Shown one piece after another: positions 1 to 64,000 of a DNA stretch of 64,000 nucleotides. A program made the position numbers and the translations under genes. The first letter of the stretch is position 1. Every line of letters begins with the position of its first letter. The stretch covers positions 40,060 through 104,059 of the forward strand of contig JAKMXF010000013.1 in assembly GCA_024704765.1 (NCBI GenBank), read 5' to 3'. The stretch comes from Oopsacas minuta (taxonomy: Eukaryota > Animalia > Porifera). Under the pieces are notes generated by a model, which worked only from the letters and a program-made list of their open reading frames with translations, had not been told where the DNA came from and did no database searches.

Positions 1-524
1 AGATATCAACAATTAATTTTACTAAACTTCCAACACAATGACAATATTGTGGCAAATTTCGAAATTTAAGAGAAACCTATCTCAATTAGCTGAATTTCAG
101 CATGAACAGATATTATTATAGATTGGCTAAAAGCTAACTCATCATCGGATTGTTATGTCATCTTGACTGTACTAAATTGTTCAAATTTGTATTACACTCG
201 AGGTACAAAGTGCGTAGTTTACTTACCCAAAAACAAATGACAGCTCCATTTTTACCACAGGTCATTAAAATACATGTACCAGGTATATTATATATCCACA
301 AAATTTTCCCTCAAGGAAGTTATTGCCCATTACCTATATCCTTTCCCGTAGCGACCCAAGAGTACTGACAAATTTTGTTGTTTCATACTTTTACACAAAG
401 CTCACGGATACGTTCGCCCTTCGCGCAGCGACCTAGCAAGTGAAAAATTCTAGTGAGGTTTGATTAGTACTTTTCTGTGCATATTTTGGTTCATATATCA
501 AAATTGAGTCCATCAAAATATATA

Positions 525-1035
525 CAGTCAACTCCGCTTAATTGGGACACCGGTAATCAGGAAATCCGTTATATTGGGACAAATCTCCAGGAATGGAATC
601 ATTTCCATTTAAGTTTGTACTAAATATTTTTGGTTAATCGGGACAAACTCTCGTAATCGAATGAAAATTAATAACACAATCAAGAAGAAATTTCTCTTGA
701 TCTAGGAAATTCTATAAAGCTAAGTACTTGTACGAAATTTAGATAGATATAGACTAAATTATGGATTAATTTGCCCAAATCAAATTCTATTTACCAGTCA
801 TTATTATCAACATGATTCACTGAAGGCGCTAAAAAAATCCGATAAAGATTGTACGTTCGATGGGTTTGGCTCAATCATAGAGTGGTTAACTTGCTTTAGA
901 GGACTCGGGACTGAAAAAATAGAATAGTACTGCTATTTAGTATTTTTATTAGAATATCTCCGGTTGTTTGGGAACTCCGCTTTATCCGGGCAAAAGAACT
1001 GGAACCGATGTGTCCCGTTTGAGCGGAGTTGACTG
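525..1035. mobile_element. pogo/Tigger-like MITE
   Basis: Terminal inverted repeats (TIRs) CAGTCAACTCCGCT...GGGACAC at both ends, TA on both flanks, no coding capacity; ends ~150 bp upstream of the OTU gene ATG. Confidence 0.85.
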
Positions 1036-1184
1036 TATTCGAAATCTATGATGTACGTATTAACCGACCGCTTACCGCTACCTATGTTTTCTAGATAAAC
1101 TTATTAATTCATTAGATTTATCTTTTCATAGTAGTGTTATTCATTATTATCTATCAACAATTTTTTGTGTACCCACATATTTCT

Positions 1185-3485
1185 ATGTCAAATCAATATT
1201 CAGGTTCGTCCTTCCAGTCCTCAATCTTGCAGGATGATAATCTGCTTTTTGATCAGCATTTGAAGAAATATTCTCTTTGGAGAAAACCTCTACCCAGAGA
1301 TGGCAATAGTATATTTCGTGCCGTTGCTGAACAACTTTTCAAATCACAGTTTCTTTTCTCGATTTTGAAGAATAATTATTTGCAATTTATTTCTACTCAT
1401 CCTGTTCAATTTCAATCAATGACTGAGAGGCTGACACCTTATCATATATCTTGCTCTGGCAATGATAACAACAAGCTCACCCTTAACTTATCTGTACTAT
1501 CTCAATTTTACAGGATAAAATTTTTCATTTATCGAGAGAGTACAGATATCCAGACAATTTCGAACGGTATTTTACAACCTTTGACTACACTATCTCTAGC
1601 ACGTTTAGAAGATGATCATTTTGATATTTTATATCCTGATTCATATAGGGATAACTTGGCTTTCGTTCAGTCTATATTTTATTCTATATTGTATAAAAAT
1701 ATATTTCAAATTGATTTACCTTTTAGCCGAAAAAACTTTACTTTGCAAACTATTCGAGAACCATACTTTATTACTCAGGATGCTTATGAATTCTCACACT
1801 TGGAACGTTGTTTTAATACCTCATATTTTGAGAATATCTCCTTAAGTCTTTGGAAATCAGAAGTTTCCTCTAATTCTAACACTATTTCTTCAAATATTCA
1901 ATCTTTAAAACTCTCCTCTTACTCATTGGGTGATGAAGTTAGAGTTTTTAGTCCTAACACCGAAAACAAGCCCTATTATGTTGGGAAAATATTGAATCTT
2001 AATGTAACTCCCGGCATGCATGAGGTACTAGCCTCCAATCGTGGGACAGAAATTGTTGATATTGGCCATCTTCAACCAGCATATGAAGATAATGATAAAT
2101 CCCAACTATCTTCACATACCAATGTACTTACTAATCCTGAAAGATCTCCCATTCCATCTCTACATAGTAGTGACCAAGTAAATTTGTTTAAAGATTCAAT
2201 AAATTCTAAAAATGAATTCGCACCTTCCTTCACACCTCATTGTGATCTAGCTCAAAATATCGTCCCTCATACAATTCAATCATCAAGATCTAGTTATATA
2301 TCACCTAAAGATTCTTTTACAGAGTTAAATAGTTGGGACATCGATTCTAAATCAGATCAACCACCAGGATTTGAGGACCAAGATATTGGTCATGGAGTTC
2401 AAAAAAGTGAAAATGCAAATAGTTCGAATTCTACAAATGTTTATAAGCCCACACATAGCCTCACCAATGCACATGGACCTAAGCATAAGTACGGCCCTCA
2501 ATCTGCTGTAGTGAAACAGAAATATCAACATGAACAGAATTTAACAGATTCAACATTGGTTATGAAACCTTTTGAACAAATTTATGAAACAGCCCATTCT
2601 CAAATTAAGAAACTTCAGTTTAAATTAAATAATTCTTCTGGGTTCTTAAGTCCAAAATTCTCAATTCACCCTGAAGGTAGCGATTTGCCTGAAGATAAGT
2701 TTATTTTACAATATTTTTACAATTTAGGAGTACAATATCAATTGATGCGGAGTCATGGATCAAGTTGGAAGGATGTTCTTCCTAACTCCTGTCCACCCTT
2801 ATATCATGATAGTAATTACCACTCCGGTAACCAAATGGTGCCACTTATGTTTCGTGATACTGCAGGTCTGTATTTCAGTCAGGATATGGTTGTGCCTAAC
2901 TATTTTTATGATATGGCTATGATGCCTTTCATTCAAGGGTATGCTCCTCCGTTAACATACAATTTGCAGGGTGAACCATTCCTAGTGCAAAACTTTGGTA
3001 AACATTTCAAAGAAGAATCAGATTCCGAGAAATTTCATCCCTCTATTAAACATGACGCCGTTTACGGGAATGAAGAGAATACCACTCGAAAACCGAATTC
3101 TTCAATCAGATCGAGACCCGAGAATGAATCTCATCTCACAAATTCAGGTTCTGTGGATAGTTTTGATGTATCTCCATTACATTTAATGAATTATAAAAAA
3201 CCTCTTGATGATCTTCAAAGTGACCCTTCTTCCTGGCCCCAACCTGGTGGCGACAAACAAGATATTCCTTGGATTAACAATGATCTTATTGAAAATCAAA
3301 GGGCAGCATATAGTAATGTTTTGAAAAAAGGAACTCAAAATAGACAACCTACTTATACAGCTGAGAGAACAATATATTCATCAAATAGTGGGGCGAGCTC
3401 TGTTGCTAAAAATTCTATGCCGAAGAAAAACTACCCAGGTTCCCAAAATGTTGGCCCTAATACATATGCTGCTCGTAAAACTTAA
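1185..3485 (+). CDS. OTUD4: OTU-domain + Tudor-like protein, OTUD4/ALG13/otu family, intronless, 766 aa; catalytic Cys replaced by Ser
   Basis: Uninterrupted ORF, first ATG at 1185. OTU Cys-box RDGNSIFRAVAEQ and His-box DDHFDILYP; Tudor-like YSLGDEVRV...HLQP; motif GSDLPEDKFILQYFYNLGV resembles the OTUD4/ALG13 C-terminal block; low-complexity S/N/P/Q tail. Symbol given as closest family member, orthology not tested. Confidence 0.8.
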   Translation: MSNQYSGSSFQSSILQDDNLLFDQHLKKYSLWRKPLPRDGNSIFRAVAEQLFKSQFLFSILKNNYLQFISTHPVQFQSMTERLTPYHISCSGNDNNKLTLNLSVLSQFYRIKFFIYRESTDIQTISNGILQPLTTLSLARLEDDHFDILYPDSYRDNLAFVQSIFYSILYKNIFQIDLPFSRKNFTLQTIREPYFITQDAYEFSHLERCFNTSYFENISLSLWKSEVSSNSNTISSNIQSLKLSSYSLGDEVRVFSPNTENKPYYVGKILNLNVTPGMHEVLASNRGTEIVDIGHLQPAYEDNDKSQLSSHTNVLTNPERSPIPSLHSSDQVNLFKDSINSKNEFAPSFTPHCDLAQNIVPHTIQSSRSSYISPKDSFTELNSWDIDSKSDQPPGFEDQDIGHGVQKSENANSSNSTNVYKPTHSLTNAHGPKHKYGPQSAVVKQKYQHEQNLTDSTLVMKPFEQIYETAHSQIKKLQFKLNNSSGFLSPKFSIHPEGSDLPEDKFILQYFYNLGVQYQLMRSHGSSWKDVLPNSCPPLYHDSNYHSGNQMVPLMFRDTAGLYFSQDMVVPNYFYDMAMMPFIQGYAPPLTYNLQGEPFLVQNFGKHFKEESDSEKFHPSIKHDAVYGNEENTTRKPNSSIRSRPENESHLTNSGSVDSFDVSPLHLMNYKKPLDDLQSDPSSWPQPGGDKQDIPWINNDLIENQRAAYSNVLKKGTQNRQPTYTAERTIYSSNSGASSVAKNSMPKKNYPGSQNVGPNTYAARKT

Positions 3486-4869
3486 GAGCTATTCTTTTTC
3501 AATATATGATTAAGAATAATCGCATTAATTTCTATATTATTCAATTGGAAATTTCCTCTTTGTGTGTTCTTGTTATCCTCTATATTTTACTATCTGATTT
3601 AAATTATTCTCATGAAATTCATATAGTGAAAATGAAAAAAATATAATTCACCGAACTTTATGAATTGTGGCTGAGTCTAATCGTTGTCTGATATCTTACA
3701 CAAGCAAGTACGGCAGAGCCTTGATACTTCGATACTCGTTTAGTAGATATCATATATCTCATTACTAAATCATTGGATTATTCTGAAACAACTATAAAGT
3801 TTTCTGTGGGTAGGCAAAAGTAGCAGTCAAAGTCCAATATGCTCCAGTGAACTTAGAATTCATATATATATATTTAGACACTCAAGGGTTTCAATTTCAC
3901 CATCTGTTCAAATCAAAGCAGCGAACCATGTTAATCATTTCTGGCGGAAAATTGAGATGCCGAGAAAATTCATCTATATTTGATAATCTGGTCTTGATCT
4001 CTTATCAGAATAGAATAATAAATCAATTCTTTTTCTGACTTATTTTTAGAGTTCACTTTTTTACGAATTATCGATCGCATTTATTGAGAAAATAAATTGT
4101 CGAAATCACAACGCTTGATATTTTAAATTTTGTTTATAGCTTTCCCATTACGTACTTCAAAAATATATTCTTTGGTCCATCAATTCTTTTGGGTTGCATT
4201 GTCTTACTCTAAGTGGATATATCAGTGTTTTAGTGAAGCCGGACTATTTGAAATTCGCTGTGCTCCTGAGATAGTTCCTGTAACCATGGCTACCTGCACT
4301 GCGCTGGCTCCCATTATAGAGATTTGTATGTATCTATTTACGAACATTTTCCTTTAAGAAATGTATAGATAAGACGTTAAGACCAACCATTGAATTTCAG
4401 TTTAATAATAATTGTCCTAATTACCTAACTAAAGTCTATAAATTTCCAACGAACACTACTAATTGAAATATTTCACTGTGCATTACAGCCTACATCTTCC
4501 AGGTAACACTGCATTGTGAACAGCGCTTCAAAATCTATATTCGATCGGTCGATGATGCCTATTGTACTTATTTACTGTACGTCAGCATAACATGCACATA
4601 GTGGACTGAAAATAATTCTTCGCTTTTACAACAGGCTTCTCGCTAGGCCTCTATCAGAAAGTACATGCCCTTCTTGAAAGCTATTGTATTCCTTAAACAC
4701 ATGGTGTAAGTGAGCTGTACCATTTGAGTCAATAGTATTATTTGAAGATTTCATCAACTATTGACAAAAGAAATACTGTGTTTACAGTACACTCTAGTGA
4801 TTTCAAAGATTCTAAAAACAATGACAAACTACCTATTCAATAATCATATTGTATCGTTCTAGTTAAATT

Positions 4870-6540
4870 GGATGTTGACAAACGCCTGTTGCCCCCAAGA
4901 CTCTCACCTTCTCATTACAAGATTAGGTTCCCACTCTTTTACCAGAGGGCCTTCAGTTGAGATGCGAGTAAGATTATCAAGCGTAGTTGTATTCAAAATA
5001 AGCTAAGTGTCTTGGCTTATGGGAACCTGTCTTTGATATTAGAGATTAGAGTATCAATATAGGATTGAGCATTTCTAACAAAGTCCTCAGGTATAAGTGG
5101 ATGAGAAATATCAATATCTTGTAGTGTTGTTTCAAGATTCATCCTGTGTCCACTAATGTAGCGGATCTTTTTTTACATCTTCTAGAGTCAACAAACTGTC
5201 CTGTACGATGTCATCCACATTTAGTAAGTTCAGCGTGACTACCTGAAATACTCTCGAAAGGTTTCCAAGGATGGACAGAATGTCTGATAGCAAAAGTAAT
5301 GTGACCACGAATTTAGGCTTAGAAATTTGCAGTGAAAGTCCCAGAGCTATTAATAGCATTTCCTTCAGCAGCATCTTGTCCGAGTGTGAGCATTGCCGAC
5401 TTTAGGAATGTCTCAATGCATTAACAAGACTCTGTTGAGATAGCCATCGTGTTTCCGTTGGTCGTTGCATCTTTACCACTTGCTTATATATCTCCTGTTC
5501 CATTTCCCTTAGTGCTGCTGTTCTGACGGTGCTTCTGGAGAAATAAACATACACTTCATTCAGTGTATGCTGGAATCTTCTAACCAGACCTGACTTCTCA
5601 CCTGCATTGCAGGTTGCAAGAGAAGGTCAGTGAGCTGCACAATGGGTAGTAATGAAATTGGGTACCTGTCCTTTGAGACGAATTATTACGCCAGAGTGGG
5701 CGCCAACCATGACAGAGGCTCCATTACAAGCACTACCTGCAAGCTGAGAGAGATTAATTACCATAGGCACTTCGTAGATCAGGTAATTTTCAATTGAATC
5801 TGTTATAATATCAGTAGTGCCCTGAGACACTTCAAGCAATTTCAGATTTCTTGTTTGTACTTCAGCATCCGAAACAAGGTATTGAACACACAATTCATGT
5901 TGTTTGATCACTGAGATATCAGTTGCCTCATCCATGATTAGTGAATTATATGGGGATTTCTTGATACCTTCCAATAATTTCTCCTCCGGAGTATCACCAA
6001 TTGCTTGGACCAATTCAGCCATGATTTGTTCGGATTGATAATTTGCATTATTCCCCTTGACAAGATCTAGCAATGTTTTATTACCAAGCTGAATGTATAG
6101 CTCCTTTAGATCTGCGAAGTTTATTGTGTGTAGTGTTTCCTGTTTTTCCAGGAAGTACATGCATCGTAGGGCATCCTGAAAGCAACTTCATCAAGTGTAA
6201 GAATGCTAACATCTTTAATGAGCTCCATTACTGTCTGCTTTGTTGCTACCCGTACTATTCCCTCATGGTAGGCAACAGCACATGCTTCATGTGCATCACA
6301 GCCTTCGTGTTACAGAAGATGGTCGGGTTTGTTTTCAGTCAACGGTTCAGTTACAAAGACCTATGTTTTGCTCCTAGTTTTCAATGTATCATGGGAGCAG
6401 TAGAGACAATAGATCCCATCCTCTTTTAGCCAAAGACAGGGATGCTCATCACGATATCATTTAGTAGGGTATGAAAAAGAACTAGGATGCTACTTTTCAA
6501 TACTTGTTAAGCCAATCAAACATCATTCCAGGAGAATAAT
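4870..6540 (-). mobile_element. degenerate hAT transposon (ZNF862-like transposase), frameshifted, with internal deletion
   Basis: Fragments SLIMDEATDISVIKQ, MVGAHSGV...THCAAH, LLLSDILSILGNLS and a C-terminal ISTEGP; boundaries approximate, TIRs not identified. Confidence 0.8.
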
Positions 6541-7836
6541 TGAATTCTAACAAACATAATGATGTTTATTTGCAGATGATATCAAAACAATTTATGAATT
6601 CTTTTTCCTATTCCCAGCGTTGAAAAGAGATAAGGTATTAGCAGCCATCAGAACCAAAATTTCCATCTCAATCCCTCTATCTCATTGATGTGGAGACTGT
6701 ACTATTAGTCAGGTTTTAACCGGACCAATGTTTGGATTGCTAATACCAACATTTACTCAATCTGGCCGACCTGAGTATCTCATATACTCTTCCTGAACAA
6801 AATATTTAGCCACATTGTCCCCATGGACTCGGAAGTGGCGAGTCCATGGGAGCACATTGTTCACAACCCGCGTAGCGCGAGCAAGCGAACTGCTTGCATA
6901 TATAATATTTCGACACTTCGATTATCTTTCCACATTGTCTCAAGGCACTAAAAATATTGAGTTTTTCAACTATACAACTAGTATAATGTGGATTGCAAAC
7001 TCTGTGACCAAAGAATTACCCATAAATTTGGAAAAAATACTAATAGATCATTTCCGGACGGGGGACAAACATTGGGGTAGGAGAGGATGAAAAACCAGTA
7101 TATTACTTTACATGGCATAGTAAAGATTTCATTGAAATCTCTGAAACTGATTTATCAGAATACACAGATTGCTATTTGACACTAGACTATCCTCAATCAT
7201 AATTATTTATTGTATAGGCCATCAGGACAATTCAACTATTGTCATAATTGTATGGATACTTTAGATATGGCTGAATAATTTGTTTGGGCAGGGTATTCAA
7301 GGTTCATTCAACCAATTTGAAATATACCTGCATCGTAAGGTATCTATATAGATTGTTAGTTTGGTTTTTGGGTGGGGTAGATTTTACGACTCAACGAGGA
7401 AGATTTTGGTTCAGGTAGCAGATGATGTACTTTCTGTGATGTGGACTTAAGGCAAAAAAGAAAGTTCGGGACAAATTCTACCTCCGGACATTAATACATA
7501 GGTACAGAGCTGCGTTACTAAGATTATGCATGACAAACTTCTTCAATTTTTGGGTCATTTTTGCTTTCCCTACTCAATACTCCAAATTTTGTGGTTTTTC
7601 TTGTTATTCATTGACATGCTCTACATATTCGGGGCAATTATCTAGAGATCTGGATTTATGAGAAAATCGAAATATTTTAATGTTCTTATATTTGGTTCAA
7701 TCAATTGATTGAGACAGTAATTTTAATTTTCGAAACACAAGGATCAACTCGTTAATTTTCCAAATTTATATATACACCAGTAAATAAACATTGAGTCATT
7801 TTTTGGAAAATATACAATTTGACCATTAAGTTAGTA

Positions 7837-8387
7837 CAGTCGACTCCGGTTAATCGGACCACTTTTGTCCAGAGTAAAGTGGTCCGATTACCCGGGGTGT
7901 CCGATTAACCGAAAAATCTTATTATCATTATTTTATTGCTAGATAAATATTTCTAGTCGATGGTAATCCTATTGCTAATTGAAAAAAGAAGTAATTGATT
8001 GTTGCTTAAGTGATCTTTCAGCATTTAAGTGAATTTTGTCAGCACAATCATCAATTTTAGTTCTGTCTAACCCTTGCTCAATAAAATATCTTTGTAGAAG
8101 ATAACAGCTGCGTTTTGCTCCATTGTTTGTTACTTTTTGTTGAATTTCAGGACATGAATCTCATCATCAGAACTTTCAATTTCATTAACATTTCTCCTTT
8201 TTCTTTTCATTTCCTCAACAATTTCTTCGACATTATCAAAGTTCTCAGGTTCGAAACAGGTTGTATCGTCATGATCTATTTCATCATATTCTTCTCCATT
8301 CACAACTTCCTCTATGCCTAGACTAATGCATTCGTTTGTTACAGGTGTTTCATTGTTCAGTAAGGTATTGTTAGAGAACCCAGCCTT
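7837..8387 (-). mobile_element. pogo/Tigger element, 3' end, cut by N-gap
   Basis: TA + CAGTCGACTCCGGTTAATCGGAC terminus; minus-strand KAGF followed by an acidic C-terminal tail typical of Tigger transposases. Confidence 0.7.
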
Positions 8388-9157
8388 NCACAAATTAATT
8401 AGCAAGTTTACAACCGAATAATACTGTATTTGGAGAATAGTTCAATATTCGGTTGCAAACAGAAAATCAGTAACCGGTTGGGTTGCTATTCATAATACTG
8501 ATATTCGGTTCAATCGATTTCAGCCTTGTAAATTAGTAATAAATGTGGGCACAAGTACATGTATAACAATGGTTTCGAAGTGTTCAGTCAAAGAATTATG
8601 GTAAATTTCTGTGAGAACAAAATCCCAGATGACTATAATAGAATGCTGACCATTTACGAACTGAACAATTATGGGACAATTAATCAAAGACATTTATTAC
8701 TAAATAGATACTTATCAAACAAACCTTAAACTCTGTTTCTGCTATCGCTATAACTGAACAAACAAGTCAAAATACAAAGATAATTGCGTAATTTTCCCCA
8801 GTGATAGATTGAGGTTCCGAGCTGAATAAAAATCTAATTCTGCATATTGCTGAAATCTGAGTCCGCATGTTACTCAATTGTTATGGAAAGTTTAGATATA
8901 TATCCTATAATTAAATATATTTGTATCTCTATAATTAGAACCATTGTATCGCTAATTATATTATTTAATAAAGAACCAGAAGGGGATATTTTATTATGGC
9001 ATGGTCATACACCAGTGTGCACACGTGCACATCAACATGTTGGTGTACACGCGATTACACTGGTGTGCATGCGTACACACCAAGCACGTCCATAAACTGC
9101 AACATGTTTGTTAACATTATCCTGACCTAATCCATGAAATTTCGTTTCTTAGATATA

Positions 9158-10465
9158 CAAGGGTTGTTCAATAAATAATGAGACATTTTTCATGATTCAG
9201 ATAGTAAACCTATACTTATGATAATTGATTATCAGATGTTTCGATAAATTCCACTTTTAACTTTATACACCGTTTGCATCGTTCTGGTGACTTTTTCAGC
9301 CCAGTGGTATACAATTCTATAGGCGTGCCTTTTTCTCACTGTTTTATTTCATACTACAGCTGTTTGAAATCCTCAAATCTCTTCCCTCGAAGAGGTCTCT
9401 TCATCTCTTCAAACAACCACTAGTCGCTGGGAGCCAGGTCTGGGCTATACGGGGGATGAGGGAGGCATTCGAATCCTAAGTCGTCAATTGCAGCCATTGT
9501 CTTGGAGCTTACATGGGGCCTTGCATTGTCATATTGCAGCAATACGCCATGTGTCAACTTGCCTCGCCTCTCACGTTTAATCGCTTGACGCAATTTTTTC
9601 AATTCGTCAACGTAATGATCACTGTTTATGGTTGTCTACTCAGGCAACCAGTCGAAGTGTATAATTCTTTCCCTATCCAAAATACTGTTGCTATTCTCTT
9701 CCCTGCTGATTTTGCTGCCTTTACCTTGATGGGTACAGTTCATCACTTCTCTCCCACTGCTTCAATTGAGTTTTGCTCTCTGATACATAATAATGAAACC
9801 AAGTTTCATCCCCCGTCTATACGATACAAAAAGTCTTCCTCTGCCTTGTATCTTGAAAGTAATTCTTTGCTAACTCTGACCCTTTAGCGTTTTTGTTCTT
9901 TTAAAAGAAGTTTTTGGGACCCAACGCGCAGTTGCCTTCGAAATTTCCAGATCTTCAGTGATAATCGAGTGTAGTGTGACTTTTGATATACCCACCCTCT
10001 CTTCTAACTCTCACAAGGTTATTCGTCTGTCCTCATCCAAAATTGTTTAGACCCTCTCGATATTACTGCGGTTTTTGAGGAAGTCGGACGACCTAGACGA
10101 GGGTCATCGTGGAGTGCCTCATCACCATTATCAAAGCGTTCGATCCATCTATATATGTTGGCTTTCGAAGGACATTCATCACCGAAAATATCCTGCATTT
10201 CACGAAGAATGTATGAGCCAGTCTTCCCCTTCTTCCACAGGAACCAAATTTTTTGTCGTTTTCCTTCTTTGCTAGAATCCATTAGTTGAAAAGTCGTCTA
10301 TATAAATGAAACTTTATACTGAAGAATATGTTAGTAGAGTAAAGAGTATATTGTATCGAAGTTAGACAATCAAGTTAGGCTTGTAATCTGATATTAGGCT
10401 TAGAGCTGTATTAACTAGAATATGAATTCGATACACTAGTCTCATTACTTATTGAACAACCCTTG
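9158..10465 (-). mobile_element. full-length mariner element (1308 bp), transposase pseudogenised
   Basis: 27-bp TIRs CAAGGGTTGTTCAATAA(A/G)TAATGAGAC with one mismatch, TA flanks; HTH region from ATG 10282, LLQYDNARPH and HPPYSPDLAPSD motifs; stops and frameshifts. Confidence 0.95.
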
Positions 10466-11172
10466 TATTTATCACACATTGCTTATAAAATTGATAATGA
10501 TCTTATTAAATATCCAATTCCTAATTTCACAAAACTCAAATGAAATGGAACGATGTGGATACAATATTTCTACTGGTTTGTGTTACCCCATTATGTATAA
10601 TTCTGTAGAACATATCTTGTTGACTTATTAGCATTTGAATAATTGTGCCATATGGGCCAGAAGTGGCGCATGACACCATAAATGGTATACAGTGTGAGAA
10701 TCATTTGAGATTCTCTAAACTGACGTTCAAATATTGTATAGCTGGGAATAAGTCAAATATTACAACATGTTTATTCATATACGAAGTGGTGCAATCATAG
10801 TTGATATGTACCACATCTGCCACTTGTGGAACAAATATGAAAAATGCTTATAAGTCAATTAGGTATGTTGTGAAGTTTCGAAATGTTCATACTGGGGTAA
10901 CACAGACCCGTAGAATTCATATATGCTATCAATATTATTCAATCCCATTTGAGTTTGCACAATTGTTAATTCAATATGCAATTAGATCATTATCTATTTG
11001 ATGAGCTAAGGGTGATTATAAAATATCTAATTACATGAATTTTCTTGGATTATGACAGGATAATGTTAACTAACACAGTTGTATAGCTCTTTCAGGTATA
11101 TTATCGTATGGATATTCAAGTGTTCGTCGTATAACCAAGAAAACTGTACCTTTTGTTGTGTTGAAATGATTA

Positions 11173-13327
11173 CACAGGTCAACAAAAAATTATTTCGATC
11201 ACTTGGCTCAGATTGTTGGAGTGTTTTTAGAGTATATCGGGGTTGCTGCATCCGAAAATACTATTAGTTTTGCTGAATTGGTTATAGTCTTTTAGATATT
11301 ACACAACCCTAAATTTTAGGGTAATACTACAAATATTTTTGGTTTGTATGTTTATATCAACATTTACAACTATTTGTTCACAACATAGAACCTTTTATGG
11401 ATTCAAAAGGCATTAGACGTTGTTGCCTCAATGATCCTGATGACTTTTGCTATATTTGTGGTGAATATATGACAAAGGAACATCGTTTTAATACAAAAGA
11501 TGTCACCAAAATAGCTTATCAGGCTTACTTTGGTATTAAGTTAGGGGATCAGGATAAGTCATGGAGCCCTCACAAAGTGTGCAAATATTACACAGAAACC
11601 CTCCACCTATGGACCCAAGGAAAAGCCAAATCCATGGAGCTTGAGGTACCAATGGTTTGGCGAGAGCTCAAGAACCATCACGATGACTGCTACTTCTGCA
11701 TGGTTAAAATGTCTGGATGGAACCGGCAGAAAAAGAATTCGTGGCACTATCCTGACATACATTCTGCAAGACGCCCAATTCCATACTGCAGCGAAATTCA
11801 GGTGCCTGTTTTTACGTCCTTACCTGATACTGCGTTTACTTAGGCAATTGAAGAATCGTGGGACAGCACTAACAGCAGCAATAGCTGTAATGAGTTGTTA
11901 CAGATAAATAAATCGGAGCCTTTCACACAAGGGCAGCTCAACGACTTAGTGAGAGACTTAGGCTTGTCAAAAGATGCTTCAGAGATCCTGGCTTCCGGTC
12001 TCAGTGAACACCATGTTCTCTACAATGAAGCTAAGATAACTAATTACCAACACAGAGACGAAGAACTTATTCGCTATTTCAATGATGAAGGTGGTTTGTG
12101 TTTTGTAATAACATCCCAGGACTTCTCTCAGCAATGGCACTGTCCCAATACAATCCAAATGAGTGGCGTTTATTTATTGACAGCTCTAAACGGAGTTTAA
12201 AGTGCGTGTTGCTGCATAATGGTAACAAATTTGCCTGTGTTCCGATCGGCCATTCAGTAGTCTTGAAAGAGCACTATGCAACTGTAAAGATGGCCCTACA
12301 AAAGCTGTGTTACGATGAACATAACTGGATCGCGTGTGTGGACTTGAAAATGGTCAATGTCCTGTTAGGACAGCAAAGTGGTTACACTAAATACCCATGC
12401 TTTCTTTGTTTGTGGGACAGCAGAGCAGATGAGGTGCACTGAGAAAAGAAGAACTGGCCAGTTCGTCAAAAGATTGCCGTGGGGGAAAAGAATATCATTA
12501 ACGAGCCACTAGTTAGCCGTGACCGTATCATCCTACCACCACTACATATCAAGTTTGGACTGATGAAACAATTCGTAAAGGCATTGAACAAATATGGTAC
12601 CTGTTTCCGCTACCTCTGCTCAGGATATCGTGGTCTGAGTATCGAAAAACTTAAGGCAGGAATCTTTGATGGGCCACAATCAGAAAACTGATAAAAGATG
12701 AAGAATTCGCATCATACATGACTGGAGTTGAGGCTGGTGTGTGGGATTCCTTTGTCGATGTTGTAAAGGGATTCTTAGGCAACACCAAAGTGGCTGACTA
12801 TCAGAACCTGGTCGAAGGCATGCTCAAGAGCTTCCACAGTCTGGGAACCAGAATGAGCATAAAACTTCACTATATCTATAGTCATTTAGAGAGATTCCCT
12901 GAAAATCTTGGTGATTTATGCGAAGAACAGGGCGAGCGATTTCACCAATGGAGGAACGGTACCAAGGAAGATGGGACGCTCACATGTTGGCATATTACTG
13001 CTGGAGCCTTGTGCGTGATGCCCCCAAGAACCTCACAAGAGGAATTCGTATAAGAGAACATTCGTTCATGATTGATAAGTATTCAGATCATATTATATCT
13101 CAAATTATCTGTTTATTACTTACGTTCAATTCTAGTTATATTGTAATACATACATACTATATGGTATCGGTGAACACAGATTCACGGATGCTGAAAAACA
13201 TAATTTTACAATATCACGAAAAGTAGAACCAATTGGCCAGAACTAGTGCCATTTTCGAACTCAATGACCCCGATTTATCCTAGAAATAGTCCCAACTCAT
13301 CAGCCAAGAAAACGTTGCGGGCCAGTG
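11173..13327 (+). mobile_element. Chapaev3-like DNA transposon, complete, frameshifted transposase (~11397-13070)
   Basis: CAC...GTG termini, imperfect TIRs, TTA on both flanks (3-bp TSD); FCYICG, DCYFC, VDLKMVN...YTKYPCFLCLWDSRA, LPPLHIK.GLMKQFVKAL, EQGERFHQ and RYQGRWD blocks. Confidence 0.8.
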
Positions 13328-14956
13328 TTATACAAGTTGTAGTGTTTGTTTCCTGAATGCCATATTCTGTAAAATGCGGGGAGAAAGTAAACTATAATAT
13401 CAAATATATCTATAGCAAATTTTTGGGTAAATTTATTGTCTTGAATGTTATGTTGTAATTACCATCTTGTATTACTTTGGCACGATAGAGATGTACAGCG
13501 ATGGCACTGGTGCCGGAACAGGAACCTGGATGTTAGTTAACTTAAACTGTAAAAAATGTATTATACATGTTGTGATAATTCTATTCAGAATGTTTGTCTT
13601 TATTTAAAATATATTTTCCCAAAGTAATTGCTAATATTCTTATCGTAAACTCATTAAAGATTTTGGCAATTATCTATAATCTTAATTTTCAGATTAACTC
13701 CTAAGTACTACTAATAAATCAAAGCAAACTTTAGCACACGATTTCTCGGAAGTATTCGTGTGAATAGAATGGCTGCTTCCACCCTATGACAGAAATTTAG
13801 CTCCACCAGAAGAATTTCAGCGAAATAGCATGTAGTCTTGCAAACCTATGAAGATTATTTATCTACAGAATCTTTACAAGGATAATGAAATGTAGTTTGA
13901 CTTCTATAAATAATCACAATAATACACCATATGCAATAATGAAATCTTAATGACAATAATCGAATAATGACATGTTAAGTCCATGTAAATGCATTGCTTG
14001 TTTCTGAATTTCTTTGAAAACTTGGACAAAAGAAGGTGGTTTATTTATCTTTGTAGGTCAGTGTAAATGAAGAATATAATGACCTTTAGCGTTTCTCATC
14101 CCATTCATTCTGCGCAGAAATATTGAATTGATCAACTATACAAAATTTGGATTACACAATCTTTAACAAAAACGGTTATCAACAAATTTGGAACAAATAC
14201 AAACATATTCTTTCTGGACTGGGGACATGATTTGGGACAGGCCAGGTTCAGAAACAAGCAAATTTATTTTGAGGTCTAATAATACATATAATAAAATGAC
14301 ATGGTAATTCCAGGTTAAGCCCATACAGAGCTATTTCTTGTATTCAATTAAATCAACACACTATTATGTTCAAAAGTAGTCGCAGGTTGTTGAATATTCG
14401 GTAGATTATTTTGGGAATTTTGCAATTTTCCCACTTTGTATGTTTGAATTCTAAAAAATTACGACGTGATGGAGTATACACAGAATTATGATTCGGACTC
14501 AACATTGTCTATAGTAAATAATACGTGAGGCAATTTAAGGTGTCCCTAGAAGCAAATTTATTTCAAAATTTGTCGAATAGTGATATTCTTGTCCACCTAA
14601 ATTCATTAAGTGTCTTTAGGAGGCATTAGATGATGAGTTTTTGGAAACACTGTCCTAATTTATCACGAAAATTAAAAAAACTAGTAATTCTGGAGACTGT
14701 ATGCCCGGTTGTGTAGTGAAATATTACATTGTATCCCGGATTGTCCCCGCTGCTCTCCAGAAGAGGTAGAGAAGGACTCAAGGATTCAGATACTATTTAT
14801 GTTTAGAACATACATGTTTAAGTGTCAGAAAAAATATTTTCCCATGAGAGTTATTGTTGTTAGCACAATCGTTCTCTCCAAATTGAGGGAATAATGTTAA
14901 TGTGCAAATAAAACTTTCCTATATTTAATCAAAATTCTATTCAAGGGGGTTGCCTG

Positions 14957-15075
14957 CATTTGTCAGAATTTACTTTTGCAGACTTGGCATTTGTCAGAAT
15001 GGACTTTTGAAGACTTGGTATTTGTCAGAATGGACTTTTGAAGACTTGGCAATTGTCAGAATTGACTTTTGAAAT
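14957..15075. repeat. 31-bp tandem repeat, ~3.8 copies, probably subterminal repeats of a transposon end
   Basis: Unit CATTTGTCAGAATGGACTTTTGAAGACTTGG at 14957, 14988, 15019 and partially at 15050. Confidence 0.9.
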
Positions 15076-15187
15076 GGTAATCAATTAGGATTTTGTAAGA
15101 ATTTATATACCTACCACTTTTAAAATTTGTTAGTTATTCTTCACCTCGATAAGCCAATAAGTTGTATAATAATCAATTTGCTATCTA

Positions 15188-16489
15188 CAGGCTGGCCCTG
15201 AAGTCCTGTCCCATTGATAAGTGGAATAACATGCCTAAATTGTATGCTATAGGATGGCATTTTTACCCGTCTTACAGAATACCATCAGAAATACAAAATA
15301 TCTTTACCACTCAATATAACCTCCTCGTAATCTAACTACAGCTTTCAATTGTCCCGAAAACGCTCCATCCGCGCACGAATGCTTTCATGAGGTATTTTGT
15401 TGCACTCCCTTATCAAAGAGCGCTTCAAACACTCAACAGAGGTATGAGACTTGGCGCAGCATGGGTCTCCATGATGGACCAGATTGTATAGTCCATCGGG
15501 CTCAGGTCTGGATTATAGGGAGGCTATTCTGTCTTCTGAATAAATCTTGGAAAATTGTGTTGGAGCCAGGTTCTTGTACTATTGGCGGTATGAGCCGGTG
15601 CTTCATCCTACTGGAATATCAACGGTTCTCCATTAAAAATTGTTTAACCCAAATTCTGCATTACAGGCTCCCAGAAGCTCCCGATAGGTTGTAGCATTTA
15701 TTTTTACTCCAGGGGGACAAATATCAATGGCATCCGACCAGTTGCCGAGACACCATCCCATGCCATTACAGATTGAGGTTTCTGTATGCGACTCAGGTAT
15801 CGATACTTTTTTGAGATACTAGAACGTGTTGTCGATATGATCAAGTCATTTTGAGCGTTTCAACTTGCTGAATAGTGAAAATCTTCTAATCGGAAACAGA
15901 ATCGTTTCGAGACCGTGATTCGCGTGCCGCTCACGTAACCCTTTACATCTAGACATTCGTTTTTGCTTAACCTGGTCTGTTAGATGATGCATCATGTTTA
16001 TTTTGACGGAATACATTCCCAAGCTTAGTATTTACGACGTTTTGTATGGAATGGCGCAACACCTGAAGAACTACAGCAATCTTCCTCATGGATCGACGAG
16101 GGTTAAGTCTGATTCGCTTCCGTACCCTCTTGGCAAGCCTTGGAGTCGTGACTGATGAAGGATGACATCTAGCCTCGCCCTTTACTGCCCCTGTTTTGCT
16201 TGTACCTCTAGATCGTCCGATATACAAATTTCCGTCGACTCCTGAGCATATTGAGCAGCTTTAAAATTTCTCCTGGAGCCTCACCATTATCAAATAGACG
16301 AATAATTCCTGCTCTCTCGACTTCCATTAGCGTAACGAAGCGCTAGAGGAAATGAACCAGGATTATGCTTAGTAATATTGTGTTATTGAATCAATTAGGT
16401 CGATTACAACATTAAATCATATATAGTGATTCTAGGATCTTCATTTCCTTGTACTTTAAAATATGGGACAGAACTTTGGGACAGCCCTG
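15188..16489 (-). mobile_element. Tc1-like element (~1.3 kb), degenerate
   Basis: Imperfect TIRs CAGG(G)CTG...CTGTCCCAT with TA flanks; minus-strand remnants such as RKRIRLNPRRSMRKIA and a C-terminal catalytic region. Confidence 0.85.
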
Positions 16490-16504
16490 TATGTTGGTGT
16501 CACC

Positions 16505-16618
16505 CAGGGACGGACTGGCCTACGGGGAGACCGGGAGATTTCCCGGTGGGCCGATAGGTAGATGGGCCGGTGAGCTTCTGACACCCCCTACGCAAAACCT
16601 TTCAAACACAATATCCGA
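16505..16618. mobile_element. hAT-type MITE end, cut by N-gap
   Basis: CAGGGACGGACTGGCC GC-rich terminus running into the N at 16619. Confidence 0.5.
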
Positions 16619-16619
16619 N

Positions 16620-17118
16620 GAGTTGATTCTTGAGCCTGTAATCAAATCTGCTGGTTCATCCTTGTTCAAAAACACACCCTAGATATTCCAGCAGGACTCT
16701 GCGCCAGCGCATGCCTCGAAAGCAACTCAATCCTGGCTTTTAGGGGAAACTATTGACTTTTTGTCCAAGGAAGAATGACCTCCTTTGAGTCCAGATTTGA
16801 ATCCACTTGACTATTCCATCTGGGGGACTTTACAGAGCAGAGTCTGCGGTACTACGCATGGAAATTTGGAATCTCTGCGGAAGGCTTTGGTTACAGAATG
16901 GGAGAAAATTCCGCAAGAAGAACTCCGTAAATATGTCCAACGGTTTCAAGGACGACTTAAAGCTGTAGTAAAGGTAAGAGGCGGTTATATCGAATAGAAT
17001 TGGATAGGAAGATTCATTATAATATCCTTTAACTGTCAGTGAAAATTTGGATTGAAAGAATAACTAGTTTAGGAAAAACCAGAGTATATTCGTGTATCAG
17101 AACTTAATTGTCACCCTG
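16620..17118 (+). mobile_element. Tc1-like element, 3' part (5' part at 33422-33597)
   Basis: FQQDSAPAH and SPDLNPLDYSIWG...GGYIE; terminal GTATCAGAACTTAATTGTCACCCTG + TA. Confidence 0.9.
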
Positions 17119-18656
17119 TACTGTTACTTAGATACAATCTTTTGCATGCTAATTACTAGTTTATCATAGTTGCTAGATATTTACATGAGAATCAAAATAA
17201 TTCTAAATGTTGAAACATTAGAACCAGCCATGGGCTTAAACCATTTTAAAGTAGTTTATTTGACAATATTATACAGTTATTATTTGATATTGTTCAAATT
17301 TGTTCCGTTGATAGTGAGTAGAATGCTATTGTTTGCTGTATATCACACAATAGAGATTCTTTTGTTGGTAAAATGACAACAAGTATTGGTGAAATAACAG
17401 GAGAAAATCTGTTTGAAATTTGCATAGATTTGTTGGTAAAATGCAGAATTCCCAAATATACTCAATTAAATACTTATATTTCCATTCTATAGTTATAACT
17501 ATTAAATAATATAAAAATTTTGCAGATTGTGTGTTTACTAAATATGTTTATTTACTTGGAGATTCAAGAGAATGATTAATACGTAACACAAATTACTTAG
17601 ACATAGAATGCTAATTAGGTATGTTGTAGTATTGTATGCATAATACTATGCTATTTGCAACACTATTATTGGAATATATTTGGCTTCAATGAAGTTGCAA
17701 TTTCCCCATAGACTTTGGCTTATAAGCTAGAATTGCTGTAACTTTTTGTTGGTTGACCGATTTTAGGAATCTCTAACTCAATCTTCATCTCTCAACATGC
17801 TCTATAACGGCTCATATAGTGATTTTTAACATCTTGCAAAAGGTTGGGGGGTAACATTCTATAATTGTATTTAACCTCATAACTAACTTGATTCTTAAAT
17901 TATAAACCACCTCAGGTACTTTCCATATATCTTATATTTAATATATCTCCTATTATTCCAAGAATAATAGGTATTTCAGAAAAACAATATGCACATCATC
18001 GTTTATACGTATCATTCATAAATAATGCGGGGCCTCGCCCCGATTATGCTACAAGGTTAATGAATGTCAAGCAGAAACTGAGCTGGCGCCTATAGGTTTT
18101 TGGTGGTGCCCAGACCTCACTGCTTGTTGGGAATCTCCATTGAATTGCAAGTGACCTAAATCATTTTTATGAGTAAATCCTCTGCGTGTCCTTTGGTTGA
18201 TGAAATGGATCATTGGTGTTATATAATGAACTGATTTTGATGATTCTCTTTAGGAGACTGCCAAAACTGGAATGATTACCAGTGTATGTTTTGGCGTTTA
18301 GATATGAAATCACCCAGTTAAAATAAGGCTCTTTCACGAATAGACTGAAGCCATCATCAAGTTCCACAGATATGATATAAAGAATTACACTTTCTTAATT
18401 TATAGAATATTATTCAGTTCGGCAGGACTTCATTTGAACCAGCTATAGACTGATATGTTGGAAAATGCATTATCTTTAAAACACTAAAAACGGATTATAT
18501 TGATCTTCGACTTTATAGTTCAAAGATGAAATAATCGATATATATATTTTTTTGCAGAATATGAAAAATATTGTTATGCTAAAGTTGGCTAGTACTTGAA
18601 TTACAACCGAGACTATGAATATTCTTGTTTGTCAATATTCGCTTAATACACTAAAG

Positions 18657-18880
18657 CAGGGTTTCTATACCTGTGGTGACCACAGAAATTTTTTATGTGG
18701 ATTTTGCTCAAGTTGAACTCGATGACCAATTTGACCAATTAGACCAAACTCTGCTAACATAACCAACATCACCAAATGTGACAAAACGTGGTCAAACTTG
18801 ACCAAGTATGTCGACTTGGGTGATCATGCTACAAAATTTCTAAAAGTGTGGCCAGAGCCCATGAGATTTTGAAAACCCTG
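18657..18880. mobile_element. hAT-type MITE (224 bp)
   Basis: TIRs CAGGGTTT; 8-bp flanks CACTAAAG / CTCTAAAG (7/8 match); internal GACCAA repeats. Confidence 0.8.
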
Positions 18881-21610
18881 CTCTAAAGATATTCATTTTA
18901 TAGTACATGTCTAACTTCAAATATTCTCATTATATTTTGATATGATAACTCCGAATATTATTGCGCAATCTGGAAATGCCATATAGGGGCATATTGTTGA
19001 TTATGTCACAATGGAACGCAATAACATATCAAATATATTATCAGGATATAGGAAGTTGGGTATGTGTTATGTATTGGCTATTGAGTTATAGGTGAATATA
19101 GACATACAAATGCAATGCATGGTCTCGGCTGTAACTCAAGAACTACCCAACTTTATTATAATTTTTTCGATATACGTATTTCGATTATTTCATACTTGAA
19201 CTCTAAAATCAAAGATCAATATCTTTCGGTTTTATAGCGGTTCAAAGTTGGAGGAGTGAGTTTCCAACATATCAGCCAATTAGGCCATCAAAGGATGTCT
19301 TTTCGACATCACCTTATTTTCTAGATGTAGAATGTGTGATTCTTTCGTCTTTTTCCGTAACTTGATCATTGCACCAGTATATTTGCAAAGAGCATTAGAC
19401 ATTTGTACTTCGAATCAGCTACAATACATTTCTTATCTATTCCTGGTCCAGAAAATAATGGTAGTTTCCAGTGATCATATTACATAGTTCATGGCTAGTG
19501 ATTTATGTCAACACTAAACAGGGTAAATCCTCAACTGCAGTACGAATACTGCACATTTTGATGGGGCCTTACATCTCTGGAATGATCAGTATATATCTTA
19601 TCGCTAGCATAAATGTGATCCAAGCACAGGATCCACAAATCGCACTTACACCGGAAGTTCCGATAAAATTAGTACAGTTAGCATGCAAAGTATTACGATT
19701 ATTGGTGTGCCAATTAGATATTAGATAGTTAGATAACACCATACAGAACTTTACGTAATATTGCTAAAAATTCCTGGATTTAATCTTTTCACAATTTTAA
19801 GCAAGCAACTTATTTGCGAAATTTCTTAGCACAGTCCTAATATGGGGGAGATTACCCAAGTTGGGGTCTTCACCTAAATAAGCCTATTTATATTTAACAT
19901 ATATAGAGTTATGGCCAGAATGAATATAATAAAAATGTAAATCTGCATGCGGGATAGGTAACTACAAATTGGAGATGATCAGTGTCTTTATTATAGTTTT
20001 AAGATGTTTAAGAAAAAGTTAAACAGTTTCCATTGGGAGGGGAAGGTGTCTGTATCTCCAAACTTTGGATTCTGGCAATAACGCAATCGAGAGTAATCAA
20101 AAATGAAGATTTTGGCCATAACGCAGTGGTGGGTAACATATATAGGCATATGCATGTTATTAGACCAACTCGCGTAAAATGGCCTCATAAATGAGCGCAG
20201 CTGTGCCAATAAAATAGTTAAACAGGTCACTTGCGTAAATCAAAAGATAGACACAAGATGTAAGTTACGTATAATTACCAAGAGTAAGGCATTTACCCCA
20301 ATTTTACTTAAAAGAGTGTATGACCATGGAATTATCCATGATTTATGATTAGTTTACTCTAGAAAGATAGGAAATAAAGTGACTATAGCAGTAATAAAAG
20401 ATATTTGATTTTCTGTTGAATCCAAAATAATGAACAATTGTGTTACCGGTATATCGAAAGCAGCATTTTCAGGCACTACACTCATAAATGAACCAATAGA
20501 CTTGGGAATTGTAAGATCTAGATCGTGTAGAAACTGTAGATGATGAAATGGACAAAGTCTTTACACTAATTGGATGGTAGAATACAATGAATCATAGCCT
20601 ACCTACTAAGCACAAGGCCTAAAAGTAAATCAAAACTTGGCACCATGGATGCAGTATTAACTTAAAGCATTGATAGAGATTGTGCCTTTAAAGAATATAT
20701 AAATTATACTATTAACCAGATTTTTCATACACTTGTAATACATTTTGTTTTGATATGGTCATTTTCAATAATCTGCAAACCTTGGGTAATATGATTTACA
20801 ATAACTTTAACGATTCTTGAGTTATCATTGAATATTCATTAAAATTGTCTTCCATGGTCTCTACCGTAGCTCCATAATGAGCAAACTTTTGAATGACGAA
20901 TTTTGACATTTTTGTAAAGGTATCCACAGATCATTTCAATTAATCACCTCGAGGTGATAAATGCATTATTTAACGTTCTAAGAGGCATCGAAGAATTGAC
21001 AAATTTTGGCAAATAAATGCTGACTAGACACATATTTTTGGCATTTATTGGTAGAAGTTTGATGTCCTACAAATCTGCAATTTATATATTTAGCCAAAAT
21101 ACACTTTTTCTACTCTAAAGAATCTATGTATATAAATTCCTTCAGCTAATACTGCGTCCCTTGTACTTTACGGTTAGGACATATGTTTAGTAGGCTATGA
21201 ACGAATCATCAAGTAGAAAATAGATATACTGTATATATTGGATATAGTGATAATATCAGCACTGAAAATAAATTTTGGCTTGTGTAATTGAAAAACCTCA
21301 AGATTTTACATCGCATAGAGCAAATGAAAACTTTATTCACTCCAAGTAACGAACAAAGAATTTTCAATTACCTTGGAGGAAACTAATTAATATAATTTGA
21401 TATTTATAGTATTAAAGTCAAAGGTTGTGGGTGTGTACGTGTGTCTGCTCACTTTGTGGTATTTCATTGGGGGGTAAGATGATCTGCTTATATGTATAGT
21501 AGGTGCATCAGTTTCCCCAAATATTAGAAACAACACTCTGTTCGCCATCTTTTATTATCTTAGCAAGTCCATTTGTTTTCTCCTCTATATAGGAAGTGAT
21601 ACTCAATATG

Positions 21611-22068
21611 CAGTAAACTCCGCTTAATTGGGACACATTGGTTCTAGTCCATTTTTCCTGATTAAGCGGAGTTCCCAATAAACAGGAGATTATTAAAAAA
21701 TGATAATTAAGAGCATCAATTTTCTATATTTTCAGTCGCAGTCCACCAAAGCAAGTTAACCACTCTATTGTGGGTAACACCAATCCAAAGTGAAAACTTT
21801 GATTTTTTGGGATAGTTTAGTATCTTCCGTGGATCACTGTTGATAATAAACTCTAGTAAATAGATTTGATTTAGCCAAAGTAATCCCAAATTTAGCATAT
21901 ATTTATCCAAATTTTGTCAATGTACCAAGGTTATTGGAATTTCCTAAATAAGGAGAATTTTAGACCTGATTGAGTTACAAAATTTCTCGATTAACAAAAT
22001 ATTAGTATTAACTTGAATGGAGATCATTCCGTTAGTGGAGATTTGTCCAAATTAAGGAGAGTTTACTG
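21611..22068. mobile_element. pogo/Tigger-like MITE related to 525-1035
   Basis: TIRs CAGTAAACTC...TTAATT.GGACA; right flank TA, left flank TG. Confidence 0.8.
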
Positions 22069-22739
22069 TACTCTAAATCTGTGTTATTAGCAGATACAAA
22101 CCACCCCAAATATAACAAATATATGGCTTAAAGTTTCCAGTCGTATCAGATTTATACTTTTCGATAATTGTGTATAAATCCAGTTAATCCAATTGCAATG
22201 CTGTACTTTGGAATAATTAAGTTGAGGACTCCCTAAACTCTTGTCGAATTTCAATGAATTGTACATTATGATTCTTTAGGATGCAAATAACATTAAAAAA
22301 TGAGCCAAGTATTGTTTCTAATATAAGTGGCAACTGATGTACGCTAATGAATAGGGAAATGCATATCCTTCAATTGGTAGTAAAGGAAAGTAAACAATAA
22401 ATTTGGGGTAATTGAGTGTGCTGATTGTGAAATGATAGTGTGAACAAAATAATACTTTTGGTCACATGATTAAACATATTCCACACCTTTTGACTGATAA
22501 ATCAAAACGATGCTAGAGAATAGTTTCAAAGAATAATCAGGTATAGAGATCCATATTCTGATATCTTCAAAAAATCATTTTCAAAATTTCAAAATCTTTC
22601 AAGATGAGGGTAGAGAATCGTTTCAATGGTTATTATAGGGTAATCTAGTACGCTGATTCGAAATTTGATTCGTCATCAACAAATTGTATATATATGTTTT
22701 CATTAAGTGTGTATCTATAATATTTAATAAGCAATTCAT

Positions 22740-23200
22740 CAATTTGTATGTGTCTGCGTGTAGATATATTTGTTTGTATGTCTAGAATTGATTGGAGGAG
22801 CCTATTAGCTATTTTTGGGATACAGTAGTATTTTGGGGCTGGCAAGGACAAGTTCGAGTCTAGAACAAAATTCACACGAAATATGACGTCATTGTCACCT
22901 TTGTGGATTTTCCGAAAGACCAAATGACTAACCACTGCTCAGCCAATATACATGATAGAAGTTTCAAATTTGAATTACAGTATCCCCACAATGTTACAAA
23001 TGTCATATCGTCATGATTCTGAACAAAAGCAAACTCATCATGGTATTATTACGTCATCACGACTTTACAAAGAAATAAAATTTAACAATTTCTTGATACC
23101 TGAAGCATGAAGGGCCCACCAGATTACCGACCAAACCCACGTACAGAAGGCCATTAATAGGAATATAGATGGACAATTGATAATATAATCTTAAAAGTGA
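22740..23200. repeat. dispersed repeat, copy 1 (copy 2 at ~53720-54190)
   Basis: Shares TATGACGTCATTGTCACCTTT, TAACCACTGCTCAGCCAA, GATAGAAGTT and CGTCATGATTCT...AAACTCATCAT blocks with the second copy, same orientation. Confidence 0.8.
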
Positions 23201-23720
23201 GTGAGGAAATGTGCAATAAGACAGAATTGCATATTCACTGAGTACAGGAATACACATGTAAGACAGAGTTACCTCAAATGATGAGTAAGGAAATATAGTA
23301 AGATAGAGTTACATTTAAAAGTGCTGAGGAAATATGCAATCAGACAAAATTACATATCAGCTGAGTAAAGGAATAAAGATGGTAGAAATTTACTTTAAGA
23401 CAGAGTTACATAAAAAGGCAAGAAAGGGAATACACTGTAGTTAGAATAAGGGATATTTGTATGACACAAAAACCTCTAAAGGTGTATGAGGCAATACACT
23501 GTAGGACAGAGTTAAATCAAAAGTTAAGTAAGAGTATACATTGTAAGACTAAGTTCCATCAGAAAGTGAGTGATCAAACATGCAATATGACCGAATTACA
23601 TTAGCATGAGTATAGGAAAAATCATGCAAGACAATGTTACATCAAAAAGCAAGTAGGGAATAAGTTTTTAGACACAGACATATCAAAAAGAGAGTGAGGA
23701 AATATGCAATAAGACAGAAT
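23190..23720. repeat. degenerate ~42-bp minisatellite, ~12 units
   Basis: AAGACAGAGTTACAT-like anchors at about 23218, 23260, 23300, 23340, 23397, 23461, 23503, 23545, 23587, 23628, 23669 and 23711. Confidence 0.75.
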
Positions 23721-23989
23721 CGTGAATTACGCTATACGGGACAGTTCACTGTATTGAACCACGGATGAAGTCCGAACAAGTAAATAAGTAAAGTTAAATA
23801 TCATAACAGTTGTGGCCTCTAATACCTGATTTACTCGATAGTCACCACCATAACATGCGCAAATTGTTTCTATGCATTCAGTTAGAGAAATAGGATAATT
23901 TCACTGTGAATTCCATAAATTAGAGACAATACCATGTAATTATTCTTGGTGGGAGGCTATAGCCCCTATACCTCCCTGGATCCGCCACT

Positions 23990-26150
23990 GGGTCACTTAT
24001 GAGGCCAGTGCTCCTCCTGCGCTTCCATGATTTTCCCGTGAGTAATATGAGACTCTTCAAAGTACAGAACATATCGCAAACCTTAGTATATCTTTTGCAT
24101 ACATCAACCACGACGAAGTTCTGGCGGTGTGGGTGAAAATGTGCATAGTGAGCACATGGTAGCAACTCTCAAATCGGAGTTTGGAATCCATTTGCACAGT
24201 CGCTCAAAACATCAATACCATCATAGTATTGTAGCAGTAGCATTGAGCTATCAATCCATCTTTGAACTTAACATGCAAATTATTCAGAGACTTAGTGATT
24301 GTATTTTCAGACCAACTGTGTTTAGGTAATGACAAGGGTAGAAACTGACAAAGGACTGGCACTCGACTATCTGATCGGAACAGTGAGGTAGCGAAGAATT
24401 TGCCATATGTTCAGTCTTGGCCTTATCTTGAATTTCATCACAAATCATGCTGAATTACTTTGCTGTACTAACTTCCCCAAGGATAGTTTCGCAGCCAACA
24501 TTAGCAGCTGTAATGATCAGTTCGTTATGGACGCTATGATCAGTGACGTTGCTAGACTTCTGCCCCAGGGCTAAATTTATCTTTATGGGGCTGACTTAGC
24601 TTGCTTTTCTGTTACTTAGTAAGTAATGATCTTAATGAAGTTTATCAAAATTTGTCCCGTTGACAAATCTAGCTAATGGCACTATTGGCGCATCATTCAG
24701 GGACGAATACAATATGCAAGTGGGCCTTATTGCTCTCGCGTTGCCACTATTCTTTTGTGGACTTCTTTCGTACAAAAACATTTACAATTAGAAAATACAA
24801 AAGTCTAATTATCCTAATTTGTTACATGGTCAAATCAGGAAAAATTTCGCAAAAGAATTTATTCTAGTGGGGTGATACATTTTGATTCACAATTCTTGTC
24901 GCAGTTTTTCTTGCCCCCAGCGCTGATTAAAATCACGTATATACATGGAACTAAGTTACATATTATGTGTATTACAACCTTGAATTTCGAAATTCGGAAA
25001 GAGCTTATTGCTTGATCCCTGCCAAGGGCATAGGAAACAAATCCTAAGTGTTGGGGGGGCCAAGCTATAGCTCACTGTCTATATTAATGATATGAATTCC
25101 ACCAAAAAATACATAAAATGAGCCTTCGAATAGATGTATAATTGCAGTAAATTGGTGATTTAAAGGCTACAAATCCATATTCACCGATTTACGAGAACTA
25201 ACAAGAGGACGCCACACTTAAGGGAGTCTTTCAATACTGATCTGCTCAAAAAAGTGAAGAGGCATGAAAATCTAGTATCTCTTTAAGATATATTAAGATT
25301 TGAAAATGAAAAATTCGTGACTTCGTAGTATGAATGTGGTTCCTTATTTGATAAAAGTCAGAAACCCACTCTTAGCTATGGGCTAAACGATGGGGCTGAG
25401 AGAATCTTTGATGGGGCGCTAGCTTCATCCTAGCGCAGCTACTGGCTGTGATGGGTGTATTCCCTGAACAGAATCCCTTTAATCTGGTATTGACCACAGA
25501 GTCATACTCAGATTGCATAGATATTATGCTGAGGAAGTTACCAATATTCTTGTCAATGAAGCTCAATTCTTCTCTATGACCGCGAAGTCCAATACCTTGA
25601 TGTAAACAGAATCGTACTGACTTCCAGACAGCCGCCAATAATGGCAGTTTCCTTCAAAGAGCTTGTTAGATAGTCGCTCAGCAGAAATGCACACGCAGTA
25701 TTAGTCTACATCATGCGCAGATAATCAATCATATAACAAGTTACATGAGATAAAGCTCATAAGATTGATACTGCTTTAACCTCGTGGGACCATCACTAAA
25801 TTCCAGGATCCGTTCACTGAAGCGAATGCAGATTGAGCAGCATTGTAGTGACTGTAGAACCGACATACAAGGCAAAACATTTGTTCAGGGTAATGGAGTA
25901 TTCCACCAATCATATTCTTTAAACGATTGATGCTGAACACGTCCTTTGTGAATCTCTTAGGATGGGAGCGACAAGAGAATTCCTCGAGTAGATCCAGTTT
26001 CTCTACATTGGCTTATGTCAGAAGGAGCAATAGGTTTATCATTACAACGCCGCTTTGCATAAGGAACCAAAATCATTGGTGATGACGAATCTAGCGTAGG
26101 CTTGTACTATGGCTTGAAGATATCCATTGTGTTTTGTCGTATGAAATATT
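23990..26150 (-). mobile_element. degenerate hAT transposon (ZMYM1/DUF4371-like), interrupted at ~24600-25370
   Basis: Fragments HQGIGLRGHRE...GNFL (25372-25638), FSMICDEIQD and AHYAHFHPHRQNFVVVDVC (24000-24600); boundaries approximate. Confidence 0.75.
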
Positions 26151-26614
26151 TTGGTAACGAACAGAAACTAATTAGTCTTTAAAAGGGTTGCAAACTAAAA
26201 TTATTGTTTAGTACGTATTAGTAATACTAAACTATGGCCTTAGCCTCAATAAGAATTTATTAGTCATCTAACCAAAATAGTAATGAGCTGACTGAGAGTT
26301 GGCCACTTTGTGATGATGGGCTAGCGACGCCATTGTTCGTACATCGTATACTCTTACTTTATTTGCCTGCAAATAACTGCTCGGAAATACCGGTTTCGAC
26401 ACTACACAGAATTGGAGTTGTTCTATATACAAACAATTTCATATAGAAGCGTGCATCAAGTGAGGACGCTACATTAGCTCGAAGTCTGATATTGTCGATA
26501 CTAGATAGATCGAAGTACTATTTTGTCGCTAGGTCTAATTTATTGCAACGGTGTCTTTAGTTAGAATTGGTTTTTAGCATCCTGGTCTAGGCTAGAATCG
26601 TTTAGGAACAATTA

Positions 26615-26844
26615 CACAGGTCAACAAAAAACTTCTATCTCTTGGCTCAGATTGTTGGAGTGTTTTTAGGGTATATCGGGGTTGCTGTATCCGAAATACT
26701 ATTAGTTTTCTAGATATTACACAACCTTAAATTTTTTCGGTTTGTATGTTTTTATCAACATTACAACTATTTGTTCACAACATAGAACCTTTATGGATTC
26801 AAAACGCATTAGACGTTGTTACCTCAATGATCCTGATGTCTTTT
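26615..26844 (+). mobile_element. second Chapaev3-like copy, 5' end only, cut by N-gap
   Basis: TTA + CACAGGTCAACAAAAAA; colinear with 11173-11445 through ATG GAT TCA AAA, with small deletions. Confidence 0.9.
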
Positions 26845-26845
26845 N

Positions 26846-27320
26846 AACCTTCGAGAATCACAATCCCTATATTCTTTAAGCTATTTTTTCGCTCATGAAA
26901 CCTCTTCTCCTTTGCCCTTTTGTGAGGATTTTTGGTATCCATCGCGCTGAAATCTTTCGATATTCGAGATAATCGGTAGAATTGTATGAACATTTCCCGA
27001 TGAGAAGTCCAGGATTAGGGCAATCTCTTCAACGCTCAAATGGGGGTCAATATCCAAAAAGTTCCAGAATTTCAGAGGCAATTTCAGGGGTGGTATCGGA
27101 AATCGGTCTTCCGATCCGAGGGCATCTTCAATGCTACCCCTACCAGCCCTCAATTCATGTGCCCATTCCTTGACAGTGGGATACGCTAGAGCTTCCCCAT
27201 GATAAACAGTGACGAGATCCTCATGTATCTGGATTGGTTTGGCCCCGAGGTTGGTGAGAAGTTTTATGTAAGCTCGTTGTTCAGTTTTGCTTGATATGTG
27301 TTTTGAAGCTATGAAAAAGT
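26846..27320 (-). mobile_element. mariner transposase, 5' part, degenerate
   Basis: DPHLSVEEIA...SGNVHTIL, ARWIPKIL and CDSRR blocks in shifting frames. Confidence 0.8.
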
Positions 27321-29764
27321 TGACTCTAGAAAATAGGTAACATTGAAAGTAGGATAGATAAAGATAGCTAGAGTGAATTACTCAACAGCATTAAATAGGT
27401 AATCGATAGGACTATTTGGGATTCTAATATAAGTGAGGTAATGACAATCTATTAGTAGCGCTTAAGAAAGTTATAATAATACATAACTATTGACTATTAC
27501 CAATCACATATTTATCCTTAGATGTTTAATTTAAACAAAATCTAGAATATTTGAATAATTAAAGTAGCTTTCAATTGTCATCAAAGAACAAAATCATAAT
27601 CTTTTATATTCAAATTCAAGTGCATATACCATTAATAGAAATGGTTTTGAAGACTTTTCCTGGCAACAGTATTAGCATACATGAAGAATCCTTTGGTGTA
27701 ACTCTATACTAATGAATGAATAAATACTAAATACTATTCGTTTTTACTTTAAATTACAAATTGTATTCTAAGAGAGGTAATAAGACAGGACCTCCAAAAA
27801 GCCACAATATCAAGAATTTGTTAGATTATAGACTCATACATCGTTTCCTTCTTGAGCTGTCCTTGTTAAGTAGCTTTTTGCTTTCGCTTATGGTATTGCC
27901 TGTATATTGATAATTGGATCTAGTCTACAAATTGCATGGCCTTTTCTGGAAAACGTCGAAATATATTCCGCAGTAGTCAATTATTAAACTTACCTTCGAA
28001 GTTTTAGCTCAGTTTCATACTCTATATTCTTATCCATAGCCCGAATAAAGAATAATTGCATTTTCAAAGATTATGGGTGTATATAATTTTTTTCTTCATA
28101 AAGCCTATGTTCCCTGTTATGCAGCCAAATGTACTGGGACCCGTGAACCAAGTGACATACTAAATGGTGTAGCCATTTAAAATATACTGCTGTATACAGT
28201 GAACTTCGTTTATACGAAAACATTTGATACGAATTTCTGGTCAAGACGAACAGAATTTTGCACAATTTTAGTCCATATAATGGCTATTCAATTGTTCTTA
28301 CTCTGTCAATACGTACTCCAGATAAGGAGTGCAAATCTCGGCGGTACTTCACTTAAGATATATGTTAAAAGGTTGTTACATATAGTAATTCGACACTATA
28401 GATTTCAACAATGGCATCACATCTTAGTTGCACTTTTGGAAATGGGACTATGGCGCAATCTGTGGTATTTTGATATAATTAATAATTATGGTTCAAGAGT
28501 AAATGAATTCTAAATTTGTGAGTGTTATATGCCAGCTAGCCCTATTTATTGATAAACTTGAATAACAATGCGTATACTGAATTCATTTATGCTTTGGATA
28601 CTTCATAAAATGATACTAATGTATTAGAAATACAGTAATTATGAAATGTTATAACGAAAATACGATTTTTCAAAAATACATTTCGTCCGAATGTGTGTGC
28701 CCCATGCACTTCATGTCAAGAAAAGTATAAGTGGGTGCCTTTAGGCGGGTCTAGAAATTATTGAAAATGAATTTAGAAAGATATTCTCCGCGAAATTGTC
28801 AACTATTCAACCTACAATTGTTTGCAGTCTAAGATCGTGGACCTAAAAAGTAGGTCAAGCAGCTGAAATATGGATAAAAATAGATTGCTAAAAATGCTTG
28901 AGAATGAAAAAGTGAAGATTTAATTGTTTTGCAAATGAGTTCAAATTGTTCACATAATACATACGATTACTGATAAATGCCATTGAATTACTAAAAATCC
29001 TGGAATGCTGAAATATCGCAAGGGTATTTGCAGAATAAATATTTATGGTTCTCAGGTTTTCAAATTTCAAATTTTAGCCTAAGTTTGAGGCTTTGGTTAG
29101 ACATGTTATAAGTTCATTAATGAACTTTATAAGCATATTTCTAGGTTTGAAATAGTGTAGAATCGAATGCACACATTAATTTTGGTAAATAGCGAAATCA
29201 AATTTTCACCTATTACTGCATAGTTCCATACTGTGGCCCTCAAAAGCATTGTTCTATGGAAATACTATATACAACTTGTACATCTTCTCATGCGATGTGG
29301 AACACCTGAGCATATCTCTAAGTAAATGTTATGATTTCAACTATTTGTTTACTCTAAAAGTCGTAAGAAAACAACAAATATATTTAAACATGAGAAAATT
29401 GAAAATGCAAAATCAGTTTCAGCTTACGTTGTTCCCCCATGATAGCTCGGAATAGCAGGTAACTACGTTATTTTATTCTTCAAAACAACAATACATTTGC
29501 ATATGAAAACTTGATATTGCGAAATTCGGATTTAGCGTACTGTGTTACCCCTATTTAGCAGTTTAGCGCAAGCCTGTTTGTATATTTTGAAATTTGCCGA
29601 ATTTGTTTATATTTTATTGTCATAAATATAACAATAAATTCACATATGATTAATATACGTAGATTAATTCGAAAGTGTAAAAATCGGAATCAGCATAATC
29701 GATTACCCCAATGTGCGAAGGGATTCAGTTAATTCGTAACTCTCAGAATATTTGTATTATATAC

Positions 29765-30900
29765 ATGTGATAAGTCTCAAATTCTACTATAAATGTTCAA
29801 AGTAGTCCCCCTTGTGCTCAACTACAAGCTTTAAACGCTCTATCCACTTGAAAAATGGTTTCTTATAAACTTCTTGTGGTATGTCTCTGAGGTACCGTTG
29901 GATGATCCTTCCAATTTACATCCATTCTCAAAAAGTGTACCTGCTAGGTGCTTTCTGAGCCCATCGAACAGCCAAGAGTCGCACAGTGCTAGGACAGGGC
30001 TATAGTGTGGATGTTCCAATCTTCAAGACCTATAGAAGCAATCTTATCTTCGATTTCCTTAGATTTGTGCGGTCTGGCATTATTAGGAAAAATTTTGATG
30101 CCTCTAAGACCCGTGGCTGACGACGCTCAATATAATGTTTTTCGATTTCCGGAAGAACAACTGTTGAATAAAAGTGCTGAGTAACTGTTTGGCCCTTAGG
30201 AGTACAGATTTGGCAGACTGGACCATGTGCATCGAAAAATATGGTGGCCCAATGATCCGGTCTTGGTAGTGCTGGTGGAGAACTCCCTTTTACAATCCAT
30301 ACCTTGTTCTGTTCTTTGCGAGTTAGCTCTGAATATCTTATCCACGTCTCATCACAGGTACATATTTCAAATAGTCGCCTCTCATCACATTGGTCATACT
30401 TTTCAAGCAGTTTTTTGCAATTCTCATCCGGGTCTTCTTTTGAGTCAGATTCAACAAATGTGGGGCCCAACGTGAGCAAACCTTGGACATACCAAGATGC
30501 TTGGTCAGAATTCTATGAACACTTCCCGTTGACAAGGTTAGGCTGGTAGCTATCTGCTCAATCGTAATATGGGGAACAGAGTCACAGATTTCAACTACAA
30601 GAGCAATATTGTTTGCAGTGGTGGCTATTATAAGTTGCCCCATCCGAGGGTCATCTTCAGCCGACAACCTACTTTCACGAAAACGTAGACTCCACATCTT
30701 AACGGTTGATTCTGAACAGGCCTACCCAACATATACCTGACTAAATCTTCGTAGATATTCCTTGGCGTATCACCGAGTAATGAGCGGATTTTGATGTATG
30801 CTCTTTGTTCAAGTAGAAATTCACTAGATTTTGAGGCCATAAATTCCTGTGGTTGCTATAACCGATCTTCAAAAGGGTGTATCACAAAAATATTAAATCA
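29765..30900 (-). mobile_element. mariner element, frameshifted
   Basis: MASKSSEFLLEQRAYIKIR, KVCSRW.PHLL, TCDETW and HYSPVL...D motifs; ends approximate. Confidence 0.85.
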
Positions 30901-31777
30901 ATCTCCACAAAGTAAAGTGTCCTAAATAGACGAATATCTAAGCTATAAATTTGATGCAAATAGTAAATACATGTGGTTAAACAAAATAGCAATAGCTAGA
31001 GTTACGAACTAATTGAAATCGCTTTGTATTGTGATAACAGAAACATTGCAATAATAGTGTTACAAATAGCATAGTAGTGTGCATACAATACTACAACATA
31101 CCTAATTAGCATTCCAATGTCTAAGTAATTTGTGTTGCGTATTAATCAATCTCTTAAATCTCCAAGTAAGTAGACATATTTAGTAAACATACAATCTGCA
31201 ATTATGATATTCAGTTAATTAACTACATAGCAAGAGATTATTTAGTACTACTTGAACTTTAAATGGAGACGGTTGTTAGTTCTATTCCTCGGGTATCAGA
31301 TCTTCTAATAATCTCCAGCGATTCTTTTTCGTTTGATTAATGTAAAACCCACATACACAATGCGACTATGTTGTACCGTGTATCATGGGATGGTATGCAC
31401 AAAATTGTTGCATTGTGTGTATTGATCGTTGCATGCAAAAATGTTGCACACAAATATTGTTGCATGCGTCGGGGGGGGGCATAAAACAAAGCTTTCAATG
31501 AAATTTTAGAAATGAATTAAATCATACTATAATACAGGACACCTTTACACTTGCATGAAAATTCTATTGCAACCGATTTGCCTGTAACTATATTTCATGG
31601 TATGCGTATTTTTTAGTTGTTTGTCTGGAATTGATTGAGGAACTTGTAAGAACTAATGACATTATTTTTGCATGGTGTTGTAGGATACTCTATCTAGCAA
31701 CTTTTTGAATAACTAATGCAAGAGTTTCTTTGTGAATCAACTCAAATTGTATTGTAAAATAAAGTATTGGGTTCACT

Positions 31778-31970
31778 GACTAAGGCCGAAAATAATTCAT
31801 TACTCCAGTAACATGCAGCCTTATAACATAGTCCGTTAAAGCCTCTGCGTCTTACAGTTCAGGGGGCTGCTTGCTACTGGACCCCCTGAACTGTAGGACA
31901 AGGAGACTTTCACGTACTTGGTTATACGGCTGTTTGCTATTAGAGTAATGAATAATTTTCGGACTTAGTC
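31778..31970. repeat. imperfect palindrome / foldback MITE (~90-bp arms, 15-nt loop)
   Basis: Perfect inner stem TACAGTTCAGGGGG/CCCCCTGAACTGTA; pairing continues out to GACTAAG...CTTAGTC. Confidence 0.85.
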
Positions 31971-32492
31971 ATGTTTCAAAATAAAGAGCAATACAAAAGG
32001 TTAAATTCAATATTATAATCTATGGGAAAGACAAAGAACCTACATGGATGAGAGAATATACCCTTCAGTGAATTATAATATTAAAATGAACCGCTTTTAA
32101 CATATTCTAAGTGTTCCATTACAAGTTAGAGATGGTTATCTGCCATGCGTGTTGGAACAAACTCATAACATCATAAAAACAATGAATTATAATGGGCGGT
32201 TGATGAATTATATTTTTCATCATACGAAATATTTGCATTTGTATAGTTTCTGACATTTTTAAATGGATTGTGTGTACATTTTCTTGCATGTTAATGTAGT
32301 ATGGCTGTTTCATGGTTGAAAAAGTAACCATTGATTTTCTACCTGAGTGATAAAAAGCAAATCAATAGTGTGGATCATCTCCAAGTAGATAGATCTAAGC
32401 AATCTCTATAAATATAAACAATTTATTTCGATATCAGAAATAGAACTGCATATCATTTCAAACTTATATTTTTCACGATTGTCGCAATTTTC

Positions 32493-33421
32493 ATGATAAC
32501 TCCCGTATTTAGACCTGTAATGATGCTTGCATCTTTTCCGTTCATCGATGAGATTGGATTGAAGGAATTATACTTAAGGATAACCATCAATCGTGACAAT
32601 TGTATCGATTGGTTGAGGGTTCATGAATTATTAGCAAGAGGTATGAGATGTAATGTAGGGCAAACATGTCGGAAGGCGTATTTCTAAGGTGCACGAAGGG
32701 AGAGGTTGGAGATGTCCTGAAAAGGGTTGCAAGAAATTTGCATCCTACGAGTAGGATCATTCTTTAAAGGATCCAATATTCCTCTTACTCAGTTGGTGGA
32801 ATTTTTGTATCTTTGGGCAGAAGGACTACAAAGTACACATTTCTTAACCCTAAATCTTAAGTGATCTCCAAACACCATCACGGATTGGAAAAATTTCTTG
32901 AGGGATATGTGTGTGGAGAAGTACCTCTCTAATTCCGAACCAATCGGAGGGCATGGACACATCGTTGAGATCGATGAAAGCAAGTTTGGGAAATGAAAGT
33001 ACCATCGAGGAAGGCAACTATCGGGAAAATGGGTGTTTGGTGGGATTGATAGAGTTACCAAAGAAGTTTTCACGGTCACAGTTGAAGATAGATCAGCTTC
33101 TACATTGATTCCCATTAAAGAACAATATATCAAACCGTCTACTATTATTCTAAGCGATGAATGGGCTTCATACAATCTTATTCCACCTGCTACATTCACC
33201 CATTTGGCTGTTAATCATAGTATCCAGTTTGTGGTCCCTGGGACAGAATTCACAAACAAACAAGAGAAAGCACTTGGGGGGTCAAGCCAAGAAAAAGATG
33301 AGAAATTCCATGACCAGCAATCCCGAGCTCCTGGATACATACCTCGCTGAATATTGCTGGAGAGACAAATATGGTAACAATCCATTTCACACCTTGCTAA
33401 TAGAAATAAGAAACCAATATA
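32493..33421 (+). mobile_element. Merlin / ISXO2-like (IS1595-related) transposase remnant
   Basis: WRCP..GC zinc-finger-like region, IGGHGHIVEIDESKFG, WVFGGIDR, IILSDEWASY and VNHS motifs; stops and frameshifts; ends at a TA where a Tc1 begins. Confidence 0.88.
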
Positions 33422-33597
33422 AAGGGTGACAATTAAGTTCTGATACATAGTTCCAATTGATCTGATGCGTTTCCAATATATTATATTACCATTTCTATCA
33501 TTTATATTCTAACATATATGTCTTCCTGTTATGCTCAAACAGTAATCTAAATCTATATACGCATAAAATCAGAAATTTCAACATGGAAGTAAAGAGG
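33422..33597 (+). mobile_element. Tc1-like element, 5' end (3' part at 16620-17118)
   Basis: (A)AGGGTGACAATTAAGTTCTGATAC matches the reverse complement of the 17118 terminus except the first base; ATG GAA GTA AAG AGG runs into the N. Confidence 0.85.
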
Positions 33598-33998
33598 NAT
33601 ACTATTGTATACTTATCCAAAAATTACTGATTGAATAATCTTCAACTTTGGAGTCGGTGTCTATGCTCGTGTTTAACATCTAGAAATTTATCAAATATCT
33701 TTTGTAACTTGCAAAATACTCAGATTTATTAGGTTCACATACCACTATATTTATCATTAATATATTGTCAAAATGCAATGTTGTAGTTAATGAACCACAA
33801 GTTAAAGTATACTCAAGTCAGTAATCAGGATTGACAAGGTATATACTTGTAAATTCCAGTGATCTAGTCTATTATTATCGTGATTCGTGAACCATGGTTG
33901 AACAGAAGTATAGCGTTATTAGTATTTTCTTTGTTTTGCTATAGATACGATTTCATACAATTATTTAATTTCTGAGATGTATTTACAACTAGCAACTT

Positions 33999-35012
33999 AT
34001 GGTGAAAATTAAAGAAATTAGTCAAAATCTGCGTAACTAAGCAGTCGGCCTATTCAGAGGAGGAAATCATACTTACAGGCAGGTTTCTTCATTATTAGAC
34101 GTTCCCTCTCTTCGACACATTCTATAGTGTCTCGGTGGAAGAAGTTTGTCAATATAGAAAATCTCCCAAGATCTGAAAGACCTCGTAAACTTCTCCAAAG
34201 GGACATACGTGTGGTCAAAAGGATTGTAAGGAAAAACAGATTCAAAACACTGAAGTTACTTTCGAATCAAGTGACCGAATCTAGTATCAATATTTCTAAG
34301 AGAACTTTGAGGAAAAACTCTGAAGGAAATTGGATTGAAATCTTGTATGAGAGCAAAGAAACCCCATATTTCCGAGAAAATCGCAAACTAAGGTTGTGTT
34401 TTTACCTAAATTGTAAGAATTTTTCCTCACGAGATTGGGCAGAAATTATATGGTCTGACGAATCAAGATTCAAACTCTTCAACTCAGATGGAAGAGTTAG
34501 AGTATGGAGGGAAAGTAATCAGAGGTTCAACCCTAACAACGTAACAAGGACATTACAAGGAATGGTGGTTCTGTGTTAGTATGGGGATGTTTTTCTGGGA
34601 ATACATTGGGTCCATTGATATTCGTAGAACAAAATGTCACTTCACATGTCTATATAACTCGAATACTTGGGCCATTTAATAAAAAATTTATATACCCTCT
34701 ATAGAATGTGGGAAGATGTTGACATTTCAACAAAACAACGCTCCAGCCCACATGTCCAAAAGGACAAGAAATTGGTTCACTGCGAAAAAAATCCCATTAT
34801 TAACATGGCCCCCCCCCCCCCAGAGCCCAGATATGAATTTGATCGAGTCCCTATGGGGCTTAATCGGAAGAAGAATAAAGTTACGAAATGCGTTGCCAAC
34901 ATCTCTAACCCAACTAAGATCCATGCTAAAAGAGGAGTGGGAACAAATCTCTCAGAAAGAATTGGAAGAATTGATCAGCTCAATGCCAAAAAGGTTGGCA
35001 GAATTGAAAAAG
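33999..35012 (+). mobile_element. Tc1-like transposase pseudogene, cut by N-gap
   Basis: RSERPRKL, IIWSDESRF, FQQNNAPAH, WPP..SPDMNLIESLW and SMPKRL motifs. Confidence 0.9.
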
Positions 35013-35013
35013 N

Positions 35014-35680
35014 CAATTGTTTATAGGTCTTGTCACCCATGCACCTCTCGCTTATATCGGTGGTTTACCATGGACCTTACAAATCGTACACACCATACCA
35101 TTTTGGGTTGAATCGTAGTCCATCCAAGTATATTCATTCTTCCGAGTAGGTTTATAAACTAAGTTATCCTTGTAGGCTCGCATTGTTTTAGCTGTTTTAG
35201 AAGCACATGGAGTGGAAACAATCGCATCTTCCTCTGGTAGTTGTGGTTCAGACTCAGATATATTGTTACAATCAGAAATTTTTCTTTTAGTTCCTCGAAT
35301 GATAACAAATTTATCCATGTGGTAACACTGGGTTAATCAATTATTACCTATGCGAAGTTTATAACAAAAAGAATTTTTCCGCTATATTATATCTCAAGAA
35401 TTTGTAAATCACTAATTATAGGCGGATGGATAGTAGGAAGCTATACTTTCCAACATATGTTATTATTTCGCAGTTGCAAATAGTATGAAATGTGATTCAG
35501 GTTTCCCACATGTTGTTTATTTTCACTTCAAATAGTATTTTTATAATGAATTGATATTCTAATAATTTATCCATTGTATAATATATTACGATTAATAGTA
35601 TATTTTATGAGATTTTGGGGGGGAAACTGAAGTGTTTGGGGAGGAAGCTTCCCACCCCACCCCCAGTAGATAGAACCCTG
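35014..35680 (-). mobile_element. hAT element, 5' part (3' part at 51388-52804)
   Basis: Terminus TAGATAGAACCCTG at 35667-35680; ORF from 35318 MDKFVI...WMDYD...GMVCTIC (TTF-type zinc finger start). Confidence 0.85.
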
Positions 35681-35685
35681 TCTGA

Positions 35686-36288
35686 GCATCCGCTTCACCT
35701 GATAATGATGTATATCAAGAATTAGCCTCCATTGCTAAGGAGTATATTGTCCAATGTGAGAGCAGGAACTATAACTTGTTCATATTCCTTAATAAATATG
35801 GAGTGCAAATTAATGCAAATGAAAATTATTGTGGTAACTACAGAGCTGAAAGATGTGAAGTTGGAGATTTGGAGAGACGAGTTAGAAACACATTGTGGAC
35901 TGGCATTCACATAAACATCAAAATCTTGGGAAGGTTCCGAGCTGCTTATCACGTCCTAGAGATGGTTGATTCTCATAATGGCGTTGTTGGAGATGCATTC
36001 ATTGAACCAGCTCACTTCTCTCAATTTACTGCATGTACATCCAGCTACACACTAGGGCAACCACCTAGCGCATACCTTTCATATGAGATCGTTACTGACA
36101 GTTCAGAATGTGCTAATAAATATGAGGTAACTGGAATTGCGACTGGAGCATCAAATGCTGAAGCAATAGAAAATGCTAATGTCTTTGCTGACCTTTGGAA
36201 TCCTGGATACTGTCTGCAAGCTACTGCGTTTTTCGTTCGATTATCTCTAGTTCTATTCATTTACTCACGTATTAGATGTCTTGAATAA
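35686..36288 (+). CDS. 3' part of a host exon; Cys-containing protein with hydrophobic C-terminus (possible GPI signal)
   Basis: 603-nt stop-free frame in AT-rich DNA, starting just after the hAT TIR; ends ATAFFVRLSLVLFIYSRIRCLE*; contains RCEVGDL. Confidence 0.6.
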   Translation, partial: ASASPDNDVYQELASIAKEYIVQCESRNYNLFIFLNKYGVQINANENYCGNYRAERCEVGDLERRVRNTLWTGIHINIKILGRFRAAYHVLEMVDSHNGVVGDAFIEPAHFSQFTACTSSYTLGQPPSAYLSYEIVTDSSECANKYEVTGIATGASNAEAIENANVFADLWNPGYCLQATAFFVRLSLVLFIYSRIRCLE

Positions 36289-36934
36289 TTATTCATCTTA
36301 TATACTTTACAGTTAATAGTATAGGATAGGATAACATTATTCACCGATTATTATTCTAGTCCGTTATTTTACTTATTTTATTGAATTTATAATTAGTATA
36401 AGCGTTATGTATTACTTTTAGGATTATTGATTACTCTATAAGATTATTCCTTTATGTACTACTCTTTCATTCAGTTTCTCATATGATCAATAACTAAGGC
36501 CATTGTTAGTTTTTGTACCATTAGTAATGTACTGAAATATTAGCTCAAATTTATACAGTAACATTTGACTCGTTTCTCTTGCATCTTACTCTCAATATCA
36601 TCTTATAATCACCCTAATATCAGCAACTGCATACCTTGTATTAATCTACGGAACGAAGGTACTAGGCCTGTAACGGTAGTAACTTGTATTTTGAGCACCA
36701 CTATAGGAAACGACCGGGATCCCGTTTTGAATTCCAATCCTCGGACCTTTTCTCAGTCTCGGTCCCGGTCCTGGTCCTGGTAAATCCTAAGGTTTCTCGG
36801 TAATTCCTAACTGGGAATGGATAACTAGACAAAATTTGTTTATTGAATAAATGAACAAGCTAATAATTTCCAACAATGTGCTTTCATTGAGTATTGTGTA
36901 GTACTCTAACATAGTATATCTGGATTTGTAAGGT

Positions 36935-37133
36935 GATATACATTTGAAGAACTATCAATAACTGAGAATAATATGTCAAGACAGATAATATACTGACGGA
37001 TGGGGATACAGAGGGAGTAAGTGAGATGATTCGCATGGTTGAGTCTTCTCCTCAGATATTCAGCGTGTTTTAATTCGGGATAGGTACGGATGCTTCTAAA
37101 TCACTCTTGATTGGAGTAGCAACTGCAGGCAGA
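36935..37133 (+). pseudogene. VWA5A-like von Willebrand A domain fragment
   Basis: SRQII / LTDGDTEG...VF*FGIGTDASKSLLIGVATAG resembles the VWA5A pattern QLFVFTDG...FSFGIG..S.SLI.GIA; a frameshift before LTDG and TAA at 37071. Confidence 0.65.
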
Positions 37134-38959
37134 CTGACTTTGAATGAAGTTATTTAGAGTATCATTTTTTATAAGATTTCTTGTTTATTAGCATTTTACC
37201 ATTTCATTTGTTCTAGATATCAAATTTGTCACTTTTCAATATATATATATTTGCTTCTTAATATGTGCCACCACAGGAAACTTTTAGCACACTTGGATAC
37301 TTTTTGGCGGGATTTCCTTATTTTAGTCCCATTCGAACGAACCACAATCCGATTTGTCCTGATATTTGTTGGAACATACTAGACAAATGACTTGAATTGC
37401 GATATATCACACACTTTATTTATTCATTGCAACGCTAATTATTTAAATTTGTTATAATCCTATGACCTTGTGATTTGATTGGTTGGACTGAAATTCATTA
37501 TCTCATCAACCAATTAATTAACGTTCGTCGGAGGTTGTGAGTATTGTATTGCAGAATTTTACAATTCTCTTTTCATGATTTTTGTAAGAATTTTCTCTAA
37601 ATTAGGCATAAAAAGTTGAAAAGAGTTTCATGAACATATATACTTTGTAAACTATGCAATAATCATAAATTTATGGACCAGTAAGATGCGAACGTTTGAC
37701 AATTTTGTACTCTTCTTAGCCTAAATAATGTTGTATGATATGTTGATGTGACATTAACACGATTCCAGCGGGAAGGGAATTTCAATTCCCATCCAATAGG
37801 ATTTCCCAGTTAGACATCCAATAGGATTTCCCAGTTTCCCATACGAATTTCAATCCCACGCAACTCTGGAGATTAATAGCATTATCTAGTTGATACGAGG
37901 GAACCATTATAAGGCGAGAGTACTTCTATCCGGAAAGCTATATTAGAGTTACTCTACATAGCCCGGGCCTCCAGAGAATCAGATTGTAAATACTCCTTCA
38001 TCGACCATTTACTTTTCACACTAACCAACATATGGGTAGTGCAAAATTATACTTGCTACCTTAGTCATACCATGTTTAAACAAGGCTGGGCCAACCGTAG
38101 CCGAGATTAATCTGCTTGAATTCGTCGAAATCTATCACTCTCCAAACATTTTCTCTAAAGTAATTCCAGTTTAGATAGACTCTTGACTCGAACTGATAAA
38201 TAATGAATAATTCGAGATGTATTTAACCATTACTAGCCAAAATAGTCCTTCATGTGCCGCTTCTGACACCTCCTGCGGAAGGATTTTTCTAGGTGTCTTC
38301 GGCCCATTTACAAATTTATCATTGGAAGGTAGAAATAAGCTGCGCGCACTTGCTCTATGTGGCCTGGGAACATTTTATGTCCTTTGATCTTCTGGCATTA
38401 CTTGTACTCGTTTTTATCTTGTTCATAACTTTAGAGATTAAGACACAATATTTAGCATGCATAATCGTAGTGAGATCTAGTTATTATCTACTAATCACTA
38501 AATAATGCAAGGTACGTATAAGGCAAACTTTTAGCGTGGGTAGTAGTATTGATTGAAGTAGTTTTTCGCTGAATATTATGGCCGGTCACTCTACCAACCG
38601 AATAATTACAAAAAGATTCGATACAGCTAACCCTAATATTTAGGAATAATTTTGCTTTAAACAACGTTCGGAACAACTATTCGATTCCTGTTGAATACCG
38701 ATATTCGGGAATATTCAGTTTGTCGATCAGTAGTGGGTTGATTTAGAAGTTAATCATCATACCATTAAAGATCATGTATTACATTAAAAAGAGGCTTTAG
38801 ACACGGTTCTAGGACACCTAGCGAAAGCTATTTTCCAGAAGTTATTGTTAATTAATTGTACACTAAATAATGATAAATTTTTAGCAGTTTAAGTTTATCG
38901 TAGAAAATTGAAAGAGATGAAAAAATTATAAAAATGAATATTAGTAAATCAAATTATGC

Positions 38960-40260
38960 GCTATACCAAGAAGATATTCTAGATGTGGCATATATATACA
39001 TATTCGTCTACCAACTTCTCTAAACTTCTATTAAGTTGAACGTAATTCTTCTTAGACTTCGACAGTTCTTGTCCACTTCTAACTTTTTCTAGTGCGATTT
39101 CATTGTCACTCTGTTCCAAAAGAATTTTGCGAATTAGTTTAGAGAGAGTTGGATGCGTTGTGTTGATTCTTATATCGAATGCGCTATGCCAACCCTCCAT
39201 AGAATTATTCGTCCGTGGAAAAACTTGTTCCACTCTATCTCTAACATTCCAAAGTTCTATGGAAAATAACGGACGTCTTCTCCGTTCATGATGTTCTAAC
39301 CCAATCCATGTCTTCTCAAAGTAGTGAATGTAATCACTTTAAGTTATCTACTAGACCATTAAATAGGGAATCAATGAGTTTTCCATAACATGGAATGACA
39401 TCTATCTCCGGTACAAATGCTAATGCCCGAAATTGCTTCATAATCGCCGCGAATTCTTCATCACATTGGTAGCGAAGTTAAAATCCTAGGGCTGAATCTG
39501 TCACTTGTCCAAAATGAAAGTAACATCCCTGGAGTACTGCAGTTGGAAAATTCTGTGTAAGTGCGTTCAAAGCAGCTCTTTAAAAATCGATCACATCGTA
39601 TCAGGTGGTAATGAGGGATCACCCTCCTTCAGAGTAGAGAAGATTTGATTGTCGTCACATGTTATATTTTGACCTATACAAAAGAATAGAGGAATTGTCA
39701 CCGTTTCAGTAAATAACGCATGGACAGTGTATAATTGGTATCCAAGTGGTGCGGAATCAACGTACCATCACAAAACCAATTTGAGTATCGAGCTAGCATT
39801 CTGATTTTGTATTCTGTTCCGAGGATAATTAGATCGATCTCTGGATTGTTGGAGATTAAAAATTGTTGGCCCCTTGTTGTATGTGTAGATTCGTAAAAAT
39901 CTATATCTGAAAGTTTCTCTTGCGTCGTACAAATTTAGACAAGCATTCTTTAGTGGGAAGTTTTACTGCTGCAGTAATTGAGATTGAGATTTTTGCATTC
40001 TGGATTACCGAAGAAGTAACTTCTTCAGTTAGTGTAGATCGTAATTTGATCGCTTCTATAGTTTTAGCTGCCTCAACAGATGAGAAATCGGGTTGATGAT
40101 TGTGGTTTAGAGGTGACTTTCCACAAATCCGTTTATTCTATAAGTTATCATACGACTATTGCATAAACCTCTCTTCCACAACGTCAATAAGTTGAATGAT
40201 CAGAATCTTTATATTTGATATATATGTACCATTATAGATCAGCTTCTTTCCTCCGAATAT
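38960..40260 (-). mobile_element. MULE transposase remnant
   Basis: PRTNNSMEGWHSAF C-terminal motif, GCYFHFGQ-like block near 39510 and an upstream NHNH block; many stops. Confidence 0.8.
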
Positions 40261-40469
40261 TGTTGATGTCAATTCTATTTTACGATAATAGCAAGTATTC
40301 GATATTGCCAGTATTTATAGCAATTATACTGGTAAAATGTGTATAAACACCTACCATTCATTAAATTTTTTATTTTATGAATATAATTAGTTCCATATGA
40401 TTAATTAGTTACCTATCAACAAAGCTTTTGATCAATATAATTAGTTCCATATGATTAATTTGTTATCTT

Positions 40470-41335
40470 TCAGCAAGGTGTCCGGACACGTTAGACATGG
40501 CCTGGATGTCTACGTCAGGACAATAGCAATGAACCCATTCAGAGCAATTGTCACATTGTACCCATCGGATTTATTCCTTCCAAGTTTCCTCTTTGTCACA
40601 GGTTCTGGTTCTCTATTGTGGCACATACTGCACAGAGCATTCGACTCGTCAGAGCTGCTGGTAGAGCTAGAACACAGTCTGGAAACAGGAGAAACGCCAC
40701 GTTCCCTCCACTTCTCATCACTCTAGTACCTCCTCTACTTGTTATTCCGATCCGTCCTCGAGTCCTGACACACTTCTTCTTAGGGACATTCTCAGCCCCA
40801 AAGTGTCCCCATTTATTGCTTCTTTCGCCTTCTGCTTTCAATAGGGCGCTCTCTCTCTCTTTGTTGCTTAAATAGTCTCGCTCTTCTTCTTCTTCATTGA
40901 TAATTCGACTTCATCTGTTCGCATCGAGAATAATAAGACCAGTATTCTCGTATTCTCTCGTTAAAAGTTATGACAGCGATATCAGTGCAATCCTAATAGA
41001 TTGAGGTGATAAGTACTTGCTTTTGGACAGAAAATCCGTTTAGTGTAAGAATTTATTAGCATTTTGAGTCAGTCTTAATGTCAGATGGCTACAGAATTCC
41101 TCTATCACATAAGTATTGAATACTTCTTTCACCTTTTCAATGTCAATTGGTTTGAAGGTTGTCAGCGCAGTAGGATCTGAAGAATCTGATAGGTTTTTCC
41201 ACCGACACCATGATTTCTCTTCAGTAGGACATCCCGAATGATTCCCTACCACATGATCAACTAGTATATGTAGAGCAGAACATAGCTCGATTGATGTACA
41301 CTACGATGTTGATAGATGACAGTAGAGGAATTTGG
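40470..41335 (-). mobile_element. Mutator-like transposase, 3' part with PHD-like finger
   Basis: HSGCPTEEKSWC and LTQNAN motifs; LCSMC...(frameshift) WVQCDNCSEWVHCYC at 40520-40564. Confidence 0.6.
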
Positions 41336-41339
41336 GCGA

Positions 41340-42785
41340 AATAATCAGTAGGCCGAAAGGACAAAAGTATAAATCATCGATTAAATTTCTACCTAAGGGA
41401 AAAATTGCTATTTCTCTTTTCTAGGAAAATACGAGACTTAAATTTGTAAAATATTTCGATTTGACTCTTGCGGTTTTATATTTTTTGCTGTGCCTTTCGA
41501 AATTGACTTTAAATTGTTCGAATTGTCAAATTCCTTTGACTTAGCCCCTTTAGATATATTATTAAGGAATAGTAAGTAGCATTATTTCTATGTCCGAGGA
41601 TACTCAAGTTATCAAGATAATTTTTGCATATTCTATCATACCCAGGTAATATTACCCATCCCTTTTTCCGAAATTTGAAAATGCATAATTCTTACAAACT
41701 ATAGCTATGTAATCACCGTAGTATATTTCTGTATCTAAATCCAAATTCATCAATTGATTACCACAAAGAAATTTCACCAACCTTCCTTATCTCTTGCTCT
41801 TAACTTGGTTACGATTTATCTATCATGGAATGTATGGTCAATTATTGTATCTAACTATGTACTAGAACAAATCATTCATATTATAGAATGATTATATTCC
41901 TATAATTTATGTATTTTTCAATATATGGCAAAATACACAAGTAATAAAGTATTTCATCTTGTTTGGTTATCCTGGACCAATTACATAAATCAACTCCCAA
42001 CAAAACTAGATCTATAGAATCATTATGGAATGCTTAGAAATGAAGATTCTAAATCAACTAGAGACGGTAAAGCGAAAGAATTAACTGAGCTATTAGTGCG
42101 TATCTATAATTTGGCTTCCATACCCACATTATCAGAGCTCAAATATAACAGTACATCATTTCTGATATTGTCGAGAGAGCGAAAACATTTACCTTCTTGA
42201 ATTAGGCATTTGCAGCTTAAGACGTCGAACAAGACATTGAATTCGGAAATAATAGGCTGGATACGGTCAGGTTGTTGTTATTTTTGGGTACTTTATTGTA
42301 GCATTTAGCTGGAAGCCAAATTATAGATACGCACTAAATACTTCAGTTAATTCTTTCGTTATATCTTCTCTAGTTGATTTGGAATCTTCATTTCTAAGCA
42401 TTCGATAATGATTGTATAATTCCAGATTTGTTGGGAGTTGATTTTCTGGAATGGGTCCAGGATAACCAAAAACAGGATGAAATACTTTACTACGCGTGTA
42501 TTCTGCCATATTCAAAATATCTAAAAATATTAGCAATATAATTACTTACTATTACCAAATAATATATTTAAAGGGGCTAAGTCAAAGGAATTTGAAAATT
42601 CGGACAATTTATGGTAAATTTCTCGAAAATGTCACAGCAAAACTATAAAACCGTACAAGTTAAATCGAAATATTTTTTAAATTTAATTCTCTAATTTTCC
42701 TAGAAAAGAGTAAGGCAAATTTCCCTTAGATAAAAGTTGAACCGACGATTTATACTTTTCTTCGATCCGGCCTAATTATCAACCT
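41340..42785. repeat. large inverted duplication / foldback element
   Basis: Arms ~41340-42120 and ~42305-42785 are reverse complements (for example TCCTTTGACTTAGCCCCTTTA / TAAAGGGGCTAAGTCAAAGGA, and two copies of ATGGCA.AATACAC...TATCTATAATTTGGCTTCC); the left arm has ~350 extra bp. Confidence 0.85.
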
Positions 42786-42789
42786 TCCA

Positions 42790-43480
42790 TTCAGGTGTGC
42801 GTGTTGTACAAAAGTATTATTTTTCATTTTTTTCTTCTTTTCAGAGCTCGTTTCAGACGCTTGACTACATGCGTTGCCAGTTGGTCTGTGTGCATTTCTC
42901 TCTATTTCTCTTGAACCTGAAAGTAGTATCACAGGTTTGGAACGTGTCGTGGTGGAATGCGAAATTTAGCAATGTAGCCTCTGCGTGTGAGTACCTTTAA
43001 GTATTTGTGATTCTTAACTTTAGGCGGTTTCAGGCAAAGCGGTAGTATCAGGTCTTCCATATCTGTAAGAGATGGTGTACAAGTTGTATACATATTTCCA
43101 TAGAAGCGACGCATTCTAGGGCGTCCCATGCATTTACCAGCTCGAAGATTATCTTGTTCTTGAGATGTTGTAGGATACAATCAAAGCGAGCTGTATGCTT
43201 GGGAAATCCCTGAACAAGTTAGACTAACTGCTGTCTGAGGTGTAGATTCAGATTGAGGAGGACATAAAGGCAAGGTAATATACAGAAGAGGCACAAGATG
43301 CGATGAAATATAGGAGATATCCTCTGAAACTGAAAGTTGTGATGAGTCAGAGAAATCACCCTGCTCTTTGAGGACATGCTCTTCATAACTCGAACTTGAT
43401 TCATTTGAGGTCATCTGAGACAATAGCAAATTATCTGAATTGACTGGAAGAAAATAAGATTAGAACAATTGTACACATTC
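42790..43480 (-). mobile_element. Mutator-like transposase, 5' part (probably the same element as 40470-41335)
   Basis: CPPQSE...AVSLTCS and KCMGRPRMRRFYGNM fragments, same strand, on the other side of the foldback. Confidence 0.45.
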
Positions 43481-43636
43481 TGGATAATATCTGGCGGAAA
43501 ATATTCAAATTAGCAACTTCGAAGAAAGCGTACAATATTCACTATTCCTTACGTCCTCAAAGGCCATAGTTTAGGTTCATATTTTTACTGTAATAAGCGA
43601 AAAGGTCTCACTGCCATAAGATTTTGTCCCAAAGTA

Positions 43637-44376
43637 CTAGGGCGTTCATTAAGTCTTGCGGGTAATATCATAGAATATGATACAAACACTATACACACTA
43701 ATTCACTATATTATTTATTCAAAGTAATCCCCTCCTGCAGATACACAAAGCTTTAGCCTTTCCACCCACTTGTAAACACATTTCTGTACTCTTCTTCGGG
43801 ATGGATTTGAAGTACTGGTACAGGCCCCGTTCCGAATGCTTGTAATGTATTAAAATCTTGCCTTGAAGGTAGATTTTAAGCCTGGGGAATAGCCAAAAAT
43901 CACACGGAGCTAGGTCTGGTGAATATGGTGAATGGGAAGTAATTCTAACCCTTCTACATCCAAGAAATTTTTGGTAAGCTTAGCTGTATGGGAACTGGCG
44001 TTATCAATTAAAATCTTCATTGCTCGAGTTCCGGTGTTCGGGCAGTACTTTTCTATATTTTTCATTAAATTTGGAAGCACTTGCTCTGTAAAAGTAGCAG
44101 TAACAGCCTTGCCAATCTCACAAGGTAATTGCAAGACAATTCCATGACTCCTGAAGAAGATAGTATACATAATCTTAGGTTTTCTGAAGTCGGGCGTAGG
44201 AATTTTCGCCGGTTGTTCATCGCCCCTCACCCATGATTGCTTCTTGTACTTGCTATATGGTGTTGAATAGTACACCCACGTCTCGTCACCAGTAATAATC
44301 TCTGTTAGGCGTCTAGAATCGCAGTTCTCATAAGTTTCCAAGAGTTTCTTGGCAATATTCAGTCGTGCTAACCTTT
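43637..44376 (-). mobile_element. mariner element, 3' part, cut by N-gap
   Basis: TA + CTAGGGCGTTCATTAAGTCTTGCGGG terminus; ITGDETWVYY, LIDNASSH and a PYSPDL-like block. Confidence 0.9.
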
Positions 44377-44377
44377 N

Positions 44378-44504
44378 CGTTATAGTATTGGACTACTATA
44401 GACTACTAATAATCTGAAAAATGGTCGGTTAGTAAACAATACTGTTCGATTTATAACGACTTCAATCGAAGTACTGAGGAGGAAAAAACTTTTGAGACAC
44501 CCTG
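44378..44504 (-). mobile_element. Tc1-like element, 5' terminus (partner of 63412-64000)
   Basis: GAGGAAAAAACTTTTGAGACACCCTG + TA matches the reverse complement of the 63412 terminus with one mismatch. Confidence 0.85.
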
Positions 44505-46011
44505 TAGAATGGACCAATTTTTACACTCATAAGTCATAAAATAATGAACTAATGGTACTGAGCCGCCCGCCCGCATGCATGGTCAGGAGGACCACAAGTG
44601 GGGCTGAAACAAGTTTCTCATTAACAGTGGCATTATAGTCAGAGATTCTTTCTTATTTGATGCAATAATTTTTCTAAGTATAATACATTTTTAATTATTC
44701 AACTTATATTATTAGCTATATGCGAATAATTAGAATTACAGTCTCATGTATAAACAGGGAGATTTATTTGAATTTAGTATATACAGAACAGGTCACAAGT
44801 TGAATGTATCGGCCGAATTCGTTTACAAATACCGTCAGCTGATTCTAATTGAGCCGAGCCTACTCATACATAATTCAGATTAACTAGGCTGGTCTTCCTC
44901 GTTTATGGCTGGATACTAACCAGGAAGTTATACTAACTCAAACCTTGATTATAATAAATATTATTGGTAATTTGAACATGAAGTTTGGAATTTTGATTAA
45001 GGGTGATGTACGGGGAATACACAAAATCGTAGAATCGATCAATTAGAAATCATTAGTTTTACTTGTAGCTATATATTCCCTTAGTAAGTATATGCAATAT
45101 TAGATAGTCGGTTTCACTCTAACATAATATAGTAGTGCTTTGAAAGTAGATCTGATTTCGAGGAATATTCTACTGAAAATCCCTGGATTTGCTCGGATTG
45201 CTGATAGTTTATAGCTAATTAGATCTTATCATTTGTTAGTACACTGTCAATTGTTGCAGGAAACTCATAGATATAATATATAATATATAATATATGACTG
45301 TATGTGTAATCCCCTCCATTTCAACACGCACAATCCCAAACAATAACAACTTTTTTGAAAGTAGGGAACCCTCCACATGAATTTGTAAGCTCAAAGTGGG
45401 TTTGTTTTAGCATCAAATAGTTCAAGGCAGTTAGTAATAAACTAAAAAATTAGACAAATTTGAAAAGATATCTCATAAGAATGTGAACAATATTTTATAA
45501 GTGTAATTAGTTGAAATTTCAATTTCGAAAAAATAAAAAATATTTTGAAAAGAACAATATTTTTAGATATTCAGAAACATCCCTATGTATTCTATTATGT
45601 ACTTTAACCAAATCAAATAATGGGTATGGCATCAAAATGTAAATTTCAAGTGTGCTCAATTGAATCCTGTGCTAACTTCTCACTTGTGCGTAGTTCCACC
45701 TAAATGCAAACTATAGTATGTGTTCTCACAAAATCAACTTGAGAAGGTCATTTCAGGGTCGAAGTGTGTACTAGAATCAATAAGGTGAGCGGAGTCAGAC
45801 AAGAGGTCAATCGATGGAGTTAGGACAAGTTTGGAGAAAGGAATGTTGTTATATTCCTATACATTCCTGGGCTGGTAGGGAAATTTACTGGCCTAAATAA
45901 TTACCACCTGCAGTTTGATAATATAAATAACAACATCTACATGTAAAATATTAGCTGGTGGGAAAATATATAATCATCAATATAATTGGGAAGGTAATAA
46001 TGAAGGACTAC

Positions 46012-46143
46012 CTTTGCAAAGCTCCCATCGCCAATTTCATTAAGGAGATCCCATTTAACCAGCGGATTCGAACTAATAAGATGTTTAGAGATATCTTCTG
46101 GCCGAACAGGGCGTGTAGTAAAAAATTTTCTGAAGAATGCCAT
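46012..46143 (-). CDS. SLK: SLK/STK10 kinase, first coding exon (44 aa)
   Basis: MAFFRKFF...NPLVKWDLLNEIGDGSFAK, then a phase-0 GT donor (AAG|gtagtc); resembles the SLK/STK10 N-terminus (MxF...NPxxxWEIIGELGDGAFGK). Confidence 0.88.
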
Positions 46144-48399
46144 AAAAAAGAAGGCTATAAACAATATGTGAAAAAATATTACGAATCTGGAGATATAAAT
46201 ATGATTTGTAACCAGATGTTTTCTTAGTCAGGGGCTATACATTATTTAATTTCTTAGCTAGGACAGCCCGAGTTATTAGACCTCGGGTGGGGAACCCTAA
46301 CTTTAGATGTAGAGCATAACAACACTGGTTAGGTGAAAATACAGGTTAGTGTTGTTCAAATATCATAAAATTAGGAATGCCGGGAGTGGATCCAAAGAAT
46401 TCCGCCAAAGGGGGCTAGGACAAGGAAATATTCGGTTCCATACATATATAATGTGGGACGCAACCTTTCAACCACTAAAGTAGAAAAATACATGGCCACC
46501 CATAAGCAATTTTGAGGGCTACTATAGCACTAGTATTAGAGCATATATTATATATAACAAATGATACCATAGGAAAAAATCACATTTGTGGTCCGATGGC
46601 CTTAGTGTAGCGTGGCCCAGGTCGAGAACCTTAGCCAAATATAGTTCTTAAGGAATTTTTCAGCAGTGGACGCCCTCCCATAGACTGTAATAGATCCTGC
46701 CCCCCTGCTATAGTCCGTGACAACAAAGGGTCCATCATGGACAACTGGATGGGAAGAGCTGTCCTAATATATAGGTATAATGCAGTACATGAGGTAATCT
46801 TCAGGAAAAATAATAATAAAATAGGCAATAATTTCAATACTAGGCTCCAACGTAATAGTAGGCACATTTAAACACGTTTGGGACAATTGAAAATTGATAT
46901 TGCCCAATTGTCTTAAACAGCAGGCATAAATTTGTTCATTGAATCTTTAGACATCAAAATTTCTGAAGACATATCCACCAGAAATACAGCTTTTCATGAT
47001 AAGTGTATACCGTACCTGCAGAATTATTTTTGCCATGGTGGCGCATGAAAGCAAATATGCTAGAAACAATGCAAAAGAATTCATAGACTAGCGGGAGTGG
47101 CAGATCTTGCACACTTTGTGTTCGAGTGAAGAACACTTCGGCGATCTGTAATATAGGTTATACAACAACAAACACCATATATCAATTAGTGTTGCACGAA
47201 GAAGGCCGGACAATGGTTAATGTGAAATACCATGAAGCACCAATGGAAACCTTCATGGCATAATAAATAATTAAAGGCTGTGTCTAGAGTGCTGGTGTCA
47301 TATAGTAATCTCTGTAACTATCCAACGCAACGGGCCGAAGACTATATTAATTTAGTTGTCTTCCGGGGGGGAAACTATCATGCAGAATAAGGTTCCCCTA
47401 TCTTCCACGCCTGTAATTATCCCTCCGTGAAGAATACTGCATAGTATTCTTCCCCCTATCTCAATTGTATTGTAATTCACTGACCTACATTATGGCTCCT
47501 ATACTGAAACTTAAAGGACTTTAACTGCTTTTGAACAGGGAGAACCCATTAATCCTAATGAAAGTCGTCAATAGTACGCACAATTAGTTTATGTTTTGAA
47601 ATTTCCTATTCCATTAGACCCTCGCTAACCGAATAGGGCTTGAAGGTTAAACAACATTGAAAAACGGTGAAATTTTTTACAAAGACCTTATTGAATTCAA
47701 ATTCTATAGCGTACAGATATATACCACTATATTACATATGTTGGCAGCCTTTTCATGGTATATACAATTTTCGAAAGCATGTGCCCCTAGATCCTATAGG
47801 TTTCTTTCAATACATTTCGCTAATAGGAACGAAGTATTTCGAGTTACAATACACTTTAAGTAGTGTATTGTAACGCAAAATATTTCGTCCCCAATAGTGA
47901 AATGCAACACTGAGTTTGAGTCACAATACACCCTCGCTAATCGGACCAACTGTTCCGATTAGCGAGGGAGTGTTGTAACTCAAATTACCATAGTTGTCAA
48001 GTCTCACGGATCGAAAGTGAGACTCATCTATTGGAACATCATCCCGGTATAACATTTATCATTGTCCTCACTGTATATTCTCTGAGGAAATTTGAGTTAT
48101 TATAGTGATTTATTGGGATTTGAACAATGTTTCGCTATTTTGAGGGTAGATATCCTATCAGCCTTCCAATATATTTCAAAAATTGTAAAATTCCATTAAT
48201 TATAATTAACCAAATCTCACGGATGGATTTTCCAAAAGTTGACAATTTGAGTATGAGTTAAATCCAATTATTTTTACATCACAATCTATACATAAAGCTA
48301 TGGGCCTGATATAAATTGTTAGTCCAGAGACAGCAATATATATAGCAATATATTAAGGCAAATTTTGCTAGTTCAATAACGGTTTTATATGATACCTGT

Positions 48400-49230
48400 G
48401 TGATTGATATGTAGAACTACCCACAATCGACGCTATACACACATTTTTCTGGTCGAAATGACGTAATATGATTACGTGATATACGCTCTGCTCTAGAAAT
48501 TCCCAAACTTTGGCTCTGTTAACAGTAATATATGCTACTTTCGGTTCCAGACTATTTACTGAGTGATCCAGAGAGGTTTTCTAACAAAATATCAGAGTTT
48601 GTCATGGTAAATTTCGCGCGAGTTCCAAAGTTGTAGTATTTAGTGAGCATGAATGCCGCATTTCTTCGATATTCATCCAAAACTAGGTCATCTTTAATGG
48701 TATGACCAGATAATCGTGCCAATATTTAGTTTTACTCGATTTCCCATGCCCTTGTATACATATTGATATGATATCTCTGCACATTATGACATAATCTAGC
48801 GTATACCCATATATTGCAATATTCAAGATTACATCATAATGTGCACATATAGGATATCAAAATGAATTACAAGGGTAGGGAAATCTGGTATAAACTATAC
48901 ATTGGGACGAGCAATTCGCTCTTAGATTGAAGATTACCGAGTTATGGATGAAAATTGACAGAAATTCTCCATCCATGGTCACTCAGTATTACAACTCTGG
49001 AACTCGTGGGAAATTTAACGTGACAGACTCTGATATTTTGTTTGAAATCCTCTCAAGATTACTCAGTGAATATTTTGGAATCGAAAGTGGCATATATTAA
49101 AGTTGACAGAGCTTCAAAGTTTGTGAATATAGGGAGCAGTGTTTATTACATAATCATATGAATTCATTTGGTACTGAAAAATGTGTTGATAGCGTGGATT
49201 GTGAGTAGTACTATGTATATATAACAAGTA
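48400..49230. repeat. long imperfect palindrome / foldback (~400-bp arms, centre ~48800-48825)
   Basis: Reverse-complement blocks such as GGAACTCG.G.GAAATTTA...ACTCTGATATTTTGTT, CATAATGTGCA and AAAAATGTGT..ATAGCGT.GATTGTG.GTAGT, colinear from centre to ends. Confidence 0.85.
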
Positions 49231-51116
49231 CAGTCGACCACGGTTAACTTGAATACACGTTATTCGAGCTTTCACAAACTGGAACAAACATCTTTTTCCC
49301 TTGAAAAATCTGACATGATCCAATGCAAAATTGTCGGTTAAATTGAACTCTTTTAATTAGAATTTCACCAATTTGAACAAACTCGAATTTCACTTGAATG
49401 ATATTACAAAATATATTCGTTCGATAATTCGAACTTCTACAAAATGTAACAATTTGATATTTCATTGATAAAGAATTAATTCCATATAAATCCACCCAAG
49501 ATAATTCGAACGTCAATATGACTTTCATTTTTATTATTACTATTTACTAAATGAAATGTAATTATTGTGTTTGGTATGTGTATTTCATCTCCATGTTTTA
49601 GTTATCATGTAGAGTCTTTTTAAGGATATCTACATATGCTCATAGTCCATAGAAATATAAAATGCATGATACTCGCAACCCCTCACCGTCACCAAATCTG
49701 ACCAGTTTTCATATAATCTCAAAGTTACAAATGTTAGATTTGCTGCTCTGAGAAAACAAAAGATTATTTTGCAAACCATCCAGTCTTTTACTATTTCAAA
49801 CAACCAACAACACCCAAATGATCAACAAAATGCATGATACAATCCAATAAATTCTACTACATTTCTCATGAAGATATTGCATAATCTATAAATATTATCT
49901 CGTTTATTGTCTTATTTTTTTGGGGTTCTAAAATATTTATTATGTAATGAATATATTGATATAATAATATATTGCTGCCCTGGTCCAAAAATTTCAATGA
50001 ACACTATTGCATTATCTATAGAGTGCTTTGGTTTTGAGTAAGTCTACTAAATATATTCCGAAAATTTTCACCAAGTTTGTTAACTGCTTTACAGTAGCTG
50101 CAGAATAAGTCTGTCGACGAAATATATATTTGGTTGAGATTTTGTGAATAATTCTAGAGACAAATAGGACCAGATACATCATTTAGAACATAAAGATAAT
50201 GCCAAAAGGTATGATAGATGTAAAAATAGTTCTTCAGGGAAAATCTGTTGAAGTTAATAAGTGGTTTCTAATTTTACTTATAGCATTGGCCTAGCTAGCA
50301 TTTCCTCTTTGTGTTGCGGTGAGAATGTAGGATGTACCAGTGGGGTTGCTAGCAACCCCGATAATACAGAGATTGCTAGCACCCTCAGTAACCCGGGTTG
50401 CTAATAAGGCTGCCAGCAACCCCAAACAACCCCCTAGCTAAGTCTATATCGTACAGCCAATTCGAACTAAATACGTGTTCACTTTAGTTGTATATTTGAC
50501 CGATTTTCTGTATAGCTAGACAAAAAACTTGGTATTATTCCAAAGTATAGGTTGGTGGATTACGACAATGTCATCAGAACAGAAAATATGTGTGATCACT
50601 TAGCATCAAGGTTTTTAAAGTTTTTCCTAACGTGTCAATTTATAATGTGAAATTTCATGAACATATTATCATTCTTTTGATATACTTTTTCATCTGAATA
50701 CTATTGAGGGTAGGTTGATTATGTGTCTAATATTTCTTTTAAAAATAATTATTACTTTTTGAAATCTTTTGTGACATATTTCAAAATGTCTTAATTATTT
50801 GTTAAAATTTACTACCTATTTTCGTACTACTATTAACAAGACGTAATTGTATATACAATCCTTTCTCAGTCCATAATCACTAACGATAATTCTCCGTATA
50901 TAATAATCTTATTTTTCATTCTAATTACATAATTGAGACTCTTATCTTATACTTTCAATTCCGGCCTAAATTCGTTTCAATTTCACAATATAATTGATTA
51001 CTCTCAATTTTTTTCTTTCGTTCAATTCATAAATTTTTGTTTATCTATCGAGTAATACAAACATGTTTTCATTTCAAGTTACAGCACCCTCTAATTTATC
51101 TACTCAACTCTTGTAG

Positions 51117-51387
51117 GGGAGTCCTATTCAATTTTCCAGCAATCTCCTTTATCGGTTTCCAACTATTCACCTCTCGTAACAACAATCTATCTATTAGTGT
51201 CAATTTTTCAGACATTCTACTCAATTATAAATTATCTCTGTTCACTAAGAAAGCTCTAGAAACAGTTAAAGAATCGTTTGATTCTCAATCACCAATTGCA
51301 TGTGAGAAAACTACCTTGGATGTCAGTTTCATAACCATTGAGGAGTGTTTAAATGAGCTTGCAGATAATGATAGGTTTACAATCTGG
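51117..51387 (+). CDS. 5' part of the host exon interrupted by the hAT element
   Basis: CTAAT branch-like motif, pyrimidine tract and TGTAG acceptor (AG at 51115-51116); open frame GVLFNFP...NDRFTIW ending exactly at the hAT TIR. Confidence 0.5.
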
Positions 51388-52804
51388 CAGGGTTCTATCT
51401 AGGATGTTCAATTTGGGAGGGAAGCTTTGAAATCCTTAGTAACCAATTATGAAAGTATTCCAACCTTGAAGCAGTGTTCCCCCTAAGCCAAGTTATGGCT
51501 CACATTTGGTCTGCATCAAGGCCTGTTTTATCGGCCGAAAACTATCTAATAGTGACAAAGTTCCTGCTGGAGAATACAACACTTTTCAGAACATACAAAT
51601 GAAGCCCAACATCGATGTAAAATTAGCATTGAGTGTAGAAAATAAAATTCGAAAGAATATAATAAACCAGTACTCCACAGGGAAAATCGCGCAAACTTTA
51701 GATTATTATTGGCTAAGGAATTTTGGAATATTCATTTTGATCGGCTGCAGATCCGAATTGACCGGCCGTCGGAATGCCAAATTGGCGTTTTGGGTGGCAG
51801 GCCGGCCGGTCAAAACGCTTAGGGGGAACACTGCCTTGAAGTAAACGCCAAACATTTAATTTAATTCCTAATAATGAAGATTTCCATTGTTAGTAAACAT
51901 GAAAGGGCCGCCCACAAATTGGTTTTTCTAATTTTCATTCCTTTATAATGTTCCAATACTGCCTCTAAATTTTCATCAGATAGGTGATCAGGACCTTCAA
52001 TACATATACGCATACAATAATCAAGTATCTCTTCACTCATTCGGCTGCGAAGTCTCGTTTTTATTAATTTCATATTGCTAAAACTCCTTTCGACTGTGGC
52101 TGTTGTCACTGGTAATACTTCCAAAATAGAGGCTATCTTTGCCAAGTTTGGAAATGCAGCATATATCTCTCCGTTTCCCAGCAGTCTTGAGAGTATAAAT
52201 TGTAAGGACCTACCTTTGTACTGTAGGAAAATTAAGTGTCGAAACAATTTCTACTCTGATTCAGTTTCTTTGGCTTCGATGTCAGGCTGTGATATACCTA
52301 CATCTCCTTCTACATTGATCCTTTGTTTATCACTATAAAAATCCGTGAGTGTCTTAATCTGTTCCATTCCGTACTCTGATAATTCTCCTTCTGTACCAGG
52401 AAGATGGCGAGGGGGTCAAAAACAGACATGGCTGAAATGAGATCAGTAGACTCCATCCTGACATTAATATGATCTATGACACTTTTGGAGGTATGGTTGG
52501 TACACCTTGTAAAGAAATTCACTTCTCTTCTTCCAATACCACGATGTGTTTCTCCCCTAATTGAGCATCACCAGTAAAACCAAAGATGTTCCTTGAACCA
52601 TGTGCTGCTTGTTACATCTTCTTCGAGCTCCAACAGCCGTTTAGTAGTACTAGCAACCATCAATGGCACACTCACAAGATCAATATCCTTGGCTTGTAGA
52701 CTTCCTTGCAATTTCGCTACGATATGAAGAACATCTGATAGCATGTAGATACATGCGACAGTCTTGTACTTCACTAAGAGAGTTGCAATTCTATGTGATT
52801 CTGC
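51388..52804 (-). mobile_element. hAT element, 3' part (ZNF862-like)
   Basis: Terminus CAGGGTTCTATCTA at 51388; dimerisation-domain motif LPVTTATVERSFSNMKLIKTRLRSRM...IEGP; MLSDVLHIVAKLQGSLQ. Confidence 0.92.
51472..51833. mobile_element. hAT-type MITE (362 bp) nested in the hAT 3' region
   Basis: Perfect 16-bp TIRs CAGTGTTCCCCCTAAG and perfect 8-bp TSD CCTTGAAG. Confidence 0.95.
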
Positions 52805-52805
52805 N

Positions 52806-53301
52806 TACGATTTGTAACACCATTCTCATTGATAATCTTACGAACATATGATTGAGAGATATCGAATTTTCGAGCCATTTTTCTGGTGGAGACTCCTATT
52901 TTATTGCTAATTTTGCACAATAGAGATCGCCGGAGGCTCTTGGGCATTTTGACAGACTTGCGACCGCTACCCAACTTCCTGTTTAGGGTTCCTCTATTCT
53001 TGATAGTAGAAATGGTGTTGTAGATAGTAGATCTTGCGATTCCAAACGTCAAAAAATGCTTAACTGTATAAGAAATCCCATGCTCATAATTTTTATGAAA
53101 AAATTGTCCAATAATGTGTCGCCGTTGTGTCACTTTCAAATGATCCATCTCCAGATGCTATGTTCGAAAATAATCGAAAATGGTTTGAATTTGAAATCTA
53201 TATACAAATAATGCATTGGTGAACAAAGATTTATGAATTTGGAAATATTTCGTTGTTGTGGTGAACTATAAAATATGTCTAAAATTTTAGTGCTCACCCG
53301 T
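52806..53301 (-). mobile_element. Tc1-like element, 5' part, cut by N-gap
   Basis: MDHLKVTQRRHII...ARSTIYNTI...GSGRK...STRKMARKFDISQSYV HTH region; TTTTAGTGCTCACCCG-like terminus. Confidence 0.8.
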
Positions 53302-53719
53302 TATTTTGATTACTATAGATGGAAGTTATGAAAAATAAGCTAAAGGAAACAACTGATTACTACCAAAACACATTTATAGTGTAGGATATTATTCTATTCT
53401 TAGTTTTGGATGATGGATCATTGAGCTAATTTAATAGAAGTATGGGTGGAATTTAGAGTTTCGAGTTAGCAAAAACTTGTTCTTGTGAGTAAGTCCAAAT
53501 TGTGACCATAGCATCATTACTTGCAGATATTTGGAAGGATGGGACCGTTTCAGAAAATTATCGATCCGATCCCGATGCCCGATCATACTGTCAAATGGAT
53601 TGACGATCCTTTCCGATCCACAAAATGATCTAGATCCAGATGGTACAATATTAGATAGAAAGAACCTAATGACTAGTCGGAGTAAACGCAAATATGTACG
53701 AATTAAAACGCCAATAATC

Positions 53720-54190
53720 TGTGAATATATACTATGTTTATGTCCAGAAATGATTGAACAAAATGGAGGACCTCCAGGGCTGATTGTTGGCAAAAAGGGG
53801 TATTTTGTGCTTGGCTTGGACATTGTGGAGTCTTGGACGAAATTAACACCTATGACGACATTATGACGTCATTGTCACCTTTTTGGAAATTCAAAAAATC
53901 ACACTATTAACCACTGCTCAGCCAAAAATACAAGATAGAAGTTCGAAATCTGAATCACAGTTACCACCAAATGAGTTAAATGTCCTAACGTCATGATTCT
54001 CATCAAATCAAACTCATCATGTTGTACTCCGGTCATTATGACTATGCAAAAAATAGAAAAAATTCCGAATTTCTTAAATACTCGAGTAATCAAGTGCTGA
54101 GATTAGTAACCAAAAGCGACATAGCATCTCCTGTGTCACCACAAAAGGCCATTGAATGAAATATGGATGGACCATGGGTAATAAAATCTT
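53720..54190. repeat. dispersed repeat, copy 2 (see 22740-23200)
   Basis: Colinear shared blocks with copy 1. Confidence 0.8.
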
Positions 54191-55122
54191 TCTGCTAAAT
54201 TATAAACTCAAGGCACGAAGTGATGAGATTATCCTCTCTAGCAACCAAAAACATCAAGGAATTTAGCTGTTTAATACATAATCGAACTTGAGGCACTAAG
54301 TTGTCGCGTAGCCACCTAGCAAGCGGAGCACGTTAGTAAGTATAAACTTTGATGGAAATGATTCCACTCGTGGAGAATTATCCCAAATACGCTGTTTTCA
54401 TGATTATCTAGCATCCAAATTTAGCGGAATCAACTGTAACTGTATCAGTATTCGGTTATGGTGCTAATCATGAATACTAATATTCTGAGTTGTTTGATAG
54501 GTCTATTAATGAAGAAGTATACGTATAATACGTATTATAGGCCCCAATCTACAATTTTTGTCACGTAACATCTATTGGGCTGATTTCTGCAATTTATATT
54601 TTACATATAAACGGAAGTTCTCGAATTGTCAATGAGAAATATCAGCTTAGTTGACCAAATTATATGATTGGCCTACAAATACAATAGAAACATTTCCTTA
54701 TGATAAATTTTCTATATATAACATATACTTGGCACTTAACAACCCCAGCATCGAATCTTAATACGTGTCCTATTAAACATAATATAGTAGAAACGTCGAC
54801 ATAATACGTATACGCATAGCATAATATACACTAGGGAAATGACACCCATCAAATAAAGTACCATCAGATTTATACATTCATATGGCAGATTATTTCGAGT
54901 ATGTTGACTTGTCTTTTTTCCAAAATTGTTTCCGGGTATGAGCAGCATTTGTAACATTATTTGTGAACACTGTACATGTAGATAAGACAAACATGGAGAA
55001 AAAGATGATCAGTATCCAATATTTCCAAAGGAATTCCCATCTCATCTTCATAGCCAAGTAAACATTATTTATGAACCATAAAAATTACATATATGTGTAT
55101 AAACACCCTAGAGTCGATTATA

Positions 55123-56702
55123 CAGTTAGGACAAAAGTAAAAAAACAATTCAGAATTGCAAATATTTCGTTATATTCTTATCACCCTTGTAACTAACATA
55201 TTCTTATACATCGATGCCTGTCAATCTACATAAAAGAATCTTGTTCACGCATATTCTATGGTTTATTACTAACAGTTATTGTATACATCAGAGTAATTAC
55301 AGTCTGTAACATAATTATTGAGAATTTCCGACATAATCTCAAAGAACCAATTTTCTTTCAATCATACTTTACAATATCATTTACATGTAGAATTAGTTAG
55401 ACATATTCTTTCTTAACTGTTTTGACCATTTATCAACTTAGATTGCATTCTTCAATACTTAATTTATATGAAGAATCTATTGACCACGCCAACATTTTTC
55501 TCAATTCTTGAATAATAACTTGTAGATTCAAAATATTCTAATTTTTAGGTTGTAATCCCTTGATATGAGTCAACAGCGAAAGAGACTACAGATAGAAACA
55601 TTATTTATCAGTTTTGGGCTCTGCTATTCAGATTTCAAAGAAACTTGGCGTCAGTGTGGCTACGGTTTATCGAGTAAAATCAAGAAAACAACATAATGTT
55701 GGCCTGGAACATCGTAAGAGAGCTGGGAGGCCATCTAGCCTTAGATTATCTGTTAAGAGAAGCGTTACTCAACAGATCAGACGTAAGCACTATCTTTTTT
55801 TACGTACTTCAGCATCACTTGCCCCCGTAAACTCTCACACGAAACAGTCTGACGCGCGATGAAAGATCTTGAGTATAACAAAAACAAACGACAAATAAAC
55901 CAATGATAAGCGAGAAAAATCGACTGGCAAGGCGACAATGGGCTAAGAAGTACAAATATCAAGAAAGCGTGGTACCAAACAGTATTTATTGATGAAATGG
56001 CGATTTGGCTTGCTCGAAGAAGGATCAAAATGTGGACAAAATCAGGCCAAAACGAATAGTCCCGACAACTAAGAATTCTCCAAAGATCAATGTTTGGGCG
56101 GGGTTTAGTTAAATGGGAACATTTCCTCTATGTATTTTCACCGGAAATATGAACAGTCAAATGTTTGTTGATATTCTAGAAGGGCATTTGTTAACATAGG
56201 CAGAAATCTTCCACCGAAATGAATGGCGTCTTGTCATGGACAATGACCCAAAGCACACCTCTAAACTTGTCAAGGCTTATCTTGTTCAGAACATCCCGAA
56301 TCATCTTCCTTGGCCTTCCCAGAGCCCCGATATCAACCCAATAGAAAGTGTTTTCAGTTGGGTAAACCGAGAACTTATAAAATTGGCTCCTAGGACGATT
56401 TCAGAGCTAAGGAAGAAGCTTGAAATTGTATGGGCTAAGATAACCCCCGAATTTCTAGAGCCATATTGTGATTCGATGCCACACAGATGCCAGATGGTAA
56501 TAGAATCTGGTGGTTTGGCTATAAATTATTAACTAGTGATGTTTTTTCAACCTAAATCACATGAATTAGTAATCATTCAGGAAAATTGCTTCTTTTCTAG
56601 CTCATTAAATAATCTCAATAATTATGTTACAGACTGTAGATTCTAGTTTGATATACTTAGTATTAAATACAGTAAGTGGTCGATACTTTTGTCCCTTAAC
56701 TG
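55123..56702 (+). mobile_element. full-length Tc1-like element (1580 bp), pseudogenised
   Basis: TIRs CAGTTA(AG)GGACAAAAGTA with TA flanks; ATG 55565, AGRP, FIDEM, DNDPKHTS and WPSQSPDINPIESVF motifs. Confidence 0.92.
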
Positions 56703-57487
56703 TATGTTAGCAAGTCCTCTATTCTGATAGAGAATTCTACAGGGATTCACCAAATGACAACTGAAAGTAATATTTCATCTAGCTGCGAAGCATTTAGTAA
56801 TTTTGGTATATTATTATTATGTCATTTAGCTGAGATATTTGTATGCAGTAGCGTTAGCTGACGCATTGCGGGCAAACTGATTTTACTTTGCACTAGGTAA
56901 TGCTTGACATCTATTTAAGTTGCGCCATGTAATGTCGCACCAATTTCGACTTCTCTCCGGCGTCACCTTTGCGCACAACTGCTTCTACAATGTTTGCATT
57001 TTTATGCAAACATTGTAGAAGCGGGAATTTTAGTTTTTATCAGGCTTAGTAGGTAAATTAAATCGAGAAGGAATATTACAAATATTGATCAGTGTAAAAT
57101 TTCTACAGAAGTATATACCCTTAAAATTCGAATTTTTTTCCCTATCTAATCTATTATGAACAATGCGGTTAACACGTACTAAAATAAAATGTACAATCAG
57201 ATAAGACTGAATATATTATTCTTCCCAAAAGATCTAAATGTACAAACCATAAGATGTACTTGCACAGTATATGTCCCCCCACACAATATCAAATCTGATT
57301 CAAATCACATCATAGTTTCATCTTATCGTTAGAAATCTGGATAATAGTAAACTTCTATTGAATATTAAGGAGTATTCGTATACTATGAACGTAGAATCAT
57401 GCTGATATTGAAAACTTCAGTTTATAAGTACTCGGATAAGTGCCTATAATAAGACTTACCTCGGTTAATGGGTACATTTTTGTCTCC

Positions 57488-59893
57488 CATGCATAGGCGC
57501 CAAACGGGTATAATTTCCAGGGGGCGGAAGCATTATGTAATTGTGTTGCTAATAATTCTCTTTATAAATGCAAACAATATAGTATATAGAATTATACATT
57601 AATTTTGACTCCAATTAATAGGGTCACATCGGGATCACAGATTTTTTACCCGTTTAAGTGGAGCTATTCAATATTTCTGACATTGTCCTGTTGCTGGCCA
57701 ATTACCCGATTAACCGGTGGTTAAGCTTAACTGGTGGCCCAATTAGACGTAGTCAAATGCAGTATATTCCAATTGCAATAATTGAATATTGTAATGCGTC
57801 ATTATACACTAATTGGACTAAATAATTGCTTAGTTCAGTGATATATAATTATAATAATGTAGTTATTTCAGTTCAGTTCTTGTTTTCTTTGCAAACTTCG
57901 TCTTGCGAGTAGCGTTCCAATCCACGAATTAGTTGATGACATCAACCATTGAGAGCTTCTTGACGTATTCTGAATTGACCTTCAGGGTAGCGCGATGGTT
58001 CATCCATTTCTGAGTCATTATTGTCCTCAGCCATGTCTTAATAAACCTCAAGACGAGAAGGATGTCTTAGCCTCACAGCTCGTTGCGGGGAGGATGAGAT
58101 ATATTCTGACGAGAACATCCATGCATGAACATACAGTCTGTAAAATATCATACTGTTGTAGCGCAAGGAGACACTCTTCCACTAAAAATTTGGTATTATC
58201 ACCATCGCTGTACTGCAGTTTCACAAGATTGTGACAACCCTTTACATGAGCCTTTAACTACGCAACAGACTCCCCTTCAGATCTTCATTATATCTGGAAC
58301 ACACATTGTCCATGTAGACACTGTTCGAATTGCAGATAACGTCTTCCAACTCGGCAATGAACTTGAGCTCCTCTATCGTGTACCTAAAAACCAGAATGCT
58401 TCTTTGAAATCAATTATAATATGATACACAAGTCTATCACCTTTCGACAATCTATACTGCAGCCTTTTGGAACATGGTCTCGTAGATCTTAGCCTGAATC
58501 CTGTCAATTGCCTCCTACGAAAACCTACAGGTCACAGTTTTTCCCCGACGAATCCACTCGGCAACGCTTGCGTCCTGTTGGCAATTGGCTGTTCCAACTT
58601 GATCTCGATCGCTCTTGCTTTTAACGCGTCGTAGAAATCCTGTACTTGTTCTTCTGTTCCCATGCTGGTCATACTTCCAATGATGTGTCTATATTGTTGC
58701 GGACGAATCCAACTGTAACTGGTCGTCCTTGAATCTCAGTGTTAACAGGATGTGCTATTACATAAATCCTCTGCAGCAGTCTGGCACAAAAGTACGTGCG
58801 AATTTGAGGTGCGTCTTAACGTAGGAGGTAGCCAGCCCCTTGTTCTTTTGAAGAGGCCTCAATGATTCCGTCCTTCAGCCCTATCACATAGTCTAAAATG
58901 GATGGATACATTTGGCGAACGCATTCATGGCAGGCGCTCTCAGTACCCAGGGGGTAGGTAACACACAAGGGCCTGGAATTCGTTGTGGACTGCGGAACAG
59001 CCAGACGCCCTCTTCCTGAGCCAGCATCTATTCTTCTTCGCCCTGATACACCACCAGTTCCTTCAATTCGTGCCTACGGAAGAGGGAGTATTGAATGAAG
59101 AGTATAATTTCTTTGATGTATATTTGAATTTTTTGCAAATCCGAATGGCTTGCAACTGCATCTTGACAAACAAGATTCAGGTCATGTCCGCTCCATAACT
59201 GTGAAATGCAAGAGGATAGCCATTCTTTAAGATTGTCGTCACTCCATTTTTGGCCCCGCGCATTACTATGGCTAGCTTGCCCACGACATTGTTCAAGTGT
59301 CGGACCGTAGGTAATTCTGTTGCATGTTGGCGCAACTTGTTCTTGTTATGGGCCCTCAAGTCATTGACTCCCTTCCAGGAATCTTTCCAGTCTGACCCAA
59401 GCAACTGCTGATTTTCGAGGCTCTCTTTTTGCCTCATATAAGTAAGCAACAACTTATTCTCATCGAGTCCCCAGCCGCACGAACCGCACGTAGATGAGTA
59501 AGTGGTAGGATTGTAGCGAAGCCATTTGAATTCAGACTTCCAAATGTGATGGAAAGAGCAATTTTCTGCAGTTTTGGATACGATTCGATATAGAAGTCAT
59601 AAGAATGGTTTGGTCTGTACTACTGCTAGAGATATCCTATAATCCTCCAGGCTTCTTATCGAAGAAGAATGCGATCTTAGTATGCATATCCCGATTGAGT
59701 TCTGGCTGTTTTTCTACATGTCGCTTAATCACAAAATTGAAAATCTATTATATTAAAAACAGAAATATTGTATATATAATTAGATTTACACTGGTGACAT
59801 AGATCGTTACACTACAATAGATAAAGTAATTATAAGGAAATCACAAGTGGGGCAGGGCCTTCCCGCCCCTTGGTTTTCGGCGCCCATGCCATG
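57488..59893 (-). mobile_element. degenerate hAT element (ZMYM1-like)
   Basis: Imperfect TIRs CATG(G)CAT(A/G)GGCGCC; AIVMRGAKNGV...YPLAF block and an LPATSCEA...SFS dimerisation-domain remnant; no TSD found. Confidence 0.75.
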
Positions 59894-61360
59894 TGAGTAA
59901 CTGTTTACCGATTTTAGTAATTAAAACACCAAGTCAAAATGTAAATCCGGAATTTCGTCAGAAATAGTTTGACACAAATGAACCAAAATTTGTGTGTCAG
60001 ACAAAGGTGGGAAATACACTTCGAATAAGGAGTATTTAAGTGTTAGAATCATTTACTAAAGATATGTGATTATTTCCACACCTGTCCTATACAAATCAAT
60101 GCATATTATTGCAATGTTTTCATTGGTCAAGTAATTTACTCATTTGTTTAATAAGCCTCGCACAATAAATGTTTCAAATTTATGAAAAATAATAAGTTAT
60201 TGGAGATATTTTGTTGGTTGACAAATTCTACAATATACATAGAATTATTATGTGAATAATATGATCAAACACATTTAGTACCTTTGATGAAAATAGAATA
60301 TTGTGCTAGAGATTGCCTCAAAAGTTATTTCAGGTAACCAGACACGTTCATTAAAAATTCAATATTTATGACATTCCAAATTACTCAAACTAATGATTTT
60401 CTAGAATATCAATTCATCCGTACTTCTGAAGGAATATTATCGACAGATGATAGGACGAGTTTCATTAAAGTGTGCTACCATCTTGCACAAATTAACTAAA
60501 AATTTGCTTCTGCAGGCGCGTTGCGTTCGCAAACGCCATAACTCTATGAAATAATCAGAAGGAACTAGCATAACTTCGTACGAAGGGCGAAGCTCACCAA
60601 GGACAGTTTTATCAAAGATATTATAGATATTTTATCATAGATATTGATCATGACCTCTTTGAGAAATAGTACTAGTACGTATGATTATAATGAATATCAT
60701 TTGAAATCTACAAACTAAGGTAGTAATTTATATCTCTTGATTGGTTTCAATTTTCTCCGTTCCTGGTGTATTCCCACCTAGCATTTACTAAAGTTGAAAG
60801 AAACTTTGAAAGTATGATCTCTAACCTACCATAGCTTCGATCTCTGAGTTCAATATCATTCGTGGTAAGCGACTATTCGAATATAGACGATTATTCAAAT
60901 AAAGCGTTACTTGAATTATGCGAAAGGTCCATTTTAATATAAGAAACGTACTAACATGCAGGTTCCAACTCAAATTTGGGCTTTTGGAGACAATCGAGGG
61001 TCAGCATATTTCGAAGCTCAAATGCGGGTGACTTGGGACCTATAACAAACCCCACCTAGCCCATACTTAGCGAACACCTGAATATCAATAACGCGAATTT
61101 TGCCCCACACGAATTAGTACTTGACCCACATGCAAAACGGGGCGGGCGCGGCCACACTTCCAGACCCGCGAAGATTGCCGACTAAAAATAACAATGAATA
61201 AAACAATTAAAAATATTGACAGAATGGACATAAAGGTGAGCATAACATATAATAGATATTCTTGTATAGAATAAATTATAGGATAAAATAGTTTAACTCA
61301 GGAAAAAACACGCCTTTAGTAAATCAAATTAAAGAGAAAAAAGCAAAACTAATAACAAAC

Positions 61361-61822
61361 CTCTGGGGCCATCCAATATGGAGTTCCGATGAATGTGTCA
61401 CGTTTTGATATGGTCCTTTTATTAATACAAGATACACCAAAATCTGCAAGACGGATAGTTCCCTGAGAACATAATAACATATTTCCAGCTTTAACATCAC
61501 GATGTATTATTCTACGAGAATGTAAATAACTGAGAGCTTCAATTAACTGCTTAGTAACGCAAACAATTTGAAGTTCACTGAAACCATGATCCAATTCAAT
61601 AATGATGTCGTCTAAAGCGCCACCTGGGCAAAATTCAAGAAAATACCAAAGTTTGTTGTCAAAGAAGTATGCTTCATACAGTTTGAGAATATAATGATGG
61701 TCACAATCAGCAAGAATGTTGATTTCAATCAGAAACGCGTTCAATTCAGAATTATCTGCTAATTCTATAACCTTTGCAGCTGAAAATACTTGTGGATCAA
61801 GTTTTGATTGAGCCTTATGGAC
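61361..61822 (-). CDS. SLK: SLK/STK10 kinase, internal exon covering subdomains II-VIII (154 aa)
   Basis: Acceptor tttctag|GTC CAT AAG and donor GAG|gtttgt, both phase 0; AAKVI, EFCPGGA, HRDVKAGN, LADFG and RDTFIGTPYWMAPE match SLK/STK10. Confidence 0.93.
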
Positions 61823-63411
61823 CTAGAAAGATTAAAAAATTGAGATTCTGCAGAAGAGACAACAGTAGAGAGCCAAGAGCTATAATGGAGAAAATAAACA
61901 AATAAAGGGGCGTAATACACAAACAGCGTTAGGAAAATTTCAAATATAATTTTAGAAAATGTAGAAAAAGTAAAATTCTGTGAAATCCTTTGTCAACAAA
62001 CTTAAAATGGGAATTTCAATAATAATACATTTGAGGTTGTTGCATAGTATTATGGGGCAAGTGTCGCCTCGGAATATATATTTCAACAAAGATTACAAAG
62101 TGATGACGTCGTAATGACTTGTTCACAATTTACACATAAGATTTCAAATTTAGTTTTTTTGAAAATTTGTTTAACTGATAAGAGCAAATTATTGAATATG
62201 TGAATCCCTTATATCATTTGACAAGAAGCCATGTATATTTAAAGTCAAATTTCGATCAGTATTGGAATCCAGATATTTATGAGGCATGCTGTTTATGACA
62301 ATCAATTTCGTATCTACAAATATATCGAAAATCAGGCCAAACACGTATCAAATATTACTTGTACATAAATTTGATATTCCCAATCGATTTTTTACCATCG
62401 AATTACTATAAGTGAAAAGTTTTGCTTCTGTAGCTAATATGAACATTCCATTCCGCTTCATCATTAATTCTTTCTTGTTTGTACATATTTCTTCCAGATA
62501 TATAATTTCATCGTATGGTCATGTTGGAAATTTGATGGATGTGAAGCTAGCGCTGGATTCGACTGAGCTCACTTCAAATTTAGATTTGATGCCGTTCCTT
62601 TTATTGGATTTAGTTGAAAATTACAGAACAAATTGAAGACATGGACGTTTAAGAATGTCTAAAAATATTTGTACTTTTAAAAGCAAAAAAAGTGTAATTA
62701 TTTCAATGCCTTGTGAAATATAGATTTTCAGGGTTGAGCAAATTTAGTTCGAAACTACTCTCTTTCATGTGTAAATCCAATAAAGGTACATTGGTAATGT
62801 TGATTATAATGATATTAATCAGTTTAGCGTTCAGAATTATCACCTCAAACTTACGTTTATCCGCGATCAATTAAACATTAAACCCAGGTAATAATCTGTT
62901 TAACGAAATTGTTGCTATTTCATACGTCTATGGAATATAACTGAAAGGTGTTAAGCCGAGAGGTAGTATAGCAGCTCAGGCCTGTGGGTCATGTTTCCCC
63001 CTAATTAACTAACACATTACTCTAGGGATCCGAATAAACGGACCCCGCTTATTAATTTCTTGGTTTTCTTCCACCTCTGAGCTTATTCCAATTCTCCGTG
63101 CTAGCCAGCGGTAATCTAGTATGTATGTAGCAATTTTGAAATTTCAAATCTCTCACTCAGTGATTAATCACATCCGCAACCCAGGTTGCAACATAGAAGA
63201 AGTCCGTTATGTTTATACTTTAGGGTGCTGTTAGTTAGAAACTTTTTTCAGCTTAACCGCACGAATATCGTCATTATTTCACCATTTACTCAATGTAATT
63301 TAGCTACAGGGTGTATAAACTAGCAAATAGTTCATTGTAAATGATTTTTTCTTAGTACAATATGGTATAATATCAAATTCAACACGAGTTATTCTCATAT
63401 TTATTATTATA

Positions 63412-64000
63412 CAGGGTGTCTCAAAAGTCTTTTCCTCTTATGAATACCACTATAAAAATATAGAATTTCTTAGATAGATTCCTCTAATTATTTGCCTATA
63501 TATTCACCATAAAGTTTTATACATGAATTAATTCGACTTGGCATCCCATCAACTAAATTCTCAAGTATCGATGGGCTAATCCCATTCCATATATTTCCAA
63601 ATATTTTCCGAACTGTGTTAAATTTGTGGCGGGCTTTCCCTTGTCCAGCACTGCTTGCATAATAGACGAAAGATTTTCGATGAGATTTAAATCTGGGGAG
63701 TTACTAGGTCAAACACCTTTCCCCAAATCCAGGTAGATGCTTTGAAAGCCATTTCTGGGTCCTTATGGCTGTATGGGCAGGGGCGCCATCCTGCATGAAA
63801 ATTGTCTCGGACATCTTTCGACACATTTTCCTTTGGGTAAGTGGGACTCTAGTCTTTCTACGCTTAAAGGTAGGGAGACAACACTTCTCCAGGATTTCAT
63901 TAATATAGTAGTCAGTATTCACTGAGCGTTTTGGGGGGATGAAGTGTAGTTCTGATAGCCCTGACCGGCTCATCATTCCCCAGACCATCATTTTCGGGGG
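63412..64000 (-). mobile_element. Tc1-like element, 3' part, runs off the window
   Basis: TA + CAGGGTGTCTCAAAAGTCTTTTCCTC terminus; MVWGMM and FMQDGAPAHTA motifs. Confidence 0.9.

What the first reader, a model, noticed from the sequence alone, without database searches (positions are those of the whole stretch)
46012..61822. SLK kinase exons are in the wrong genomic order
Both exons are on the minus strand, so exon 1 should have the higher coordinates, but the ATG exon (46143-46012) lies ~15 kb downstream of the next exon (61822-61361). They splice exactly in phase 0 to give EIGDGSFAK|VHKAQ, matching SLK GDGAFGKVYKAQ. Taken literally this would need trans- or back-splicing or a second gene copy. 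The exons sit in different contigs, and the Tc1 split between 63412+ and 44378-44504 shows the right-hand contig belongs to the left of the other, which restores normal order. Annotation on this scaffold would break or miss the gene.
Basis: partly seen in the sequence, partly recalled or inferred. Interest (0 to 1): 0.75.

Follow-up and report, generated by a model that had tools for sequence, protein, structure and literature searches.

The report
Kinase exons misordered by scaffolding error
The first two exons of a glass-sponge SLK-type kinase gene look out of order only because the published draft assembly strings the small contigs of this scaffold together in reverse order, so this is an assembly fault that breaks the gene model, not unusual biology.

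Summary

Four different transposon copies are each cut by contig ends. Their two halves lie at the far ends of neighbouring contigs. Each fits together only if the right-hand contig is placed to the left: c8 to c7 (Tc1), c7 to c6 (hAT), c4 to c3 (Tc1) and c1 to c0 (pogo-like). In full-length copies elsewhere in the genome the halves keep the same orientation and order, with 615-981 bp of interior missing here. No junction is coherent in the order shown.

So the contig chain is reversed while each contig keeps its strand. In the corrected order exon 1 precedes exon 2, with an intron of about 4.4 kb that holds a Tc1 element.

The likeliest cause, by inference, is mate pairs used with the wrong orientation.

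The gene stays fragmented. The window ends at the scaffold end, the second half (C-lobe) of the kinase domain was not found in the assembly, and the PKK tail is on scaffold C166. The public annotation holds two truncated models. Biological interest is low; the result is useful as a quality warning.

The parts
46012..46143 (-). SLK-type kinase exon 1: ATG, N-terminal MAFF... segment and glycine-rich loop EIGDGSFAK, with a GT donor at 46011-46010
61361..61822 (-). SLK-type kinase exon 2: the rest of the N-lobe through HRDVKAGN, DFG and GTPYWMAPE, with an AG acceptor and a GT donor
63411..64000 (+). Left 591 bp of a 1,356-bp Tc1 element (family 'Tc1-C'; its transposase is on the minus strand), cut by the end of contig c8, which is also the scaffold end
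44380..44507 (+). Right 134 bp (element 1223-1356, with terminal inverted repeat) of the same Tc1 family, at the very start of contig c7
44377..44377 (.). Single-N contig join c6|c7. In the order shown it puts a truncated mariner next to a Tc1 tail, which is incoherent
52805..52805 (.). Single-N contig join c7|c8. In the order shown it puts hAT interior next to the interior of another Tc1 family, which is incoherent
51388..52804 (+). First part of a roughly 2.7-kb hAT element: terminal repeat CAGGGTTCTATCTA at 51388-51401, dimerisation domain on the minus strand at 52250-51864, and a nested 362-bp insert. It runs to the right end of c7
35014..35680 (+). Last 667 bp of the same hAT element, from the left end of c6 to the inverted terminal repeat at 35667-35680. 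Full copies put it about 981 bp after the c7 part
33420..33597 (+). First 178 bp, with left terminal repeat, of another Tc1 family ('Tc1-E'), running to the right end of c4
16620..17120 (+). Last 501 bp of Tc1-E (transposase C-terminus and right terminal repeat), from the left end of c3. Full copies put it about 635 bp after the c4 part
7835..8387 (+). First 553 bp of a pogo-like element, running to the right end of c1. Its other end starts contig c0 at C13:29838, right after an N and outside the window
62396..62464 (-). First exon of the public gene model P0001 (MMKRNG...SNSM). It has no kinase similarity and is most likely spurious
59640..59744 (-). Last exon of the public gene model P0001. 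It is not kinase-like and is most likely spurious
52806..53304 (+). Last 499 bp of a 1,354-bp Tc1/mariner element ('Tc1-B') at the left end of c8. Its first 843 bp are not in the window, so the true left neighbour of c8, where the gene should continue, is unknown

Best explanation
This is an assembly artefact. Scaffold C13 of the Oopsacas minuta draft genome is a chain of small contigs (1.4-11.6 kb) joined by single Ns. At the four joins that could be tested, neighbouring contigs are written in the reverse of their true order while each keeps its own strand; put another way, each contig is flipped in place relative to the scaffold path. Placing c8 (52806-64000) to the left of c7 (44378-52804) puts exon 1 upstream of exon 2 on the minus strand. 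The intron is then about 4.4 kb: 1,504 bp, a 1,356-bp Tc1 element of which about 631 bp are unassembled, and 1,588 bp. The gene is an ordinary linear SLK/STK10-family kinase gene.

Shown: the exons, their register, their uniqueness, and the four reversed junctions.

Inferred: the cause. The genome paper reports Nextera mate-pair libraries and SSPACE scaffolding. Mate pairs read with the wrong orientation make a scaffolder place B before A without flipping either contig, but only when the two contigs together are shorter than about twice the insert size. That fits a chain of contigs whose neighbouring pairs sum to at most 19.8 kb.

Also inferred: RNA-seq reads could not bridge the exons in the order shown, so the gene predictor added unrelated end exons.
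For: Exons and family. Single copy.

Junction c8R|c7L: Tc1-C element 1-591 and 1223-1356, both on the plus strand, about 631 bp apart in at least 20 full copies.

Junction c7R|c6L: the hAT terminal repeats face each other only in this order. In at least 7 full copies the c7 part comes first and the c6 part follows about 981 bp later. After the join and removal of the hAT, a 330-codon open frame runs through on the plus strand.

Junction c4R|c3L: Tc1-E element 1-178 and its last 501 bp, about 635 bp apart in at least 15 copies.

Junction c1R|c0L: pogo-like element 1-555 and 1171-1729 of the full copy on C222, and c0 starts exactly after an N.

Control: among all 81 pairings of a contig right end with a contig left end, terminal-repeat matches appeared at c8R-c7L, c4R-c3L and c1R-c0L, all reversed neighbours, plus one 31-bp c6R-c4L match lying 1.3-2.4 kb inside the contigs. 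None fell on a junction of the order shown. The hAT repeats lie outside the 700-bp windows and were found.

Methods of the assembly: Nextera mate pairs, SSPACE, Pilon, GapFiller, and TopHat with a 5-kb intron limit.

Broken annotation: P0001 and P0072.
Against: Four of the eight reversed-order junctions (c6R|c5L, c5R|c4L, c3R|c2L, c2R|c1L) could not be confirmed. The missing 593 bp of the mariner at c6R is nowhere in the window.

The Tc1-C family has other orphan halves elsewhere, for example at C39:10175 after an N. The Tc1 evidence alone therefore does not pair c8 uniquely with c7; the pairing rests on it together with the exons and the scaffold-wide pattern.

Exon 1 is short. On its own it finds no kinase in the PDB.

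No reads, RNA or syntenic contig of a relative could be examined. The cause, mate-pair orientation, is untested, and at least one single-N join elsewhere (about C295:98400) looks coherent as shown, judging by coordinates only.
Confidence: 0.93

Rival explanations
1. The ORF at 46143-46012 is not the gene's first exon. The real exon 1 would lie in unassembled sequence beyond the scaffold end, and the glycine-loop match would be coincidence or a relic.
For: Exon 1 alone gives no kinase hit in the PDB. Its tblastn E-value in about 130 kb is only about 0.09. The scaffold ends 2.2 kb upstream of exon 2, so there is room for an unseen exon.
Against: The alignment to SLK-type proteins ends exactly at the residue before the one where exon 2 starts. 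The ORF starts with ATG and MAFF, like the MAFANF of P0005. A GT donor follows the last codon in phase 0. It is the only such orphan match in the genome. Independent transposon evidence puts it about 4.4 kb upstream of exon 2 on the same strand.
Confidence: 0.04
2. The genomic order is real, and the mRNA is made by trans-splicing, or the exons are scrambled as in back-spliced circular RNA or permuted genes.
For: Read literally, the scaffold shows exon 2 upstream of exon 1 on the coding strand. Other notes of this scan report 'permuted' genes in this genome; these were not tested.
Against: The two exons are separated by unsequenced joins. Four independent transposon copies show that neighbouring contigs of this scaffold are in reversed order. 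Correcting the order makes the gene ordinary.
Confidence: 0.01
3. The two exons belong to two different copies of the gene (tandem duplicates or a pseudogene fragment), each lacking its partner exon in the assembly.
For: The gene is clearly incomplete in the assembly: the C-lobe was not found and the tail is on another scaffold.
Against: Exon 1, exon 2 and the PKK tail each occur once in the 61.5-Mb assembly; the next-best match to exon 2 is 42% identical. All three are open and conserved. In a related sponge the exon-2 and tail orthologues are recorded on contigs of identical length, 1,686,895 bp.
Confidence: 0.02

Closest known systems
SLK / STK10 (LOK) family of STE20-group kinases (Drosophila Slik, Xenopus polo-like kinase kinase)
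   Same: Exon 2 is most similar to the STK10 and SLK kinase domains, with all N-lobe and catalytic-loop motifs. The exon 1 register matches the family's N-terminus and glycine loop. The family's PKK tail domain occurs once in the genome.
   Different: In this assembly the gene is in pieces: exons 1 and 2 are misordered on C13, the C-lobe was not found, and the tail is on C166. This is a property of the assembly, not of the protein.
Scaffolding errors from mis-oriented mate-pair libraries or repeat-ended contigs in SSPACE-type scaffolders
   Same: The breaks coincide with single-N joins. Contig ends lie inside dispersed repeats. Order is reversed while strand is kept, which is the geometry expected when outward-facing pairs are treated as inward-facing. 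Only small contigs are affected.
   Different: I could not inspect reads or library settings, so the cause is inferred. Some single-N joins elsewhere appear to be in the correct order.
True exon scrambling or trans-splicing (for example circular RNA back-splicing, ciliate scrambled genes, spliced-leader or genic trans-splicing)
   Same: Only the superficial picture is shared: a downstream exon lies upstream in the sequence as displayed.
   Different: No contiguous sequence supports the displayed order, and independent markers show that the order is wrong.

Membership tests
SLK/STK10 (LOK) kinase family | Kinase domain is closest to SLK/STK10 among the STE20-group kinases | tested here: met
   Exon 2 against the PDB: STK10 at E 1.6e-57 and SLK at 7e-53, against 3e-34 for the next family, MAP4K. 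Pkinase at 7.9e-34.
SLK/STK10 (LOK) kinase family | N-terminal segment with glycine-rich loop GxGxFGK immediately before VYKA | tested here: met
   Exon 1 ends EIGDGSFAK. BLASTP against P0005 aligns residues 26-44 to 31-49 (E 3e-5), and exon 2 aligns from residue 50. Support is modest because the exon is short (one search found no kinase).
SLK/STK10 (LOK) kinase family | Complete catalytic domain, including the C-lobe (subdomains IX-XI) | tested here: inconclusive
   No C-lobe in the window, in C13:30060-40059 or in C166:710-740 kb. None unattached anywhere in the assembly. The candidates on C55 and C356 belong to MAP4K-like and PAK-like genes. The likeliest reason is unassembled sequence.
SLK/STK10 (LOK) kinase family | C-terminal PKK (polo kinase kinase) coiled-coil domain | tested here: met
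   The only PF12474 locus in the genome is C166:718981-720174 (-), at E 1.6e-16. It is annotated separately as P0072. The orthologues of it and of exon 2 are recorded on relative's contigs of identical length. That it belongs to the same gene is inferred.
Mis-scaffolded contigs (assembly artefact) | The anomaly coincides with contig joins, and independent markers are coherent only in another order | tested here: met
   Four transposon copies are split across single-N joins, with their halves at the far ends of adjacent contigs. Order and orientation were checked against full-length copies.
Mis-scaffolded contigs (assembly artefact) | Read pairs or long reads contradict the displayed joins | not testable with these tools
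   No reads are available here. The paper lists Nextera mate pairs, PacBio and SSPACE.
Exon scrambling / trans-splicing | The permuted exon order lies on contiguous, verified genomic sequence | tested here: not met
   The N at 52805 lies between the exons, and the join is incoherent as displayed.
Exon scrambling / trans-splicing | RNA evidence for the junction | not testable with these tools
   No transcript data could be reached. The joined exon model was deliberately not searched.

The most novel reading that the evidence does not exclude
The displayed exon order is real and the sponge makes its SLK mRNA by trans-splicing or from a scrambled locus. The evidence makes this very unlikely. A more realistic, non-biological point is that the reversed contig order may be systematic across the published assembly and may break many gene models.
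Probability: 0.01. Interest if true: 0.8.

Novelty: not a real feature. Interest (0 to 1): 0.2.

Why it matters
The biology is ordinary: a normal SLK-family kinase gene. The practical point is larger. In this published glass-sponge genome, a chain of small contigs is written in reverse order with the strands kept. That splits genes, yields truncated models (here 212 aa and 377 aa for what is most likely one kinase gene), and mimics "permuted" genes and "inside-out" transposon insertions.

The genome paper draws conclusions from missing metazoan core genes, and this scan holds several notes of swapped halves or permuted genes in other pieces of the same genome. All such calls near single-N joins should therefore be rechecked against reads before they are read as biology.

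Tried and rejected
1. Mariner continuity between the left end of c8 and the right end of c6. Rejected: they belong to different families (about 23 copies against more than 260), and the missing 593 bp and 843 bp are not in the window.

2. A strict whole-chain proof. Four reversed-order junctions stayed undetermined.

3. The kinase C-lobe. Motif scan, low-stringency tblastn and two whole-genome protein searches found none. The candidates on C55 and C356 are a MAP4K-like and a PAK-like gene with their own N-lobes.

4. The true left neighbour of c8. Orphan first parts of Tc1-B exist (C339:1-413, C332:797995, C154:10938, C284:935), but none lies near a kinase exon.

5. Exon 1 alone against the PDB gave only chance hits.

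7. More of scaffold C13 and other scaffolds.

8. The joined exon 1 + exon 2 protein was not searched or folded; the exons were searched separately by reference.

9. The large representative-protein search was not used, because the family was not in doubt.
Full report
WHAT IS THERE

The window is the last 64 kb of scaffold C13 (104,059 bp) of a 61.46-Mb, 365-scaffold assembly. A 100%-identical public protein names the organism as the glass sponge Oopsacas minuta. The window holds seven single-N joins, at 8388, 16619, 26845, 33598, 35013, 44377 and 52805. One more lies just upstream, at C13:36862, and another at C13:29837. I call the pieces c0 to c8. The pieces relevant here are c6 (35014-44376), c7 (44378-52804) and c8 (52806-64000). 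Position 64000 is the end of the scaffold.

- On the minus strand, 46143-46012 encodes 44 residues from an ATG. It ends EIGDGSFAK and is followed by GTAGTC.
- On the minus strand, 61822-61361 encodes 154 residues. It begins VHKAQ, sits behind a pyrimidine tract plus TAG, and is followed by GTTTGT.
- Exon 2 is a protein-kinase N-lobe through GTPYWMAPE (Pfam Pkinase, 7.9e-34). It is much closer to STK10 and SLK (E 1.6e-57 and 7e-53) than to any other STE20 kinase (3e-34 or weaker).
- Exon 1 is short and finds no kinase on its own in the PDB. Against the SLK-type fragment P0005, however, it aligns residues 26-44 to 31-49 (E 3e-5), and exon 2 aligns from residue 50. The two exons therefore abut without gap or overlap, in phase 0.
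- Both exons are unique in the assembly. The next-best match to exon 2 is 42% identical.
- No other glycine-loop match exists in the window.

The exons were searched separately.

WHY THE ORDER IS WRONG

Contig ends in this scaffold fall inside dispersed transposons. For each end I asked which other end carries the rest of the same element.

1. c8R and c7L. 63411-64000 is positions 1-591 of a 1,356-bp Tc1 element, with terminal repeat TACAGGGTGTCTC... 44380-44507 is positions 1223-1356. Both are in the same orientation. In at least 20 full copies elsewhere the two parts lie about 631 bp apart in that order.

2. c7R and c6L. A hAT terminal repeat, CAGGGTTCTATCTA, sits at 51388-51401 with the element running right to the end of c7. 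Its inverted copy sits at 35667-35680 with the element running left to the start of c6. In at least 7 full copies the c7 part comes first and the c6 part follows about 981 bp later on the same strand. Pfam confirms the hAT dimerisation domain at 52250-51864. Joining c7 to c6 and removing the hAT gives a 330-codon open frame across 50998-51387 plus 35686-36285.

3. c4R and c3L. 33420-33597 is the first 178 bp of another Tc1 family, and 16620-17120 is its last 501 bp. In at least 15 full copies they lie about 635 bp apart in that order. A second, outer pair of 165-bp inverted repeats (31038-31201 and 17520-17682) nests around them.

4. c1R and c0L. 7835-8387 is positions 1-555 of a pogo-like element. 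c0 begins, directly after the N at C13:29837, at position 1171 of the same element. About 615 bp are missing relative to the full copy on C222.

In every case the right-hand contig of the displayed pair must stand to the left, with both contigs keeping their strand.

As a control I compared all 81 pairings of a contig right end with a contig left end. Terminal-repeat matches appeared at c8R-c7L, c4R-c3L and c1R-c0L, all reversed neighbours. One further 31-bp match, c6R-c4L, lies 1.3-2.4 kb inside the contigs. None fell on a junction of the displayed order. The displayed joins put unrelated truncated elements side by side.

The remaining four reversed-order joins (c6R|c5L, c5R|c4L, c3R|c2L, c2R|c1L) could be neither confirmed nor refuted.

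THE CORRECTED LOCUS

With c8 to the left of c7, the minus-strand gene reads as follows:
- exon 1 (46143-46012);
- an intron of about 4.4 kb, made of 46011-44508, then the Tc1 element with about 631 bp unassembled, then 63410-61823;
- exon 2 (61822-61361).

This is an ordinary arrangement.

THE LIKELY CAUSE (INFERENCE)

The genome paper (PMC10280926) reports Illumina paired ends, Nextera mate pairs and PacBio reads. Assembly used SPAdes, followed by SSPACE, Pilon and GapFiller.

Suppose outward-facing mate pairs are treated as inward-facing, or the reverse. A pair that truly links the right end of A to the left end of B is then read as "B precedes A" with no flip. The implied distance is acceptable only if the two contigs together are shorter than roughly twice the insert size. 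Neighbouring contigs here sum to 8-19.8 kb, within reach of Nextera inserts.

From my own knowledge of SSPACE, it writes a single n when the estimated gap is not positive and no overlap is found. I could not test any of this.

TopHat was run with a 5-kb intron limit and no discordant alignments. Reads that span the exon 1-exon 2 junction therefore could not have guided the gene predictor. This too is inference.

CONSEQUENCES FOR THE GENE

- The public model P0001 (212 aa) is exon 2 flanked by an unrelated 23-residue start (62464-62396) and an unrelated 35-residue end (59744-59640). It has no glycine loop and no C-lobe.
- The C-lobe of the kinase was not found. It is absent from the window, from the 10 kb before it, and from 30 kb around the tail exon. 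No unattached copy turned up in the assembly, even with a C-lobe-only query for which all 71 candidates were scored.
- The only PKK domain of the genome, the hallmark tail of this family, is a 398-codon open frame at C166:720174-718981 (-). It is annotated separately as the 377-aa "STE20-like" protein P0072.
- In a related sponge the exon-2 orthologue (P0002, 83% identical) and the tail orthologue (P0073, 77%) are both recorded on a contig of 1,686,895 bp. This suggests one gene; it is an inference from equal contig length.
- The O. minuta gene is therefore spread over at least two scaffolds, with a part missing.
- The true left neighbour of c8, where the gene should continue, is unknown.

IS THE PROBLEM WIDER?

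By coordinates only, the same Tc1 family has swapped halves on two other scaffolds:
- C78: tail at 32296, left part at 40759 running to the scaffold end;
- C25: left part at 113544, tail at 125099, both on the minus strand.

One single-N-like join at about C295:98400 looks coherent as displayed, so not every join is affected.

Unchecked notes of this scan report "halves in reversed/swapped/permuted order" on other pieces of this genome (s1-277133, s1-209429, s1-277147, s1-309868) and permuted MAP3K19 exons (s1-252725).

VERDICT

This is a scaffolding artefact, not exon scrambling. Biological novelty is nil. The practical value lies in flagging a probably systematic ordering error in a reference genome.

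Noticed in passing
window 50998-51387 and 35686-36285 (+): These two open frames become one 330-codon frame once c7 is joined to c6 and the hAT element between them is removed. It looks like a host or older-element ORF interrupted by the hAT. Pfam finds nothing in either part.
   Followed up: partly
G000:C166:718981-720174 (-) (L003:1252-2445): This is the only PKK-domain exon of the genome. It is annotated as a separate 377-aa 'STE20-like' protein (P0072). The 20 kb upstream has no N and no kinase exon and is full of Tc1/mariner copies, so either a very long intron or another misjoin lies there.
   Followed up: partly
G000:C78:32296-41454 and G000:C25:113544-125224: The two ends of the same Tc1 family lie 9-12 kb apart in swapped order and in the same orientation. 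This is the signature seen in C13. The evidence is coordinates only; the sequence was not inspected.
   Followed up: no
L037 (G000:C39:8675-11804), N at C39:10174: Another contig starts with the same 130-bp Tc1 tail right after a single N. To the left of the N is the N-terminal part of a different Tc1-like transposase. This is a second incoherent single-N join, broken at the same point of the element.
   Followed up: partly
window 51472-51833: The hAT copy in c7 carries a nested 362-bp insert that is absent from other full hAT copies. The insert is itself a dispersed repeat with many copies (query positions 85-446).
   Followed up: no
window 31038-31201 and 17520-17682; ORF 32997-33347 (+): A pair of 165-bp inverted repeats, 91-93% matched, brackets an IS1595/ISXO2-like DDE transposase fragment (Pfam 2.5e-10) once c4 is placed before c3. 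The Tc1-E copy sits inside this outer element.
   Followed up: partly
G000:C41:41476-41972 and G000:C324:330601-331097: Two scaffolds give identical scores and coordinate spans for the same kinase C-lobe exons. This suggests a duplicated or haplotype-redundant stretch in the assembly.
   Followed up: no
G000:C55:323207-342395 (+): A MAP4K (MINK/msn-like) kinase gene has its kinase domain split into three exons spread over 19 kb, with a 14-kb intron before the C-lobe exon. Introns in TE-rich parts of this compact genome can therefore be long.
   Followed up: no
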